DNA of 64,000 nucleotides from an uncultured Planctomycetia bacterium (GCA_964634945.1 CAZWMG010000003.1:37861-101860); one strand, 5' to 3'. Counted from the stretch's first letter, positions 1 to 64,000 are shown. Made by a program: numbers and translations. The notes: generated by a model from the sequence alone, not told the origin.

Positions 1-857
1 AGTTCTTTCTCTAATATACTATACCGGTCACCATGCAAAATATCTCTCTTACCGGAGTCATGAAGAAGCTCCAGGGCAAGGTCATAATGGCCATATAAAC
101 AACAAAAGGTAATAAATTTTATAACCTTAGCCGCTTTCTTTTCTTTGCTCAGATTAGCTATCTTTTCAAAAAAACGTTTTACACCAAGAAAATACAAAAA
201 ATCACCATGAACCAGTTGACCCCTCGCGCCGCAAGTCTTTGTGCCTGCGCTCCTCTTCCAGTAACATGAATCTATATCAAAAAGCTCATACCCGTCTTTT
301 CTTAGGGAGCTATCCACTTCTGCAAACAGCCCCTGGCCTTTATACTTCTCATTAAATTCCGCCTCTATTAGCAAGCCTGTGACAATACCGCTGCTTAGAA
401 TCTCTTTCGCGCCTTGGATAACCTGGAAAGCGGCTCCTTCTACATCAATCTTGATAAAATCTATCTCTTCTATTCTTTCTGCGGATATAAGATTATCTAA
501 TCTATCGGCCTTAATCTTTATCCTGTTCTTTAGCGCGTAACCATCGGTATTACCCCTTGGAAAATGAGACAGAAATTCGTAATTAGGCATGAATATGCTG
601 GATAACCCTTCACACTCTGTAACATGCAAGGTAATCTCCGCATCCTTATTATAACAGGCAGAATTAAAATAAGTGGTATTCTCATCCTTTTTTAACTCTC
701 TGTATGCATTATCCTCCGGCTCAAATCCAATAAAGCTTAGATATTCCTTAAGGACACCCCACTCTTTCTTGGGGCCTTTGCGGGCGCCAATATCGACGAT
801 ACAAAAAGGGAACCGTTTCAGGTCTTTATTAAATTTTCCTTTAAGCCTTATCTTCAT
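1..857 (-). CDS. FkbM-family SAM-dependent methyltransferase; 5' end in window, 3' end beyond the window edge
   Basis: Hand translation of the minus strand from the ATG at 857-855 gives MKIRLKGKFNKDLKRFPFCIVDIGARKGP...FIKIDVEGAAFQVIQGAKEIL...GYELFDID with no stop down to position 1. The IDVGA and KIDVEGAE motifs are typical of FkbM/Methyltransf_21. The ORF track has no entry because no stop falls in the window. Its ATG overlaps the upstream gene's TGA as ATGA. Confidence 0.5.
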   Translation of the reverse strand, partial: MKIRLKGKFNKDLKRFPFCIVDIGARKGPKKEWGVLKEYLSFIGFEPEDNAYRELKKDENTTYFNSACYNKDAEITLHVTECEGLSSIFMPNYEFLSHFPRGNTDGYALKNRIKIKADRLDNLISAERIEEIDFIKIDVEGAAFQVIQGAKEILSSGIVTGLLIEAEFNEKYKGQGLFAEVDSSLRKDGYELFDIDSCYWKRSAGTKTCGARGQLVHGDFLYFLGVKRFFEKIANLSKEKKAAKVIKFITFCCLYGHYDLALELLHDSGKRDILHGDRYSILEKE

Positions 858-2587
858 CTCTTATTCAATATCTCCGCTATTCGATTAGAGGCTGTGCCTT
901 GTAATCCATTAAGGCAAGATTCTATGGCATATCTCCAATTATCTATATGGCTCGTGTAAGAGCCATTAAGAATATTTTTTACAGAATCCATGAGAATACC
1001 CTCTGTATGTCCATCATAGAATACATTTAAGTCTCTGTATTCATCCAGTTTATACCTATTGGTCAATATTACAGGCTTCTTAAAAGCCATGCCATCTATG
1101 GCAAAGGTTGATATATTAATGATCAAAATGTCCGCTCCTTTGGCCAAAACCAAAGGATCGTAATCTCTTATGACCTTGATATTATTGATCTTTAGTTTCT
1201 TAACAAGCCTATCTATAGCTAACTTACTATTATCTCCTGGGTGAAGCTTTATAATCACCTCAATCTCCTGAAACCGGCTAAGCGCCGCAAGAGAGACCTT
1301 GAGCTTATCCCATGCGGTCTTCTCTCTCCATATATCCCTGCCCAACTCAAAAGGGTAAGAAGCGATTAGAACGATAGGCCTGGAAGGTAGAAGGCCTAAA
1401 TCCTTAGATATCTTTGACTTCATCGCTTGGTCTGATCTTTTTAAGTACTTATCATATTTTGAACAACCTACAACGATCATTCTTTTCTCTTCTATGCCCC
1501 ACTCTGCTAAACGCTTTTTATAGAGATCGCCCCAAACCAGCATATAATCAGCAATTAATGGCATTACCGTAATCTTGTGAAATGGATCGCCATGAGAATT
1601 GACATAAGACCTGCAGTTATACTGCTTTGAGACCTGAACAAATAAATTTTTATAGACTGCCCTGTCTTCATCCACTAATAAAGATCTCGGCTTAGCCTCT
1701 TGGAATAAAAGATGCGCCTGCTCAACCTTCTCAAGAAGGTCTGTCAGCTCTTCCTGCCAAAGACCGGCTATATGTTTTCTGAGATAAGGCGCAAGATCCT
1801 TTCCATCTATTACTAGAGGCTTAGAGGATTTATCCATCTTACTTATAAAGTCGCGTGTCGCCTTTAATATCTCTGCTTTTTTAACCTTTGCAATCGCATA
1901 ATCTGAAAATAGCTTTAATCTCACGCGCTTTTTTATAAAATACGGGATTAAGCGGGGAGGCAGCTTTTCTCTTAAACAGATAATCTCCCTGCTATCAATA
2001 TGGTCAAAGAGCGTGGGAATCTTTTGCAAATCAGAATAAACCAATATACCGGCACCTTTAGAGGCACAAAAGAGATTTGATAGCCTCCTTAAAGAATCGA
2101 ACAAGTACATTGTAAATGACGGCCTCTTACTTGCGCCGGTAACAGCATCCGGCTTTTCTGCATTAGAACCATTAAAATATTTTAAAGAGGCATCGGAAGA
2201 TACAAAGTCGGATATAAAAAAATCCAAATACGGGCATCTTAATTTTGCACCTGCAATATTTTGTGATATCCATAGCTCCTGCGGAGACTCCTTGTTTATA
2301 ACCTGTTTAACCGCATGCGCCTTCTGGGTAATATTGAAAGTAAAATCAAATATTCTTTTCCCATAGGCCTGCAGGATATCCACATCATGATATAAAAAAG
2401 TTTTATCTGCAATATGCTCCTTTAACCATAAATCAAATTTTAAATAGACCTCATCATATATCTCGCGAAGTTCGCTTAAAACTAAATACTCATTTATATG
2501 AGTATGATCATCGTATTGAAAGCTTATAACCTTATCAAGCTCTGAAAAATCTATATTCTCTTTTTTTTCGATCAATGCTATCTTCAT
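854..2587 (-). CDS. CDP-glycerol/polyol-phosphate glycerophosphotransferase family protein (TagB/TagF-like, Glyphos_transf)
   Basis: 577 aa. The C-terminal segment ADILIINISTFAIDGMAFKKPVILTNRYKLDEYRDLNVFYD parallels the TagF signature SDILITDYSSVFFDF...KPMLFF.PDLEEYRD...FYFD. Confidence 0.5.
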   Translation of the reverse strand: MKIALIEKKENIDFSELDKVISFQYDDHTHINEYLVLSELREIYDEVYLKFDLWLKEHIADKTFLYHDVDILQAYGKRIFDFTFNITQKAHAVKQVINKESPQELWISQNIAGAKLRCPYLDFFISDFVSSDASLKYFNGSNAEKPDAVTGASKRPSFTMYLFDSLRRLSNLFCASKGAGILVYSDLQKIPTLFDHIDSREIICLREKLPPRLIPYFIKKRVRLKLFSDYAIAKVKKAEILKATRDFISKMDKSSKPLVIDGKDLAPYLRKHIAGLWQEELTDLLEKVEQAHLLFQEAKPRSLLVDEDRAVYKNLFVQVSKQYNCRSYVNSHGDPFHKITVMPLIADYMLVWGDLYKKRLAEWGIEEKRMIVVGCSKYDKYLKRSDQAMKSKISKDLGLLPSRPIVLIASYPFELGRDIWREKTAWDKLKVSLAALSRFQEIEVIIKLHPGDNSKLAIDRLVKKLKINNIKVIRDYDPLVLAKGADILIINISTFAIDGMAFKKPVILTNRYKLDEYRDLNVFYDGHTEGILMDSVKNILNGSYTSHIDNWRYAIESCLNGLQGTASNRIAEILNKR

Positions 2588-2588
2588 A

Positions 2589-3512
2589 TTATCCTACAGT
2601 CCAGTTGCGTGGATCAAACCAATGAGTATCATCGAGACCTAAATTTAATAATCGCCTAAAAATATCATCCGGTAATGGGGCTTCTTTTTCAGCCTCTAAT
2701 ATAGACTCGAGGTGCTCCAATGACTTTGTCCCTACAAGCGTAGAATGGATACCTTCTGTTGAAATACAAAATCTAAGAGCAAGCTTACTCAAGCTGTTCC
2801 AGCTCTTCAGTCCCATCTCTGTCTTAATCCTCTTTGCCGCATTCTTTAAAAACTCATACTCTTGGCCTAAAGATTCTACTTTTTTTGTCAATACACCCTT
2901 AAAATACGCGGAGCGGCTTAAAATTCCCATTCCTTGTCTTTTTGCTTCAGGCATAACCCCTTTTGATATCCTTTGATCGAGTATATTATAGGGCACCTGT
3001 AGCAGATCGAAACATCCAGCCTCAATAGCTGCCATCGCCTCCTCAGGTTTATGGAGAGTTGCCCCTAAAAATCTGATTAGCCCCTCTTCGCGAAGCTTGA
3101 CCAAAACTTTCGATATATCGCATCTTTTAATCACGTCGACTGTAACATTATGAATCTGCACGATATCAAGGCTATCCCGCTTTAACCTATTAAGGCTCCT
3201 CTCAACAGAATTCCTAACATACTTAGAAATATCTTTTTCATCGCGGCCAACGTTAACCTTGGTCGCGATATAACATGGCCTTGAGCCGATAAAAGAACCT
3301 ATAAGCTCTTCGCTTTCTCCGTAATCAGGGGCTGTATCGAATAAATTAATACCCCTTTCAAGGGCTGTATCGATTATATATTTTACTCTTGTTTTATCCG
3401 GCTTATTATTACTCCCAAGAGGGCCGATGCCATAATCCATTCCCAGCTCAACGGTACCGAGTGCGATACAAGATACCTTTAATCCTGTGCTGCCTAATTC
3501 TCTATATCTCAT
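2589..3512 (-). CDS. aldo/keto reductase family oxidoreductase
   Basis: 307 aa. MRYRELGSTGLKVSCIALGT..YG, then GINLFDTAPDYG, then IATKV: a canonical AKR layout. Confidence 0.8.
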   Translation of the reverse strand: MRYRELGSTGLKVSCIALGTVELGMDYGIGPLGSNNKPDKTRVKYIIDTALERGINLFDTAPDYGESEELIGSFIGSRPCYIATKVNVGRDEKDISKYVRNSVERSLNRLKRDSLDIVQIHNVTVDVIKRCDISKVLVKLREEGLIRFLGATLHKPEEAMAAIEAGCFDLLQVPYNILDQRISKGVMPEAKRQGMGILSRSAYFKGVLTKKVESLGQEYEFLKNAAKRIKTEMGLKSWNSLSKLALRFCISTEGIHSTLVGTKSLEHLESILEAEKEAPLPDDIFRRLLNLGLDDTHWFDPRNWTVG

Positions 3513-4260
3513 TTTTATATGCCGTGCGCCATCCCCATTTAAGGTCTGTATTCATTTTACTAATTTTCGGGCCACTCTTTAAAAACTCTATTATATCTTC
3601 CATTGTAAATAACGGATTCTCATGATAAAGATTCTTTAGGATTAATTTTACAATTTCAAAATCATTAGGGTAATCCACTGCCAAGCGGTATTTAGAAAGG
3701 TCAACTTCTAAATCTACTCTGAAGAGAGAAAACTTATTAGGGTTTTTCCATAAGTGAAATGTCACATGCTCACGCTGGTCAGGATCCTTCTCATCATGCC
3801 AGGCCCTTTCAAGCGCGTTGAAGGAGAATACCTCCACATCCATTCCAATAGGAAATGTCCATTTTGGCGGCGTGGTATTGGCAACATAGTCATAATCACC
3901 CTTTATATAAACAGAGACTAAAGAATCTATTATCTTAGGATCGATTAAAGGACAATCTGCCGTAAGCCTTACGATTCTCTCTAATTTAAATTGCCTTGCT
4001 GCCTGATAATACCTATCCAGCACATCTTCATGATTTCCTCTATAGCAGGCGACATTCTTTTCTTTACATAATTTCGCTATAGGGTCATCCATGGGTTCGG
4101 TACTCGTAGCGACAATAACCTTGCCGATACTCTTTGCGGCAGCTACTCTTTCAAGCAGATAGCAGATAAGCGGCTTACCCTCTACCTCGAGCAATACCTT
4201 TCCCGGAAGCCTTGCTGAGCCCATCCTTGCCTGTATTATCGCTGTTGTCTCTATATCCAT
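3502..4260 (-). CDS. acylneuraminate cytidylyltransferase-family protein (SpsF/PseF-like, CTP_transf_3)
   Basis: 252 aa. N-terminal IIQARMGSARLPGKVL is the cytidylyltransferase P-loop-like motif seen in SpsF, PseF and NeuA. Confidence 0.7.
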   Translation of the reverse strand: MDIETTAIIQARMGSARLPGKVLLEVEGKPLICYLLERVAAAKSIGKVIVATSTEPMDDPIAKLCKEKNVACYRGNHEDVLDRYYQAARQFKLERIVRLTADCPLIDPKIIDSLVSVYIKGDYDYVANTTPPKWTFPIGMDVEVFSFNALERAWHDEKDPDQREHVTFHLWKNPNKFSLFRVDLEVDLSKYRLAVDYPNDFEIVKLILKNLYHENPLFTMEDIIEFLKSGPKISKMNTDLKWGWRTAYKNEI

Positions 4261-5339
4261 TTATGATACCAAAGCTCTGTTGTCTTAGTAATAAAACCCG
4301 CGCGTTGATAAAAACGTTGCGCGATATAATTTCTGCCCTGAGTTACCACGCAGACTTTCTTGATGCCCTTATCAATTAATCTATTAAATACAAAACAGAG
4401 CATCTTTCTTCCTAAGCCTTTGCCCTGGGATTTATTGGAGAATCCAATTAATCCGATATCAGCAACTTTTGAGGGATGATATCTCAATGTACAGAAACCT
4501 AAAGGAGTCTTCTTATCATAAAGGCATAAGCACTCATCATCATACTGTCCCTGGACAGCCTTCTCTACCCACCCTTGATAGAACTCACTAACCTTCTGCT
4601 TATCAAAATTCTCATCAAAATAATATCTACTATCTTTGTATAAGACTTTCGCTATCTCTCTTAAGCCTGAAATGTCCGCATCCTTTGCTAATCCAAGTTT
4701 CATGCCAGGGGCTAAATCTACGCTACTTTTTTCGTCTAGTCCCTTTTCAAAGGTCAACCTGATATCCGCGAAGAGGAAACCTTCCTCTGTTGCCTTTTTA
4801 ACGCTCCTGTTATCATGACAATTGCAAAGGTATTTTACCACTCTGATATCGTTGGCCTTAATAAACCTACTCGTTCTAAAAACAATACTATCTGTCAGGT
4901 ATCTGCATGCCATATAAGCGACAGGAAAACCCCAAAATTGAGAATCCCATTCAAGCCTCTTAATTAGATTCGTAATCTCGTCAAATCTCTCATTAAAATC
5001 TCTATTATCAATAAAAGAATATTCCGGGCCCGTGAAATACCTATTCCCGCCCCTATTCTTATGATCTATGACTATATCGGCATGTTCGAGATAATCGGAT
5101 AACCTATCAATAGTTATGGTTACTATCTTCAGTGCCTTTAATACCCGGTATAATTCCAAGCTAAGGCCGTTGGAAATAACTACGTCGATCTCTTTATCTA
5201 TTAAGAGATCTCGCGAGATCTCTTTGATATCAACCTGCATCACCTTATCAGGCCTCTTCTCCAATAATCCGGAAGATGCCTTAAGCTCTTTTAAATAATC
5301 CGCATCCGCGTTGTCCTGAAACACAAAGAGTCTCTTCAT
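4251..5339 (-). CDS. GNAT N-acetyltransferase (C-terminal domain) fused to an N-terminal domain of unknown function, possibly PseG-like
   Basis: 362 aa. The C-terminal FSNKSQGKGLGRKMLCFVFNRLIDKGIKKV...QRFYQRAGF contains the GNAT Q/RxxGxG/A acetyl-CoA motif. The N-terminal roughly 180 aa has no motif I can name. Confidence 0.5.
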   Translation of the reverse strand: MKRLFVFQDNADADYLKELKASSGLLEKRPDKVMQVDIKEISRDLLIDKEIDVVISNGLSLELYRVLKALKIVTITIDRLSDYLEHADIVIDHKNRGGNRYFTGPEYSFIDNRDFNERFDEITNLIKRLEWDSQFWGFPVAYMACRYLTDSIVFRTSRFIKANDIRVVKYLCNCHDNRSVKKATEEGFLFADIRLTFEKGLDEKSSVDLAPGMKLGLAKDADISGLREIAKVLYKDSRYYFDENFDKQKVSEFYQGWVEKAVQGQYDDECLCLYDKKTPLGFCTLRYHPSKVADIGLIGFSNKSQGKGLGRKMLCFVFNRLIDKGIKKVCVVTQGRNYIAQRFYQRAGFITKTTELWYHKWI

Positions 5340-5340
5340 C

Positions 5341-6177
5341 TTAAATATTATTAGACCTCCTAAAGGCCATGCAGGGCTGCTGTGCCTGGGTTATGCCCAC
5401 TATACCATCTCCCAATACCTTTTCAAGGCCTCTTACCTCTCTTACCATCTGCGTTAATTGCTTTTCTGTTATAGATACCGGGGAATCAACACATTCCATC
5501 TCTTGTGATATCTTATAGTGTTTTTCTATTACCTGCGCTCCTGCCGCTACCGCGAGAAAAGGAACCCTTATATCTGAAGTGTGATCTGACTGCCCTATAA
5601 CACAATCAAAATTCTTACCAAGTGTACGTATAGCCGCCAAATTAGCGTCTTCCTCCTTTGTGGGATAAGCTGATATACAATGAAGTAAGGTTATCCGTGA
5701 TGTTTCTTTCTTTAATATGTCATAAGCCTGCCTAATTTCATTTAAATCTGACATTCCAACAGAGAGTATAACAGGCTTTAAAGTAGAGGCTATTCTTTGT
5801 AAAAATTTAAGATTTGTAACGTCAAACGAGGCGATTTTGTACAACTCTATGTTAATGCTCTCCAAATAGTCAACACTCTCATCATCAAAGGGCGTAGAGA
5901 AAAAACCGATATCGCGCCTTGAGGAATAATCCTTAAGCTCTTTAAAGGCATTAAACTTAAGCTCACATTTTTTTAAAATATCGAAAATAGGAGAATCCTT
6001 GGAAACTCTTTTTTCAGTAATATATGTTTGAAATTTCACGGCATCCGCTCCTGTAAGAGCCGCTGAATCTATTAATCTTTTCGCTAGTTTAATATCACCA
6101 CCATGATTAAGGCCTATCTCAGCAATAATATAGACGTTATTATCTGTATCAAGCCCATACTCCTTAAGTTTTTTCAT
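5341..6177 (-). CDS. N-acetylneuraminate/pseudaminate synthase family protein (NeuB/PseI/SpsE-like), short form lacking the SAF domain
   Basis: 278 aa. YIIAEIGLNHGGDIKLAKRLID..GADAVKFQTY is the NeuB-family TIM-barrel N-terminal signature. About 60 aa shorter than typical NeuB, so the C-terminal SAF/antifreeze-like domain is apparently absent. Confidence 0.7.
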   Translation of the reverse strand: MKKLKEYGLDTDNNVYIIAEIGLNHGGDIKLAKRLIDSAALTGADAVKFQTYITEKRVSKDSPIFDILKKCELKFNAFKELKDYSSRRDIGFFSTPFDDESVDYLESINIELYKIASFDVTNLKFLQRIASTLKPVILSVGMSDLNEIRQAYDILKKETSRITLLHCISAYPTKEEDANLAAIRTLGKNFDCVIGQSDHTSDIRVPFLAVAAGAQVIEKHYKISQEMECVDSPVSITEKQLTQMVREVRGLEKVLGDGIVGITQAQQPCMAFRRSNNI

Positions 6178-6366
6178 TTTTTACCTCATCTAAATTAGGC
6201 GCTTCGGCCGTTCGCGGAGCTCTTGGAACTTCCTCAGACATTTCGTCTTCTGCCGCGCAGTTTATTTTGTATCGCGTATTGCGTTGTGCGTATTGTGAAC
6301 GCAGTGAAGCAATCTTAGCGCTTGGGATTGCTTCGGCTTCGCCTCGCAAAGACAGTAGCATATAAA
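6178..6366. other. GC-rich structured intergenic element (candidate small RNA, processing site or MITE-like insert)
   Basis: About 185 bp with clearly higher GC than its surroundings, in a locus where neighbouring genes abut or overlap. It has a perfect 9-bp inverted repeat GAAGCAATC(11 nt)GATTGCTTC at 6306-6334. It has two GCTTCGGC units, which are C(UUCG)G tetraloop-type hairpins on the plus-strand RNA. It also has direct GCGTATTG repeats. The 65-aa ORF predicted here (6164-6361) has no recognisable features. Confidence 0.3.
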
Positions 6367-7140
6367 CTACCAGCAGCTATAACCACCATCTATCGCGATA
6401 TTTTGACCTGTTGTATAGCTGGAAGCATCGCAGGAAAGGTAAAAAATTCCCCCTACGATTTCGCAAGCCTTGGCCATGCGGCCCATCGGACAGCGGTATG
6501 AATAATTTTTAATAAAATCCTCGCCCTGAGGAGCTTCAGGATTAAAAATCCCTCCGGGTGATATACAATTTACACGGATATTATATTCTGCCAAATGAAC
6601 CGCGAAATATTTTGTCATCTGAATAATCCCTGCCTTTGAGGCGCCATAAATTTCAGAATTCTTCCTATCGCAATCCGTGTACACACGGGGATCAGGGCTG
6701 GTTATGCCATAGATAGACGCGATGTTAACAATATTTCCTTTATGTTTTTTCTCTTTCGCATACTTAGCATATGTCTGAATGCAAAAAAATGTGCCTTTTA
6801 AATTAACATCCATGACAGCGTCGAAAGACTCCTCCAACCTCTCCTGGAATGGTTCAAATACACTTGCGCCGGCATTATTGATCAATATATCAAGCCTGCC
6901 AAACTTAGAGTAAATATGCGCGAAGGCATCCTCGACTGATCTCTTATCTGTAATATCCATTACCAGGTATTCAGCGTTAGGTGAGGCTATCTCCATTTTT
7001 GCGTTTGGCTCTTTATCTGTCGCGACTACCTGAGCTCCTGCCTCAAGATATGCCTTACATATCTCTTTTCCCAGCTGGCCAACAGCGCCTGTGACCAAGA
7101 CAGTCTTCTTCTTAACATTAAACAGCTCGCTTAAATTCAT
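6367..7140 (-). CDS. SDR-family short-chain dehydrogenase/reductase
   Basis: 257 aa. TGAVGQLGKEI Rossmann motif, NNAG, the YGASKAG catalytic YxxxK, and IRVNCISPGGI. Confidence 0.85.
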   Translation of the reverse strand: MNLSELFNVKKKTVLVTGAVGQLGKEICKAYLEAGAQVVATDKEPNAKMEIASPNAEYLVMDITDKRSVEDAFAHIYSKFGRLDILINNAGASVFEPFQERLEESFDAVMDVNLKGTFFCIQTYAKYAKEKKHKGNIVNIASIYGITSPDPRVYTDCDRKNSEIYGASKAGIIQMTKYFAVHLAEYNIRVNCISPGGIFNPEAPQGEDFIKNYSYRCPMGRMAKACEIVGGIFYLSCDASSYTTGQNIAIDGGYSCW

Positions 7141-7909
7141 TACACAGCTCCTTATATTGTTCTAAGAGATGGATTAGACGGACATTATCTTTGTAATACT
7201 CAATAGTAATATATTTAGGGGAAAATTTACGCGCAAGCGCCTCTATCTCCTGAAAGATCTGCATATCCGGCAGATCATGCGCGTCATAAGATAAATCCTT
7301 ATCATTTATAGCCTCTTTGCTTATATGAATCTGGACCAACTTGCCTAATGGCAAGGCTGTAATATATTCACGATAAGATAATTTTTTGTTATAAGATGTA
7401 ATCTTCGCGTGAGCTATGTCAAAAAGAAACAATATCTTGTTGCTAACTACTATCTCGTTTATAAAATCGGCATCTGTAACATAGCCATAAGCCTCTGTCG
7501 GATAATAGTTATTATTCTCTACAGCTATATCAATGGCCCTCTCTTTTATAAGAGCTTTCAGCCAGGATATGTTCTCTGCCGCGTTATTCAGCATCTCGTC
7601 TCGCGAAAAGACCTTTCCTCCGGTCCGAAACATGCCATCCTCTAAAACAGGCTTACTGCACGCGGCCAATATATGAAAGCTTATCAGTCTTAACTCCTTT
7701 TTAAGCTCCAGGGCCCTGCGAACAGTATCTTTTTCTCTATCGCTCCAACAAGCGACGATACTATTTTCAAAGTGAAAGAGAGATTGCCCTTCAAGATCAC
7801 TTTCAATAGTGGTTTCACGGCATTCTAAGCAGTCGCTAAGAGAAATAATCTTAGCGCAAGCCTCTTTATCCTCAAATAGCGTTGAGATCGGTGTCGCTAA
7901 TTCAATCAT
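7118..7909 (-). CDS. hypothetical protein, possibly a TIM-barrel sugar-phosphate isomerase/epimerase-like fold
   Basis: 263 aa with no clear motif. It shows alternating beta/alpha-like segments (DIAVENNNYY, FLFDIAHA, VQIHIS, YITIEY). It sits inside the nonulosonic-acid module, overlapping the upstream gene by 4 bp and the downstream gene by about 23 bp. Confidence 0.3.
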   Translation of the reverse strand: MIELATPISTLFEDKEACAKIISLSDCLECRETTIESDLEGQSLFHFENSIVACWSDREKDTVRRALELKKELRLISFHILAACSKPVLEDGMFRTGGKVFSRDEMLNNAAENISWLKALIKERAIDIAVENNNYYPTEAYGYVTDADFINEIVVSNKILFLFDIAHAKITSYNKKLSYREYITALPLGKLVQIHISKEAINDKDLSYDAHDLPDMQIFQEIEALARKFSPKYITIEYYKDNVRLIHLLEQYKELCNEFKRAV

Positions 7910-9081
7910 AGCCCAAGCACCTTTTTGACTGCTCTTATTACATCGTCAACGTCATTATCATCCATCTTTGGGGAGAGTGGTAGACTCACGGTCTGCTGAC
8001 CTATGAAACAGGCGTTAGGATAATCCTGAGTTCTCCACTTAAAATGCTCTCTGTAAAAAGGGTGTTCAGGGATACTTTGATAATGTACCCCCAACCCTAT
8101 ATTGTTTTTATGCATAGCCAGTAAAAAATCATCTCTATCAATACCCGTTTTTGCCTTATCTACTAAAACAGGGAATAGATGATACGCATGGCGCATATTC
8201 TCGGTAACACTTGTTGGTAATATTAAAGGCGTATCTTTTAGTGAATTATAATATTTTTTCCAGATTTTCTCTCTTCTCTTCCAGTTCTCTTCTACTCTCT
8301 TAAGCTGGTGTATGCCTATAGCTGCCTGAATATCCATCATATTATATTTAAATCCCGGGTGGACTACTTTATAATGTTTATACCCATCATCAGAAAATCG
8401 TTTCCACGCGTCCTGGCTCATACCATGTAATCCAAGGACCTTTATCATGTCAGCGTCCTTCTTCTGTTTCGCTACAACCATTCCGCCTTCACCTGTAACA
8501 ACATTCTTTGTTACATAAAAACTAAAGCACCCAAAATCACCAAAAGTTCCGATAGGCTTACCATTATATTCAGTCTCAATGGCGTGCGCGCAGTCTTCTA
8601 TTACCTTAAGTTTATGCTTATTAGCTATTTGCATTATTTTATCCATATCACAAGGATGCCCTGCGAAGTGTACAGGCAGTATCGCCTTTGTCTTTTTGCT
8701 AATCTTGGATACAATCTGTTCAGGATCGATACAATGCGTATCTTTATCGCAATCCACCAAAACCGGGGTAGCTCCACTATGTATAATAGCGTTTATAGTG
8801 GCACAGAACGTCATAGCTGTGGTAATAACCTCATCACCGGGCCCGATCCCGGTCGCCAGCATACTCAAATGTAGTGCCGCGGTACATGAATTTAGAGCAA
8901 TCGCAAAAGGGGCCTTTTTATACACCTTAAAGGCCTCTTCAAACTGTTGGACTTTTGGCCCGGTTCCAAGCCAACCTGCTTTTAAAGAGTCTACTACCTC
9001 ATTAATCTCATCCTCGCCGATCGAAGGACTTCCAAAAACAAGAAATCGATCTCTTGATCTAATTAAAGCTTTATTCTTCAT
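7906..9081 (-). CDS. DegT/DnrJ/EryC1/StrS-family PLP-dependent sugar aminotransferase (PseC/SpsC-like)
   Basis: 391 aa. The start matches the family consensus (FLVFGSPSIGEDEINEVVDSLKAGWLGTGPKVQQFEEAF). An internal lysine region and the length are consistent. Confidence 0.85.
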   Translation of the reverse strand: MKNKALIRSRDRFLVFGSPSIGEDEINEVVDSLKAGWLGTGPKVQQFEEAFKVYKKAPFAIALNSCTAALHLSMLATGIGPGDEVITTAMTFCATINAIIHSGATPVLVDCDKDTHCIDPEQIVSKISKKTKAILPVHFAGHPCDMDKIMQIANKHKLKVIEDCAHAIETEYNGKPIGTFGDFGCFSFYVTKNVVTGEGGMVVAKQKKDADMIKVLGLHGMSQDAWKRFSDDGYKHYKVVHPGFKYNMMDIQAAIGIHQLKRVEENWKRREKIWKKYYNSLKDTPLILPTSVTENMRHAYHLFPVLVDKAKTGIDRDDFLLAMHKNNIGLGVHYQSIPEHPFYREHFKWRTQDYPNACFIGQQTVSLPLSPKMDDNDVDDVIRAVKKVLGL

Positions 9082-9106
9082 GATAAACTCTTTTTGTAAT
9101 AACCCA

Positions 9107-9364
9107 TTACAGCTGATCTATATCCTTGTGGAGCCAGTCTCTGCCCTTACTATAAATCTTGCCTGCTTTATCCTCCAACTCAGGAGAGAGAAGGCGTAAA
9201 AGCTCTTTTCCTAAGATACGATACTGTTTACCTACCTTTGCGGTACGTATAATACCCTTTTTGATCAGTCGCATAGTTGTAGATGGGCTCACCTTAAGAA
9301 GTTTTTGAGCTTCCTGTGTAGTATAAACCTCATTTGGATTTATCTCCATTGCCATCTTCTCCAT
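9107..9364 (-). CDS. small helix-turn-helix DNA-binding protein (excisionase/MerR-type HTH)
   Basis: 85 aa. VYTTQEAQKLLKVSPSTTMRLIKKGIIRTAKVGKQYRILGKELLRLL matches the excisionase-family HTH pattern. The true start may be the third Met (MEINPNE), which has a GGAG about 9 nt upstream. Confidence 0.65.
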   Translation of the reverse strand: MEKMAMEINPNEVYTTQEAQKLLKVSPSTTMRLIKKGIIRTAKVGKQYRILGKELLRLLSPELEDKAGKIYSKGRDWLHKDIDQL

Positions 9365-9376
9365 TTTTTGCTGATA

Positions 9377-9405
9377 ATTATAGCAAAACTAGTAACAAAT
9401 GTCAA
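9377..9405 (-). promoter_or_regulatory. near-consensus sigma70-type promoter for the HTH/nonulosonic sub-operon
   Basis: On the minus strand: TTGACA (plus coordinates 9400-9405), a 17 nt spacer, then TATAAT (9377-9382), 12-30 nt upstream of the HTH start codons. A further TTGAC and TAATGAnnnnTAATGA direct repeats lie just upstream at 9406-9437. Confidence 0.5.
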
Positions 9406-9437
9406 TACTATTCATTAATAGTCATTAGTAGTCAACA

Positions 9438-10925
9438 TCAACTATCTAAATATGGTTTCCCATAAGGTGATTTTTTAGTTACCCTTGATAGGGCCTTTCT
9501 CAATACAAGGATAGGCCCCTGGACCTTTATACTGATTATCAGTTTATTAAGAAAATTTAAGCCGCTAACCTTTAAAAAACGCCGTTTAAGGCGTAAAAAC
9601 CTATGCTTTTGGTATAAATCTTCTCTCACCTCTGCATCCAGACTCTTTTTCAGCCCTATCAGCTCATCATTTGAAAATGCTGTAGTGCAATTTCTGACAA
9701 ATTTAAGCGCGTCACCAGCTGTGGAGAGCTCTTCCATATACTTATCCTCATCTCCAATCTTTCCCATTGACTTCATCTCTTCGTACAACTCTGTTCCCGG
9801 ATATGCTGTAGCAAAAAAGAATGGATTGCTATTATCTCTATATCTATTTATATTCTTATAGAGAGCTGCTGTCTCTTTAACAGACTCTCTATCTTCATCA
9901 GGCAGGCCCAATATCCATGTACCTCCGGGCCTGATGCCGGCCTCAACTGTCCATCGCATTGCATCTTCAACCTGTTTTGGTGTAATCTGCTTTTTAATCC
10001 TCTTAAGCATCCTTGGGCTGCCCGATTCTATGCCATAAGCGACCATTGTACAGCCGGATTTTTTAAATAATGTCAATATCTCCTTATCCACAAGATTGAC
10101 TCTGCCCGTAGCTTTCCATTGCAACTTTAACTTGGATTTAATCAATCTGTTACAAAATTCAATTGCTCTCTTACGGCTTACTAAAAATAGGTCATCATTT
10201 ACAATAAAAGATCCTATCTTATACCGGCGCTTAAGCTCCTCTAACTCCTGCATAATATTATCTACGCTACGCAGTCTGACCTTTGTATCGTATGAACAGA
10301 AAGTGCACTGATATGGGCATCCTCTTCCTGTCGTTATATTCATAGTCCTGCTTGCCTTGAATATATTATTAGGAGGAAATGGAACGCGGGAATATATACC
10401 TTTCGCGTAGAAATAGTCCCACGCCGGAAAGGGAAGAGAATCCAAATCACTTATAAATTCGCGGGTATTGGTAGTTACAAGGGTATCTCCGTCTCTGAAT
10501 ATTATCCCATTTATATTATGAAGAGGTTTATCATTTTCCAACGCGTCCAGCAGCTCAACCATTGTAACCTCTCCCTCTCCAATAACCCCGATATCGACTC
10601 CGCTGTTTCTCATTATCAGCTCCGGGGATGGAGTCACCATATTGCCTCCGCTAATAATCTTTACATCAGGCCTTACTCTTTTTATATCATCCGCGGTCAT
10701 CTTGACAAACTTATAGGCAGTAGCAATACCGCCCATAGCCACAACATCGTATTGAAGTTTGCCAAAGATTGAGATAAGTTCATCACGCGTATATTCAAAA
10801 GCATCCGCGTCAACAACCTGTATAGTATGGCCTTTTCGCAGTAGCATGGCCGCTATATAAGCAGGGCCCATTGCCATTAAATTTCTGCCATGCCTAAATG
10901 GCGGTAGAACAAATAATACTCTCAT
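9438..10925 (-). CDS. B12-binding domain radical SAM protein (class B rSAM), paralogue 1
   Basis: 495 aa. N-terminal Rossmann-like B12-binding region (MRVLFVLPP...MGPAYIAAML...IQVVDA), a CxxxCxxC cluster (GCPYQCTFCS) and the radical SAM core. Confidence 0.8.
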   Translation of the reverse strand: MRVLFVLPPFRHGRNLMAMGPAYIAAMLLRKGHTIQVVDADAFEYTRDELISIFGKLQYDVVAMGGIATAYKFVKMTADDIKRVRPDVKIISGGNMVTPSPELIMRNSGVDIGVIGEGEVTMVELLDALENDKPLHNINGIIFRDGDTLVTTNTREFISDLDSLPFPAWDYFYAKGIYSRVPFPPNNIFKASRTMNITTGRGCPYQCTFCSYDTKVRLRSVDNIMQELEELKRRYKIGSFIVNDDLFLVSRKRAIEFCNRLIKSKLKLQWKATGRVNLVDKEILTLFKKSGCTMVAYGIESGSPRMLKRIKKQITPKQVEDAMRWTVEAGIRPGGTWILGLPDEDRESVKETAALYKNINRYRDNSNPFFFATAYPGTELYEEMKSMGKIGDEDKYMEELSTAGDALKFVRNCTTAFSNDELIGLKKSLDAEVREDLYQKHRFLRLKRRFLKVSGLNFLNKLIISIKVQGPILVLRKALSRVTKKSPYGKPYLDS

Positions 10926-10949
10926 AATCTTCCTTCCTTTATATCTTAG

Positions 10950-12761
10950 CTATATTTTATATATACAGTAATTAAGCCTACGGCCTTTGCGATCTATATA
11001 GGTGTGCGCATAGATAGGTTTTTTATTGGGTGGGAGGATTTTGAATAATTTATCTTTTGAATAAAACGCATTATCAAGATATAAGATATAGTCGATATTG
11101 TATTTTTTGAGTCTATTCAAAAACTTGGGGCTATTAAGTTCTGATTCTGATATCCCATCCTCTTCTATAAGATTTTTTAAATGTATATAGGGCCTATTGA
11201 TATAATATGCCCTTATCTCATTAATCATTAATATTTTGGCATCTTTTGGAATATTATTATTTATATATTCCCCAATATCATAGGTCCTTTCCGCCTCTGA
11301 GAGGTAGGCTTGTCTTGATTTAAGCCTAAGTGGCACCATTGCTTTCTCAGCGCAATGATAGAAAAGTAGGGCAAGATTAAATAAGCAGACAGATAGTAAG
11401 AGCAGCTTAACAAAAGCGGAAAACGGGCCTTTTTCTTTCAGGGTAAACATAAGTCCGCAACCTACAAGAATAGCTAATGGCATAAGTATGGGAAATAAAA
11501 ACCTGACAACAACAGGATCCACAAAAAACCATATCACAAGATAGCTAATGGCAAACATAGCCATAGCCTTTATCTGGACTATACGGTTTTTTAGTGTTAT
11601 TGCCAATGGCAAAAATAATAGATAGGCTACTCCAAAACTCTCTCCACCATGATATTGCGGAAACATTGTAAGTGTCCATGGAAGCCTTATCAGATTAAGT
11701 AAGGAAAATTTACTCGCTATATTATTTTCAAGGCCTCTTGACCATCCATGGTAATTAAAAAACTCCGCGAAAAAAGGATAAAGCGGATTTCCCTTTATAA
11801 CAAAGGAACGAAGATACCATACAAAAGAGCATAGGCCCGTGAAAAATATAAATATCCCCAGGGCTTTGAATAATATCAGAATTCTTTGTTTTTTCTGTAT
11901 ATACAAAAGATATATCACTGCAATAATCAACGCTAACAAGGTAATTACGCCTGTATATTTTATACTTAGCACAAAACCGCAGAAAACCCCTGAAAGCGCA
12001 AGCCATCTGCTTTTCCTTCTTTCCATATATTTAAACAGGCTTAATAGAGCTAAAAAACCATAAAACGCCTGAGGTATGTCTACATACGCGTATGTTATCT
12101 GCGTAAAAATAGCAGGCGTTAAAAAGAAAATAGCCGCTGATATAATGCCTGCCTCTTTTGAGAAACGGTTCCTCACATAAAAATATACAGTAAGCAGTGA
12201 TAGGATACCGAATGAATATGCCATAAGTTTTACAAGAATATCCGAGCCTATGAGCATACAAAGCGCGAATAGACTCTCTATTAAATACGGCCATAGAGAT
12301 TCTCTTGTATATGGAAGATAGGAAAATCTTTGATTCTGAAGGAAAGTCTTCACTTGGACTAATCTATACGCGAGACTATCATTGCCTATCAGCGGCGCTA
12401 AAGTAGCTAAAAAGGTAAATAAGAGCCCTAATAACAGGGCAAGAGATAAGGCCTTAATAAAAAAGGGCATCCTTGTAAACCTAAATTCCCGCAAAGAACT
12501 TATCAGCCGCTTTAAGATATAGATTATCTTTTGGATTGAAATAAACGCAAGCAGTGAAAGAAGCGTTATGACTGATATTTTATTTAGACGGCCTGCTATC
12601 CCTAGAAAAAATACCAAGTAACCTAATATGCCCATTCCCAAGGCTGTGGAAAATACTATTCTTTCATTGGCATATGAAAACTTGAATTTAAAACTGTCCA
12701 GGCAAAACATACCAAAGCCGCAGGAAATCAGCAATATTATTAAGATATAAATTAGTTCCAT
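10950..12761 (-). CDS. polytopic membrane protein, probable GT-C-fold glycosyltransferase with a C-terminal soluble domain
   Basis: 603 aa. More than 10 predicted hydrophobic helices followed by a roughly 120 aa hydrophilic C-terminus. No DE motif. It lies between a B12-rSAM gene and a PMT/ArnT-like gene. Confidence 0.4.
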   Translation of the reverse strand: MELIYILIILLISCGFGMFCLDSFKFKFSYANERIVFSTALGMGILGYLVFFLGIAGRLNKISVITLLSLLAFISIQKIIYILKRLISSLREFRFTRMPFFIKALSLALLLGLLFTFLATLAPLIGNDSLAYRLVQVKTFLQNQRFSYLPYTRESLWPYLIESLFALCMLIGSDILVKLMAYSFGILSLLTVYFYVRNRFSKEAGIISAAIFFLTPAIFTQITYAYVDIPQAFYGFLALLSLFKYMERRKSRWLALSGVFCGFVLSIKYTGVITLLALIIAVIYLLYIQKKQRILILFKALGIFIFFTGLCSFVWYLRSFVIKGNPLYPFFAEFFNYHGWSRGLENNIASKFSLLNLIRLPWTLTMFPQYHGGESFGVAYLLFLPLAITLKNRIVQIKAMAMFAISYLVIWFFVDPVVVRFLFPILMPLAILVGCGLMFTLKEKGPFSAFVKLLLLSVCLFNLALLFYHCAEKAMVPLRLKSRQAYLSEAERTYDIGEYINNNIPKDAKILMINEIRAYYINRPYIHLKNLIEEDGISESELNSPKFLNRLKKYNIDYILYLDNAFYSKDKLFKILPPNKKPIYAHTYIDRKGRRLNYCIYKI

Positions 12762-12771
12762 ATACTCTCTA

Positions 12772-14250
12772 TTATTTTAAAGAAAATATAATATATCTTC
12801 CCTTTTTATGTTCTATGAGACCATAGTTTTCAATCATATATTCCTTAAATTCAGGACTGTTGTTAAATTCATCCATTACAGGGCATAGATAAAAATCCGC
12901 GCCCTCTCCCTTAAGCTTCTCAAGCCTCTTTATAACTTCTTTCGCAGTTGGGCCGCCTCCGCCAGTCAGGTGCAGGCTCCACCCTTTTCTGTCGCAATAA
13001 TAAAGCCCCTGAGGCCCACCCGCTGCGCTTGCTATTATCAGGTCATCTTTATTGGTAATTTCATTTACCCGCTCTCCCGCTTCCTGTAGATATCTATAAC
13101 CTTTAGGAACCACATAAGCATAAGCGGCGTATCTTAACCAAAATGGGAGTATTAAAATAATCAATAACGCCTTTGCCCATCTCTTATTCAAAAGAGTCCT
13201 GGACCAATCAAGTTTTCCCGTAAATACTATTGCCCTTGATATAAATATAGCGAATATAGGAAGCATATTAAGACTATAATATGGGTCTAAGAGATGTGTA
13301 ATAAAACCGATTGAATACACAAGAGCGCCTAAAAGCCATGCCCATATCAGATTTTCTTTGCCCCTTGTCTTAATAAAAAAACCGAAAATCAAAAACGTAA
13401 GCCCTATAGGGGTAAGCAATATGCCGGAGTATATCTCCATAAGCCTTATATAAAAATCTTTACTAAGTAATACAGACAGATCAAACCAGTTGGAGACCTG
13501 AAAATTATACGCCATATTCTGAGTATGCGCTGAATGCACAGACCTTCCGTGTAAAAGCCACAGGATTACGGGAAGAAGCGCTATGGTGAGATAGAGATAG
13601 TTTCTATAATTTAAAAGGAAGCGCCACCTTTCTTTTTTCCATATAAGAAACATAAGGGGTATAAAGATATAAAAAGACTGCGGCTTTACAAGCATTGCTA
13701 TAGAGAGAAAAACCGCGGAGTACAAAAAAAACAGGTTTTTTTTATTATCACAAAAACTAACAAGAAAATATAACGCGCCTAATGAAAAAAAGAGCATCTC
13801 AAAATCAGGCATAAATACCCTGCTAAATATTATAGATAATGGCGATAAGCCAAAAACCAATACCGCCCAGAGAGCATGGGTGCGGTCAAATATCTTTTTA
13901 GTTATAGCGTATAAAAAATACGCTGCCCCAGAAAAAAAGAATATACTAAACAGCCTTCCCACCCACTCATAGACCCCGCCTAAAAGCATATACCCCAATC
14001 CGGCAAGCGCGTTTAAAAATGGAAACTCCAGGACAAGGTATCCTGAAGTAGCCCCAAAATGGTCTACACGCGGATAAAAGATATTTATTCCATACTTAAA
14101 AAAATTACGAGCGATGGAGGCTGTCTGTACCTGGCGCATAGCGGTACCTTCAAGTATAGGCATTGTGATATTAATAAATCTTATACCGATTATCAGCGCG
14201 AAGACTGATAGCAACAGAATTTTTCTCTTATTCCAGATTATATTCATCAT
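12772..14250 (-). CDS. PMT/ArnT-like (GT39/GT83-type) GT-C membrane glycosyltransferase
   Basis: 492 aa. Multi-pass membrane N-terminal region with the first periplasmic loop motif (EGTAMRQVQTASIARNF) and a C-terminal periplasmic domain, as in the PMT_2/ArnT family. Confidence 0.5.
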   Translation of the reverse strand: MMNIIWNKRKILLLSVFALIIGIRFINITMPILEGTAMRQVQTASIARNFFKYGINIFYPRVDHFGATSGYLVLEFPFLNALAGLGYMLLGGVYEWVGRLFSIFFFSGAAYFLYAITKKIFDRTHALWAVLVFGLSPLSIIFSRVFMPDFEMLFFSLGALYFLVSFCDNKKNLFFLYSAVFLSIAMLVKPQSFYIFIPLMFLIWKKERWRFLLNYRNYLYLTIALLPVILWLLHGRSVHSAHTQNMAYNFQVSNWFDLSVLLSKDFYIRLMEIYSGILLTPIGLTFLIFGFFIKTRGKENLIWAWLLGALVYSIGFITHLLDPYYSLNMLPIFAIFISRAIVFTGKLDWSRTLLNKRWAKALLIILILPFWLRYAAYAYVVPKGYRYLQEAGERVNEITNKDDLIIASAAGGPQGLYYCDRKGWSLHLTGGGGPTAKEVIKRLEKLKGEGADFYLCPVMDEFNNSPEFKEYMIENYGLIEHKKGRYIIFSLK

Positions 14251-15656
14251 AGCCCCTTATTATTTAATATCATCTTGCATAAACTCATGGCTGTTGAAAC
14301 ATTCAGCTTCAAGCGGTTATAACTTCTTATGCGCAGCAGCTGCTTTAATATCTTGGTTGGCCTAAAATAAAATTCTCTATAGGCACGTTTCTGTATATGG
14401 AACAGGTCCTCCTGGCTTAAACCGTCAAGGTAATGAATGGGTGGAGTGTGTATCCCATAATTATCATAGTCATGACTCAATAGAAAATCATTATCAAGCA
14501 AATATTGATAAGCCTCTGTGCCTGGGTACGGTTTTAAGATATGAAATTTGGCTATATCAGGATCAAGTCTTTTGGCAAATTCTATGGTCTGCTCCGCTGT
14601 CTCACTATCTTCGCCAGGCAGGCCGAACATAAAGAATGCCCATGTCTCAAGCCCTGCCTGTTTTGCCATATTAAAGGCATCCTCTATCCTGCTTAATGCT
14701 ATTCCTTTTCTGGCCATGTCAAGAACCTTTTGACTTCCTGACTCGACACCTATAGCAATGCTATAAGTGCCCATATCCTTAAGCGATTTCAAAATTTCCT
14801 TGTTTAAAAAATCCGCTCTTAAACCATTCGGGAAAGCGAATTTAACCTTTACACCGCGCTTTCTTATCTCGTCTCTTATGCTAAATACTCTTTCTTTCTT
14901 TGTAACAAAATTGTCATCCCATATATGTATCTCTTTAATTCCGAATTCCTTTTGCAAATATTCTATCTCATCTACAACATTTTCTGCGCTACGGGCCCTA
15001 AAGGCTTTTCCAAATATTGACTGGGCGTTACAATAAGTGCACCTTCCGGGACACCCCCTACTCGTTATTATGGGGGCGGTTTTCGCGTATAAAGAATCGG
15101 GATATGTATAGGATCTGTTTTTGAATAATTTTCTCGCTGGAAGCGGAAGAGCATCTAAATCTTTTATAAGCTCCCTATCGGGATTGGTTATAATCTCATC
15201 ACCTCTTTTAAAAAGTATACCATCCACATGCTCAAGACTTTTATTGCCACTAATGGCGTTTAATAACTCTATAAACGTCTTTTCGCCTTCACCTTTTATC
15301 ACAAAATCTACATCGCGGTGCTTAAGACTCGTTTTCGGCATTACAGAAGGATACATCCCGCCGAAGATAACTTGCACATTAGGCGCTGATCTTTTAGCCG
15401 TATTCGCGGCTTCTAATGAAGAGCTTAACGTAGGCACAGTAACCGTAATGCCAACAACATCAGGGTTTTCATATTTTAACCTATCATAAAGCGTATTTTT
15501 TAAAAGATCCTCCGCATCCACATCTATAATAGAAGCATCATAGCCATTATTTTGCAATACAGCCGCTATATAAGCTAAGCCCATATGCATCTGTACCGGC
15601 GGCTTTAGTTTGCCGTATATATGCTGCTGCGAGGGGTTAATCAATATAACTTTCAT
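14247..15656 (-). CDS. B12-binding domain radical SAM protein, paralogue 2
   Basis: 469 aa. MKVILINPS...MGLAYIAAVL B12-binding N-terminus and GCPGRCTYCN radical SAM cysteine triad. It overlaps the downstream gene by 4 bp. Confidence 0.8.
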   Translation of the reverse strand: MKVILINPSQQHIYGKLKPPVQMHMGLAYIAAVLQNNGYDASIIDVDAEDLLKNTLYDRLKYENPDVVGITVTVPTLSSSLEAANTAKRSAPNVQVIFGGMYPSVMPKTSLKHRDVDFVIKGEGEKTFIELLNAISGNKSLEHVDGILFKRGDEIITNPDRELIKDLDALPLPARKLFKNRSYTYPDSLYAKTAPIITSRGCPGRCTYCNAQSIFGKAFRARSAENVVDEIEYLQKEFGIKEIHIWDDNFVTKKERVFSIRDEIRKRGVKVKFAFPNGLRADFLNKEILKSLKDMGTYSIAIGVESGSQKVLDMARKGIALSRIEDAFNMAKQAGLETWAFFMFGLPGEDSETAEQTIEFAKRLDPDIAKFHILKPYPGTEAYQYLLDNDFLLSHDYDNYGIHTPPIHYLDGLSQEDLFHIQKRAYREFYFRPTKILKQLLRIRSYNRLKLNVSTAMSLCKMILNNKGL

Positions 15657-16366
15657 CTCGTCCTATTTCTTTTGGCAAACAACGCCCAGAAATACCAATG
15701 TAAATAACTTCTAAAAACCTTGCCTAAATTAAAACTCGATACCCCGGCGACCCTATCTTTCCATACAGTCGGTATCTCTGTTATTTTAAAACCTTTCAAG
15801 AAAAGCTTTACCACTATCTCCAAAGAACAGGCAAAACCCGCTTCCTGTATCTCTATGGAATCAAGGGCTTCTTTTCTATACATCTTAAAGGCATTACTTG
15901 TATCATGGGTAGGTATACCTGTTAAAAAACAAAGGCTCAAGCCTGACCATCGCGAAAGCAGGCTCTGCAGGAATCTTCCACCAAGTTTTTTACCGTTTTT
16001 CATATATCGCGAAGCACAGACAACATCATAACCTTCTAATATCTTTTCATACATCTCATTGATGCTATGCGGGTCATCGCATGAATCCGCCATAACCGGC
16101 ACGACAATGTCCCCTTTTGCTTCTGAAAAACCTTTTTTAATAGCATTTGTAAAACCCGGTTCTGTATCATTGTCCACCAAGCGTACATTATTGAATTTTT
16201 GGAAAAGCTTCTTTGCGGCTATAGTAGTATTATCGCTGGAATGGTCATTAACAATAACAACCTCATGCACAACTGTGACAATAGACTCGATGTTAGATAT
16301 TGTTGCAGGAAGCGAAGCCTCTTCATTGTGTGCCGGTATAACTATCGTCAGTTTCATCTGTTTCAT
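15653..16366 (-). CDS. GT2 polyprenol-phosphate sugar synthase-like glycosyltransferase (Dpm1/GtrB/ArnC type)
   Basis: 237 aa. IVIPAHNEE...VIVNDHSSDNT..., the D.D catalytic region, and a length typical of single-domain GT-A Dpm1-like enzymes. Confidence 0.7.
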   Translation of the reverse strand: MKQMKLTIVIPAHNEEASLPATISNIESIVTVVHEVVIVNDHSSDNTTIAAKKLFQKFNNVRLVDNDTEPGFTNAIKKGFSEAKGDIVVPVMADSCDDPHSINEMYEKILEGYDVVCASRYMKNGKKLGGRFLQSLLSRWSGLSLCFLTGIPTHDTSNAFKMYRKEALDSIEIQEAGFACSLEIVVKLFLKGFKITEIPTVWKDRVAGVSSFNLGKVFRSYLHWYFWALFAKRNRTR

Positions 16367-16478
16367 CGATTTAAGGCCTCCGCCACTTTCACAGCTAAGT
16401 AGAGCTTACCGTAGAAAAATATAATTAAAGCTACCCAGATAAGATATAAAAATTTTAAGATAAGTTTTTTTTTCTCTA

Positions 16479-17192
16479 TTAGCATGCTAACCCTCTTTGC
16501 TTAAACAGAAGCAGGCGAAACAGATGCTGCAAATACTTAAACTGTTGGCTTATACTAAGCTTGCCCTTGCCCGCATATCTCTTGCCGAATATTATAGGTA
16601 TCTCAACTATACTTTCAGTGCCTGACTTAACAAGTAACTCAAGTCCTATCTTAAAACCTATCGGGTTTAATATGCCATAATCAGTTATCAGATCTTTACG
16701 AAACGCGAAAAAGCCGGACATCGGATCGCTTACCGTAACAAGCGGGCACGCCAAGGCCCTTGAGACAATAGCATTAATCTTTCTAAAAATTCCGAACCCT
16801 TCTATACTAGCGCCCTTAACAAATCTACTACCTATGCTAATATCGCACTCTTTATCTATTATAGGCTTTATTAATTCCGGTATCTTATCCGGAGGGTGGC
16901 TTAGATCAGCATCCATGACCACCAGCATATCTCCTGTTGACATTCTAAGTCCGTCTATTGCCGAGGCAGATAGGTCTCTCTCGGCTCTTCTTACCTTAAT
17001 ACGCACTGGAAACTTACAGGCCAATGCCGATACCGCGTCACAGATTCCGTCCTTAGAATTATCATCTACTATTACAACCTCGTATTTATAATCAGATATT
17101 AGCATCACGCGATCAATACTTTTTACGAGCAGCTCTACATTACCCGCTTCCTTGTATGTTGGTATTACTATGGATATAAACGGATTTTTCAT
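16479..17192 (-). CDS. GT2 polyprenol-phosphate sugar synthase-like glycosyltransferase (Dpm1/GtrB/ArnC type)
   Basis: 237 aa. ISIVIPTYKEAGNV...VVIVDDNSKDG...VVMDADLSHPP. Confidence 0.7.
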   Translation of the reverse strand: MKNPFISIVIPTYKEAGNVELLVKSIDRVMLISDYKYEVVIVDDNSKDGICDAVSALACKFPVRIKVRRAERDLSASAIDGLRMSTGDMLVVMDADLSHPPDKIPELIKPIIDKECDISIGSRFVKGASIEGFGIFRKINAIVSRALACPLVTVSDPMSGFFAFRKDLITDYGILNPIGFKIGLELLVKSGTESIVEIPIIFGKRYAGKGKLSISQQFKYLQHLFRLLLFKQRGLAC

Positions 17193-18838
17193 AGTTCTTT
17201 TTCTCTTAGGTCATAAACGAATATAGAATAACCCATTTTCGCCTCCGGAGTATAATCCTTGGCCCACTTCACATGATCCAAAAGCTGTACACTTACAGCA
17301 TAGACCTTGCCTTCAGGCTCCGAGTATTCGCTTATTTTTAAAGGGGTCGCATTGATGCCATATGCCGCTGGTGAATCTTCCCCAAAATATTCAAGCGTAA
17401 TCTCTTCTATGCCGTTACCCTTGAGATAGCTTGAAAGATCGGGCAGGTCCTGCCCCCAATCTATGTTAGAATCACGCAGATATCGCCAGCCATTATCAGG
17501 GCCTCCTGCTATTTCATTAAAATAACTTAAAAAATGCGGCCTAATCGCAAGCGCGGAGAAAACAATCCATATACATAGAACCGATATAATAATTTTTGAT
17601 AATCGATATTTAAATAGATCAATGCTTCTTGCCGATATCATAAAACATAAGGGGTATATAGGTAATAGATGCCTGATACCAACCTGGAGGTTGCTGCCTA
17701 AGGCGATAATAAAATATACAAAAAAAGGCACTATTAAAAATAAATCATTCATAGACAATCTTTTCCTGATAGAGACGATCAGGCCCGTTACAAATAATAT
17801 AAGAAAAGGGATAGGCGTTTTAATCAAGAAAGCGACTAAAAAATATAACGGGCTCCCTTTCTGCGACCATTGGCCGCAAAAATATGTCAGGTGCCCTTGA
17901 TGACTGTGCCTTAATACGCCAAAAAACCCGAGTATATGTTCCCCTAAAGGCGTGGGAACTCTCATTAAAAAATATTCCAACGCAGTGTTAGCTGCAGCCT
18001 GATTCAAATGGAACATCTTTCCAATTAGCATTGACGCAAACTTCAGCTTCTCTCCTGCCCTCATAGCGTTTACTAATATAGGCTCTACCCTAAAACCATA
18101 TCCTGCCCAGATAGTAAGGACTGAGATTAAAAAAATAAACCACACCCCTGAAAAACTCGCCCTTTTAAGCATATCCTTGTTTTTGTTTAGAGCTATTATA
18201 TAAAGCATTATAAAAATTGGGTATAAGATAAGCATGGAGTACTTTGACAACTGCGCAAAACCTAAACATAGGCCCGCTAATGCAACGCTCATCTTTTTGG
18301 GATTTTTTAAAAATAACCAAAACGTAAAAAGGCTTAAGGTCATAAAAAACGTTGTTACAATATCAGTTGTCGCCAATCTTGTGTGCGCTAATATGGTAGG
18401 GGAAAAACAGTATATAAAAAGAGCGAAGAATGCCACTTTTTCTCCATACATCCTACGAGACCATATAAATAATAAGAGTCCGAGCATCGTACCAAGCGCG
18501 ATAACAACGAGCCTTGAGGCAAAAAGCATCTGCTTAGAGTTGTTGTTATACTTAAAAAAGAAATCCCTGCTAAATGCCGCCCTGTCCTGATTTCTCCATA
18601 CATTTTTATCCGCGGGCAATACGGGATCTAAAAAAGCTGCTACCGGAGCGGCAACAATATATTTTGGCAAAGGCGGCGAATCGGTCGCCATCTTCAAATC
18701 ACCTTTTTCTATAAATACTACTCCCGGTGGGATATGATGTGCCATCTCATCACAAGTGCCTGACTTCCTTACAATGCTTGAAATTGCTAAGAAAGCAAAA
18801 ATACCCAGCAGTAATACAACTAGCGCTATTCTTTTCAT
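17189..18838 (-). CDS. PMT/ArnT-like GT-C membrane glycosyltransferase (DE motif)
   Basis: 549 aa. N-terminal TM helix, then CDEMAHH in the first loop (the Asp-Glu motif of GT39/GT83), multiple TM helices and a C-terminal soluble domain. Confidence 0.6.
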   Translation of the reverse strand: MKRIALVVLLLGIFAFLAISSIVRKSGTCDEMAHHIPPGVVFIEKGDLKMATDSPPLPKYIVAAPVAAFLDPVLPADKNVWRNQDRAAFSRDFFFKYNNNSKQMLFASRLVVIALGTMLGLLLFIWSRRMYGEKVAFFALFIYCFSPTILAHTRLATTDIVTTFFMTLSLFTFWLFLKNPKKMSVALAGLCLGFAQLSKYSMLILYPIFIMLYIIALNKNKDMLKRASFSGVWFIFLISVLTIWAGYGFRVEPILVNAMRAGEKLKFASMLIGKMFHLNQAAANTALEYFLMRVPTPLGEHILGFFGVLRHSHQGHLTYFCGQWSQKGSPLYFLVAFLIKTPIPFLILFVTGLIVSIRKRLSMNDLFLIVPFFVYFIIALGSNLQVGIRHLLPIYPLCFMISARSIDLFKYRLSKIIISVLCIWIVFSALAIRPHFLSYFNEIAGGPDNGWRYLRDSNIDWGQDLPDLSSYLKGNGIEEITLEYFGEDSPAAYGINATPLKISEYSEPEGKVYAVSVQLLDHVKWAKDYTPEAKMGYSIFVYDLREKEL

Positions 18839-21063
18839 ATCCTGATACCAAAATTTGGTTTATATTTAAAAACGACTCTATGCCTTCCCGCTTTTACGAA
18901 TACGCCCTGCACAAGCCCGTTAATCTCCAATAAATCATCTCTTTCACCATCAATAGATACTGACCAGCCGGGATAATAATTTTCAGAAAATATTAAAAAA
19001 CCATTCTTTCTAGCATCTATGTCCACTTCGCAATAACCATCCGTATATTCTACTAACTTAACATCGCAGGCTTTACTTGAAGTAATAGTCCCTTCTATGT
19101 CAGTTGTAAAGAAAACCCTTGGAAGGTAATTATTGAGCTCATAAAGAAATAAGCTTTCATCCCGGACAATCGGTTTAAGAAAACCATAATCCAATTCTCC
19201 CACAGATACTACATACTTAACATTTAGCAGTCTGAGATCCTGATACTTGTTCACAAGAGAATCTTTTGAAGGTTTTAAAACGCCTAAGGCATTATCAACC
19301 GCCTCCAGGCCAAAGAGACGCGTAACGTAGGACTCCTCAGCAAGCGGAGTATAGGCAGCCACACTATCAATATTAGCCAGAATATTCGTATTAGGCATTG
19401 CCCAATTTGACAGCTTCTCATCCGTTAAATCAAAAGGCAGCACCCTAAAGAGTCCATTATCTGTGCTTAAAACTGATAACGCACTGCTCTCTCTTGGTTT
19501 AGCAAAACTAAAGCTTATATTATTGGTAAATCCTGTTCCGTAAAAGCTGTAAACATATAGGTCAATAAATATCAGACAAAAAATCGGTATCTTAAGCCTG
19601 CTTACCTTACCCGGATTTTTATATATATAAATACACGCAAGTAAAACAATAACAACCATTGCCAAAGAAAAGATAATAAAAAAGTCATTTAAGGATACGC
19701 TTTCAACGATTGACTGATATATGCCCTTTATCCTACCCATATAACTATCCAGGCTGTATCTGTGATGCGGCTTACCGTAAATGTATTTCAATATATAGCT
19801 CCGCGATAAAGCTAATATCTGATCCTTAAAGATAATCAAAAAAACCTTTGACGCGAAAAACATAGCTATAAAAGACGCTAAAATTATACCTAAAACTTTT
19901 GTCACGACTTTTATGTGTTTGTTGTTACGCTCTATAAAAAACCTGCTAAAGCCTACGCCTGATATAATAGACACGCAGAATATCGTAAAGAAGAGAAACT
20001 TTGACGGGTTTCTGAAACTGTAAAATCCCGTTACCTTAAGCATTAAAACATATAATGGGTTATACTTTCCTAGCGCCGCGAGAAAAGCAAGAAGACCTAT
20101 AGCTATGAGCACTTTTATAGCACGGTTCTTTCTATGGCATATAACTCCATAAAGAAGGAAAATTAGGCTAAATACTCCTATAAAAAGCCTCTGGCCTAAA
20201 AAGCTCAACCATTTAGGATAAATAATATTAAACAAGGATATCGGTGAAAATGACTTCCATAACGCGAAGCCTAAAGTTGAAGACGTTCTCGCGGTTGCCT
20301 GCGCGAGATTATAGGTAAGTAAAAGCTGCGGCATAGCGATAACAATCGCTAGCAGAGAAAAAACAAAAATCGCTAAAATGCTCTTTTTTAGAGCTATACG
20401 CTTAAGGTAAAGACTGTATGCCATATAAATTAAATAAAAACCAAACGAATATGCCGCCAATTGTATAAAGCCCGCTAAAAATTGCATACCAACTACAGCA
20501 CCGGCTATAAGAATATAAAAAAGCTTTTTGGTGCTTATGAAATATTCAAAAAGAAGCAAAACAAGCGGAAACCAGATAAGTGTTCTTAAGGTAACAACAT
20601 TGTAAAAAGCGCCCGCATAAGCACTGCCAAAACAGAACAATAAAGCGGCAAGAGATCCTCCCCACTGATCAGCGCCGACTTTTCTTGAATAGGCGTATGA
20701 AAAACACCCTGCCAACACGAAGTGGAGTATAATAGAATAATTATAAGCAAATTTAAATGGCAACAAAAAAAACATCACTATATTTAAAGGATAAAACCCG
20801 CCTACCTGCCCTTCCGCCATTAAGGGAAACCCGCTATGAAAATACCTGCACCAAAAAGGAAAGCAGAAATTCTTAATAGACTCTGCATACACCTTGAGCC
20901 AAGGATAGAACTGGGCAAGAAAATCACCTTTAAGCATAGCCTCCTTCATGAGGATCTGCTTACCCAAAAAAACAAACATAGTGAGGGTAAAGAAAATCAC
21001 AAAACCATAATTATGCCTTAATATTGTTTTTACACGACTAGCTATTGTTAACTTTTTACACAT
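18835..21063 (-). CDS. YfhO-family polytopic membrane protein (GT-C glycosyltransferase)
   Basis: 742 aa. The N-terminal DFLAQFYPW...GFPLMAEGQVGGFYPLNIVMFFLLP fits the YfhO family pattern. More than 12 TM helices and a large C-terminal extracytoplasmic domain. Confidence 0.55.
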   Translation of the reverse strand: MCKKLTIASRVKTILRHNYGFVIFFTLTMFVFLGKQILMKEAMLKGDFLAQFYPWLKVYAESIKNFCFPFWCRYFHSGFPLMAEGQVGGFYPLNIVMFFLLPFKFAYNYSIILHFVLAGCFSYAYSRKVGADQWGGSLAALLFCFGSAYAGAFYNVVTLRTLIWFPLVLLLFEYFISTKKLFYILIAGAVVGMQFLAGFIQLAAYSFGFYLIYMAYSLYLKRIALKKSILAIFVFSLLAIVIAMPQLLLTYNLAQATARTSSTLGFALWKSFSPISLFNIIYPKWLSFLGQRLFIGVFSLIFLLYGVICHRKNRAIKVLIAIGLLAFLAALGKYNPLYVLMLKVTGFYSFRNPSKFLFFTIFCVSIISGVGFSRFFIERNNKHIKVVTKVLGIILASFIAMFFASKVFLIIFKDQILALSRSYILKYIYGKPHHRYSLDSYMGRIKGIYQSIVESVSLNDFFIIFSLAMVVIVLLACIYIYKNPGKVSRLKIPIFCLIFIDLYVYSFYGTGFTNNISFSFAKPRESSALSVLSTDNGLFRVLPFDLTDEKLSNWAMPNTNILANIDSVAAYTPLAEESYVTRLFGLEAVDNALGVLKPSKDSLVNKYQDLRLLNVKYVVSVGELDYGFLKPIVRDESLFLYELNNYLPRVFFTTDIEGTITSSKACDVKLVEYTDGYCEVDIDARKNGFLIFSENYYPGWSVSIDGERDDLLEINGLVQGVFVKAGRHRVVFKYKPNFGIRI

Positions 21064-21074
21064 AATATTTCGTA

Positions 21075-22478
21075 TTAACCTTTCTGCAAAACTACCGAGA
21101 ATATTCTTTTAAACAAGAATTTGACTTGCGTCCAGGTTCTTATGCTTGATAAAAACCTAAAAAATATACTTGGCCTTAAGTAAAAAGAGAGTGTAGCTCT
21201 CTTCTGAAGGTCTTTCATCTCTTGCGAACTTATCAAACCTGCTGACCATGAAACCTTATCATAATTAAATGTATTCCAATTAAGCTCACCTAATTTGCCC
21301 TCGGTTTTTAATTTATCGTATATGGGCGTTCCTGGATATGGCTTAAATATATTAAACGAGGCATAGGTCAATGGAAGTTTTTGAGAAAACAAAATAGTCT
21401 TTTCTACATCATCCGCTGTCTCTGTCGGGTATCCTATTATGAAAAAACCCATAGTATTTATGCCTACTTCATTAATCAATCTTACTTTTTCATATACGCT
21501 CTCTAGTGTCTGCGCCTTTTTCATATCATCCAATATCCTCTGGCTTCCGGATTCTATGCCCAGGCTAAAAGAATAGCAGCCCGCTTCTTTCATCTTCTCA
21601 AGCAGCTCTCTATCCAGAGTATTCAGGCGCACCCCCTGGGGAAGTGCCCAGTGAAGCTTAAAAGGCAACTCTTTTATTTTCGAACAAACCTCTAAGACAT
21701 AATCTTTTTTCAATGTAAAATTATCATCCTCAAAATGAACTTCACTAACGCCAAAATTATCATGCAGATATATTATCTCGCTTAAAAGATTGCTAACGCT
21801 TCTGTATCGTAATTTTCTGCCTGTAACCAGCTTGCCACAGCAAAAGCTACATTCAAAAGGGCAGCCCCGCGTAGCCATAATAGGCGCTGTTGGGAAACTC
21901 TTCAACATAAAACCCTGAGGCGCCGGGGGATAATCATTAGGATCCAGCAGGTCCCACGCGGGGAAGGCTAAACTATCCAGGTCGTCACAGATACTTCTTT
22001 GATTTACAACAACAGACTCTTTATTGCGCCAGACAAGATTATCTATCCCCTCTAATGTCTCATCACTTAAGCGTCCTTGGGCGATAACCTGTACAAGCCT
22101 TGAAAGCGGTGCTTCACCTTCGCCGTAAATAACAAAATCCATCTTATCCATATAATCTAGGGTCTGTTTTGGGTTACATGAAGGATGCGGCCCGCCTGCT
22201 ATGGTTATTATCTCTTTATCGAGCCCCTTTATAAGCGCTGTAAGCTCTTTTACATTATCCAGATCTTTTGTAAATATCTTAAAACCCACTATATCAGGAC
22301 CGGTCTCTTTGATATATCTCAATAAGGCAGCATTATCCATATTCTTATTTACGCAATCAATGATATCCGTCTCATAGCCTTCTTTGCGTAACATGCTGCC
22401 GAGATAACCCAAGCCGATATCCGGTGTTATCTGATATGCCTTGCTAAAAGGTAAAACCAGCAATACTCTCATAATCAA
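21075..22478 (-). CDS. B12-binding domain radical SAM protein, paralogue 3
   Basis: 467 aa. MIMRVLLVLP...LGLGYLGSML B12-binding region and GCPFECSFCC. Confidence 0.8.
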   Translation of the reverse strand: MIMRVLLVLPFSKAYQITPDIGLGYLGSMLRKEGYETDIIDCVNKNMDNAALLRYIKETGPDIVGFKIFTKDLDNVKELTALIKGLDKEIITIAGGPHPSCNPKQTLDYMDKMDFVIYGEGEAPLSRLVQVIAQGRLSDETLEGIDNLVWRNKESVVVNQRSICDDLDSLAFPAWDLLDPNDYPPAPQGFMLKSFPTAPIMATRGCPFECSFCCGKLVTGRKLRYRSVSNLLSEIIYLHDNFGVSEVHFEDDNFTLKKDYVLEVCSKIKELPFKLHWALPQGVRLNTLDRELLEKMKEAGCYSFSLGIESGSQRILDDMKKAQTLESVYEKVRLINEVGINTMGFFIIGYPTETADDVEKTILFSQKLPLTYASFNIFKPYPGTPIYDKLKTEGKLGELNWNTFNYDKVSWSAGLISSQEMKDLQKRATLSFYLRPSIFFRFLSSIRTWTQVKFLFKRIFSVVLQKG

Positions 22479-23497
22479 TTCAGCCTTATCTCTTTAATAA
22501 AAGTTTTAATATCGCGTATATTCTTTACTGAAACGCCTAAGAATGTCTTTTGCCACAAAAAATCACACTCTGCGCACATAGCTACAGACTTGTACTCTTT
22601 ATCGCGAATCTTTTTTCGTAATGACCGCATCTTTTCAGAATTCCACGCATCCGATAATGAAATATCCTTAATATTGCCTAATGGGTATTCCTCAAAAAAA
22701 TTGACACAACATGGGACAATTGTTCCATCCCATAAAATAGTAAGCGTAAACCAAAGATAAGGACACGGAAGATACTTTACCTTCAAAAAACTGCTCTTTA
22801 CCTCTCCGCTATAAGCATAATCCGAACCCGTTATATCTTGATCTATCTTACCCCCAAAGCGGTGAGGTTTTATTATCCTAAAATCGCTGATAGGCAGGCC
22901 TTTAAATCTCATCGTAAAATCGGCTCTTTGTCTTTTATTTGACGCGCTTGCCTCAGTCTCTATCACCTGAATAAGCGTGTAGGGTTTTCTGGATCCAATC
23001 TCCTTTTTTGCATCTAAAAAACCTAATATATTTGACCGCGTCTTTTCATACTCTCCGCCTTTTCTTATTTTTTCATAAGCTGACTTTGTATAACCATCAA
23101 AAGAAAAAGATATAAAATCCAGGCCTGATCTTATAATCTCTTCAGCCTTGGCCCTGTCAAGGAGCGTAGCGTTGGTCTCAAGCCTTATTCTTAAGCCCCT
23201 TGATTTCGCGTAACGTATCATCTCAGGCAGGCCTTTATGCAATAACGACTCGCCTCGCATGAAAAGATTTATATCCATAACAGAACCGCTTGCCTGATCT
23301 ATTATATTTCTATAGGTATCTAACGACATAAAACCTACGGGCAGCCGCTCTTTCATAACCCTGTTTGGACAGATCGGGCAGCTTAGATTGCAGGAATTTG
23401 TAGGCTCGATCCATAACCGTGTAGGCATAGACTGACAATTAATATCTCTTCTTCTGTATTGCGAAAAAGTTTTGTAGATTCTGCCTATCTTAGTCAA
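22475..23497 (-). CDS. radical SAM protein with C-terminal SPASM/twitch-type auxiliary cluster domain
   Basis: 340 aa. The CNLSCPICP radical SAM triad near the N-terminus and a C-terminal Cys-rich region (CCVNFF...CAECDF). Its ATGA overlap with the upstream B12-rSAM suggests translational coupling. Confidence 0.7.
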   Translation of the reverse strand: MTKIGRIYKTFSQYRRRDINCQSMPTRLWIEPTNSCNLSCPICPNRVMKERLPVGFMSLDTYRNIIDQASGSVMDINLFMRGESLLHKGLPEMIRYAKSRGLRIRLETNATLLDRAKAEEIIRSGLDFISFSFDGYTKSAYEKIRKGGEYEKTRSNILGFLDAKKEIGSRKPYTLIQVIETEASASNKRQRADFTMRFKGLPISDFRIIKPHRFGGKIDQDITGSDYAYSGEVKSSFLKVKYLPCPYLWFTLTILWDGTIVPCCVNFFEEYPLGNIKDISLSDAWNSEKMRSLRKKIRDKEYKSVAMCAECDFLWQKTFLGVSVKNIRDIKTFIKEIRLN

Positions 23498-23504
23498 TCT
23501 CTTT

Positions 23505-25217
23505 CTATCTCCTTTTGTACAGTATCAATATGGGCCCTGATCTTTTACGTGTTAATATATTTTCACTCGCGAATCCCGCGGCGGTTGGCGAAAAAAAACT
23601 CACCTTATTCATGCCTGTCTTGTTGTCTTTGAACGGGTTAAAAACCTTGGACACTTTGTAGTGCTGATTCAGGGCATTGTAAAACTTTCCTTCAAGCTTA
23701 AATTCCGGATATGGTTTCCATGCAAAAACATAACTTATATCCTCGTTTAGCAGGCTCATCGCATCCATATCAAGGGCCGGGTAACCACTGAAAATATCCT
23801 GGCCCAGCGAGCCGGACTCATAGATGTAATAAGGCCGATATCTAGCAACATTGGTTTTCGCTAATCGCAGCATCAATTCAATCTTCTTGGCTCTCGCGGA
23901 TGATAAGGCCTCCGCGGAGTCTAAATATTCTCTCTTATCCCTAATCTGGTCGATCGTGGGCTTAAGTTGCGGAGAAAAAAAAGTATGCGTCATCGCTATT
24001 TTTTCTCCCTCAGGGACATTCTCTTCTACATATTCGCTTGCCTCTCTCCTTGTATCTGTACTGCTAAAGAGATAATCCGTATATACGCTCATTAAGAGAG
24101 GCTGCAATAAAGCAATAACAGCAATAACATAGAGCAGGGATCTTCTCTTCTTGTATATACCGCCAATGGTTGCGCATCCTACTCCGGAGAATATCGCCAA
24201 TAAGGGGATTATGGGAATTATGTAGCGCTCATGAGGTTGGCCACAATATACTATTGAAACATAATAAACAGCTAAAAATGATATTAGTATAATAGCCTTG
24301 TTTCTATACTTATAAAGAGCGAATATTGTACCTACAGCAACCAATATAACCTGGGCAAGCCCCATACCCCCTACAATAGAATGTCTCAGGTGATGATAAT
24401 AACCTGTAAAACCCACTACCGAGGCCTGTGCCCTAAATGTAGTTAAAAAACCCTTAATATCTAACAATAGAAAAGGGTTGTATAGAAAGAATATCACCAA
24501 AAACGCAGCTACACAATATGCGATCCTAATATCAAAAATTATACTCCTTAAAGAGCGTCCCTCTTCTTTTGTTTTGAGTATATGAGCGCAAAGAATCGGA
24601 ACAACCAATATAACGGCATTATACTTAAATGCCGTCGCTATCGCCGCCATGATACCCGATATTATATAATCTCTGATTCGTGCCTTATCGTAAATATTAT
24701 AAATCCAGAGAAATGACAATGATATAAAAAGCGCCATTGGTATATCATGCCACGCGTAATGGCTGTTCCTAACATGCAGAAAATTTACAGATAAAAAAAG
24801 AGCTGATAGCATCCCGACTCTTTTGGAAAAACAGCGCTTGCCTAACAGATAGGCAGGTATTATGGTAAGCGAACCCATAATAGCGCCTGTTGTTATTCTA
24901 GCTATGATATAAAAACTAGTTGGATTATTTAGAAAAAGCCTGACAAAATCCATGGTATTACTAAACATGCCCATGCATAGACCAATTATATAATAAAGCC
25001 CGAACTCTAAAAGCAGTAAATAATACAACAGAGCCGGCTTCCAAAACGCGTGCGGATTAAGATCCCCCTGCCCCATGGCCATAGCCATATTTATAGCTGT
25101 GGGTTCATCAGCATGAAAGAGATCCGGCAGTCCAAAACCTATACCCCAGACTCTGAGTACAAAACCAATCAGGATTATCGCGAAAAGCATATAAAAGCTC
25201 TGCCTGTTTTTAGTCAT
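23505..25217 (-). CDS. PMT/ArnT-like GT-C membrane glycosyltransferase (DE motif)
   Basis: 570 aa. The first loop LFHADEPT carries the DE motif. More than 10 TM helices and a C-terminal soluble domain. Confidence 0.6.
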   Translation of the reverse strand: MTKNRQSFYMLFAIILIGFVLRVWGIGFGLPDLFHADEPTAINMAMAMGQGDLNPHAFWKPALLYYLLLLEFGLYYIIGLCMGMFSNTMDFVRLFLNNPTSFYIIARITTGAIMGSLTIIPAYLLGKRCFSKRVGMLSALFLSVNFLHVRNSHYAWHDIPMALFISLSFLWIYNIYDKARIRDYIISGIMAAIATAFKYNAVILVVPILCAHILKTKEEGRSLRSIIFDIRIAYCVAAFLVIFFLYNPFLLLDIKGFLTTFRAQASVVGFTGYYHHLRHSIVGGMGLAQVILVAVGTIFALYKYRNKAIILISFLAVYYVSIVYCGQPHERYIIPIIPLLAIFSGVGCATIGGIYKKRRSLLYVIAVIALLQPLLMSVYTDYLFSSTDTRREASEYVEENVPEGEKIAMTHTFFSPQLKPTIDQIRDKREYLDSAEALSSARAKKIELMLRLAKTNVARYRPYYIYESGSLGQDIFSGYPALDMDAMSLLNEDISYVFAWKPYPEFKLEGKFYNALNQHYKVSKVFNPFKDNKTGMNKVSFFSPTAAGFASENILTRKRSGPILILYKRR

Positions 25218-26514
25218 TGTTTCCCAATATGGCTGTTATATCTTTAGCCAGTTTGATGCTGGAATTCAACCCTCTGTCCTCAGGATATATCTGTGCCATT
25301 GTAGCGAGATAGAGGCCATCTACAGGGGTATTAAACTTTGGTATGTTATTCTGATAACCAACCTCGACAATAGGCTGCGCGAAAATATCCCTGAAGAGAA
25401 ACGCACTCTTTATGCAACGCGGGTCAAAGCCCGGAAATACGCTCTGGATAGAATTCTCATAATCACTTATAAGCTCCGCACGATTTAAGCCATACTCTTT
25501 ATCTGTTTTGGATAGATAGTTTGACAGATATACAATGTGTGAGCCATCGTAATGCTTCGGGCTGATAAGCCTGGTATGTTCCAATACGCCCCCAAAAGGT
25601 ATGTTAGTATCCGCGATATTGAGCCAATAAAATTCACTTAGGCTTCTATCCAATTCAAGGATAAGGCACGCTATAGCTCTATATTCAATGCTCCGTAGGG
25701 ACGAGAGGTATTTTTCAGGCATATTATTCGCGATCTCTAAGAATTGTGGGATCGCGGTCGTCACTACCACCTTATCAAACTTAAAATTATTATCCTCAGT
25801 AAATACGCTCATGCACAGTGAATCGGAGGATCTTTCTATTTTTATTATCTCATTGCTATGATAGATCCTTGACCCATAAAAGGATATCTTATTTTCCAGC
25901 TCAGTAATCAAAGACTGAAAACTGCCATCAAGATAACCCAATTCCTCATAGCCGCATCTGCTTGTTCTTGTATTTCCACGCAGCCTTAGTCTGTAACAGA
26001 ACCATGCCGCAGACACCTTATCATGATTAGCGCCAAACTTTATTCTAAGAAGCGGCTCCCATATTATTCTGTAGGCACGTTCTCCCGCGTATTTTTTTAA
26101 CCAAACCGCTACAGGTACATCCTGTAGTTTTTTCCAGTCAGCGTATTTCTGAAGATAGAGCGTTGTTAATCCAAAACGCAACTTATCTTTTAAGCTAAGC
26201 GGCTTAAAGCTTAAAAGATCTGAAGGTATGCTAAATGGATATGTAACGCCGTTATAGTAAAGCCCCATCTGTGACCGGTTCCATGAAAGTTTTTTACTTA
26301 AACCAATCTCATCAATAAGACCCACAGCATGCTTGTCCCCAGCGAAAAGATGGTGGTAATATTTGTCGAGCCACGTATCACCAAGTTTAAAACCACCTGC
26401 CATGCCCCCTGCTTGCGGGTCTTTTCCAAAAAGCGTTACTTCGTGGCCTTGTTTGGATAAAAAATACCCGCAACAGAGACCTATTATACCCGTACCTACA
26501 ATACCTATTTTCAT
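25210..26514 (-). CDS. FAD/NAD(P)-binding oxidoreductase (amine-oxidase/PPOX-like Rossmann fold)
   Basis: 434 aa. MKIGIVGTGIIGLCCGYFL...GG is a GxGxxG dinucleotide-binding start followed by GG. The length fits the flavin amine-oxidase/protoporphyrinogen-oxidase-like family. No match to the Glf motifs I recall. Confidence 0.6.
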   Translation of the reverse strand: MKIGIVGTGIIGLCCGYFLSKQGHEVTLFGKDPQAGGMAGGFKLGDTWLDKYYHHLFAGDKHAVGLIDEIGLSKKLSWNRSQMGLYYNGVTYPFSIPSDLLSFKPLSLKDKLRFGLTTLYLQKYADWKKLQDVPVAVWLKKYAGERAYRIIWEPLLRIKFGANHDKVSAAWFCYRLRLRGNTRTSRCGYEELGYLDGSFQSLITELENKISFYGSRIYHSNEIIKIERSSDSLCMSVFTEDNNFKFDKVVVTTAIPQFLEIANNMPEKYLSSLRSIEYRAIACLILELDRSLSEFYWLNIADTNIPFGGVLEHTRLISPKHYDGSHIVYLSNYLSKTDKEYGLNRAELISDYENSIQSVFPGFDPRCIKSAFLFRDIFAQPIVEVGYQNNIPKFNTPVDGLYLATMAQIYPEDRGLNSSIKLAKDITAILGNND

Positions 26515-27224
26515 ATCTTCTTACTCCCATAAAACAAGTTGCCCATCCAAAGAGTGGCAAATTCACGTATAGCATATAATATCACCTTGAAATTACCCCC
26601 TGTTGAATCTCCATGCAGCCTTGCCTTATGTTTGAGGGGCACCTGTCTTATGACAAGGCCTCTTTTCTTGGCTTTATATAGCAGCTCCGTATCTATGAGC
26701 GCGCCATTGCACGTAAGAGAGATCTTTTCAAAGACCCTTCTTTTATATAATTTAAATCCGCAATCTATATCTTTAACGCGTAATCCAAAAAACAGCGCTA
26801 TGCTTGTATTAAATATAAAAGCATTTATTCGGCGCTTTAAGCTGTCTCTGCGACTTACTCTATAACCGGCAACTATATCGGCATCACCTATAACCTTGAA
26901 AAGTTCGGAAACTTCTGGAAAATCAAACTGATTATCAGCCGGAAACAACACTATATAATCGTAAATAGCATTTTTAAATCCTGTCCTTATGGCAGCTCCA
27001 TACCCTCTGTTTTTCGCGTGTGAAATAATACGCAAGCCCCTGTATTGGCTCTTTAGTGTTTCAACGATATCTTTAGTATCATCACAGCTGCCGTCATCAA
27101 TAACCACAATCTCCCATTTATCGCATAGATCTACCAGCGCATCGGCAACCAAACATACCGTCTCTTTGATATTTTGAGATTCATTATATGCCGGCATTAC
27201 AACAGATATTGACTCATACCGCAT
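26511..27224 (-). CDS. GT2 polyprenol-phosphate sugar synthase-like glycosyltransferase (Dpm1/GtrB/ArnC type)
   Basis: 237 aa. ISVVMPAYNESQNI...IVVIDDGSCDDT. Confidence 0.7.
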   Translation of the reverse strand: MRYESISVVMPAYNESQNIKETVCLVADALVDLCDKWEIVVIDDGSCDDTKDIVETLKSQYRGLRIISHAKNRGYGAAIRTGFKNAIYDYIVLFPADNQFDFPEVSELFKVIGDADIVAGYRVSRRDSLKRRINAFIFNTSIALFFGLRVKDIDCGFKLYKRRVFEKISLTCNGALIDTELLYKAKKRGLVIRQVPLKHKARLHGDSTGGNFKVILYAIREFATLWMGNLFYGSKKI

Positions 27225-27256
27225 TATTGAAATTTCCTTTCTTATATCAGACTGCG

Positions 27257-27979
27257 TTAACTGTGCAATGCCCTGACTCTGATAATATCTAAGAACATAC
27301 GCACTGAACTGTCAAATAATTTAACTCTGCTCTGGGGTGAATTAATCCAAACAATGGGCATCTCTTTAATACTTTGCCCTTTCAAACGTGCAAGGTAAAG
27401 CATCTCTACATCAAAGGCAAAACCATCTATTCGCATCTGCGCGGCTATCTCTCGTGCCGGGATCCCCTTAAATAGCTTAAAGCCGCATTGAGTATCAATA
27501 ATACCCTTGAGAGCAAAAACCCCCACCAAGATATTAAAGATCTTACCCATATACTCTCTATAAAAAGGCTGGTGTTCTTTTATCTGCGCGCCTTTTATGC
27601 TGCGTGAACCGATAGCTATATCAAAGCCTTCATTCAATGCCGAGAATAACTTTTCCACTTCTCCGATAGGGGTAGATAAATCAGCATCACTAAAGAGCAC
27701 GTAATCCCCCTTAGACGCCATGATCCCTCTTTTTACTGAATATCCTTTTCCGCGGTTTCGTTGATTTTTTAAGATGCGCAATTTGCCTGTTTTGCTTAAG
27801 GGGGTATCCGTAGCTACTTTTATAGTACTATCAGTAGAACCATCGTCAACTAAAAATACTTCATAGGTATAGCCTCTAGAATTGCAATAAGAATGTATCT
27901 TACTTAATGCAAGCGGAAGCCTCTCCTGTTCATTAAAAGCCGGAATTATTATTGATAAATGTATATTCTTACTCATCAT
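27257..27979 (-). CDS. GT2 polyprenol-phosphate sugar synthase-like glycosyltransferase (Dpm1/GtrB/ArnC type)
   Basis: 240 aa. LSIIIPAFNEQERL...VFLVDDGSTDST...SDADLSTP. By eye about 50% identical to the plus-strand paralogue at 34903-35625. Confidence 0.7.
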   Translation of the reverse strand: MMSKNIHLSIIIPAFNEQERLPLALSKIHSYCNSRGYTYEVFLVDDGSTDSTIKVATDTPLSKTGKLRILKNQRNRGKGYSVKRGIMASKGDYVLFSDADLSTPIGEVEKLFSALNEGFDIAIGSRSIKGAQIKEHQPFYREYMGKIFNILVGVFALKGIIDTQCGFKLFKGIPAREIAAQMRIDGFAFDVEMLYLARLKGQSIKEMPIVWINSPQSRVKLFDSSVRMFLDIIRVRALHS

Positions 27980-29348
27980 TCCTAAGCAGGATTAAATCAC
28001 CAAATTTTTCAAAACTTAAAAAATCCTGTCCATATCTTTTCTGTATATCTTGCACGCTCTCTTGCCTTGTAATGAAGTAGATCGGCTTATCGGTTCCTTG
28101 AACCATGAAGGCCTTATCTTTTTTCGGTAAAAATACTGTTATATCATTAAAATAAAAGAGATCCTTATTATCAAAGCCACCGTAAAAATAGACTTGCGAA
28201 CCGTTATCATGCAATTCTTTAACGCGGATTGATGCCGCTTTTACATTAGGCGAAAAATCCAATTTAAATGCCTTGGAAAATGGTATCTGTAAACACGCGA
28301 TTATGAGGAATATAGCTATTGCCGCATAAAACAATTTTCCTTTTACAAATTTAGCGATCGCGATACCCGCGGCTAATGCCAGCGCGGGATATATCGGGAT
28401 AATATACCAATGCAGCTTAGTCTTTACCAAAGAAAAAAGCACGTAGCTTGTTACTATCCAACAAGAAAGCAGGATAGGCCCCCTCTCTCTGTATCTTATG
28501 GCCCGGAAAAAAATATAGGCTGATGATATAAACAACAATACGGACCAAGGCTTATTCTTATTAAAAATCGCTTTTTGATAAAAATTTATACCCCCGACAT
28601 GGCCTTCTATCGCCTGTGTAGCCCTGGTAAATATGTGAAAACCGAAATATTTATCTATCTCTCCTATCCCCGCTATTTTGTACTGCACGAAGTACCACAA
28701 CAGGATAAAAAACAGACTCACCGATACGCCGATTATAAAACGGCGGTTGAATATGCACCCTATTTTTTTAGTCAGTATGGAGTAGGCAAATATTACGAAT
28801 ATCCCTAAACAGGAAGCGAAACCTTTCGCGAAATAGGCAAGTCCAAAGGCAAGGCCTGAATAAAAAAGGTATTTAGCGTTATCCTCTCCCCGCAGAAAAA
28901 GATATATCATAAGCGTAATAAAAAAAGTAAGGGTTACATCTAGCATAGCCATTTTAGCGAAATGCAGATAATGCGGCAGGGCTAAAATAACAAGCGCGGA
29001 TACTAGCCCTGTCTTTTTATTTGACACATATGTACCGAATATATAGACCAACATAACGGTCAATATACCAAAGATAGATGATGTTATACGTGAGGTAAAT
29101 TCGCTGATACCGAACAATTTATAAAAGACGGCTGTAGACCACATGCAAAAAGGCGGTTTTTCAAGAAAAGGCTCTCCACCTAAGGTAAGTGTATGCCACA
29201 CATTATTCTGAGCCATCTCCTTTGCGGGGATCATATAAGCGCATTCATCCCAAGTTGTCAGGCTTCCTGAACCGATATTAAACAGGATGTATGCTGTGGC
29301 AAAGACCAACAAAACTAAGAATAGCCTATCTTTAAAGATTGAATTCAT
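27969..29348 (-). CDS. PMT/ArnT-like GT-C membrane glycosyltransferase (DE motif)
   Basis: 459 aa. TWDECAYMIPAKEM (the classic GT39/GT83 first-loop DE motif), about 11 TM helices and a short C-terminal soluble domain. Confidence 0.65.
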   Translation of the reverse strand: MNSIFKDRLFLVLLVFATAYILFNIGSGSLTTWDECAYMIPAKEMAQNNVWHTLTLGGEPFLEKPPFCMWSTAVFYKLFGISEFTSRITSSIFGILTVMLVYIFGTYVSNKKTGLVSALVILALPHYLHFAKMAMLDVTLTFFITLMIYLFLRGEDNAKYLFYSGLAFGLAYFAKGFASCLGIFVIFAYSILTKKIGCIFNRRFIIGVSVSLFFILLWYFVQYKIAGIGEIDKYFGFHIFTRATQAIEGHVGGINFYQKAIFNKNKPWSVLLFISSAYIFFRAIRYRERGPILLSCWIVTSYVLFSLVKTKLHWYIIPIYPALALAAGIAIAKFVKGKLFYAAIAIFLIIACLQIPFSKAFKLDFSPNVKAASIRVKELHDNGSQVYFYGGFDNKDLFYFNDITVFLPKKDKAFMVQGTDKPIYFITRQESVQDIQKRYGQDFLSFEKFGDLILLRNDE

Positions 29349-29352
29349 TTTT

Positions 29353-29604
29353 TTACGCCAATTCTATACTGCGATGTTTATTAAGCGTGCGTTTAATATA
29401 ACCTTTTTTTTCAAGGGCAAGAAGCTTATCCACGGCGCTCTTATAGGAAACAATGCCACATGCCTGCTGTATCTCTCGTATATACGGCGCATGTTTATTC
29501 TTACCCATATGATCCTTAATAAAAACAAATACTTGCGCCTGTTTCGTTGTCAGCTTTATCTTATCCATAGCTATACCCAGTCCTCTCCTGTCTGCCTCAA
29601 CCAT
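29353..29604 (-). CDS. LexA N-terminal-like winged-helix DNA-binding protein (stand-alone, no peptidase domain)
   Basis: 83 aa. LTTKQAQVFVFIKDHMGKNKHAPYIREIQQACGIVSYKSAVDKLLALEKKGYIKR parallels the LexA DNA-binding domain (LTxRQxEVLxFI...GYPPSxREI...S.S.V..HL.ALE.KGYI.R). The true start is probably the second Met (MDKIKL, about 29568), which removes the overlap with the upstream epimerase. Confidence 0.5.
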   Translation of the reverse strand: MVEADRRGLGIAMDKIKLTTKQAQVFVFIKDHMGKNKHAPYIREIQQACGIVSYKSAVDKLLALEKKGYIKRTLNKHRSIELA

Positions 29605-30626
29605 TCATAGATATCTTCCAGTATCTTTTCTCTGCTTTTCTTAGGGGCCCAATGGTAATCACGGCTTATCTTCCTGTTGTCAGTTATATATACAGGCAGA
29701 TCAAAAGGCCTGTTCTCTTTACGCGAATTAATCCTGATCTTATTGCCTGTTATAGCTTCGCAGAGAGTGGTTGTTTCAAGCAAAGACAACGATACTTTTT
29801 CACCTCCGCCGACATTATAAACCTTTCCATTACCCTTAGGCATATTATTTATCTGGAGGCTCAGCAATTCACAGAGATCGTCTATATGCAAAAGATCTCT
29901 TACCTGCTTGCCCTTGCCGTGGTAACCGATATAGGATAAAGGCCTTTTAAAATAGTGGCGCTTCATCCAGAGGCTAAATACCCCCTGGTCAACCTTGCCG
30001 AATTGCCATGGCCCTGCTATCACCCCGCAGCGGTTGATAATGCCTTTTATGTGGTAATTCCTAATATATTCGGTGATAAGCAACTCACAGGAAAGCTTTG
30101 TTGCCCCATATAGGCTTTTTGGGCCTTCAAGAGAAAAATCAGTATCAATCCCTTTACCTGAGAAGCCAACGCGTTTTTGATTATCCCTCCAAACAAATCT
30201 GGTCTTTTCCTCTTTTATCTTTAAGTCCGCTATCGCTTCATAAGGGTATACCCTGCTTGTTGATAGAAAAATAAAATCCGCTCTCTTTTTTCTTGCCAAT
30301 TCAAGGCAGTTTATTGTACCTATCAGGTTTGTATTGATAACATATTCCGGACTTACTGTAATGTCAGCAAGTACTGACGGCTCTGCTGAAGCCTCTATGA
30401 TAAGATCTATCTCCCTGCCTATCGCGAGGTCTTCCTTGCAGCGTATGTCGCCATGGAGAAAAGAAACCCCTTCGCTCTTTAGCCTTTTAATATTGAGCTC
30501 AGAACCCCTTCTCATCAAATTATCCAGCGCTATTATGTTAGCCTTAGGGTGTATCTTCTTAAGATAAACCGCTATATTGCTGCCTATAAAACCCGCCCCG
30601 CCTGTTATAAGAATATCTTTATACAT
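29571..30626 (-). CDS. NAD-dependent epimerase/dehydratase, CDP-paratose 2-epimerase (Tyv/RfbE)-like
   Basis: 351 aa. [10 protein letters not shown] start. The C-terminal [28 protein letters not shown]...[21 protein letters not shown] follows the tyvelose-epimerase C-terminal pattern as I recall it. Confidence 0.7.
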
Positions 30627-31674
30627 CGATCCTGGCCTCCATCTCTTTACACATGCGCTTTAATATCTTATCTATGTCATAAGCAAAATTCCACTTCGGA
30701 TAATGGTTCTTGAACTTAGATATATCAGATATATACCAGATATGGTCACCTATCCTCTGCTTTTGTGAATATTCAATATTAGCCTTTTTATTAGTAATAG
30801 CCTCTATCTTTTTTATGGCCTCGAGCATTGATATATTAGAATACCTTGAACCACCTATATTATAGACCTCACCCACCCTTGGATTATTGTAAAAATAATA
30901 AAACGCGTTTACCAGATCATAAGAATCTATATTATCTCTGACCTGTTTGCCTTTATATCCATTTATGGTATACTTTTCACCCTTTATAATACATCTTATC
31001 AAATATGCCAGAAACCCATGCAATTTAGCGCCGGAATGGCACGGGCCGGTTAAACACCCTCCCCTAAAAGAGGCTGTCTTTAGATTAAAATATCTACCAT
31101 ACTCCTGGACAAGCAGGTCAGCCGCTGCTTTTGAAACCCCAAAGAGACTATGGGTAGAATTATCTATGCTCATTGTCTCATCAATACCTTTATAAAATCT
31201 ATGCTCTTTGCCAAGCTCATATCTGGAGTCAGTCTCAATCAGAGGAAGTTTATTAGGGGTATCTCCGTAAACCTTATTCGTTGATGTAAAGATAAATACC
31301 GCCTCAGGGCAATAGCGCCTGAAGGCCTCTAACAGGATCAGTGTGCCGTTAGCGTTAACAGTAAAATCTGTCTCAGGCGAAGATGCTGCCCAATCATGGG
31401 ATGGTTGCGCCGCTGTATGAATAATGAGGTCAAATTTATAGCGCGTAAAGATCTCGTCAACCTTAGCCTTATCCCTTATATCTATTTCATGGTGGAGATA
31501 ACCAGGGACTTCCTTGATAAGAAGGTCTCTATTCCATAAGGTACTGGCTTCATCACCAAAAAAGGCCTTACGCATATCATTATCAATGCCCACAACTTCA
31601 AAGCCTTTTTGAGAGAAGAATCTTACCGCTTCAGACCCTATCAAGCCTGCTGAACCTGTTACTAGTATCTTCAT
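30619..31674 (-). CDS. NAD-dependent epimerase/dehydratase, second Tyv/RfbE-like paralogue
   Basis: 351 aa. [11 protein letters not shown]...[12 protein letters not shown]...YxxxK region. Same family as the neighbouring gene. Confidence 0.7.
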
Positions 31675-31693
31675 ATCAAAATATCCTTTAGCA

Positions 31694-31885
31694 TTAAAAG
31701 AGCGTGTAAATAAACGGTGCGACTGCTGAAGATTCAGTAAAAATAATTAGAAACCCTAAGAGCAACAATACAATAATAATCGGGGCAAGCCACCAACGTT
31801 TTCTCACCTTCATAAAATCCCATAGTTCTTTCAATACGCCTATCTTTCCCATGTTATTCTCCTTTATTACAGTTAAAAAGTTCAA
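31694..31885 (-). CDS. small single-TM protein of the carbamoyltransferase-associated family (SxtK/DUF5989-like)
   Basis: 63 aa. [51 protein letters not shown] is the conserved pattern of the small protein that accompanies NodU/CmcH-type carbamoyltransferases. Confidence 0.55.
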
Positions 31886-31942
31886 AAGCTTTAAAGGTTA
31901 AAAGGTTGTATACTAAACTTCTCCCTTTGCTTTTTACTTTAT

Positions 31943-32317
31943 TCAATACTGTTTTTCAAATGTCGCAACATCGTCTTCTCTGTCTCTGCCAATCCAATAT
32001 GAATCTCTTTCTCTATCAATATCCCTATCAAGGGTATCTTTCTTAAGAATTCTCATAACTATACCTATAGGGGTAATAACTATAAAAAATATTATTGATA
32101 AAAAAACAGATACAATGAGCCCCCCTATCACATCTGTTATCCGCTTAAATATATTTGGTAGAAATCCCCCTACTATAAATAAAAATCCAGCTAAGAAATA
32201 AAGAAATCTGTAAAACCCTGTATGCCCTTTAATCAAATGCAGGGTAGCTATAAGAGTTAAGACAAGCCCGCCGATTATAGCATTTCTTCTTATTTTATTT
32301 GTTTCAATCTTATTCAT
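31943..32317 (-). CDS. small membrane protein of the carbamoyltransferase-associated family (SxtJ-like)
   Basis: About 125 aa starting MNKIETNKIRRN, with two hydrophobic helices. The ORF track extends it to a GTG at 32377, which only adds an EVTKVTEVTKVT translation of a 9-bp tandem DNA repeat. The ATG at 32317 has an AAAGG Shine-Dalgarno. Confidence 0.5.
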   Translation of the reverse strand: MNKIETNKIRRNAIIGGLVLTLIATLHLIKGHTGFYRFLYFLAGFLFIVGGFLPNIFKRITDVIGGLIVSVFLSIIFFIVITPIGIVMRILKKDTLDRDIDRERDSYWIGRDREDDVATFEKQY

Positions 32318-32318
32318 C

Positions 32319-32354
32319 GTAACCTTTGTAACCTCTGTAACCTTTGTAACCTCA
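32319..32354. repeat. 4 tandem copies of a 9-bp unit (GTAACCTTT/GTAACCTCT) filling the intergenic gap
   Basis: Read directly: gtaaccttt gtaacctct gtaaccttt gtaacctca. On the coding (minus) strand this reads GAGGTTAC/AAAGGTTAC, so each unit carries a Shine-Dalgarno-like GAGG or AAGG. Confidence 0.8.
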
Positions 32355-32357
32355 ATA

Positions 32358-34187
32358 TCAGTCCGGCTCAAACTCACTTAAATCTCCCACCTGTATCTCT
32401 GAAGAATTTTGATCTCTCTTATCCAAAAGAAAATTGCCCATAACAAGGTAATCCATATTAGTTCTCATAAAACATTTATAAGCATCTTCCGGGGAGCAGA
32501 CCACGGGCTCGCCCCTAACATTAAAAGATGTGTTTATAACCACAGGAGATCCTGTTAATTTATAAAATTCATCTATCATATCATAATATCGCGGATTATC
32601 GCCTCTCTTTATTGTCTGCACCCTTGCCGAATAATCAACATGCGTTATGGCCGGAACATCAGAGCGTTTTATTTTAAGCTTTTCAATACCAAATAGCTTC
32701 TTCTGCTCCTGATTAAGAGGTAAACGCCTCTCCTCTTTAATAGAAGCCACCAAAAGCATGTACTGGCTTTCGCAATTTAAGTCAAAATAGTCCTGAGCAT
32801 GTTCTAATAATATTGTGGGCGCGAACGGCCTGAACGACTCTCTAAATTTTATCTTTTGATTGATTATAGATTGCATGGCTGCTGAACGCGCGTCGCCTAA
32901 TATAGAACGGGCGCCTAAAGCCCTTGGCCCATACTCCATTCTTCCTTGAAACCACCCCAAAACCTTCTGATCGGATATTATTTGAGCCGCGCACTTAGGC
33001 ATATCCTTGGCACTTAATTTTTCATATTTAATATTATTTTTCTTTAGATAAGATTCTATTTCACTATCGCTAAAGGAGGGGCCCAGCAAGGCCGCCTTCA
33101 TTGAATCAGAAAAACCATCAACTATTCTCTCTTTTTTCAGATATCCGTGCCATATCGCTAATGCCGCGCCTAAGGCGCCGCCTGCATCTGATGCGGAAGG
33201 CTGTATCCATATATTTTCAAATATATCTTTCTGTAATATTCTTCCATTAGCTACGCAATTTAGCGCAACCCCTCCTGCCAAACAGAGGTTTTTTTGTTTT
33301 GTCTTGGTTCTAATGTGGCTTGCTATCTTAAGGACAACATCCTCTGTAACCTGCTGTATGGAAGCAGCTATATCCATATGACGCTGCTCTAAATCGCTTA
33401 CATCGGGCTCTCTAGCGGGACCACCAAATAACTTATCAAAGCGCTTGTTGGTCATAGTAAGCCCTGTGCAGTAATTAAAGTAGCTCATATCCAGTTTAAA
33501 AGAACCGTCTTCCTTGATATCTATGAGTTTTTCCTTTATCAAATCAGCGTACTTAGGCTCACCATACGGCGCGAGCCCCATAAGCTTATACTCACCGGAG
33601 TTAACCTTAAAACCTATATAATAAGTAAACGCCGAGTACAAGAGCCCTAAAGAATGCGGAAACTTAAGCTCCGCTAATATGCTGATATCCTTGCCTTTTC
33701 CAATGCCATAGCTCGCGGTCGCCCATTCACCAACACCATCTATGGTGAGTATAGCCGCTTCTTTAAATGGCGATGGATAAAACGCGCTTGCCGCATGTGA
33801 TTGGTGGTGCTCAGGGAACAAGACCTTAGAATGGCATTTAAGCTTACCCTCAATAAAACTTCTCATAAATATCTTATGCTTAATCCATGGCGGCATGGCT
33901 AATAGAAATGATTTTAAACCGGACGGGGCATAGCTTAGATAAGTCATAAGAAGTCTCTCGAACTTTATAAATGGCTTATCATAAAAAGCGACATAATCTA
34001 TATCGGAAGTAGCAATGCCTGCTTCTTTCATGCAATAGTCTATGGCTAATTGTGGAAAACCATGATCATGCTTTTTGCGGCTGAAGCGCTCTTCTTGGAC
34101 AGCTGCTATTATTTCGCCATCCCTTATCAGGGCAGCTGCGGAATCATGATAAAACGCGGATATTCCTAATATGTAGGTAGGTTTCAT
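32358..34187 (-). CDS. carbamoyltransferase (NodU/NolO/CmcH/SxtI family)
   Basis: 609 aa. MKPTYILGISAFYHDSAAALIRDGEIIAAVQEERFSRKKHD is the hallmark N-terminus of the family. The length and the C-terminal YrdC-like region are consistent. Confidence 0.85.
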   Translation of the reverse strand: MKPTYILGISAFYHDSAAALIRDGEIIAAVQEERFSRKKHDHGFPQLAIDYCMKEAGIATSDIDYVAFYDKPFIKFERLLMTYLSYAPSGLKSFLLAMPPWIKHKIFMRSFIEGKLKCHSKVLFPEHHQSHAASAFYPSPFKEAAILTIDGVGEWATASYGIGKGKDISILAELKFPHSLGLLYSAFTYYIGFKVNSGEYKLMGLAPYGEPKYADLIKEKLIDIKEDGSFKLDMSYFNYCTGLTMTNKRFDKLFGGPAREPDVSDLEQRHMDIAASIQQVTEDVVLKIASHIRTKTKQKNLCLAGGVALNCVANGRILQKDIFENIWIQPSASDAGGALGAALAIWHGYLKKERIVDGFSDSMKAALLGPSFSDSEIESYLKKNNIKYEKLSAKDMPKCAAQIISDQKVLGWFQGRMEYGPRALGARSILGDARSAAMQSIINQKIKFRESFRPFAPTILLEHAQDYFDLNCESQYMLLVASIKEERRLPLNQEQKKLFGIEKLKIKRSDVPAITHVDYSARVQTIKRGDNPRYYDMIDEFYKLTGSPVVINTSFNVRGEPVVCSPEDAYKCFMRTNMDYLVMGNFLLDKRDQNSSEIQVGDLSEFEPD

Positions 34188-34223
34188 TATATTATACTAT
34201 ACATTAAATCTGTTTTTTTGCTT

Positions 34224-34772
34224 TTATTTGGTAAAATAACCCTTGTCAGTGATAATATGAAACACTTTCTCAATACTTTCTTCCACGGATTCCTTGTCTG
34301 TCTCAAGCACTAGCTCAGGGTCAGTCGGCTCTTCAAACGGGTCATCGACACCTGTAAAATTGACTATATCGCCATTCATCGCCTTTTTATACATACCCTT
34401 TACATCACGTTCTTTACATACCTCAACAGGACATTTCACATAAATTTCAATAAAATTTGAGGTATTATCTCTGGCATTTTGACGTTTTTTCCTATAGGGC
34501 GAAACAAAAGAGACGAGTGTCGCGACATTGTTTCTTGAAAGGAGCTTCGCCACAAAAGTCACTCTTTCGATATTCTCGTCTCTATCTTCTTTGGAAAAAC
34601 CAAGGTCACGAGTTAAGCTCTGGCGCACTATATCGCCATCAAGCATCTCCGCTCTTGTGCCTTGCGCCTTTAGCCTCTTTAAAACAGCATTGGCAATAGT
34701 CGTCTTTCCTGAGCACGGAAGGCCCGTAAACCAAAGGGTAAAACCTGCGTTATTACTCTTATTCATAAGCAC
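34224..34772 (-). CDS. cysC: adenylyl-sulfate (APS) kinase-family P-loop kinase (CysC-like)
   Basis: 182 aa. GFTLWFTGLPCSGKTTIANAV...LDGDIVRQSL..GFS..DR.ENIRRV is a textbook CysC layout. The substrate could differ: CysC homologues in capsule loci can phosphorylate other nucleotides. Confidence 0.8.
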   Translation of the reverse strand: MLMNKSNNAGFTLWFTGLPCSGKTTIANAVLKRLKAQGTRAEMLDGDIVRQSLTRDLGFSKEDRDENIERVTFVAKLLSRNNVATLVSFVSPYRKKRQNARDNTSNFIEIYVKCPVEVCKERDVKGMYKKAMNGDIVNFTGVDDPFEEPTDPELVLETDKESVEESIEKVFHIITDKGYFTK

Positions 34773-34847
34773 GCCTTTCTATACTAGTAAATCATATTAT
34801 TAGTAGAAATATTACCATATTTCCATATCATAGTCAATATTTTATAG

Positions 34848-34877
34848 TTGATAAAAACCTGCTTAATGTGCTATAAT
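34848..34877 (+). promoter_or_regulatory. putative extended -10 sigma70 promoter for the plus-strand island
   Basis: TTGATA (34848-34853), an 18 nt spacer, then TGcTATAAT (34869-34877), followed by AAAGGA (Shine-Dalgarno) and the ATG at 34903. Confidence 0.4.
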
Positions 34878-34902
34878 TTTAACAAATGCAAAGGAAAAAA
34901 TT

Positions 34903-35625
34903 ATGGACTTATCTATTGTAATACCCGCCTTTAATGAAGAGGCTCACCTCTCTTCTACATTCAAGGATATAGCGCAACACTTAAAGGCCAGGGCCTATAG
35001 CTATGAAGTGATAGTGGTAGATGACGGCTCGACAGACAATACAGCTAAGATAATAACCTCAGGCTCGGAAATATTTGAATCCTTTACAAGCCTTAAGAAT
35101 TCATTGAACCAAGGCAAAGGCTATTCTGTAAAAAAAGGCGTCCTGGCCGCACAAGGAGATTACGTACTGTTTATGGACGCTGATAACTCAACGCGCATAG
35201 ATCAGCTGGAAAAATTAATGCTTGGTATGAGGCAGGGCTTTGATATCGCTATGGGCTCAAGGCGCATACATGGGGCGGAAGTCGCGGCTTCACAACCATT
35301 TTACCGAATATTCTTAGGCAATATATATATACTGCTTTCCAAGCTAATCCTGCAATCCAATGTGCAGGATTATAATTGCGGTTTTAAATTATATAAAAAA
35401 GAGGCCGCAAGACTCATATTCTCAAGGCTTACAATGAATAATTGGAGTTTTGATTCCGAGCTTATCTTCCTAATATCTAAGTTTAATCTCAACGCAATAG
35501 AGGTTCCTGTTAAATGGGTCGATAAGAGCAAGACCTCAAAAGTAAGGCCCTTACAGGATGGCATCAACTCCCTGCTCAGCCTCTTCGCAATCCGATTAAA
35601 CACTATTAGAAAAGTCTATGAATAA
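34903..35625 (+). CDS. GT2 polyprenol-phosphate sugar synthase-like glycosyltransferase (Dpm1/GtrB/ArnC type), plus-strand paralogue
   Basis: 240 aa. LSIVIPAFNEEAHL...VIVVDDGSTDNT...MDADNST. A paralogue of 27257-27979. Confidence 0.7.
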   Translation: MDLSIVIPAFNEEAHLSSTFKDIAQHLKARAYSYEVIVVDDGSTDNTAKIITSGSEIFESFTSLKNSLNQGKGYSVKKGVLAAQGDYVLFMDADNSTRIDQLEKLMLGMRQGFDIAMGSRRIHGAEVAASQPFYRIFLGNIYILLSKLILQSNVQDYNCGFKLYKKEAARLIFSRLTMNNWSFDSELIFLISKFNLNAIEVPVKWVDKSKTSKVRPLQDGINSLLSLFAIRLNTIRKVYE

Positions 35626-35675
35626 CATAAGGAATATTGTTGACAAAGACTCAATTTTCGCCTAAAATGTAAACC

Positions 35676-36860
35676 ATGAAATACATACCTCGCTTACAAG
35701 AAAAAGTTATTGCCGAATCAATACAACGCGGTAAGAGCGTCCTTCTACTGGGAGCAAGGCAAACAGGCAAAACAACTCTCATAAACAGGTTAAAGCACGA
35801 TCTTTCAATCTCACTAGTTCGTCCGGATATTAGGCAAAGATATGAAAAGGAACCTCAACTCTTGTCCGGTGAAGCAGAAGCTATAAATAAAAAAAGCACT
35901 AAAAGCAAACCTTTAATCCTGCTTGACGAGGTGCAAAAGGCACCCAAGCTTTTAGACGTGGCTCAAGATATTATCGACCGCGGCATAGCGAACTTCGTCT
36001 TTACAGGTTCATCAGCAAGAAAACTCTACAGGGACACAAAAATAAATCTGCTACCGGGCAGGGTAGTGAACTGCAGATTAGCCCCCTTTATACTGCGTGA
36101 GATTGGAGCTAATAATCTAAAAGAAGTCCTTCTCTTCGGTACGCTTCCCGGGATTATGGCAACTGATAAACCAAGGCATAAAGAAATCGATTTGGAATCT
36201 TATGTCACCATATACCTTGAAGAAGAAGTGCGGACAGAAGCACTTGTGCGAAATATCGGCTCATTTGCGCGCTTCTTGGAGTATGCCGCATCGGAATCCG
36301 GCAATATCGTCAATTTTAGAAAGCTCTCTCAGGAAATCGGAGTCTCGCATACCACAATAAAAGAATATTATCAAATTCTTGAAGATTGCCTAATTATAGA
36401 GAGAGTAGATCCTCTTACACAAAGCCGCACAAGAAAAAGGCTTACTAAATCCAGCAGATATTTGTTCTTTGACATGGGCGTGAGAAGAGCGGCTGCTGGT
36501 GAAGGGGTAAAACTACCTAGAGAACGTTTCGGCAATCTTTTAGAACAGTTCGTAGGACTTGAGCTTATCCGCTGCGCACGCTTAGCAAATAATAAAACAA
36601 AAATACTTTTCTGGCGCGATCCTGATGGGCCTGAAGTAGACTGGATAATAGAGCAGGATGGCTCTTATATCCCTATTGAGGTGAAATGGTCTGACGCCCC
36701 ATCCAAAAAAAATATAAAACATCTTAAGGTTTTCCTTGCTGAGTATAGCAAAAAAGCAGAAATAGCTTATCTGGTATGTCAAGTCCCCAGAAAAGTTAAG
36801 CTTGATAAAAATATCTTTGCTATTCCATGGCAAGAGATTAACACCTTAATACTCAATTAA
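35676..36860 (+). CDS. AAA-family ATPase with DUF4143 C-terminal domain (COG1373-type)
   Basis: 394 aa. The Walker A GARQTGKTTL, the Walker B LLDEVQ, and a C-terminal region with a conserved Trp typical of DUF4143. Confidence 0.75.
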   Translation: MKYIPRLQEKVIAESIQRGKSVLLLGARQTGKTTLINRLKHDLSISLVRPDIRQRYEKEPQLLSGEAEAINKKSTKSKPLILLDEVQKAPKLLDVAQDIIDRGIANFVFTGSSARKLYRDTKINLLPGRVVNCRLAPFILREIGANNLKEVLLFGTLPGIMATDKPRHKEIDLESYVTIYLEEEVRTEALVRNIGSFARFLEYAASESGNIVNFRKLSQEIGVSHTTIKEYYQILEDCLIIERVDPLTQSRTRKRLTKSSRYLFFDMGVRRAAAGEGVKLPRERFGNLLEQFVGLELIRCARLANNKTKILFWRDPDGPEVDWIIEQDGSYIPIEVKWSDAPSKKNIKHLKVFLAEYSKKAEIAYLVCQVPRKVKLDKNIFAIPWQEINTLILN

Positions 36861-36865
36861 AGCGT

Positions 36866-38179
36866 ATGAGTAATTCCATGGTCTTCGCGCAATATTTCAA
36901 ACATAGAATCCTCTCTCCTTTCATCTTTACCTCCACCTTTACCTTTCTCCTATTATGCGCTATAACCTCTGCCCATGCCTCTAACATCGGATCTACAAAG
37001 ATATACTATAATACCGGTAAAAAATCTCAGACATCCGGTATCGAAGAAAGAGACCTTGGGGGATATTTCAGCTACTATAAATATGGCACAAGAATCACAG
37101 CGGAACCTACAGAAGGGTTCTCTTATGGGATAAGATTAGAGGATTACCATAAGGATTTTGACACAAAACGAGACGACTTAGATAATAGAACAAATCTATA
37201 TAGCGCTTATTTTTCCATGCCTATACATAAAACAGACGAAGTCTCTGTTGCGCTTGATACCAATTATAGGCTGCGTACAAAACGCTATAAAAATTCACCT
37301 TCTGATGAGTATGACAATAACAATGTAAGCGCTGGAATCAATATAACCAAAAATAAGAATTATGCCTTAAAAGTATCCGGTGGCATTAAAGACTACGACT
37401 ATATCAAAGATCATGATTCAGATCAGCTCAAAAGCTTCTTTAAGATAGCCCCTAGAATTAAGGCCTTTAAGCAAAGACTGAGTCTTTCCGGATACTACAG
37501 AAGAGATTTAGTAGACCAGACAGACAACAAGAAAGATTATTCCGAGGATTGTGTATCCGTAAGAACCGCTTATGATATAGGCAAACCTATTCTTGATAAG
37601 GTAAGCGGTCATTTTGGATATGGCAGAAATGACACTAGAGATGACAATGAAGACAGGGAAGATAATTTAAGGTATGAGTATCAGCTATGGGATGTTGCTA
37701 TATATTCAAAGCCCTTTAAGAATATAGAGGGCAACATAAGATATGGGCAAAAACATAGAAAATACTTTACATCAATAGATGGTTATGATAACTGGTATAT
37801 AGATAAGAATACAAAAATAAGGCTTCTATCTAAAGACTCTTTTTCAGTTGATATGCTCTTAGGCGGGTTTCATAAAGAAACAAAGTTTTTTCAAAATGAG
37901 GCATTAAGTTATAATAAAAATAGTTTTAGCGCTGGTTTTAGCATGGTAAAAAGAAGCGACTTTTCAATAAAGCCGTCTTTTAAATATACGAGGTATAAGT
38001 ATCCTCCCCTTTCTACAAATAACCAAAAGACCTATGTACTGAAATTTGATACAAAGAAATACATAGGATCTACGGATAAGGCACTTGAAGCGGGCTACTG
38101 GTATGAGTGGAAGAATTATGAATATAGCGCGAACTCAAATCGCTGGAACTTAAATCTCTCTTTTATGCTAAAATTTTAG
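36866..38179 (+). CDS. putative outer-membrane beta-barrel protein with signal peptide
   Basis: 437 aa. N-terminal hydrophobic signal with AHA|S. Rich in Y/N/D/K/G with an alternating-hydrophobic pattern. The C-terminal ...NLNLSFMLKF ends in Phe, the outer-membrane-protein beta-signal. Confidence 0.5.
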   Translation: MSNSMVFAQYFKHRILSPFIFTSTFTFLLLCAITSAHASNIGSTKIYYNTGKKSQTSGIEERDLGGYFSYYKYGTRITAEPTEGFSYGIRLEDYHKDFDTKRDDLDNRTNLYSAYFSMPIHKTDEVSVALDTNYRLRTKRYKNSPSDEYDNNNVSAGINITKNKNYALKVSGGIKDYDYIKDHDSDQLKSFFKIAPRIKAFKQRLSLSGYYRRDLVDQTDNKKDYSEDCVSVRTAYDIGKPILDKVSGHFGYGRNDTRDDNEDREDNLRYEYQLWDVAIYSKPFKNIEGNIRYGQKHRKYFTSIDGYDNWYIDKNTKIRLLSKDSFSVDMLLGGFHKETKFFQNEALSYNKNSFSAGFSMVKRSDFSIKPSFKYTRYKYPPLSTNNQKTYVLKFDTKKYIGSTDKALEAGYWYEWKNYEYSANSNRWNLNLSFMLKF

Positions 38180-38187
38180 AAATCAGG

Positions 38188-39312
38188 TCAGCTTACCTGT
38201 ATTTTAGACCTGTGCTTAAGCAGCCTGGACTGAAATGGTATAAGCGATAAAAGCCTGTGAAAAAGCTTGGATTGCATCTCCGCGTCTTCACAGATAAAAC
38301 ACGAGGAACAGACAGGCTTATTATTTTCATGCATAAGCGCCGCGGAATAAATAACCTCCTGTACGCTTTTACTTTTCCATATCTCTGAAAGGCGCTGCTT
38401 GTTGATATTACCTAAAGGCTCTTCGCAATAGCAGCAAACATTATAGTCACCTGTACTTATTATAAATGGCATATAAAAACCCGCGTAACAAGGCAAAAGC
38501 TGCGTTCTTTTGCAATACGGTTTATCTGAACGAAAATGGTGCAGAGCGGTCTTAAGAGAGATGACGGCCCTTGGAGACATGGAGGCATCTGTTAACATCT
38601 TTTTTATGGTATCGCGGGCCCGGTGCACCTGATCCGGAGTTAGAACCTCTGGCTTGAGTTCAGGCAATACAGCCTCTGTTGGACGTATAGCAAAAAAAAC
38701 ATTCCAACGACTACTAAGCCTGAACACCTCTTCTAATTCATTAAAGTTGTTTTTCGCTAAACAGTAGTTCATCTGCAGCTTGGATGCGCCCGACGGCAGA
38801 CTGATAAAACGTTCTATGTTTCTCATTATATTGGGCAATTTACTATCAGACTTATAGCCGTGAATAATGGAGTGTAAATCGCTATTTATAGTATTAAGGC
38901 TAAGCGTAATCTTCGCTATATTAGCGAATATTTCGGGCGTAACCATATCAAGCATACTACCGTTTGTTACAAGGTTGATCCTGCATTGTTTGCACTTTTC
39001 TATCATCTCAAGCAAGCGCGGATGTAAAAACTGCTCCCCATTGCCCGCAAATACAAGCTCCTTTATCTTTAATAACTTTATATCTTCAATGAGTTTATCT
39101 ATCACGTCATCTGCGAGCTGATAAGTAGGGTAGCGATCTTTCTTATGGTAAGAGTGTGTATGGCAAAAATAACATTTATAATTGCATCCTGATGTCAAAC
39201 CAATCTGTATAGACAATGGCCCAATAGACTTTTTTGGGTTAAAATTGATAATTTTTATTAAGCTAAGAGCTCGTTTTATATTTTTGGAAATATCCCTTAA
39301 TGGAAATGCCAT
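38188..39312 (-). CDS. radical SAM protein with C-terminal SPASM-type Cys-rich domain
   Basis: 374 aa. GCNYKCYFCH triad and a C-terminal cluster (CYAGF...CCYCEEP...CSSCFICED). Confidence 0.7.
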   Translation of the reverse strand: MAFPLRDISKNIKRALSLIKIINFNPKKSIGPLSIQIGLTSGCNYKCYFCHTHSYHKKDRYPTYQLADDVIDKLIEDIKLLKIKELVFAGNGEQFLHPRLLEMIEKCKQCRINLVTNGSMLDMVTPEIFANIAKITLSLNTINSDLHSIIHGYKSDSKLPNIMRNIERFISLPSGASKLQMNYCLAKNNFNELEEVFRLSSRWNVFFAIRPTEAVLPELKPEVLTPDQVHRARDTIKKMLTDASMSPRAVISLKTALHHFRSDKPYCKRTQLLPCYAGFYMPFIISTGDYNVCCYCEEPLGNINKQRLSEIWKSKSVQEVIYSAALMHENNKPVCSSCFICEDAEMQSKLFHRLLSLIPFQSRLLKHRSKIQVS

Positions 39313-39316
39313 ATAC

Positions 39317-40585
39317 CTATTCCCTTACTATTAGCGCTGTACCAACACCAAGCATAACCCAAAATAACGTTATAAGCCGAAGCGCGTAAAGATTAGTATC
39401 AAAAAAACTTTGTATTAGTGTAGCCAAAATGCCTGACGATATACCTAATAAAAAAATAACTCTGTTACGGCTAACTCCATTAGCACTACTTATTTTTCCG
39501 GGGATTGAACAAATGTATTTTATTATAGCATAAAAAAATCTAAATATCACTAACAGGAATATGAAAAGTCCAGCGATACCCACCTCAGCAGCCATCTGTA
39601 AATAAGAATTATGGGCATAAAAACCTTGTTTCTCTTTATTGTAGATAGATGACGCCTTTGTGTATGTATTGGGGCCTGTACCTATAATTGGGAAATCTTC
39701 AATAATCGTTACAGCTTCTCTCCATCTATAAAATCTCTCAGCAGAACCCCAAAGCCCGAGTCTCGCGCTTACTACCCGCTGTCTTACCGGCTGGTAAGAT
39801 ACAATAGAAACAGCCAACAGGATAAGTATAAAAATAAGAGACGTAATGTTAGCTGGAATTTTCTTTCTAATTTTTGTCTCATATAGGAATAATGCTACTA
39901 GAAGAAATGCCATAGAAGATAGATAGCCTATCCATGCCCCTCTGCTTAGCGTAGCGCATAACATTACAAAGCCTATTATGAATAAAATTGAATACGCGAT
40001 ATTGGCCATAGGCATGAATCGGGATTTCACGCTTTTAAATTTTACAAGAATGGCACAAAAAAATAACGGCAAAATCGCTATTAAGTAACCAGCAAAATCA
40101 TTTGATGTGGCGAAACACGCCCTAAGCCTGCCTATCTCAAATTTTCTTATAAAATCTTTTCCGGTAATCCACTGAAATAGCGCGTCCATAAAGAGCAATG
40201 CCACCGATGCTGTAATAAATTTGAGTAGCGTTTCAAGCCTGGCTTGACCCTTTTCTTTATCTGAAAAAATATTAGCGCAAACAAAAAAAAGTGCTACATA
40301 TTCAGCTAACTTAAAAAATACGCCTTCCATGCTTTCGTTTATATCACATGAAAATATCATGGATATTATATATATAGCGAACAAGGCAAAAAGCGGGATA
40401 TTTAAAGGGGTATGTGGTAAAAGACTGAGGCCTTTTTTAAAACTAATAATTTTTTTTATAGACCACGCGGAAATAGCGGTGATAGCGAATATCTCAATTC
40501 CAGCTTTTGAAAAAGGTATAATAAAGACAAGGCCATATATGGCATATTCTGCAATCTTATCTAAAACGCTTATTATTTTATTCAT
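39317..40585 (-). CDS. O-antigen ligase family membrane protein (WaaL/Wzy_C domain)
   Basis: 422 aa. About 10 TM helices and a periplasmic loop motif AHNSYLQMAAEVGIAGLFIF like the Wzy_C/O-antigen ligase signature. Confidence 0.6.
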   Translation of the reverse strand: MNKIISVLDKIAEYAIYGLVFIIPFSKAGIEIFAITAISAWSIKKIISFKKGLSLLPHTPLNIPLFALFAIYIISMIFSCDINESMEGVFFKLAEYVALFFVCANIFSDKEKGQARLETLLKFITASVALLFMDALFQWITGKDFIRKFEIGRLRACFATSNDFAGYLIAILPLFFCAILVKFKSVKSRFMPMANIAYSILFIIGFVMLCATLSRGAWIGYLSSMAFLLVALFLYETKIRKKIPANITSLIFILILLAVSIVSYQPVRQRVVSARLGLWGSAERFYRWREAVTIIEDFPIIGTGPNTYTKASSIYNKEKQGFYAHNSYLQMAAEVGIAGLFIFLLVIFRFFYAIIKYICSIPGKISSANGVSRNRVIFLLGISSGILATLIQSFFDTNLYALRLITLFWVMLGVGTALIVRE

Positions 40586-40597
40586 CTAATTTTCATA

Positions 40598-42430
40598 TCA
40601 AGCATCTCTCTTCGGATTATAGCTTGGTACCATCTCTTTTATCTTCTCAACCACTTTATTTTCAGCCATAAGAGTAGCGAAACGCTCAAGCTCCTTTATG
40701 TTCTTTCGTAATTTTTGCGAATTAAGATCATTTGGTTGGGCTATATAAATCTTATCATGCCTTGTTGCTTTATCATGTTCTGCATCAAGCAGCATCTCTT
40801 CATGCATCTTCTCTCCGGGCCTTAAACCGATAAACTTGACATCCATATCCTCCGCGGACTTGAAACCGGATAAGGTTATAAGCGCTTTTGCCAGATCATA
40901 TATCTTTAGCTGCTCACCCATATCAAGAATAAATACTTCCCCTCCCTTGCCCATGGTTCCTGCTTGCATAACAAGCTGCGCCGCTTCATTTGCCGTCATA
41001 AAGTATCTTTTCACCTCAGGATGAGTAACCGTAACCGGACCGCCTTTTTCTATTTGGCTTTTAAATATGGGGATAGCGCTGCCGCTTGACCCTATGACAT
41101 TACCAAATCTGACTGCCATAAATTTTGTCCTGGCTGTTTTTGATTTATCCTGTATCAGCATTTCCGCGATACGCTTTGATGCCCCCATTATGCTTGTCGG
41201 GTTTACGGCCTTATCAGTAGATATCATAACAAAACTTTTCACGCCGTAATGCTCAGCGGCATACATAAAGTTTCTTGTTCCTAGTATATTGTTCTTAACG
41301 CTAGCGACGGGATTTTCCTCCATCAATGGAACATGCTTATGCGCCGCTGAGTGAAAAACTATCTCCGGTTTATATTTTGAAAATGTGTGCTTAAGAAGGC
41401 CTATATCTTTTATATCACCTATAATTACCTTAAATTCGATATAAGGATACCTCTCTTTAAGCTCAAGTTCTAAAAAATAGATATCATTCTCATTATAATC
41501 AAACAAGACTATTAATTTTGGATCAAATCTCATTATCTGCCTGCACAATTCTGAACCAATTGTACCTGCCGCGCCGGTAACCAAGACTGTCTTATCTTTT
41601 ATAAAAGCGCGGACATCATCCGTGTTAATCTGCACTGTCTCTCTGCCCAGCAGATCCTCCGGCTGCACATCCCTTATCTGCTTTATCGTTACCTCGCCTG
41701 TCAGGATATTATGCAATCCGGGAATAGTCTTGATCTTTACTTCCGCATTTTTACATTTTGATATTATCTCTCTTATTGTTTTTCCACTTGCCGAAGGCAC
41801 GGCAATAATAATTTCTTCTATTCCATAGTCCTTTACAACCTCTTCTATGTTATCGGTTGTTGCCAAGACCTTCAAACCGTGTATATGTGAACCCATCTTT
41901 CGCACATCATCATCTACAAAACCTATGGGTTCATATACCCTCTTTTTCGCGTTAACCATCTCACGCGCAGCCATTTCGCCGGCTGAACCCGCTCCTATGA
42001 TAAGCACTTTAGTGAGATTCGTGTAGTAGCGCTGTTTGAGCTTAATAATAACCCTGGGCAAAAATCTGGAAGCGCTTATAAGAAAAAAACAGAGTATATA
42101 ATCTATCAATAATACAGTGCGGCCTATTGTCTGGCGTTGAGTAAAAAACGCGATACTGATAAGCAGGAAGCTTCCTATAGTGACCGCCTTAAATACATTA
42201 ATGGCTTCGCTGATACTGGAGTAGCGGAATGACCATTGATACAGGCCAAAAATAATAAAAAGGATAACCCTTACAACGCTGGCGCATATCATGAAAAACA
42301 GGCATACATTTAAATAGCCATAATTCGGATGCCAATCAAACCTTATCATAAATGCCAGAAAAAACGACGAATTAATCAATATAAGGTCGATTAGTAATAT
42401 AATAATCTTTCTAAATCTTATCAATACCAT
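40598..42430 (-). CDS. membrane-anchored nucleotide-sugar 4,6-dehydratase/epimerase (CapD/WbpM/PglF/FlaA1 family)
   Basis: 610 aa. Four N-terminal TM helices, then two Rossmann regions (IIGAGSAG and VLVTGAAGTIGSEL) and a YxxxK region. Confidence 0.85.
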   Translation of the reverse strand: MVLIRFRKIIILLIDLILINSSFFLAFMIRFDWHPNYGYLNVCLFFMICASVVRVILFIIFGLYQWSFRYSSISEAINVFKAVTIGSFLLISIAFFTQRQTIGRTVLLIDYILCFFLISASRFLPRVIIKLKQRYYTNLTKVLIIGAGSAGEMAAREMVNAKKRVYEPIGFVDDDVRKMGSHIHGLKVLATTDNIEEVVKDYGIEEIIIAVPSASGKTIREIISKCKNAEVKIKTIPGLHNILTGEVTIKQIRDVQPEDLLGRETVQINTDDVRAFIKDKTVLVTGAAGTIGSELCRQIMRFDPKLIVLFDYNENDIYFLELELKERYPYIEFKVIIGDIKDIGLLKHTFSKYKPEIVFHSAAHKHVPLMEENPVASVKNNILGTRNFMYAAEHYGVKSFVMISTDKAVNPTSIMGASKRIAEMLIQDKSKTARTKFMAVRFGNVIGSSGSAIPIFKSQIEKGGPVTVTHPEVKRYFMTANEAAQLVMQAGTMGKGGEVFILDMGEQLKIYDLAKALITLSGFKSAEDMDVKFIGLRPGEKMHEEMLLDAEHDKATRHDKIYIAQPNDLNSQKLRKNIKELERFATLMAENKVVEKIKEMVPSYNPKRDA

Positions 42431-42440
42431 AACACCCCCT

Positions 42441-43442
42441 TCATGCTCTTTCTTTGAATTTTATAAATAAAGCCATGCCGCTCAACACAAGAACCGCTGA
42501 AACGATAATACCTAACTGAAATAGGCCGGAAACTTTTAAATACACACACGCCATAATAGTCAGTACAATGCTTGTTATGGAGAGAGTCATCGTAACCGCT
42601 CGATGGCTATAACCTAATGTCGTTGCCCTCTGGTAAAAATGACTCCTATGCGCTCTCATCCAATTTTCTTTATGCAAGATTCTTCTTGCTAATGTTATTA
42701 TTGTATCAAATATAAAGACGCCTAATATCAGAGCGATTGGTACAAGCAATCTGCTATCCAGTAAAGCAAAGCACGCGATATAAAATCCCAGGGCATAACT
42801 TCCTACATCACCCATAAATATTTTACCGGGAGGAAAATTTAAAATAAGAAACCCTATAGCAGCGCCCGTAAGTATTAAGCCTAAAGGTATAAGTATATTT
42901 ATTCCTAATATTACGCCAAAGGCCGCGATACCTGCCCCTGAGATCAAGGCCTGCATTCCAGCCAATCCATCTATGCCATCCATAAAATTATAAAAATTTG
43001 TAATGCTAACCACCCATAGAACAGCAAATAATATCCCAACAAGGCCCATATCAAGATTATAAGGGCCTATTCTTAAAGATGTGGAAACGCCCATAAAGTA
43101 TACCACCGCAGACGCGATTAAAGCCTGTAGGATAATCCTGACAAGAGCAGAGAGCTTAAAACGGTCGCTTAAAAGACCTAAGGATGCCATAGCCAAAAAC
43201 CCTGCTGCTATAACAATGTATCTTATCCGCACCGGGAATTGGCCCGCTAGATAATATCCGGCTAACCCTGCAAGTATTCCTAAAACGATGCCTGTTCCGG
43301 CGCCTTTAGGCATAGGCTTATCGTGAGAACTCCGGGCATTAGGCACATCCACTAAGGCAAGTTTATCTCTATTCTTAACCATCCACAAGGAGATTAAAAA
43401 TGATATTACTCCTGACAACATCATTATAGATACTTCCAACAA
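42441..43442 (-). CDS. GT4 (MraY/WecA/WbpL family) polyprenol-phosphate N-acetylhexosamine-1-phosphate transferase; initiating enzyme
   Basis: 333 aa. NFYNFMDGIDGLAG and NARSSHDKPMPKGAGTGIV are hallmark motifs of the MraY/WecA family. Confidence 0.85.
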   Translation of the reverse strand: MLEVSIMMLSGVISFLISLWMVKNRDKLALVDVPNARSSHDKPMPKGAGTGIVLGILAGLAGYYLAGQFPVRIRYIVIAAGFLAMASLGLLSDRFKLSALVRIILQALIASAVVYFMGVSTSLRIGPYNLDMGLVGILFAVLWVVSITNFYNFMDGIDGLAGMQALISGAGIAAFGVILGINILIPLGLILTGAAIGFLILNFPPGKIFMGDVGSYALGFYIACFALLDSRLLVPIALILGVFIFDTIITLARRILHKENWMRAHRSHFYQRATTLGYSHRAVTMTLSITSIVLTIMACVYLKVSGLFQLGIIVSAVLVLSGMALFIKFKERA

Positions 43443-43451
43443 GCACCTCTC

Positions 43452-44279
43452 TTATCTTAAAGCCTTCAACTTCTCTAAGATGTTTTTATTTACCTCTCTT
43501 CTCTCTTTATCAAAAAACCATCCCCATTTATTAAAATATTTAATATAAGAAGAAAAAAGATGACTCAATATCTTAAGGCTCTCTTTACCGTTGTTTCTCT
43601 CTCCATGATATATAGAGACCCTTGGATAATAAATAGTTCTATAATATTTATTTATTCTTCTGGATAGATCCAAATCCTCAAAATGCAGAAAGAACCTTTC
43701 ATCAAAGAGGCCTGCCTTCTTAAAGGCCTCCGCTCGTATAAACATGAAACAACCTGAGAGATAAGGCACATCCATAATCTTATCATATCCCGTAAACCTA
43801 AGCTCGTAATTCTCAAGCCTGTCTTTGAATGCCTTGTGTAACGGCCCGAACGCGAGCCTTCTTAAAACAAAATTCAGCGGGTTAGGCAAAACTTTACACA
43901 AATACTGTAACGAATTATCAAGATTACATATCTTCGGCATCACCAGGCCGACATCCGTACTATTCTCCATAAAATTATACAAATTTTCAAGCACATTCTT
44001 CTCAAAGGCTGTATCCGGGTTCAATACAAGGTGGTAGCTTGAATCATTCATGGACCTATCTATAGCTATATTGTGAGCAGGGCCAAAACCTATATTTGCG
44101 CTATTGTGAATATAAAAGATCCTCTTGTCGTTACAGATACTTTTTAATCTATCTGACGGGGAATTGTCTATTACGTAAAGCTTGGTATCCAAATCACTGC
44201 CTAAAAAACTCTCAACAGCTTTACACAAGATATCCGGTTTACTATCATAAGCCACTATAGAGGCTGTTATATCATACAT
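43452..44279 (-). CDS. GT2-family glycosyltransferase
   Basis: 275 aa. SIVAYDSKPD...YVIDNSPSD start, a later DxD-like region and the GT-A length. Confidence 0.6.
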   Translation of the reverse strand: MYDITASIVAYDSKPDILCKAVESFLGSDLDTKLYVIDNSPSDRLKSICNDKRIFYIHNSANIGFGPAHNIAIDRSMNDSSYHLVLNPDTAFEKNVLENLYNFMENSTDVGLVMPKICNLDNSLQYLCKVLPNPLNFVLRRLAFGPLHKAFKDRLENYELRFTGYDKIMDVPYLSGCFMFIRAEAFKKAGLFDERFFLHFEDLDLSRRINKYYRTIYYPRVSIYHGERNNGKESLKILSHLFSSYIKYFNKWGWFFDKERREVNKNILEKLKALR

Positions 44280-45242
44280 CTATCGCCTCATCATCCAGAA
44301 AGAGCACGGTTCCTGATGCGGCTGTGACTTTAAGATAGGACATACACTTGATATCTCAGAGAAGTAATCATGCACCAGATAATTGATTGAAGCTATAATC
44401 TTATAATCTTTATTGAAAGATAAAAAGGCCTCCAGGAGATACTGCTCATCCCATAATTTCAGCTCTTTAAATCTCCAGTCATAGAGATAGTCTCTCGGAG
44501 TAAAGATATCATGCACATGAATGAGGGCGCCGGGTTTTAAGAGGGGTAAAATTTCCAGATACTCCACTATAACATCCCCTTGCGGCCTTATTATATGGGA
44601 TGAATCAATAAACAATATATCGTTTGCGTCTAATGAGAGGAAGATATCTTTATCGATTTTCTCTACAGGCTTTTGTATCAACTCGATATCCAGTTTTTTC
44701 AACCAGGCATTTTCATAAGGTTCTACGCATATCTGCTTACAACCATATCCCGGGACCTGTCTTTTGTTTGCCTTGATGGCGTTTAACGCCATTAGCGTTG
44801 AATTGCCGCTACCTATCTCTATGATCTTCCTTGGCTTGAATGATCTTATGATATTATATAAATACTGCGCCTCACAAGGGCCAAAGCTTTGATTCTGATA
44901 ATAGAATTCCAGATCCCCTCTCTTCTCTAAAGGAAAAGCCGCTAATTCATCATTAAAGGTAAATCTCTTTAGAATTTCCAGCTGTTCACGTATGTTAAAA
45001 TCAATTCCAGGCAATACCCTTGGCTTTCTTAAGGAATGCCTAAGCTGTTTTGGATTAAAAAGCGGCTCAAAATAATGATCTCTTATCGGGAGAAGTCCTA
45101 TCACCTGAAATATCTTTCTACTGAAACGCATTCGCCTCATATTAGCGCTCCTTACAATACGAAGCCAAAGAGTGCTTAATAGAGTAAGTGGTGCCATACA
45201 TATATCTATTATCGGGATTATCTTATCTTTAAAAGAGTTCAT
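44280..45242 (-). CDS. class I SAM-dependent methyltransferase (Methyltransf_24-like)
   Basis: 320 aa. IIEIGSGNST (motif I) and ILFIDSSHIIRPQGDVIVEYLEILPLLKPGALIHVHDI matching the Methyltransf_24 pattern. Confidence 0.5.
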   Translation of the reverse strand: MNSFKDKIIPIIDICMAPLTLLSTLWLRIVRSANMRRMRFSRKIFQVIGLLPIRDHYFEPLFNPKQLRHSLRKPRVLPGIDFNIREQLEILKRFTFNDELAAFPLEKRGDLEFYYQNQSFGPCEAQYLYNIIRSFKPRKIIEIGSGNSTLMALNAIKANKRQVPGYGCKQICVEPYENAWLKKLDIELIQKPVEKIDKDIFLSLDANDILFIDSSHIIRPQGDVIVEYLEILPLLKPGALIHVHDIFTPRDYLYDWRFKELKLWDEQYLLEAFLSFNKDYKIIASINYLVHDYFSEISSVCPILKSQPHQEPCSFWMMRR

Positions 45243-45274
45243 ATTCGCACCTCATCGATTTTGCATAAAAAATA

Positions 45275-46402
45275 TTAACACCCATATCTCCTGCCCTCTC
45301 CTGATAGTAATAGATCGAAAAGCTGATCCCAGTTTGAGGCAAATGGGGGATTAATCTCTTTTAAATTTACTCGTTCAAAGACTAACGTCTTCTTTATCAT
45401 ATCATTCATAAGCTTGGATAATTGCGCCGGATTACCCGGATTAAAAAATTTCACTTTTGCGTAATCCCCTATTGTCTCACGGGCATATTCCAAATCAGGT
45501 AGAATAACGGGTTTGTTGAAATTCTTAAACTCTGTTATCGGAACACCCCAGGACTCAAGCTTTGACGCGAATATCATGCAATCCGACTCACCATATAACT
45601 CGAATATCTTTTCTCTTGGCTGTACGCCTATAAATTCTATTGCTTTTACATCTTTGTATCTGTTAAAGACATATCTCGAATATCTGTTTTCAGTACCATC
45701 CATTGTAACACAAAGCTTAAAATTATTCGCACCTTTACCCGCCAATATCTTCGCGGACTCACAGACTGTTTCAAAATTTTTAAAGACCCTTGGTAGTGAC
45801 GGATAGAAAAATCTAATCACGTTATCGCTTTTAGAGCTGGGTCTTTGAACAACAACTCCATATTCTATATTCGGATGCGCGACAACTATGTTGCTAAGTT
45901 TAAACTTACTTTTAAATACCTTTCGTAACCAGCTCTGCTGAACAATAACTATATCATTCTTTTTTATATTTATTAGATAAAGATACTTATATACAAAATG
46001 AAAAAGCACGAAGACAGGGTCCGTTTTAAGCTCCCAGAATGACAATTTATAAAATGGGGACGCGTGATGACAGTATACGGCCCGTATATCCGCTTCTACA
46101 TTCGGCGTTACATCATGTAAGGAAAGCCAAAGATGCGGCCTTAACTTCTTTGAGAGGCCCAAAAAGTAAAAATACTCATAAAAGAGCCTTTTAAACCACG
46201 ACTTCTTTGAATCAGGAAATTCATAATACTGAATATTCTTAAAATCAAATAATTCTTTTTTGTGCACCAACGCTATTACATTATACTTACCTGTCGCGTG
46301 TAGCGATAAATAGTTCAGGCATTCTTTAAGAATAGCAAAAGGCCCGGCATCTGTTATATTAATAGCCGATACTACGATGTTCTTTTTAAGATGACTGCTC
46401 AT
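45275..46402 (-). CDS. GT-B fold glycosyltransferase (group 1 / GT4-like)
   Basis: 375 aa. The C-terminal ESWGVPITEFKNFNKPVI is the E-x7-E motif of retaining GT-B enzymes. Confidence 0.5.
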   Translation of the reverse strand: MSSHLKKNIVVSAINITDAGPFAILKECLNYLSLHATGKYNVIALVHKKELFDFKNIQYYEFPDSKKSWFKRLFYEYFYFLGLSKKLRPHLWLSLHDVTPNVEADIRAVYCHHASPFYKLSFWELKTDPVFVLFHFVYKYLYLINIKKNDIVIVQQSWLRKVFKSKFKLSNIVVAHPNIEYGVVVQRPSSKSDNVIRFFYPSLPRVFKNFETVCESAKILAGKGANNFKLCVTMDGTENRYSRYVFNRYKDVKAIEFIGVQPREKIFELYGESDCMIFASKLESWGVPITEFKNFNKPVILPDLEYARETIGDYAKVKFFNPGNPAQLSKLMNDMIKKTLVFERVNLKEINPPFASNWDQLFDLLLSGEGRRYGC

Positions 46403-47696
46403 TTAATAATAATCGACCCTTATCATCTTTAAGCGCTTTTAATTTTGCAAAATAGTAGACCCATATAAAAAATAAAAAACCATCTATAAAATAATGGCCC
46501 ATTCTTAATAACTTGATAAAAAACATCGACAAAACAGCATTGCTAATTACCCATAGATAGCCAGTTCTGTCTGACTTTTTACTAACATGAAATTTTATTA
46601 TAAATATAAGAAATACCAAAAAACCAAAAACACCTGTTTCCGATAAAAGCCTTAAACAAAGGGAGCCCGCGTCACCTCTGCATAGAACAGAATGGTAAGC
46701 AAGCAACGCTATGCCAACGGGACTCTGCGGCCTTTGTAATATATATTTATCATAAGAGACCCAGTGTGAGCCCAGGCCACTACCAAAAAACAAATTATTT
46801 TTTAAGCTATTATAAGTCACGTCCAGATTGGAAAATATAGCAAATGTACTTAAGTTTGTAGTCTCCAAGCGGACCTCACCTTTTAATGCCGCTAATGAAT
46901 CATCAAATTTCTCCTTAAAAATAGTATCATTATTATAAAGGAAAAACGCTAAAAACCAGGCAAGAACAATAAATATCAAAATATATTGAATTCTGCGATA
47001 ATTATATAGTAATAAAAAAATACTAAAAAAAACAGCTAAATACCCTCCTGAAGAAAAAGCCAGAAAAAACGAAGCGATGATAGCAACCGACTTCCACCTC
47101 TTTTGTAAATAAAAAGTGTTTCTAAAAAAAGAAGCTATGGACACAAAAACAGCAGGCATCATTACGTTACAGAAATGCGCGGGTTCAGGCAATATGGAAC
47201 TGATTCTCAAGAATCTATCCGTTGTAAAAGAGGCTAATGTCCATTGAGGAAAGAGCCAGCTGTAATCATATCCGGGCCTGAATTTAAGCAAGAAACATAT
47301 CTCCTGAAATAGTCCTATCAATGCTATTGCAAGCGCTATGTTTAGATATATTTTGAACAGCTTTTTCACATCATAGTTATTTATTTTCACCAAAACATAG
47401 AAAAAAACCGCGCTTTGCAATACACCCACAACCTGTTTCAAAAGAAGCGGTAAGGTATTATTGCCAAAAAAAAGATTATAGAAAGACACAATAATCATTA
47501 CCGTAAAAAAGCTTAAAAAAACTCTATTAAAATGTATGCCCTTTAGGAATGGCAGCCAAAGCATAAAGACGGCTGTTATAATAAAATATGAAGCACGCAA
47601 TTCCGCGAATGATCCATAGTTATAGCTCCATGCACCAGTAAAAATAACAAATATTGCTACATAATTCAGGAAGTCCTTAACGATTATTTTCTTCAT
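46386..47696 (-). CDS. polytopic membrane protein, putative oligosaccharide repeat-unit polymerase (Wzy-like)
   Basis: 436 aa, about 11 TM helices with one larger loop, and no soluble domain. Position among GTs and a ligase is consistent with Wzy. Sequence support is weak. Confidence 0.35.
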   Translation of the reverse strand: MKKIIVKDFLNYVAIFVIFTGAWSYNYGSFAELRASYFIITAVFMLWLPFLKGIHFNRVFLSFFTVMIIVSFYNLFFGNNTLPLLLKQVVGVLQSAVFFYVLVKINNYDVKKLFKIYLNIALAIALIGLFQEICFLLKFRPGYDYSWLFPQWTLASFTTDRFLRISSILPEPAHFCNVMMPAVFVSIASFFRNTFYLQKRWKSVAIIASFFLAFSSGGYLAVFFSIFLLLYNYRRIQYILIFIVLAWFLAFFLYNNDTIFKEKFDDSLAALKGEVRLETTNLSTFAIFSNLDVTYNSLKNNLFFGSGLGSHWVSYDKYILQRPQSPVGIALLAYHSVLCRGDAGSLCLRLLSETGVFGFLVFLIFIIKFHVSKKSDRTGYLWVISNAVLSMFFIKLLRMGHYFIDGFLFFIWVYYFAKLKALKDDKGRLLLNEQSS

Positions 47697-47697
47697 A

Positions 47698-49431
47698 TTA
47701 GATAAATTCTTGTAATATATGATTTGAAAAAATATTGTAGTCCGCTTTTGAAAAAAAATCTTCTACATTTACCTTTGGATATCTATCGCTCTTTAAAGCC
47801 TCTTTAATTCTATCACTGAAATTTTCCTCATAAGATACAAATATATCCTCCTCAAGAAAATCTTCATGGCTCAAGGCAATCTCTTCAGGTATAACATATA
47901 AGGTCTTAACCCCTGAAATAACGGATTCAAACGCTACTGTAGAACCTGACGTAATAACTAAACAGGCATCCTTAAGCAGGCTGCCTATCTCCTCTTTAAT
48001 ATAATCACAATTCTTATAATCAGCGAATTCATCTCTTAGATATGCCTTTTCCGGTAAAAGAGGGTGCGGCTTTATCTTTATTATATAATCAGGCAAGGCA
48101 TCTCTTTTTAGAAAATTAAGCAAGAGCCTCTGTAACCATATTGAGACACCCTCGTCTATTGAAAGTGCTATAATAATAGAGTTGCAAAGAGCTATATTCT
48201 TATCCGCGCATGCAAAAAGGTGACTATAGCGAAGAGCCCCTGCTACTTCAATCACGGAAGATGGATAGTATTTTCCTAAAAATGACGCCCATTTTTTTCC
48301 TGCGCATAAGATTGACTGTGGAACAATTTCTTTATCTTCAAACCTCGATGTGCAGTAATTCAAAGAATTGCGCGTTATCGTCGAATGCTGGTAAGCTATT
48401 CTGCTAAATTTTTCAAAGCCTAAGTTAAGCATCTTTTCCCATGGCTGGTTTTCAAAAGGATAAATAAAGCAAGTATCCCCCTTCACTCTAAGAGCTAAAT
48501 TGCGATACGAATGGTATAAGAACAAATGTCCGATATAAATTTTTAAGGCATTCTCTTTTAATACCTCGTTTGCTGTCAGTAGTTTTAAGATATCATAATC
48601 CTGTACAGAAGAGGATGTCTTATTGTTCATAGACACCGCAAAACGGGTAAAAACCGATTTAATCATATCCTTAAAGGTCAGATAAGAGAGCGGGAAGACT
48701 ATATTATCAAAATTTTTGCGAAGCCTGAATATCTCTTTTAAGCGTAACCTGGCTCCTGTAAGCCTTGCTACAGTATGTCCGTTTTTTACTAAGAAATTAC
48801 CCAAGTCCGCTAAGTATGAGTCAGTAAAATCAGGCAGCGACTTAAATGTCCTGCTGTCTATCCAACTGTGTATAAATACATCTATGCCTTTGATGTTCTT
48901 CTGCTTAAAAAAATGGTAGATGAACCAGAAGATAATATCAACCAAAACTTCCCGGTAACCTCTTATCCTTCTATGGAGGCGGCTTTTATAAAACCCGGAA
49001 TGGCTCAGAACAGCTATCTTGCCGGAACGCTGGTTTTTAGTATTTGTTAATATCTCTTCATCATCAGTAACAACCAATAAATCCTTATGCGAGACTGACA
49101 ACTTTTTAAGTAATTTCTGATAAACATATTGATTAAAAAGAGAGGTTTCATTAATCGATTTCGAGGCCATAGAGCCTGCATACCACAGGACCTTATTATC
49201 TTGCAGGGCAGAAAGTATTCCTATGTAATCTAAGAAATTATCGCGTACCGACTCTGTTATAATCTTAATATCTCTCGCGATAAATATCCTCTTCTCATTA
49301 CTGAGAATCTTCTCCGCTTCTTTTTTGCCTCCGTGCCTGCCGATATAAATCCACTTAAGATTAGAGAATTTAGTCAAGAGAGCAGCGTCATTAGAATTTA
49401 TAAGATAGAGCATGAAAAGCCTTCCAAGCAA
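47698..49431 (-). CDS. putative surface-polysaccharide transferase (TagF/KpsS-Capsule_synth-like C-terminal motif)
   Basis: 577 aa. ACLVITSGSTVAFESVISGVKTLYVIPEE resembles both the TagF (DILITDYSSVFFD...KP..FF.PD) and Capsule_synth (vvtinSgvGfEAll.GkPV) donor-binding motifs. I cannot choose between them. Confidence 0.35.
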   Translation of the reverse strand: MLGRLFMLYLINSNDAALLTKFSNLKWIYIGRHGGKKEAEKILSNEKRIFIARDIKIITESVRDNFLDYIGILSALQDNKVLWYAGSMASKSINETSLFNQYVYQKLLKKLSVSHKDLLVVTDDEEILTNTKNQRSGKIAVLSHSGFYKSRLHRRIRGYREVLVDIIFWFIYHFFKQKNIKGIDVFIHSWIDSRTFKSLPDFTDSYLADLGNFLVKNGHTVARLTGARLRLKEIFRLRKNFDNIVFPLSYLTFKDMIKSVFTRFAVSMNNKTSSSVQDYDILKLLTANEVLKENALKIYIGHLFLYHSYRNLALRVKGDTCFIYPFENQPWEKMLNLGFEKFSRIAYQHSTITRNSLNYCTSRFEDKEIVPQSILCAGKKWASFLGKYYPSSVIEVAGALRYSHLFACADKNIALCNSIIIALSIDEGVSIWLQRLLLNFLKRDALPDYIIKIKPHPLLPEKAYLRDEFADYKNCDYIKEEIGSLLKDACLVITSGSTVAFESVISGVKTLYVIPEEIALSHEDFLEEDIFVSYEENFSDRIKEALKSDRYPKVNVEDFFSKADYNIFSNHILQEFI

Positions 49432-49456
49432 TATATGTGTAAATACGATTTATTTT

Positions 49457-50338
49457 TTACTTAGCCCTTACTGCTTTGGGCTCATATGAACTATTCAACA
49501 GCTCAAATATGCCCTGTCCCAAATCCACATAATCAGAACCGATTACCCGTTTGGCCATTTTAGGCTTAAAATTATATGGCGTTATCTCATAATGCTCATC
49601 ATCGGAGGCATCATTAAATGTCAGAACTACATCGTTATTCAGCATCTCTTTGACCATTATCAGGAAATCTTTGATCCTGATAGGCTGATAACCTGTTATC
49701 ATAACATATTGATTCTTAAACTCATTCTCAAGCATCTTAACACTTAAGCGTGCCGCGTCATAAACATGGATATATTCCCTGATCTCATTGCCGTCGCCTG
49801 ACCTGACAATCTTCTTATCGACAACAGCTTGCCTCAACATTCTGTTTATCCAGTTGGAATCATCCGCCCTTGGTCCATATAACGAGCCGTAACGTAGAAT
49901 AGTGAAATCAAGATCATACTGTTTGTTATAGCTCTCTATTAGTAACTCACAAGCCTGTTTACTCGCCCTGTAGAATGACCCGGCTTCGCTATAGACGTAG
50001 ACAGTGCTCGCGAATATAAATCTTTTTATCCTGTTCTCGCGACAGGCCTCGAGGATATTCGTTGTACCGATAATATTAGCGTGAATAGTCTCATAAGGCT
50101 GAACTTTCGCCTGATCGATATCAGCTACCCCCGCGAAATGATATACTATATCAGCGCCTATAGTCGCTTTTTTTACTGATTCGATATCCAATATATCGCC
50201 AACTAACATCTCCTGGCTTGCTTGTACATACGGTGAAGGCCTTTTATCATATATGACAACTTCGTGGTTACCTTCTGAAAGATAATCAGCGATATGACTT
50301 CCCAAAAAACCTGATCCGCCAAAAATTACAATCTTCAT
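49457..50338 (-). CDS. NAD-dependent epimerase/dehydratase-family protein
   Basis: 293 aa. VIFGGSGFLGSHI Rossmann motif and YRASK catalytic region. Confidence 0.75.
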   Translation of the reverse strand: MKIVIFGGSGFLGSHIADYLSEGNHEVVIYDKRPSPYVQASQEMLVGDILDIESVKKATIGADIVYHFAGVADIDQAKVQPYETIHANIIGTTNILEACRENRIKRFIFASTVYVYSEAGSFYRASKQACELLIESYNKQYDLDFTILRYGSLYGPRADDSNWINRMLRQAVVDKKIVRSGDGNEIREYIHVYDAARLSVKMLENEFKNQYVMITGYQPIRIKDFLIMVKEMLNNDVVLTFNDASDDEHYEITPYNFKPKMAKRVIGSDYVDLGQGIFELLNSSYEPKAVRAK

Positions 50339-51034
50339 TTAATAATCCTCCTTTAAATAGCTTCTTTCTGTACTCACTATAATGATATCAAGGTTAGATA
50401 GATCTTCAATTACCTTGTGGTCCCCTTCTATCTTAACGCCGTGTGTCGGCCTTCTCTCAATAAAAGCGATGCCTGTCTCCTGCGCGGCTATCTTATCACT
50501 TGACGCGTCCCCGATATAAATAGCCTCGTCTTTTTTATAATTGTTCTTATCTAATATATAATTGATAATTTCAGGCTTACTTCTGGGGGTACCGTAAACC
50601 TCTTTAAAATAACCTTGTAATTTCCTTGCCTGAATAATACCGCATAACTCATCATGAGGGGTTCCTGAAGCGACAAAAAACGCGTACTTATGCATATACT
50701 TACGTAAAAACTCATCCGCGCCCGGAACAAACGGGGCAGCGAGGATCTTTTGCAACACGATACGGGAAAAACTTTCTCCCAATTCGAGTTCTTTTTCCCT
50801 GGAAAATCTCTTTCCCAGGATCTCCTCATATATATGCTGAAACTTTACATAACGCGAGATGCCGGCGTTAAAAACATGGTAATCAGTAATCTCCCGCACC
50901 TTTTCAGGGTAATCGGAAAATAGCTCCTGAAAGGCCTGGGTCTTTATATCCGATGACTCCAGTATGACACCGTCAAAATCAAATATTATAGCTTTTATCA
51001 TCCAGTAAAACCGCTCGTGATGGCGCGCCATCAC
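50339..51034 (-). CDS. HAD-superfamily hydrolase (phosphatase/phosphomutase-like, subfamily IA)
   Basis: 231 aa. IKAIIFDFDGVI (DxD motif I) and a later GDASSD motif IV. The real start is probably the MIKAIIF Met at about 51001. Confidence 0.8.
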   Translation of the reverse strand: MMARHHERFYWMIKAIIFDFDGVILESSDIKTQAFQELFSDYPEKVREITDYHVFNAGISRYVKFQHIYEEILGKRFSREKELELGESFSRIVLQKILAAPFVPGADEFLRKYMHKYAFFVASGTPHDELCGIIQARKLQGYFKEVYGTPRSKPEIINYILDKNNYKKDEAIYIGDASSDKIAAQETGIAFIERRPTHGVKIEGDHKVIEDLSNLDIIIVSTERSYLKEDY

Positions 51035-51581
51035 CCTCTCCTATTTTTAATGGCAAGCATAGAAGCTTATAATAACCCTGCTTGACCTTTTTCAAATAAA
51101 GCCCCTCTACTATAATAACGTCTCTGCTCAATAAAAAGCGATGAACAGGATGAGTCTTATCGCGAGATTCTTCGATAGATGTCTCCTCAGTGCCTACAAG
51201 ATCAATACCATTGGAAACCAATAATTTTGCCTCATCTATCGCAAGGCCCTGAAACGATTTTTTTCTTTTAAATAATATACCTCTTATGCCTTTTGTCTTA
51301 AACCCCTTAAGCAAGGCTGTGTTGGGAAAGTCATCGATCACTGTCACAAAAACATCACATATCAATCGCCTAAGATCTATCTTATCGATTGTCCGCCCTT
51401 TTTTGTATATGTGCCTTGGGGCATCTATATGCGTACCTGTATGGCTACCAAGCGAGATATTTTTAAGGTTACATGAATTCCCTTCTTCTAAAGACTTAAC
51501 GCTCTCTATCACAATATCCGGGTCACTAGGATACTTTTCCATATCAACATTAATCGTCCTGCTTATATCTATATATCTCAT
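50979..51581 (-). CDS. cyclase-family protein (kynurenine formamidase-like fold)
   Basis: 200 aa. LGSHTGTHIDAPRH fits the HxGTHxDAPxH metal-binding signature of the family. Confidence 0.55.
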   Translation of the reverse strand: MRYIDISRTINVDMEKYPSDPDIVIESVKSLEEGNSCNLKNISLGSHTGTHIDAPRHIYKKGRTIDKIDLRRLICDVFVTVIDDFPNTALLKGFKTKGIRGILFKRKKSFQGLAIDEAKLLVSNGIDLVGTEETSIEESRDKTHPVHRFLLSRDVIIVEGLYLKKVKQGYYKLLCLPLKIGEGDGAPSRAVLLDDKSYNI

Positions 51582-51593
51582 ATACTATATAAC

Positions 51594-52514
51594 CTATGCT
51601 ATTTCTGCCAAGCCGGTTAGCAGATTGTTCACTGCCTGGTTTTCCATCTGTACTCTTGCTTCTTTCGCGTAAGAGCCTACATGCGGAGTAAGAATTACAT
51701 TTCTAAACTGCGTTAGTCCTCCGTTGTATGGCTCCTTCGAAAAGACATCACAGGCAGCTCCTGCCAGATTGTTTTTATCCAGCGCAACGCAAAGAGCAGC
51801 CTCATCAACAATGCCACCCCGCGAGCAATTTATTAAAAAAGCGTCTTTTTTCATAAGTGAAAATTCATCCGCGCCTATCATCATAGAATTCTCCTTTGAA
51901 GCCGCGAGATGAAGGCTTACGATGTCGGATTTTTTAAGCAGCTCATTCAATCCAAGATTGGGATAAGATGATATCTTATCCTTGATAAATGGGTCATGAT
52001 ATACTACATCTGAGCCAAAGGCATCGAGAAGCTGCGCTACTTTTTGGCCTATCCTGCCAAAACCTATAATGCCAACGCATTTGCCATATAATAGGTTACC
52101 CATATTTTTGCTCCATAGGCCCGATCGAAGCTCCTGATCCATAAAAGATATTCTACGTATCAGAGAGAGCATTAAGCCGATGGTAAACTCCGCCACGGCC
52201 AGAGTTGGGCCATCCGGAGTATTACGTATTTCTATATTTAATCTTTTAGCCGCGTTTAGATCTATAGTATCGAGTCCTACCCCGCAACGGGAGATTATTT
52301 TAAGCTCGGGCAATTTTAAAAGGACCTCTTCTGAAAAATTTTCTGTGCCCGCGATTATTCCTACGGCATCTTTCGAGAGAGCAATAATCTCAGAAGGCTC
52401 TACCTTACGGTTGTGTGGATTAAGAACCACCTCATGCCCCTTGTCCCTGCAAATATCCAATGGACCGCTATCATATTTAGCGAATGTTGTTGTCAATACC
52501 GTAATTTTACTCAT
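51594..52514 (-). CDS. D-isomer-specific 2-hydroxyacid dehydrogenase (NAD-binding; PGDH/GDH-like)
   Basis: 306 aa. GIIGFGRIGQKVAQLL, a DVVSLH-like segment, and a catalytic His region (ILTPHVGSYAKEA). Confidence 0.85.
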   Translation of the reverse strand: MSKITVLTTTFAKYDSGPLDICRDKGHEVVLNPHNRKVEPSEIIALSKDAVGIIAGTENFSEEVLLKLPELKIISRCGVGLDTIDLNAAKRLNIEIRNTPDGPTLAVAEFTIGLMLSLIRRISFMDQELRSGLWSKNMGNLLYGKCVGIIGFGRIGQKVAQLLDAFGSDVVYHDPFIKDKISSYPNLGLNELLKKSDIVSLHLAASKENSMMIGADEFSLMKKDAFLINCSRGGIVDEAALCVALDKNNLAGAACDVFSKEPYNGGLTQFRNVILTPHVGSYAKEARVQMENQAVNNLLTGLAEIA

Positions 52515-53506
52515 GTCGATTTGTCCTTTTTCTTTTTAGCCAGTACCCTCATATGGGAACTGTGGTTATTTCTTGAGATCCAGGACTGTAATTGATCCTT
52601 ACTCTCTTGGCTACCCTCCTTAACCAGTAGATTCCAGAATCTTCCTAAATCTACGCCCTCGTTTTTCATCATACCTTCAACAATATCCCAGTCAAGCTTA
52701 CCCGGGGTTGAAATATCGATGACCTCAAAGCCCGATCTCTCCAGTAGCAACGAGATAGAATGAGTATTAAAGAAATTCAGGTGATGAGGCGGCGTCAGAC
52801 TCTTTGACCTCTCCCATAATAACTGTATATCAAAGCCCTGACCATTAAGCATTGTCATTAAAAGGTGGCCGCCGGAAGTTAATAGTTTTTTAACGGAATT
52901 TAAGAAACTTAAAGGGTCAAAAAGATGCTCGAATAATTCGAAAGCCGTAAGCATATCAAATTGCTCCCCGTAACCTTTTAATTCCTCCAACATGCAGGAT
53001 TCCACCTTAATTCCCTTTTCAGAACAGATCCTTGACTCCTCTTTAGACGGCTCTATAGCCAAGAGCTTATCCAATGGCCTTAGGGCTGATAATTCCTCTA
53101 GAAAAAGCCCAAAACCCGCTCCGATATCACCTACAGAATTTTTTTTCTTAGCAGACAGGATTGTAGAGGCATATTCCGCTCGCGGACGAAATATCTTCTC
53201 TCTCCTCGCTTCCGCTACCGGCTTGAAAAAGACCTTGCCCCAAAAGAGGGCCGATGGAGAATCAGCGTAAAACCTTTTAAGGTCATCATTACTTGGACGA
53301 GGACTTACATATATAGTATTACATTGTCCGCATAAGACATAATCGAAATTTTTCTTCTTAAACCCGGTTTTTTTGTCGTTGCTCGCGCAAGCGGGGCATA
53401 GTATCTCTGTAAACGATGTGAAATCAAAAAAATCTTTTACATCTTTTTCAACCATCTCTATATACTGATTAAAGGCCTCTCTATTTCTTATATCTTCCTC
53501 TTTCAT
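52511..53506 (-). CDS. class I SAM-dependent methyltransferase with N-terminal Zn-ribbon
   Basis: 331 aa. CPAC...CGQC ribbon, then DIGAGFGLFLEEL motif I. Confidence 0.65.
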   Translation of the reverse strand: MKEEDIRNREAFNQYIEMVEKDVKDFFDFTSFTEILCPACASNDKKTGFKKKNFDYVLCGQCNTIYVSPRPSNDDLKRFYADSPSALFWGKVFFKPVAEARREKIFRPRAEYASTILSAKKKNSVGDIGAGFGLFLEELSALRPLDKLLAIEPSKEESRICSEKGIKVESCMLEELKGYGEQFDMLTAFELFEHLFDPLSFLNSVKKLLTSGGHLLMTMLNGQGFDIQLLWERSKSLTPPHHLNFFNTHSISLLLERSGFEVIDISTPGKLDWDIVEGMMKNEGVDLGRFWNLLVKEGSQESKDQLQSWISRNNHSSHMRVLAKKKKDKST

Positions 53507-54297
53507 TACAAGACCTTTCTTTGGGCTCTTTCAATATACTCTTCTACAAGAGGGCAACTTTTCAGCCTATCTTCTACGTTACGCAGATCCTCTTTTATAT
53601 CAACACTATAAGTATCAGACCCAGATAGCACCATCTTAACCTTAAACCCATGTTCTAATAGACGCAGCATATCTACTGACTCAATTATCTCAAGCGGGGT
53701 AGCGGGCAGGTTATTAAATTTAATGAGAAAATTTCTTCTAAAGGGAATGATACAGACCTGCTTATGCGTAATTAGGTTATTTTTTCCTTTTTTGCGCGAA
53801 GGTATAGGCTCCCTGGAAAAATACATTGCGAAGGAATTCAGATCCGCAACGACCTTTACCTCATTAGGGTCATTCTGCTCTTCCTCTGTCTTTAGCTCTG
53901 CCATGAGATTAACCACCTGTATCTCATCGTCTTTTAGCATGGGTTCTATCGCTTCATCGATCATTTCAGGCCGTAGCATAGGTTCGTCGCCTTGAATCAT
54001 AACTACAACATCGATTCTTCTACCTATATCCCTTTCTATCTTGGCCATCGCCTCCGCTGTTCTATCAGTCGCTCTTTCGTGTGTATCCAATGTCATAATG
54101 GATTTTCCGCCGATCGATTCTACATAATCAGCTATCTCTTTATCACATGTCGCCACATAAACATCGCTTAATGTTTTAGACATCTTGCTTCTCAGTAATA
54201 CGTGTCCAAGCATTGGGATATTTAGAATTTTCGCCAAAGGCTTACCCGGAAAACGGCTTGATCCCATGCGGGCAGGGATTATTCCTACAATATTCAT
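53506..54297 (-). CDS. cytidylyltransferase-family protein (KdsB/NeuA-like, CTP_transf_3)
   Basis: 263 aa. IIPARMGSSRFPGKPLAKI N-terminal motif and IQGDEP metal-binding region. Confidence 0.7.
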   Translation of the reverse strand: MNIVGIIPARMGSSRFPGKPLAKILNIPMLGHVLLRSKMSKTLSDVYVATCDKEIADYVESIGGKSIMTLDTHERATDRTAEAMAKIERDIGRRIDVVVMIQGDEPMLRPEMIDEAIEPMLKDDEIQVVNLMAELKTEEEQNDPNEVKVVADLNSFAMYFSREPIPSRKKGKNNLITHKQVCIIPFRRNFLIKFNNLPATPLEIIESVDMLRLLEHGFKVKMVLSGSDTYSVDIKEDLRNVEDRLKSCPLVEEYIERAQRKVL

Positions 54298-54303
54298 AAG
54301 GCC

Positions 54304-55065
54304 CTAACCTTTCTTTATCATAGATAAATCTTTATACATATCAGTAGCCAGGAAAAGCGTATCTAAACTATAAGCTATAAAATTATACCCCTGCCTTACC
54401 TTCTCTTTAACCTCTTTGAGATCAGGCTGTATAACATGAAAACCTGAAACCGCCTTGAATGACCTTGATACCGCGGTAACCCTTTTTAACGCATCTCTGA
54501 CTTTTGCGTCTTGAAACTCCCCCGGTTTGCCTAGAGAACCGGAAAGATCGTAGGGCCCTATGATAAAACCGTCTACTCCTTTTACCTTTAATATCTTGTC
54601 TATATTTTTAACCGCCTCAATATGTTCGATCTGCACGATAACTATGCTATTTCTATTAGCCCAGTTCTTATATTTTTCGAAACTCATGCCATAACCTTGC
54701 GCCCTAGCGAGCCCAACGCCTCTAATGCCCGCTGGTGGATATTTAGCGGACTTTACAGCACGGATAGCATCGTCTTCGGTATTGACCATAGGCACTATGA
54801 CGCCGTGCGCGCCGGCATCCATAATCCGTTTGATCAGATTAGGATTGTTTTCACCAACCCTTACAAGCGGAACGCATCCAGCCAGGTCTATGACCTGTAT
54901 CAGCCGCTGCGCCTGGTCTAAGCCTATCGCGCTATGCTCCACATCTATTGTAAGCCAATCAAATCCTGCCTTAGCCATGATCTCCGCAATAGCTGTATGA
55001 CCTATGGTAATCCAGGAACCTATTGTAAGCTCCTTAGCTTTGAGCTTCTCTTTAAGCGTTTTCAT
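54304..55065 (-). CDS. HpcH/HpaI-family pyruvate-dependent aldolase
   Basis: 253 aa. GSWITIGHTAIAEIMAKAGFDWLTIDVEHS matches the family consensus. Confidence 0.75.
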   Translation of the reverse strand: MKTLKEKLKAKELTIGSWITIGHTAIAEIMAKAGFDWLTIDVEHSAIGLDQAQRLIQVIDLAGCVPLVRVGENNPNLIKRIMDAGAHGVIVPMVNTEDDAIRAVKSAKYPPAGIRGVGLARAQGYGMSFEKYKNWANRNSIVIVQIEHIEAVKNIDKILKVKGVDGFIIGPYDLSGSLGKPGEFQDAKVRDALKRVTAVSRSFKAVSGFHVIQPDLKEVKEKVRQGYNFIAYSLDTLFLATDMYKDLSMIKKG

Positions 55066-55105
55066 TTAAAGCTCCTATTTTTATTATTCTAGTACCATTT
55101 AGACA

Positions 55106-56305
55106 TTAAATTACAAATAACTCAATATTATCAATTAGGAATCTATTCGATGCTCCTCTGGTATCAATAATAATTTTATCCAATATGACTTCATCTTCGA
55201 CGGCCCATCCTCCAATGGAAGCTGCCTTTTCCACATATGTGCATAAATCTTTGATACTATGCTCAACCCAACCATCAGCATTATCTCTACGCAGAGTAGG
55301 AGGCATGCAAACACCGGTTATTTCCTGTTTGGGATAAATAACCTTAAAATACAAATGCACTCCAGAGGGATTGGAACTTTTTATAGAAACTCTAATTCCT
55401 ATGTTCAGGCCTGTATCATCCAATAGGAACTTTGTATTCTTTGACCAAAAATCATACCCTTCTCCAATATATTCTATATCCAAGATCTCTAAATGATTCT
55501 CTTTGCTCATAGGATCCCGGGCAATAGCGTGGCTGCTGATCTTTGATCGCGCGTTACTCATCAATCTGGATAACCTATAAACAGGGCCCTCAAAATCCTC
55601 AAGAACCACATAGATATTGTCACCCCATATCTCTTGCTTTATCTTGTCTTTGTCATAATAATTTCTACTTACATACGATAAAACATCTACGGGACTCTTG
55701 CCATAATCTAATATCCTTTTTGTAAAAAAGGATCTTGCCTGCTTAAAAAGCTTGTTTGATATGTAGGCATTCCCGATTAAAAAATACAACTCCTTGGCGC
55801 GCAGCGCGATAGGCCGCTCTTTTAAATCAGACGCGACAGATATATACTTTTTAGCGTCCGCAAAATCAGGATAATGGACCTTTAAAAAACCAAGACTTTT
55901 AATCGCGGCGTCAAATCTTGCTGACTCAAGCATCCCTATAGCTATCAATAGGTTATTTTGCCGGCTATCCTTATCATAACTATCCTGCAAATAAAGAGTC
56001 AAAATTTCCGTGTCAACCTTGGCGTAAGATTCTATAGCCAAATTCTCAAAATTAGACTTTGCGTATAGATTACCTAAAGCTAAATTTAACTTTGATACGG
56101 CCTCTTTATTAAGATATTTTTTCGCGTTGTCCTTTGCTAATATCCTGTTATAAAGATAGATACTCTTACCATACTCATGCCTATCTCTATGATAATCAGC
56201 TAGCTTCATTCTAAACCATAAGCTACTGTGAACATGCAGTAGCACAAGAACAACGCAAAAAAAGAACAAGAGAATAAATCTTAGCCTACGCATATTCATG
56301 AGCAC
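55106..56305 (-). CDS. hypothetical membrane-anchored protein (N-terminal TM, helical repeat region, C-terminal beta-rich domain)
   Basis: 399 aa with no recognisable catalytic motif. Confidence 0.35.
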   Translation of the reverse strand: MLMNMRRLRFILLFFFCVVLVLLHVHSSLWFRMKLADYHRDRHEYGKSIYLYNRILAKDNAKKYLNKEAVSKLNLALGNLYAKSNFENLAIESYAKVDTEILTLYLQDSYDKDSRQNNLLIAIGMLESARFDAAIKSLGFLKVHYPDFADAKKYISVASDLKERPIALRAKELYFLIGNAYISNKLFKQARSFFTKRILDYGKSPVDVLSYVSRNYYDKDKIKQEIWGDNIYVVLEDFEGPVYRLSRLMSNARSKISSHAIARDPMSKENHLEILDIEYIGEGYDFWSKNTKFLLDDTGLNIGIRVSIKSSNPSGVHLYFKVIYPKQEITGVCMPPTLRRDNADGWVEHSIKDLCTYVEKAASIGGWAVEDEVILDKIIIDTRGASNRFLIDNIELFVI

Positions 56306-57095
56306 CCTTTAAATGATCCAAAAGATATTTTGCGTAATTTTTAAAGAGATTACCAAAAAATGAAATGTATTTTTTAAATAATACATATTTAGGAACCATG
56401 CCTGAATATTTTCTGATAATAATGTATATTCGTTTAAAAAAAGGAAAGGCCCCTTTTGAAGTATTATTCGCATGCAGTCTATATGTCGCTAGGGGCTCAT
56501 CAACGAAAGCTACCTTATGCTTATAAGCTATTCTGAGCCACAGGTCATAATCCTCTATGGCCATAAGCTTCTTCTCCTCATTAAATAGATACGCATCAGG
56601 AGTTCTTCTGTTTCTTATCATTACCGTCGAACAGGGAAACATATTGTAGGCTAAAAAAAGCTCTTTAAATATATATCCGGACTTGGGGTTAATTGGAGAG
56701 ACCGCTAAGACCTCTCCGCCTTGTTGAACAAAACACTTGGTGTAAACTAAAAAAACATCTCCTTGCCTGTCCATAAGCTCTACCTGCTTTTCAAGTTTTT
56801 GAGCATTCCATAGATCATCGTGATCTAAAAAAGCGATAAACTCACCCACAGAGGCTCTTATCCCTACATTTCTTGATACTGCCGGTCTGCCGCTGTTCTT
56901 ATCGAGCCTGATCAATCTTGTTCTATCATCATCTATACTCTCTATCTTCGCGCATGTATCATCATCTGAACCATCATCAACTATAATCAGCTCCCAATCT
57001 GTAAATGTCTGACTAATAACGGATTTAATCGTATCCTGTATAAAATTCTCACAATTATAGGCTCCTATTACTACTGACACCCGCGGCGCGCTCAC
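56286..57095 (-). CDS. GT2-family glycosyltransferase
   Basis: 269 aa. VSVVIGAYNCENFI...IIVDDGSDDDT...DHDDLW. Confidence 0.8.
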   Translation of the reverse strand: MSAPRVSVVIGAYNCENFIQDTIKSVISQTFTDWELIIVDDGSDDDTCAKIESIDDDRTRLIRLDKNSGRPAVSRNVGIRASVGEFIAFLDHDDLWNAQKLEKQVELMDRQGDVFLVYTKCFVQQGGEVLAVSPINPKSGYIFKELFLAYNMFPCSTVMIRNRRTPDAYLFNEEKKLMAIEDYDLWLRIAYKHKVAFVDEPLATYRLHANNTSKGAFPFFKRIYIIIRKYSGMVPKYVLFKKYISFFGNLFKNYAKYLLDHLKGAHEYA

Positions 57096-58000
57096 TGCTT
57101 GGCCTCCTTCATTCTTATCAGTCCTTCGCGCACACCTAAGGGGGATATTCCTAATTCCCGCTTGATCTTGTCTATCTTATAAGTTGTATTGCGCGGCCTC
57201 GGGGCTATTGCAGGAAAAAATGAACTGTCTACGGGCCTTATTCTGCCTTTGTTGAAACCGAATATTTCCGCGGTAATACACGCAAATTCATACCTCGAGA
57301 TCTCATCTCTGCCTCCGGCATGATATATACCTTTTTTATCCATAGCGATTATTTTCCATATTATATCCGCGCAATCACCCGCAAAGAGTGGATTACAAAA
57401 TATATCATCAACCATATTAGTGGACTTATCACCTTTAAGCATATCGATAAGCCAAGTAACGGGATTTTTTCTTTCCACAGGAAGATTCCAACCATACATC
57501 AATATCGCCCGTACAATGCTGTGGTCTAATCCGCTCTCCTTGATCAAAGATTCTTCCTGCAATTTTAGATTTCCATAATAGCTAATAGGGTTTGCTCTAT
57601 CTTCTTCCGCGTAAGGGGGGCTTGTTCCATCAAAAACGGCATTTGAGGATATATATAACAACCTTGCGGCGACTTTCTTGCAGGCATCTATAATATTAGA
57701 TGTGCCGCCTAGGTTTACAGCCTTTGCCTCTTCTTTATTTTTTTCCACATAATCTACACTAGCAAGGGATGCGGCATGAATTATGTAATCAGGTTTTATA
57801 GTTTCCATGATACCAAAAACTGCCTCTTTATCCCTGGTATCAAGATGATATTTTCCACAATTATTTATAATAGCGTCTTTCTTATCAGCAGGAAAAAAGG
57901 AGTATGACGCGTCTACGCCTTCAGGCACAGACCCTACTAAATAGCTACCCAAAAGTCCCGTGCCGCCTGTTATAAATACCTTCTTATTCTTTTTGTACAT
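57092..58000 (-). CDS. NAD(P)-dependent epimerase/reductase (SDR extended family)
   Basis: 302 aa. VFITGGTGLLGSYL. Confidence 0.65.
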   Translation of the reverse strand: MYKKNKKVFITGGTGLLGSYLVGSVPEGVDASYSFFPADKKDAIINNCGKYHLDTRDKEAVFGIMETIKPDYIIHAASLASVDYVEKNKEEAKAVNLGGTSNIIDACKKVAARLLYISSNAVFDGTSPPYAEEDRANPISYYGNLKLQEESLIKESGLDHSIVRAILMYGWNLPVERKNPVTWLIDMLKGDKSTNMVDDIFCNPLFAGDCADIIWKIIAMDKKGIYHAGGRDEISRYEFACITAEIFGFNKGRIRPVDSSFFPAIAPRPRNTTYKIDKIKRELGISPLGVREGLIRMKEAKQ

Positions 58001-58718
58001 TCATATCCTCTGTCAAATTATTTTGGCCTGACAATAAAGATTCGGCGGATGCAAAATCTATTCTAGTATCAATATCTACTGAACGTATACGTGGCATGAG
58101 ATACCCAAGGGTTTTTTTGCCATAAAAAGTTTTGTGTCTCTTAAGAAAATCCCAATACGCTAAATATATAGCGCCGTTTAGTTTGTAAGCATTTGAAATT
58201 CCCTCCTTATCATGCTCGGCAAATAATGGGCTCATGGAATCCTTAAACAGTCCTACTAACAGCGCCTTGCTTTCTATGTCGATACAGTTCTCTGTATGGC
58301 AAACCGATACGATAGCATCTGCTTTTTTCGAAAAAAGAAGTTCTATGGACCTGTCTATATCCTTAACAAGCCTTAAAGGTGAGGTCGGCTGCAATAAGAT
58401 TAATATATCAAAATTTTCATTATTATTCTCCACCCAATCCATAGCATGCAAAACAAGGCTTATTGACTTTGAGTTATCAGCAGCCAGTTCCTTAGGGCGT
58501 AAAAAGGGTACTTCCGCGCCGCACTCCTTAGCAACTAAAGCTATCTCCTTGTCATCCGTTGAAACAATAACTCTATCAATATAGGTGCTTATTTTTGCCT
58601 GTTCAACTGTCCAGCCAATCAATGGTTTTCCTAGCAGTAATCTTATATTTTTACGAGGCAACCTTTTGCTGCCACCCCTTGCAGGAATTAAGGCTAATAT
58701 TTTTTTATTTTCATACAT
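57984..58718 (-). CDS. CMP-nonulosonic acid synthetase (NeuA/PseF/LegF-like acylneuraminate cytidylyltransferase)
   Basis: 244 aa. ILALIPARGGSKRLPRKNI is the classic NeuA N-terminal motif. Confidence 0.8.
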   Translation of the reverse strand: MYENKKILALIPARGGSKRLPRKNIRLLLGKPLIGWTVEQAKISTYIDRVIVSTDDKEIALVAKECGAEVPFLRPKELAADNSKSISLVLHAMDWVENNNENFDILILLQPTSPLRLVKDIDRSIELLFSKKADAIVSVCHTENCIDIESKALLVGLFKDSMSPLFAEHDKEGISNAYKLNGAIYLAYWDFLKRHKTFYGKKTLGYLMPRIRSVDIDTRIDFASAESLLSGQNNLTEDMNVQKE

Positions 58719-58730
58719 ATTGTCGCCGCA

Positions 58731-59804
58731 TTATTTAAGCATCTGTATTTTTTCCAAGGCCTTTTTGTACTCTTCCCATTGACCGATATCAATATACGAT
58801 TTCTCTGATGCTGGATACACCCCTATATTCTCACCTTTTTTCAAAAGAACCTGCATAAGGTCTGTCATGTCAAAATATTTGTTCTTAGGGATAAAATCCA
58901 AGGCCTTCTTTGATAAGACGTACACACCTGTATTTATGGTAATATCAAACTCCGGTTTTTCCTGAATCCTATCTATCTTGCCGTCTTTTCCAAAATCAAT
59001 AACACCATATGGTATTTTGTGATATTGCATAGAACCCACAACTGTTAATATGTAGTTATTTTCACCATGAAAGTTCACTAGATCACTATAATCTATATCT
59101 ACCACAATATCGCTGTTTGATACTATAAAACTGCTATTAGGAATTGGCGATATAAGCTTAAGTCCTCCTGCAGTACCTAAGAACTCTTCTTCCCAAACGC
59201 ATTTTATATTGTAGGGCCTCTTATTGTTGCTATTTAAATAGCTCTCAATCATTTCACCTTTGTAATTAAGCGTAACAAAAAAATTATCCACACTGTGTTT
59301 TCTGAATTTTTCAATAATTATTTCCAGTATGGGCTTATCGCCGATTGGCATAAGCGGCTTTGGAAATATATTTGTAAATGGGCCCAACCTCTCTCCTTTT
59401 CCTCCGGCCATGATTACTACGGGAATGTCCACCTTTTTAGATAAGGCTTTAGCATCCTCAAATATGTCTGTCCACCATAGGACATTGACAATATTTTTTT
59501 TCTCATCAACAACAGGAATGACTTCCAGCGTCTTTTCCAGCATAAGTTGCTTCGCATCATCTTTAGTATAACTACCATCCATAAAAAATGTTGGGTTACT
59601 ATTAAAACAAGACGCTATTTCTTCCTGCAGATTACCTGTTTTTAGTATCCATCTTCTTATATCGCCATCTGTCAGCGAACCTATTAAAGAACCTTTTTCA
59701 TCACAAACAAACAATATAGCAAATCCAGTCTCTCCGATCTTTTTTAACGCATTTTTTATTGAGGCGCTGGGCAAGATCTTAATCTTATTTACTATATCAT
59801 TCAT
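58731..59804 (-). CDS. CBS-domain sugar-phosphate nucleotidyltransferase (PtmE-like)
   Basis: 357 aa. Tandem CBS-like N-terminus, then VVIMAGGKGERLGPFTNIFPKPLMPIGDKPIL nucleotidyltransferase motif. Confidence 0.65.
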   Translation of the reverse strand: MNDIVNKIKILPSASIKNALKKIGETGFAILFVCDEKGSLIGSLTDGDIRRWILKTGNLQEEIASCFNSNPTFFMDGSYTKDDAKQLMLEKTLEVIPVVDEKKNIVNVLWWTDIFEDAKALSKKVDIPVVIMAGGKGERLGPFTNIFPKPLMPIGDKPILEIIIEKFRKHSVDNFFVTLNYKGEMIESYLNSNNKRPYNIKCVWEEEFLGTAGGLKLISPIPNSSFIVSNSDIVVDIDYSDLVNFHGENNYILTVVGSMQYHKIPYGVIDFGKDGKIDRIQEKPEFDITINTGVYVLSKKALDFIPKNKYFDMTDLMQVLLKKGENIGVYPASEKSYIDIGQWEEYKKALEKIQMLK

Positions 59805-59813
59805 GTTCTTCTC

Positions 59814-60989
59814 CTAAACTTTTGCATATTCCGGTTCTCTTGCTGATCTCTGCCACAATGGGTCTTTCAGCTTCCATTGTCTATTATTATCTTTCTCAAA
59901 GATATCCTTGTTATAGAACTTATCAATAATATTCCAAAACTGACTGCGTGAATAACCTGCAAAATCTACAAAGTCATCTACAGCTTTAGGATCGAGTGCG
60001 TGATCGTGTTTTTTGACTAATTCAATAGCTTCTTGCCTGGTGATCATACCATACCTGATAAATCTAGAGAGATAATCTGTGGCAGAGGCATGCCCGAACT
60101 TCGGATACTTCATCCAGGCATGAACAAGATATGCCCTGGTATCTACTGAATCAAAGTCTTCAACATGGTGCTGTCTTTTCCATTCATGGGTCAAGTCTTT
60201 AAAACCTCTCTTCTTAGCAAAAATATAATTCCTGTAACTATTCCATTTTATAAAATAACTCAAATATATTGGTTCGAGTTTTTCTTGTTCGAGCTCTTTT
60301 TTAGAGGGGTAGATGCAAAGCCCCATATCTTTCATCTCAACGCCATTTCCTAATAACACATCCCAGGAGATATCTGAGGCTACATCATTGTTCACCTGAT
60401 CTTTTGCAGAATACGCCTCACTGTTTTGGGAGCCGCCATATTCGTAGTTTACATTCTCGCCATATATTAAAAAAGGAATCGAAAATTTTATCGCCATGTG
60501 GACAGGGTATGTATAGATTAAACGATCAATGTACCATGTAGGTTTTCCATATTTCTCAAAGGTCTTACGCATAAGTATCTTCTGTGCTCTAATATTAGGT
60601 TTTAGGCTGATAATATCGCAGCCGAACTCTTCGGAGATGTTTTTAATATTATGCTTACCTGCCTCTGGCATAGGAAAATTATCCTCTACTGAGACAAGCA
60701 AGGGGTTCATTCCCAAGCGCTCCTTCATAATATGGACCTGAAAATGGCTATCCTTGCCACCGCTTACCGCTATCATGCAGTCGTAGCCATCCTTTCCTGT
60801 GTTTCTATATTTATCGCAGAGCTTTTCCAGCTCTGTAAAACGCGTATCCCAATCAACCTTATCCTTTATCTCCTCAGCACGGCATCCAGCGCATATCCCT
60901 TCTTCATCAATAACAATTCCTGGGCGCGAGGAGGGCATAACACACTTTTTACAGTATTTCATTACATCTCCTTTCGTATCTAAATACAC
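59814..60989 (-). CDS. N-acetyl sugar amidotransferase (PP-loop ATPase; WbpG/PseA-like, acetamidino-forming)
   Basis: 391 aa. N-terminal Zn-ribbon CKKC...CAGC, then the PP-loop AVSGGKDSHFQ. Confidence 0.65.
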   Translation of the reverse strand: MYLDTKGDVMKYCKKCVMPSSRPGIVIDEEGICAGCRAEEIKDKVDWDTRFTELEKLCDKYRNTGKDGYDCMIAVSGGKDSHFQVHIMKERLGMNPLLVSVEDNFPMPEAGKHNIKNISEEFGCDIISLKPNIRAQKILMRKTFEKYGKPTWYIDRLIYTYPVHMAIKFSIPFLIYGENVNYEYGGSQNSEAYSAKDQVNNDVASDISWDVLLGNGVEMKDMGLCIYPSKKELEQEKLEPIYLSYFIKWNSYRNYIFAKKRGFKDLTHEWKRQHHVEDFDSVDTRAYLVHAWMKYPKFGHASATDYLSRFIRYGMITRQEAIELVKKHDHALDPKAVDDFVDFAGYSRSQFWNIIDKFYNKDIFEKDNNRQWKLKDPLWQRSAREPEYAKV

Positions 60990-62179
60990 TTAGAAAAATT
61001 AATATTCAAGTCAAAAAAACTTTTTTCCATAGAGGCAAAATTTGTCTTACGAACAATATTTACTATTCTTTGAGCGGTCTTTCCATCCCCATAAGGATTT
61101 GCTATTTTTTTACAAGAGTCTTTAAAATTCCTAGATAATGCCTTTTTAAAAGCGCTCTTTATAGATTTAATATCTGCTGCGGAATCGATGACCGAGGCTG
61201 CCCTTATTCGTCCTTTCTGCCTATTGCCTATGTTTACAGTAGGGATACCAAAAGCCGGCACTTCTACTAGGCCGCTTGAAGAATTACCAGCTACAATATC
61301 CATAAACCCAAGAGCGCTCAGATATAACAACTTACCCATGGACATAATAAAAATGGATTGCTTTTTGTTTTTTTTCACATACTTTTCTATGATGCGACTT
61401 ATCGTATGCGAGTACATATCAGGGTTAGGTTTTGTAAATATAATCTTAGAATCCGGAATTCCCTTTAATGCCTTTAGCAAGTTTTTAACGTGGCCTTCCT
61501 GCGAGGACCTTGATTCGGAAGTTGATGGGTTAAATGTTACCATTATATTATTTTTACCTAATTTAAATCCTATTCTCTTCTCAAGAGACTCTTTATCTAA
61601 TAATTTTGTATTACGAATATTGTCCAGTGCTAAAGCGCCTACGCTAAAAATTCTTTTTGGGCTCTCGCCCATTTGTATTATTCTTCTTCTATATGTATCT
61701 GTTGACACGAAATGTAGATACGATAACTTTGTAATCGCGTGCCTTATACCATCATCCAGTGAGCCTTCTGTTACTTCTCCTCCCGCAATATGCGCTATAG
61801 GAATCTTAAGAAGATAACAGGCCATGGCAGCAGCAAATGTCTCGAATCTATCGCCAAGCAAAAAGACCACATTCGGTTTTAGCATTTTCAACGCCTTAGC
61901 GAGTCCTGTTATCCCTAAACTAACGGATTTCGCTATCGACTCCTCTGTATCTCCGCCAAAAAGCGTTCTTACCTTTGAGTTTATGTTAAATCCGTCTCGT
62001 TCTATCTCTCTATAGGTTAAGCCAAAATTACGGGATAGGTGGGCGCCTGTTGCTAATATCTGAAGGGTCAAAAAACCCCTATTAATTTTTATGGATTTAG
62101 CTAGCGGGTAAAACTGGCCCCACTCTGCCCTTGAACCTGTAATAATACATGTCTTCTTTTTTTGGATCTTCATCCTCAT
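60980..62179 (-). CDS. UDP-N-acetylglucosamine 2-epimerase family (NeuC/LegG/PseG-type, likely hydrolysing)
   Basis: 399 aa. ITGSRAEWGQFYPL...GDRFETFAAAMACYLLKIPIAHIAGGE. Confidence 0.75.
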   Translation of the reverse strand: MRMKIQKKKTCIITGSRAEWGQFYPLAKSIKINRGFLTLQILATGAHLSRNFGLTYREIERDGFNINSKVRTLFGGDTEESIAKSVSLGITGLAKALKMLKPNVVFLLGDRFETFAAAMACYLLKIPIAHIAGGEVTEGSLDDGIRHAITKLSYLHFVSTDTYRRRIIQMGESPKRIFSVGALALDNIRNTKLLDKESLEKRIGFKLGKNNIMVTFNPSTSESRSSQEGHVKNLLKALKGIPDSKIIFTKPNPDMYSHTISRIIEKYVKKNKKQSIFIMSMGKLLYLSALGFMDIVAGNSSSGLVEVPAFGIPTVNIGNRQKGRIRAASVIDSAADIKSIKSAFKKALSRNFKDSCKKIANPYGDGKTAQRIVNIVRKTNFASMEKSFFDLNINFSKCI

Positions 62180-62202
62180 TATAATAATGGCCCTCTACAT
62201 TT

Positions 62203-63705
62203 CTAAGTAGGCTGCTTCTGGGTACTCTTTAACCATATATCCTTATACCTAAAAGGGATATTGCGTGGAAGCCCTGAAGCTTCTCTCTTTTCTTTTAGAT
62301 AGTCACGACATCTCTTCTTAAACTTTATTAATTCATCGATAGATAAATTATGGGGCTTAAAATGAGGGTAACCTGAATCAAGATGCAAGTCTGTAATATT
62401 AACATAATCGTCAACGTTATGCGCAAGCAGATTATGGCTTTTGCAATAATCGAATAATTCTGTACCGGGATAGGGTGTCGCAAAGTTTGATGAAAAATTA
62501 TCAAGAGGCAAGGTTGTCATCATATTATATGTTTCTTCGAGGGTTTCACGCGTCTCCTCAGGCATGCCTATAATAAAATAAGCTGTTAAAAAAAGATGTT
62601 TATGCTCTATACAGGCTTCGCAAGCTTCGTATATCTTAGCTGTAGGGAGGTTCTTCTTCATTACTTTATTTCTTATATACTCGGAACCGCTTTCAATGGC
62701 AATATTTATCCTGACCATGCCTGCGTTGACCAAAGCACTTACAACATCTTTATCCAATCTATTTATCGCGATCCCATTCGGAGCATCAAATTGAATTTCC
62801 ATCTTTCGTTTCACAATTCCTTCACATATTTCTATAATTCGCCTCTTGTCAAATGTAACATTATCATCCATGAATTCAAAGTAGCGAACATTGTAATCGT
62901 TATACAATTTCTCCATCTCTTCTAAGACGTTACCTGAGGATCTGTGCCTAAACCTTAAACCGTGCACTAACCACATACTGCAGAAAGTACAGCGTTGCGG
63001 ACAACTTCTACTTGAAATAACAGTAAAAGGCTGTCCAACCGCTATGCCTTTTGGGGAATACCAGCCGGAAGTATCCATGTTCTTATATGCTCCCATATCC
63101 AGTATGCTATAATCTATAGAAGGCAACTCATCCAGATTATCGATAAATTTAGTTTTTGGATTCAGGATTACCCTGCCTTTTTTTCTAAATGCGATACCAT
63201 CGATGAGCTCAAAGTCGTTGTTATCATTAACCAGTGACGTAATCAATTCCAGAAATGTAAACTCGCCTTCGCCTATAATTACATAATCAATGCAATTGTA
63301 TTTTTCTAAAATATCTTTTGAAAATACAGTAGGATGCATCCCGCCTATCACAATAGGTATTTCGGGGAAATTTTTCTTTATATTATTCGCTATTATTTTG
63401 AGATTTTGAAATGCCCCTGAAAATGTGCACCCCAAGCCTATTATGTTGGGCCTGTAATCATCAATAGCGGATAAGAGCTGGTTATTAAAATAATCATTCA
63501 ACTCATCCGCACTTGGGCTCTCCGTATGATTATAGTAGTGATTATTGACATCAATAAGCTTGACATCTATATCGTTCTTCTTTAGCATTGTACCCAAAGA
63601 TAGAAGCCCAAGAGGGAAAAAGTTATCCGGATTAAACTCATTTCTTGATGTAGGCAAATTGAAAAGCATTACCTTTGTCTCTGCGTTTAACATTTTGCCT
63701 CCCAT
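62203..63705 (-). CDS. B12-binding domain radical SAM protein, paralogue 4
   Basis: 500 aa. B12-binding N-terminus (KVMLFNLP...LGLLSLGTML), CPQRCTFCS triad. Confidence 0.8.
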   Translation of the reverse strand: MGGKMLNAETKVMLFNLPTSRNEFNPDNFFPLGLLSLGTMLKKNDIDVKLIDVNNHYYNHTESPSADELNDYFNNQLLSAIDDYRPNIIGLGCTFSGAFQNLKIIANNIKKNFPEIPIVIGGMHPTVFSKDILEKYNCIDYVIIGEGEFTFLELITSLVNDNNDFELIDGIAFRKKGRVILNPKTKFIDNLDELPSIDYSILDMGAYKNMDTSGWYSPKGIAVGQPFTVISSRSCPQRCTFCSMWLVHGLRFRHRSSGNVLEEMEKLYNDYNVRYFEFMDDNVTFDKRRIIEICEGIVKRKMEIQFDAPNGIAINRLDKDVVSALVNAGMVRINIAIESGSEYIRNKVMKKNLPTAKIYEACEACIEHKHLFLTAYFIIGMPEETRETLEETYNMMTTLPLDNFSSNFATPYPGTELFDYCKSHNLLAHNVDDYVNITDLHLDSGYPHFKPHNLSIDELIKFKKRCRDYLKEKREASGLPRNIPFRYKDIWLKSTQKQPT

Positions 63706-64000
63706 CTATTGCTCGTAATTTTACGCGCTAAGTCAACAACGCTCTGATTTTCTTTAACATCAGCGAATACTGTTGTCCCAATGCCGATGACCGTATTTCT
63801 GCCTATGGTAATACCTTGACTTAGAATAGCTCCGGAACCTATAATACAGCTATCCTTAACAATGCAATTACCATTGACTGTTGCTGAAGGCATAATCGAC
63901 GCATAATCTCCGATATCTGTATCATGGCCTAACATAACGTTATAAAGCAACGAAACGCATTTACCTAATCGCACGTTAAAACTGATATTTACACTCGGGT
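63687..64000 (-). CDS. hexapeptide-repeat (left-handed beta-helix) sugar N-acetyltransferase, NeuD/PglD/LegH-like; N-terminus beyond the window
   Basis: Imperfect hexapeptide repeats (IGDYASIMPSATVNGNCIVKDSCIIGSGAILSQGITIGRNTVIGIGTTV). The reading frame stays open upstream of the listed GTG to the window edge, so the gene is 5'-truncated by the window. Confidence 0.6.
   Translation of the reverse strand, partial: PSVNISFNVRLGKCVSLLYNVMLGHDTDIGDYASIMPSATVNGNCIVKDSCIIGSGAILSQGITIGRNTVIGIGTTVFADVKENQSVVDLARKITSNRWEAKC

Follow-up and report, generated by a model that had tools for sequence, protein, structure and literature searches.

The minus-strand genes at the end of the window (i.e., the whole 64,000-nt stretch of DNA analyzed here) are, judging from their sequences, the second (3') half of a complete legionaminic acid-type (Leg) operon of the Campylobacter type, not the pseudaminic type. 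With a probability of roughly 0.6, we consider that this long minus-strand operon provides a CMP-activated, heavily tailored Leg for a surface glycan and that a B12-binding radical SAM enzyme (rSAM) encoded within it is a tailoring enzyme, with C-methylation as its preferred reaction.

Organization of the operon

The public contig L001 matches the window with 100% identity across 11,798 nt and adds 9.7 kb past the window end, where the first ten genes of the operon, from LegB to the LegH-like acetyltransferase, are located. The order on the minus strand is LegB, LegC, a methyltransferase, NeuB/LegI, an ACP, an acyl-AMP ligase, an IMPase-like phosphatase, a PdxA-like dehydrogenase, an SDR, the LegH-like acetyltransferase, the B12-rSAM, LegG/NeuC, a WbuX amidotransferase, a PtmE-like nucleotidyltransferase, a LegF-like CMP-transferase, an RmlD-like reductase, and a family 2 glycosyltransferase (GT2). 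The assigned features are as follows.

L001:563-1561, approximately 8.1 to 9.1 kb past the window end: LegB NAD-dependent 4,6-dehydratase (TIGR04180, 498 bits; cutoff, 475)
L001: LegC aminotransferase (TIGR04181, 418.6 bits, just under the cutoff of 420; PseC model far lower, 246.6)
L001:3843-4847: NeuB/LegI PEP-dependent synthase, NeuB plus SAF (TIGR03569 [NeuB_NnaB], 507 bits; cutoff, 400)
63687-64000, minus: 3' part (C-terminal 104 aa) of a legH-like NeuD/PglD-family hexapeptide N-acetyltransferase
62203-63693, minus: rSAM, 496 aa (B12-binding PF02310, 67 bits; Radical_SAM PF04055, 72 bits)
60980-62179, minus: legG/neuC-type hydrolyzing NDP-sugar 2-epimerase (NeuC_NnaA TIGR03568, 438.7 bits; cutoff, 235.9; Epimerase_2, 276 bits)
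59814-60989, minus: WbuX/PseA/PtmG-family N-acetyl sugar amidotransferase (TIGR03573 [WbuX], 374.5 bits; cutoff, 203.2)
58731-59804, minus: PtmE-like sugar-1-phosphate nucleotidyltransferase (N-terminal CBS, 44 bits; NTP_transferase, 130 bits)
57984-58718, minus: legF/neuA-type CMP-nonulosonate synthetase (CTP_transf_3, 97 bits; cutoff, 22.6)
57092-58000, minus: RmlD-like NAD(P)-dependent reductase or epimerase (RmlD_sub_bind, 188 bits)
56286-57095, minus: GT2 (Glycos_transf_2, 112 bits), overlapping the reductase gene by 4 nt

All of the genes that the initial annotation had placed between 56286 and 64000 were found there on the minus strand; the RmlD-like reductase and the GT2 lie in the same range and had not been named. 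The genes are tightly packed, and neighbors in the in-window part of the operon overlap or are at most 40 nt apart. No minus-strand terminator-like site is present in any intergenic gap (9 sites were found, versus 7.8 expected in shuffles). The full LegH-like acetyltransferase has 219 aa (L001:9348-10007) and starts approximately 346 nt past the window end; it combines PglD_N with Hexapep domains and reaches 139.6 bits with TIGR03570 (NeuD_NnaD), under the cutoff of 160.8.

It had been stated that this half of the window carries no PEP-dependent synthase. None is indeed present in the 38- to 64-kb region, but this is a truncation artifact, as the window edge cuts through the operon; NeuB/LegI lies approximately 5.2 kb beyond position 64000. 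The proposed search past that position recovered LegB, LegC, and NeuB/LegI on the identical contig. The initial annotation had regarded a legBCI set immediately upstream, together with a demonstrably unrelated rSAM, as evidence against its own proposal; the set is located there, but the rSAM gene is not separable from it.

The window also contains a NeuB gene at 5341, three CTP_transf_3 genes (at 3502, 53506, and 57984), and an HpcH aldolase gene (54304-55065), all as previously located. The earlier suggestion that the pathway might be served by the distant NeuB or the aldolase is not supported: the operon has a dedicated NeuB, and the aldolase sits in a separate module that is conserved in other genomes and comprises a KdsB-like gene, a methyltransferase, a 2-hydroxyacid dehydrogenase, an epimerase, and an HAD hydrolase. 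The surrounding glycan island spans at least 90 kb and encodes Wzy-like, Wzy_C (O-antigen-ligase-type), and GT-C proteins.

Core pathway and tailoring genes

The CMP-legionaminic acid pathway of Campylobacter jejuni/coli was reportedly described by Schoenhofen and colleagues in 2009. In the operon presented here, every core step is covered by the same enzyme families, among them the CBS-nucleotidyltransferase characteristic of the GDP-GlcNAc route; LegG and the PtmE-like and LegF-like enzymes are encoded in the window, and LegB, LegC, and NeuB/LegI are encoded just upstream, which bears out the Campylobacter-style logic proposed from the window. Because both PtmE and LegB are present, the route is probably GDP-GlcNAc based. 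By analogy with the established Campylobacter pathway, LegB, LegC, and LegH would yield GDP-2,4-diacetamido-2,4,6-trideoxy-hexose, from which LegG would free the 2-epimerized sugar; LegI would then condense this sugar with PEP before its activation with CMP by LegF.

The alternative label "pseudaminic-like" was not borne out. The PseB, PseC, PseI, and PseF models score 77, 247, 301, and 164 bits, respectively, all under their cutoffs, and the operon showed neither PseG nor PseH, having a NeuC-type epimerase instead. The PseI score is that of NeuB/LegI (cutoff, 340). The PseF score, 163.6 bits, is that of the CMP-transferase (cutoff, 205.7), and 57984-58718 is therefore not a PseF equivalog; no Leg-specific curated model matched this protein in the NCBIfam search.

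The Leg pathway and the ptm flagellin glycosylation locus of Campylobacter are summarized in PMC4481668 and in the SugarBase preprint (10.64898/2026.04.20.719630); the locus comprises LegB, C, H, G, I, and F, PtmE, the amidotransferase PtmG (Cj1324), and the methyltransferase PtmH, and the roles and positions of PtmG and PtmH are given in that preprint. The operon shares with ptm a WbuX/PtmG-type amidotransferase, an SAM methyltransferase between legC and neuB in the position of C. jejuni ptmH, and a FabG-like SDR of 253 aa on L001, which is PtmA sized and could be PtmA. The methyltransferase may, from its position, N-methylate the acetamidino group. On the other hand, the operon adds the B12-rSAM, the ACP (PP-binding, 25.9 bits), the acyl-AMP ligase, the IMPase-like phosphatase, the PdxA-family dehydrogenase, and the RmlD-like reductase, whereas PgmL and a PtmF-type oxidoreductase were not found within the locus. 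Moreover, the genes belong to a glycan island and not to a flagellar locus, and the host is uncultured and presumably anaerobic.

The amidotransferase has a PP-loop SGGKDS motif and an N-terminal CxxC...CxxC; its public gene call starts at 60962 and gives 382 aa. The proposal that it implies an acetamidino derivative is a fair one, because this WbuX-family protein passes the curated cutoff, and a WbuX/PtmG-type enzyme would turn one N-acetyl group into an acetamidino group. No HisH/HisF-like ammonia-supplying partners (WbuY/WbuZ type) are encoded in the window or L001, although they adjoin WbuX in L088 (His_biosynth plus GATase), L010, and L111. C. jejuni PtmG is likewise not known to have an adjacent HisH/HisF pair, and such partners are not strictly required. 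The RmlD-like reductase, the gene of which overlaps legF by 17 nt, scores 182.8 bits with TIGR01214, below the cutoff of 224; this extra enzyme could give the product an altered stereocenter relative to the D-glycero-D-galacto configuration of the Campylobacter-type product.

The rSAM and its clade

Both domains of the rSAM score above the Pfam cutoffs (32.1 for PF02310), and Cys231, Cys235, and Cys238 of the CxxxCxxC motif are invariant across 27 orthologues. The ORF (62203-63705) permits an earlier start at 63705; 63693 is the probable start, and the public record has the 496-aa form. Like class B radical SAM methyltransferases, the protein combines an N-terminal Rossmann B12-binding domain with a radical SAM TIM barrel, and its AF2 model (pLDDT = 91) takes the class B fold, matching TsrM, TokK, CysS, and MgmA in Foldseek (E = 1e-19 to 1e-23, TM-score of approximately 0.6 to 0.7); the fold also matches that of OxsB. 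Its best full-length HMM matches are cobalamin enzymes, i.e., P-methyltransferase (191 bits), BchE (190 bits), and ApyD (149 bits). However, identity to any solved class B member is only 15 to 19%, and no NCBIfam equivalog cutoff is reached (best, 191 bits versus 575).

As the initial annotation proposed, the rSAM gene is embedded in the operon: it overlaps the end of legH by 7 nt, neuC is 23 nt away, and there is no terminator-like site on either side. By sequence comparison, the enzyme falls into a previously undescribed clade whose members occur alongside nonulosonic acid genes in many uncultured microbes. In dereplicated lineages, a NeuB or CMP-transferase (CTP_transf_3) gene lies within 8 kb in 17/33 at ≥45% identity and in 8/88 below 45% (Fisher p = 1.6e-6); among those of the former that are flanked by at least 5 kb, the count is 14 of 22. 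An NJ tree places 17 of the nonulosonic acid-linked sequences together in a clade of 32. The syntenic cluster L088 (identities of 67% for LegB, 60% for LegC, 61% for NeuB, 62% for PtmE, 52% for LegF, and 59% for the rSAM) likewise has the rSAM gene between neuB and neuC, and the order in L116 is PglD, NeuB, a paralogue, rSAM, NeuC, NTase, and CMP-transferase. We infer that the rSAM is a tailoring enzyme of the pathway, not a passenger.

GenK and GenD1 are class B (i.e., cobalamin-dependent) radical SAM methyltransferases that act on aminosugars, and the rSAM described here is similarly located within a sugar modification gene cluster. By this analogy, C-methylation of the sugar skeleton is favored: the rSAM would use cobalamin-dependent radical chemistry to methylate an unactivated carbon, like GenK on C6' of its aminosugar. 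The target would be either an NDP-hexose intermediate or the nonulosonic acid, and the product would be a C-methylated, ten-carbon Leg derivative; the carbon could be added, e.g., at the future C9 of Leg, i.e., the 6-deoxy methyl group of the NDP-hexose. Relatives with 38 to 44% identity adjoin NDP-hexose dehydratase, aminotransferase, and nucleotidyltransferase genes, which is consistent with action at the sugar nucleotide level. Counting against this reading of the operon and its rSAM, about half of the nonulosonic acid-linked orthologues are in non-Leg clusters with SIS_2, transaldolase-like, KdsC-like, NeuB, and CMP-transferase genes.

In the literature searched, no paper was found that connects radical SAM enzymes with nonulosonic acids, nor was this pathway described as a substrate class of class B enzymes. 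We advance only tentatively, and as rather doubtful, the wider proposal that the clade is the first family to alter the nonulosonic acid carbon skeleton through such methylation. If true, it would give rise to CMP-activated ten-carbon ulosonic acids of the kind lately seen by mass spectrometry, and such sugars would occur widely among uncultured anaerobes, with archaea and candidate-phyla bacteria among them. CMP-activated C10 "higher-carbon ulosonic acids" were detected by mass spectrometry in Magnetospirillum gryphiswaldense (10.64898/2026.04.20.719630, citing Kleikamp et al.); they are Leg/Pse-like with one extra backbone carbon, as expected of a C-methylating rSAM, and the available text of the preprint proposes no biosynthetic genes for them. 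This link is a lead only, and no Magnetospirillum protein is among the few source-named proteins in the best 120 rSAM homologues.

Other possible roles of the rSAM

The strongest alternative, which we consider unlikely, is a non-methylating radical reaction on the sugar, i.e., an AprD4-like dehydration, an epimerization, or a rearrangement. AprD4 (PDB accession number 6fd2), which acts on an aminosugar in the C3' deoxygenation of apramycin, is the nearest solved structure both by sequence (106 bits) and by TM-score (0.71/0.77), and this was counted against methylation, since AprD4 is a non-methylating radical SAM 1,2-diol dehydratase and is not known to depend on cobalamin. The partner of AprD4 is an NAD(P)H reductase, AprD3, and an analogous dehydration here would be followed by reduction by a partner SDR or the RmlD-like reductase, resulting in a net deoxygenation. 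The operon has an SDR one gene upstream of the rSAM and the RmlD-like reductase downstream; 7/33 lineages have a classical SDR no more than 8 kb from the orthologue, versus 8/88 distant relatives, and the SDR gene is frequently the immediate upstream neighbor (L089, L091, L103, and L126). However, the match to the AprD4 model NF033070 covers the radical SAM core only, with 84.9 bits against a cutoff of 500 and against 190 bits over the full length for cobalamin enzymes. The 67-bit PF02310 score of the N-terminal domain also argues against this chemistry, and the Leg pathway intermediates have no vicinal diol for an AprD4-type reaction.

It is quite improbable that the rSAM instead methylates an ACP-tethered acyl group, which the acyltransferase of the overlapping hexapeptide gene would then transfer as an N-acyl substituent. 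The acyl group would be made by the products of the neighboring ACP, acyl-AMP ligase, PdxA, and SDR genes; the ACP, ligase, FabG-like SDR, and acyltransferase genes are directly upstream in the same operon, the last being translationally coupled to the rSAM gene, and CysS and TokK act on pantetheinyl-linked substrates according to their structure descriptions. This ACP/ligase block is, however, missing from nearly all orthologue contexts, with an AMP-ligase in L102 only, and the ACP, ligase, IMPase, PdxA, and SDR genes are absent from L088, the closest syntenic Leg cluster, which retains the rSAM.

Least probable is that the rSAM is one of the many of the island, present in the Leg operon by chance and serving another glycan: three further B12-rSAMs (9438, 14247, and 21075) and two SPASM rSAMs of the window are associated with GT2 and GT-C modules, and relatives of <45% identity are found in many non-nonulosonic glycan clusters, but the orthologue clade is itself enriched for NeuB/CMP-transferase neighbors, the place between neuB/legH and neuC is kept in L088 and L116, the gene overlaps its upstream neighbor without a terminator, and the four B12-rSAM paralogues of the window are just 27 to 32% identical to each other.

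The operon across the window end

The long open reading frames between 38.2 kb and the end of the window are all on the minus strand. Each of the genes named in the initial annotation for the module at 56286-64000 was confirmed by profile searches, and the module consists of the following genes, in transcription order:

63687-64000, minus strand: hexapeptide acetyltransferase, C-terminal 104 codons (profile search)
62203-63705, minus strand: radical SAM enzyme (profile search; B12-binding, 67 bits; Radical_SAM, 72 bits)
60980-62179, minus strand: NeuC/NnaA hydrolysing 2-epimerase (TIGR03568, 438.7 bits; cutoff, 235.9)
59814-60989, minus strand: WbuX-family N-acetyl sugar amidotransferase (TIGR03573, 374.5 bits; cutoff, 203.2)
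58731-59804, minus strand: protein with CBS and NTP_transferase domains (profile search)
57984-58718, minus strand: CTP_transf_3 cytidylyltransferase (profile search)
57092-58000, minus strand: RmlD-like reductase
56286-57095, minus strand: GT2 glycosyltransferase

The 496-residue form of the radical SAM enzyme, which starts at the second Met, is encoded on 14 public contigs, while the 500-residue open reading frame form has no exact record. One of the public contigs, L001, is 100% identical to window positions 52203-64000 across 11,798 nt, and thus supplies, as L001:1-9693, the stretch that follows position 64000. Read in transcription order, this stretch encodes:

unassigned 619-residue protein upstream of legB, with PF27878 (PFTS_polysacc)
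LegB (TIGR04180, 498 bits; cutoff, 475)
LegC-family aminotransferase (418.6 bits; cutoff, 420)
SAM methyltransferase, 379 residues, after LegC and before NeuB
NeuB with SAF domain (TIGR03569, 507 bits; cutoff, 400; PseI below cutoff)
within 4844-9331: carrier protein (ACP) of 90 residues, followed by an acyl-AMP ligase
within 4844-9331: IMPase/HisN-like phosphatase
within 4844-9331: PdxA-family dehydrogenase (333.7 bits; cutoff, 290)
within 4844-9331: FabG-like SDR, 253 residues
NeuD/PglD-type acetyltransferase, full length of 219 residues

Genes overlap or are separated by at most 78 nt in the upstream part, and by at most 40 nt in the window part. From L001:563 (LegB) to window position 56286 (GT2), the operon comprises 17 genes. 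Judged by its gene content, the module is a predicted complete Campylobacter-type legionaminic acid operon. It probably follows the GDP-GlcNAc route, because LegB and the CBS-nucleotidyltransferase mark that route in the established pathway, as outlined in PMC4481668 and 10.64898/2026.04.20.719630. The pseudaminic acid pathway is excluded by the Pse models, all of which stay under their cutoffs, and by the NeuC-type epimerase. The initial annotation had been correct on the logic of the pathway, on the amidotransferase, and on the embedded radical SAM enzyme; the statement that this half of the window holds no PEP-dependent synthase does not carry over to the operon, in which NeuB is encoded beyond the window end. 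The synthase appeared to be missing because the window ends inside the operon, i.e., the cause is truncation at the edge and not odd biochemistry.

The WbuX family takes in PseA and PtmG, and the SGGKDS PP-loop is present in the family member of this operon. PtmG (Cj1324) makes the acetimidoylamino group, and in Campylobacter jejuni ptmG and ptmH sit between legC and neuB, according to a preprint (10.64898/2026.04.20.719630). Here, the methyltransferase gene occupies the position between legC and neuB, and the amidotransferase gene follows neuC. An acetamidino derivative, possibly N-methylated, would be a reasonable product by analogy with the ptm locus. HisH/HisF-like partners of WbuX are absent here and are present in the related clusters L088, L010, and L111. 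The ACP, acyl-AMP ligase, IMPase, PdxA, and SDR genes form an insert between neuB and legH (L001:4844-9331), and the pair of IMPase and PdxA was seen again in another fetched locus, L019. The PdxA-family dehydrogenase was rejected as PtmF, since PtmF is set apart by its description as a 326-residue oxidoreductase (PMC4481668) without a sign of PdxA-family membership.

Operon membership and distribution of the radical SAM enzyme

The radical SAM gene belongs to the operon. There is a 7-nt overlap between its start and the stop of the acetyltransferase gene, and 23 nt separate its stop from the start of neuC. Nine terminator-like sites were found (7.8 expected from shuffles), none of them in any minus-strand intergenic gap. 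The initial annotation had envisaged, as the case against its reading, legBCI immediately upstream together with a radical SAM gene separable from the operon. The legBCI genes do lie immediately upstream; the radical SAM gene is inseparable, given its 7-nt overlap and the lack of a terminator-like site. The other three B12-binding radical SAM enzymes of the window are only 27-32% identical to it and to one another, and they belong elsewhere; no close orthologues of these three (paralogues 2 to 4) were present among the fetched loci.

A protein search returned more than 100 orthologues of the operon enzyme at 44-72% identity, nearly all from metagenomes, including those of Atribacterota, Falkowbacteria, Bacteroidales, Nitrospirae, and archaea (metagenome-assembled genomes). 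Three of the fetched loci have the following gene contents:

L087 (radical SAM enzyme 72% identical), in order: radical SAM enzyme, CMP-transferase, second B12-binding radical SAM enzyme, NeuB fusion
L088 (59% identical), in order: 622-residue protein, LegB, LegC, PglD-NeuB fusion, methyltransferase, radical SAM enzyme, ATP-grasp, HAD, NeuC, PIG-L, DUF4915, PtmE-like, HisF/HisH-like, WbuX-like, CMP-transferase
L089 (60% identical), neighbours: NeuB, IMPase, GHMP kinase, SDRs, SIS_2, transaldolase-like protein, CMP-transferase

L088 is the closest syntenic cluster; it shares the backbone of the operon, with core proteins 52-67% identical, and lacks the ACP, ligase, IMPase, PdxA, and SDR block. 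For a survey of gene context, 163 loci among the matches listed in a genome scan and a metagenome scan were pooled, their open reading frames were called and clustered all against all, and the radical SAM enzymes were dereplicated at 85% identity.

Genes within 8 kb of the radical SAM gene, among the matches listed (lineages at 45% identity or more; below 45%)
NeuB or CTP_transf_3: 17/33 (14/22 where the flank is 5 kb or longer); 8/88
WbuX: 5/33; 0/88
NeuC: 4/33; 0/88

Among the matches listed, NeuB or CTP_transf_3 genes are enriched near the enzymes of at least 45% identity with an odds ratio of 10.6 (Fisher p = 1.6e-6). In a neighbour-joining tree, 17 members of the clade of 32 around the operon enzyme are linked to nonulosonic acid genes, with only four more among the next 42 sequences. 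The more distant relatives (38-44% identity) adjoin genes for NDP-hexose dehydratases, aminotransferases, and nucleotidyltransferases, without NeuB. The radical SAM enzyme is one of the conserved core members of the operon, and no fewer than 17 independent lineages have it beside NeuB and CMP-transferase genes. About half of its nonulosonic acid-linked orthologues (e.g., those of L089, L092, L095, L103, and L126) are in clusters without LegB-type genes, which hold SIS_2 (GmhA-like), a transaldolase/FSA-like protein, GHMP kinase, IMPase, a KdsC-like HAD phosphatase, a class-III aminotransferase, NeuB, and a CMP-transferase. Condensation of PEP with a heptose would by itself yield a ten-carbon ulosonic acid.

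Reaction of the radical SAM enzyme

In 27 orthologues, the cysteines of the CxxxCxxC motif do not vary. Over the full length, the highest-scoring HMM matches are to cobalamin-dependent enzymes, i.e., the P-methyltransferase Sden_1168 (191 bits), BchE (190 bits), HpnJ (152 bits), and ApyD (149 bits), and none of these is near its cutoff. The AlphaFold model (pLDDT of 91.4) matches TsrM, MgmA, AprD4, OxsB, CysS, and TokK in fold, with TM scores of 0.6-0.77, and among solved structures the diol dehydratase AprD4 is the closest in sequence, over the core domain only. The fold search with this model did not separate methylases from dehydratases. These matches place the predicted protein among the class B radical SAM enzymes and leave its chemistry unfixed.

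We favour a reaction in which the enzyme would C-methylate the sugar skeleton or its NDP-hexose precursor, because the class B members characterised so far are mostly methylases, because two divergent legionaminic acid clusters both retain the enzyme among their conserved core genes but not the acyl-building genes, because its distant relatives accompany NDP-aminosugar genes, and because legionaminic acid intermediates are not known to have a vicinal diol on which AprD4-type chemistry could act. Dehydration plus reduction, or epimerisation, is kept alive by the SDR genes that are frequent beside the orthologues (7 of 33 lineages) and by the orthologues in NeuB clusters of other than the legionaminic acid type.

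The surfaces of bacteria and archaea carry nonulosonic acids (sialic, legionaminic, and pseudaminic acids), which shape phage, immune, and cell-cell recognition; these acids are known to differ in stereochemistry and in their N- and O-substituents. In the library searched, we found no relevant paper that links radical SAM enzymes or cobalamin to these acids or to O-antigen, and no account of a nonulosonic acid pathway that includes a radical, B12-dependent enzyme. The locus is a variant of the known legionaminic acid pathway, of which the interesting element is an uncharacterised radical SAM clade tied to nonulosonic acid genes. A C-methylating enzyme in such an operon would make a product of the ten-carbon ulosonic acid kind. 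CMP-activated acids of this kind are reported in Magnetospirillum gryphiswaldense, and the available part of the preprint that describes them proposes no biosynthetic genes (10.64898/2026.04.20.719630). Magnetospirillum proteins were absent from the few source-named entries among the 120 best homologues; because most of these entries carry no source name, the ten-carbon acids are a lead and not a link. Should the enzyme alter the carbon skeleton, the higher-carbon ulosonic acids that mass spectrometry has detected without assignment would have an explanation; should it merely add one more tailoring step, the locus would remain a compact and complete template for an unusual legionaminic acid derivative.

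The remainder of the glycan island

The window as a whole belongs to one glycan island, which runs past both ends and spans at least 90 kb. The genes that had been read from the sequence for three cytidylyltransferases, NeuB (5341), and the HpcH aldolase (54304) were all confirmed. The aldolase was rejected as a substitute synthase, as NeuB is in the legionaminic acid operon and HpcH is in a module of its own:

47698-55065, minus strand: HpcH/HpaI aldolase, KdsB-like CMP-transferase, methyltransferase, 2-hydroxyacid dehydrogenase, cyclase/arylformamidase-like protein, HAD hydrolase, epimerase, 577-residue protein

The KdsB-like cytidylyltransferase scores 308 bits with PRK13368 (cutoff, 255), and its homologues, approximately 67-75% identical, include named matches in Nitrospirota, Thermodesulfobacteriota, Ignavibacteria, and Syntrophomonadaceae. 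Both other genomes examined (L172 and L173) have counterparts of the HpcH, KdsB-like, and epimerase genes at 56-67% identity. L173 also has the 2-hydroxyacid dehydrogenase (53%) and the HAD hydrolase (44%); a B12-binding radical SAM gene lies between the HpcH and KdsB-like genes in L173 and near the module in L172. The module may produce a CMP-activated keto-deoxy sugar acid by way of a pyruvate aldolase, and no description of it was found in the literature.

The other regions of the island are as follows:

854-10925, minus strand: second, non-canonical NeuB module with DegT aminotransferase (PseC model below cutoff), MbnB/AP_endonuc_2-like TIM barrel, SDR, short NeuB (278 residues, without SAF domain), GNAT, CTP_transf_3, aldo-keto reductase, and 577-residue Epimerase_2/Glyphos_transf-like protein; preceded by a small HTH_17 gene (approximately 9107-9349) and B12-binding radical SAM enzyme number 2 (9438-10925; 27% identical to the operon enzyme)
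10950-29348, minus strand: repeated pattern of GT2 (237-240 residues, polyprenyl-phosphate sugar synthase-like), PMT_2 GT-C transferase, and B12-binding radical SAM enzyme; in all, five PMT_2, four small GT2, a YfhO protein, B12-binding radical SAM enzymes at 14247 and 21075, a SPASM radical SAM enzyme at 22475, and an amine oxidase at 25210
32358-34772, minus strand: carbamoyltransferase (609 residues) adjoining APS kinase
34903-38179, plus strand, the sole such block of the window: GT2, AAA_14/DUF4143 ATPase, 437-residue protein

The content of 10950-29348 suggests several periplasmic side-branch decorations, some of them modified by radical chemistry, and the carbamoyltransferase and APS kinase pair hints at carbamoylated and sulfated glycan residues. 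The plus-strand block may have been inserted, dividing the island into two transcription units; the GC skew becomes positive at 36-38 kb. The 10 kb before the window start (L170:11731-21734) hold an unusual gene set, i.e., Methyltransf_21, a Polysacc_synt_3 flippase, HMG-CoA reductase, GHMP kinase, NTP_transf_3, succinyl-CoA-ligase-like subunits, and a CDP-alcohol phosphatidyltransferase, whose product might be a CDP-activated substituent, either mevalonate-derived or a polyol phosphate.
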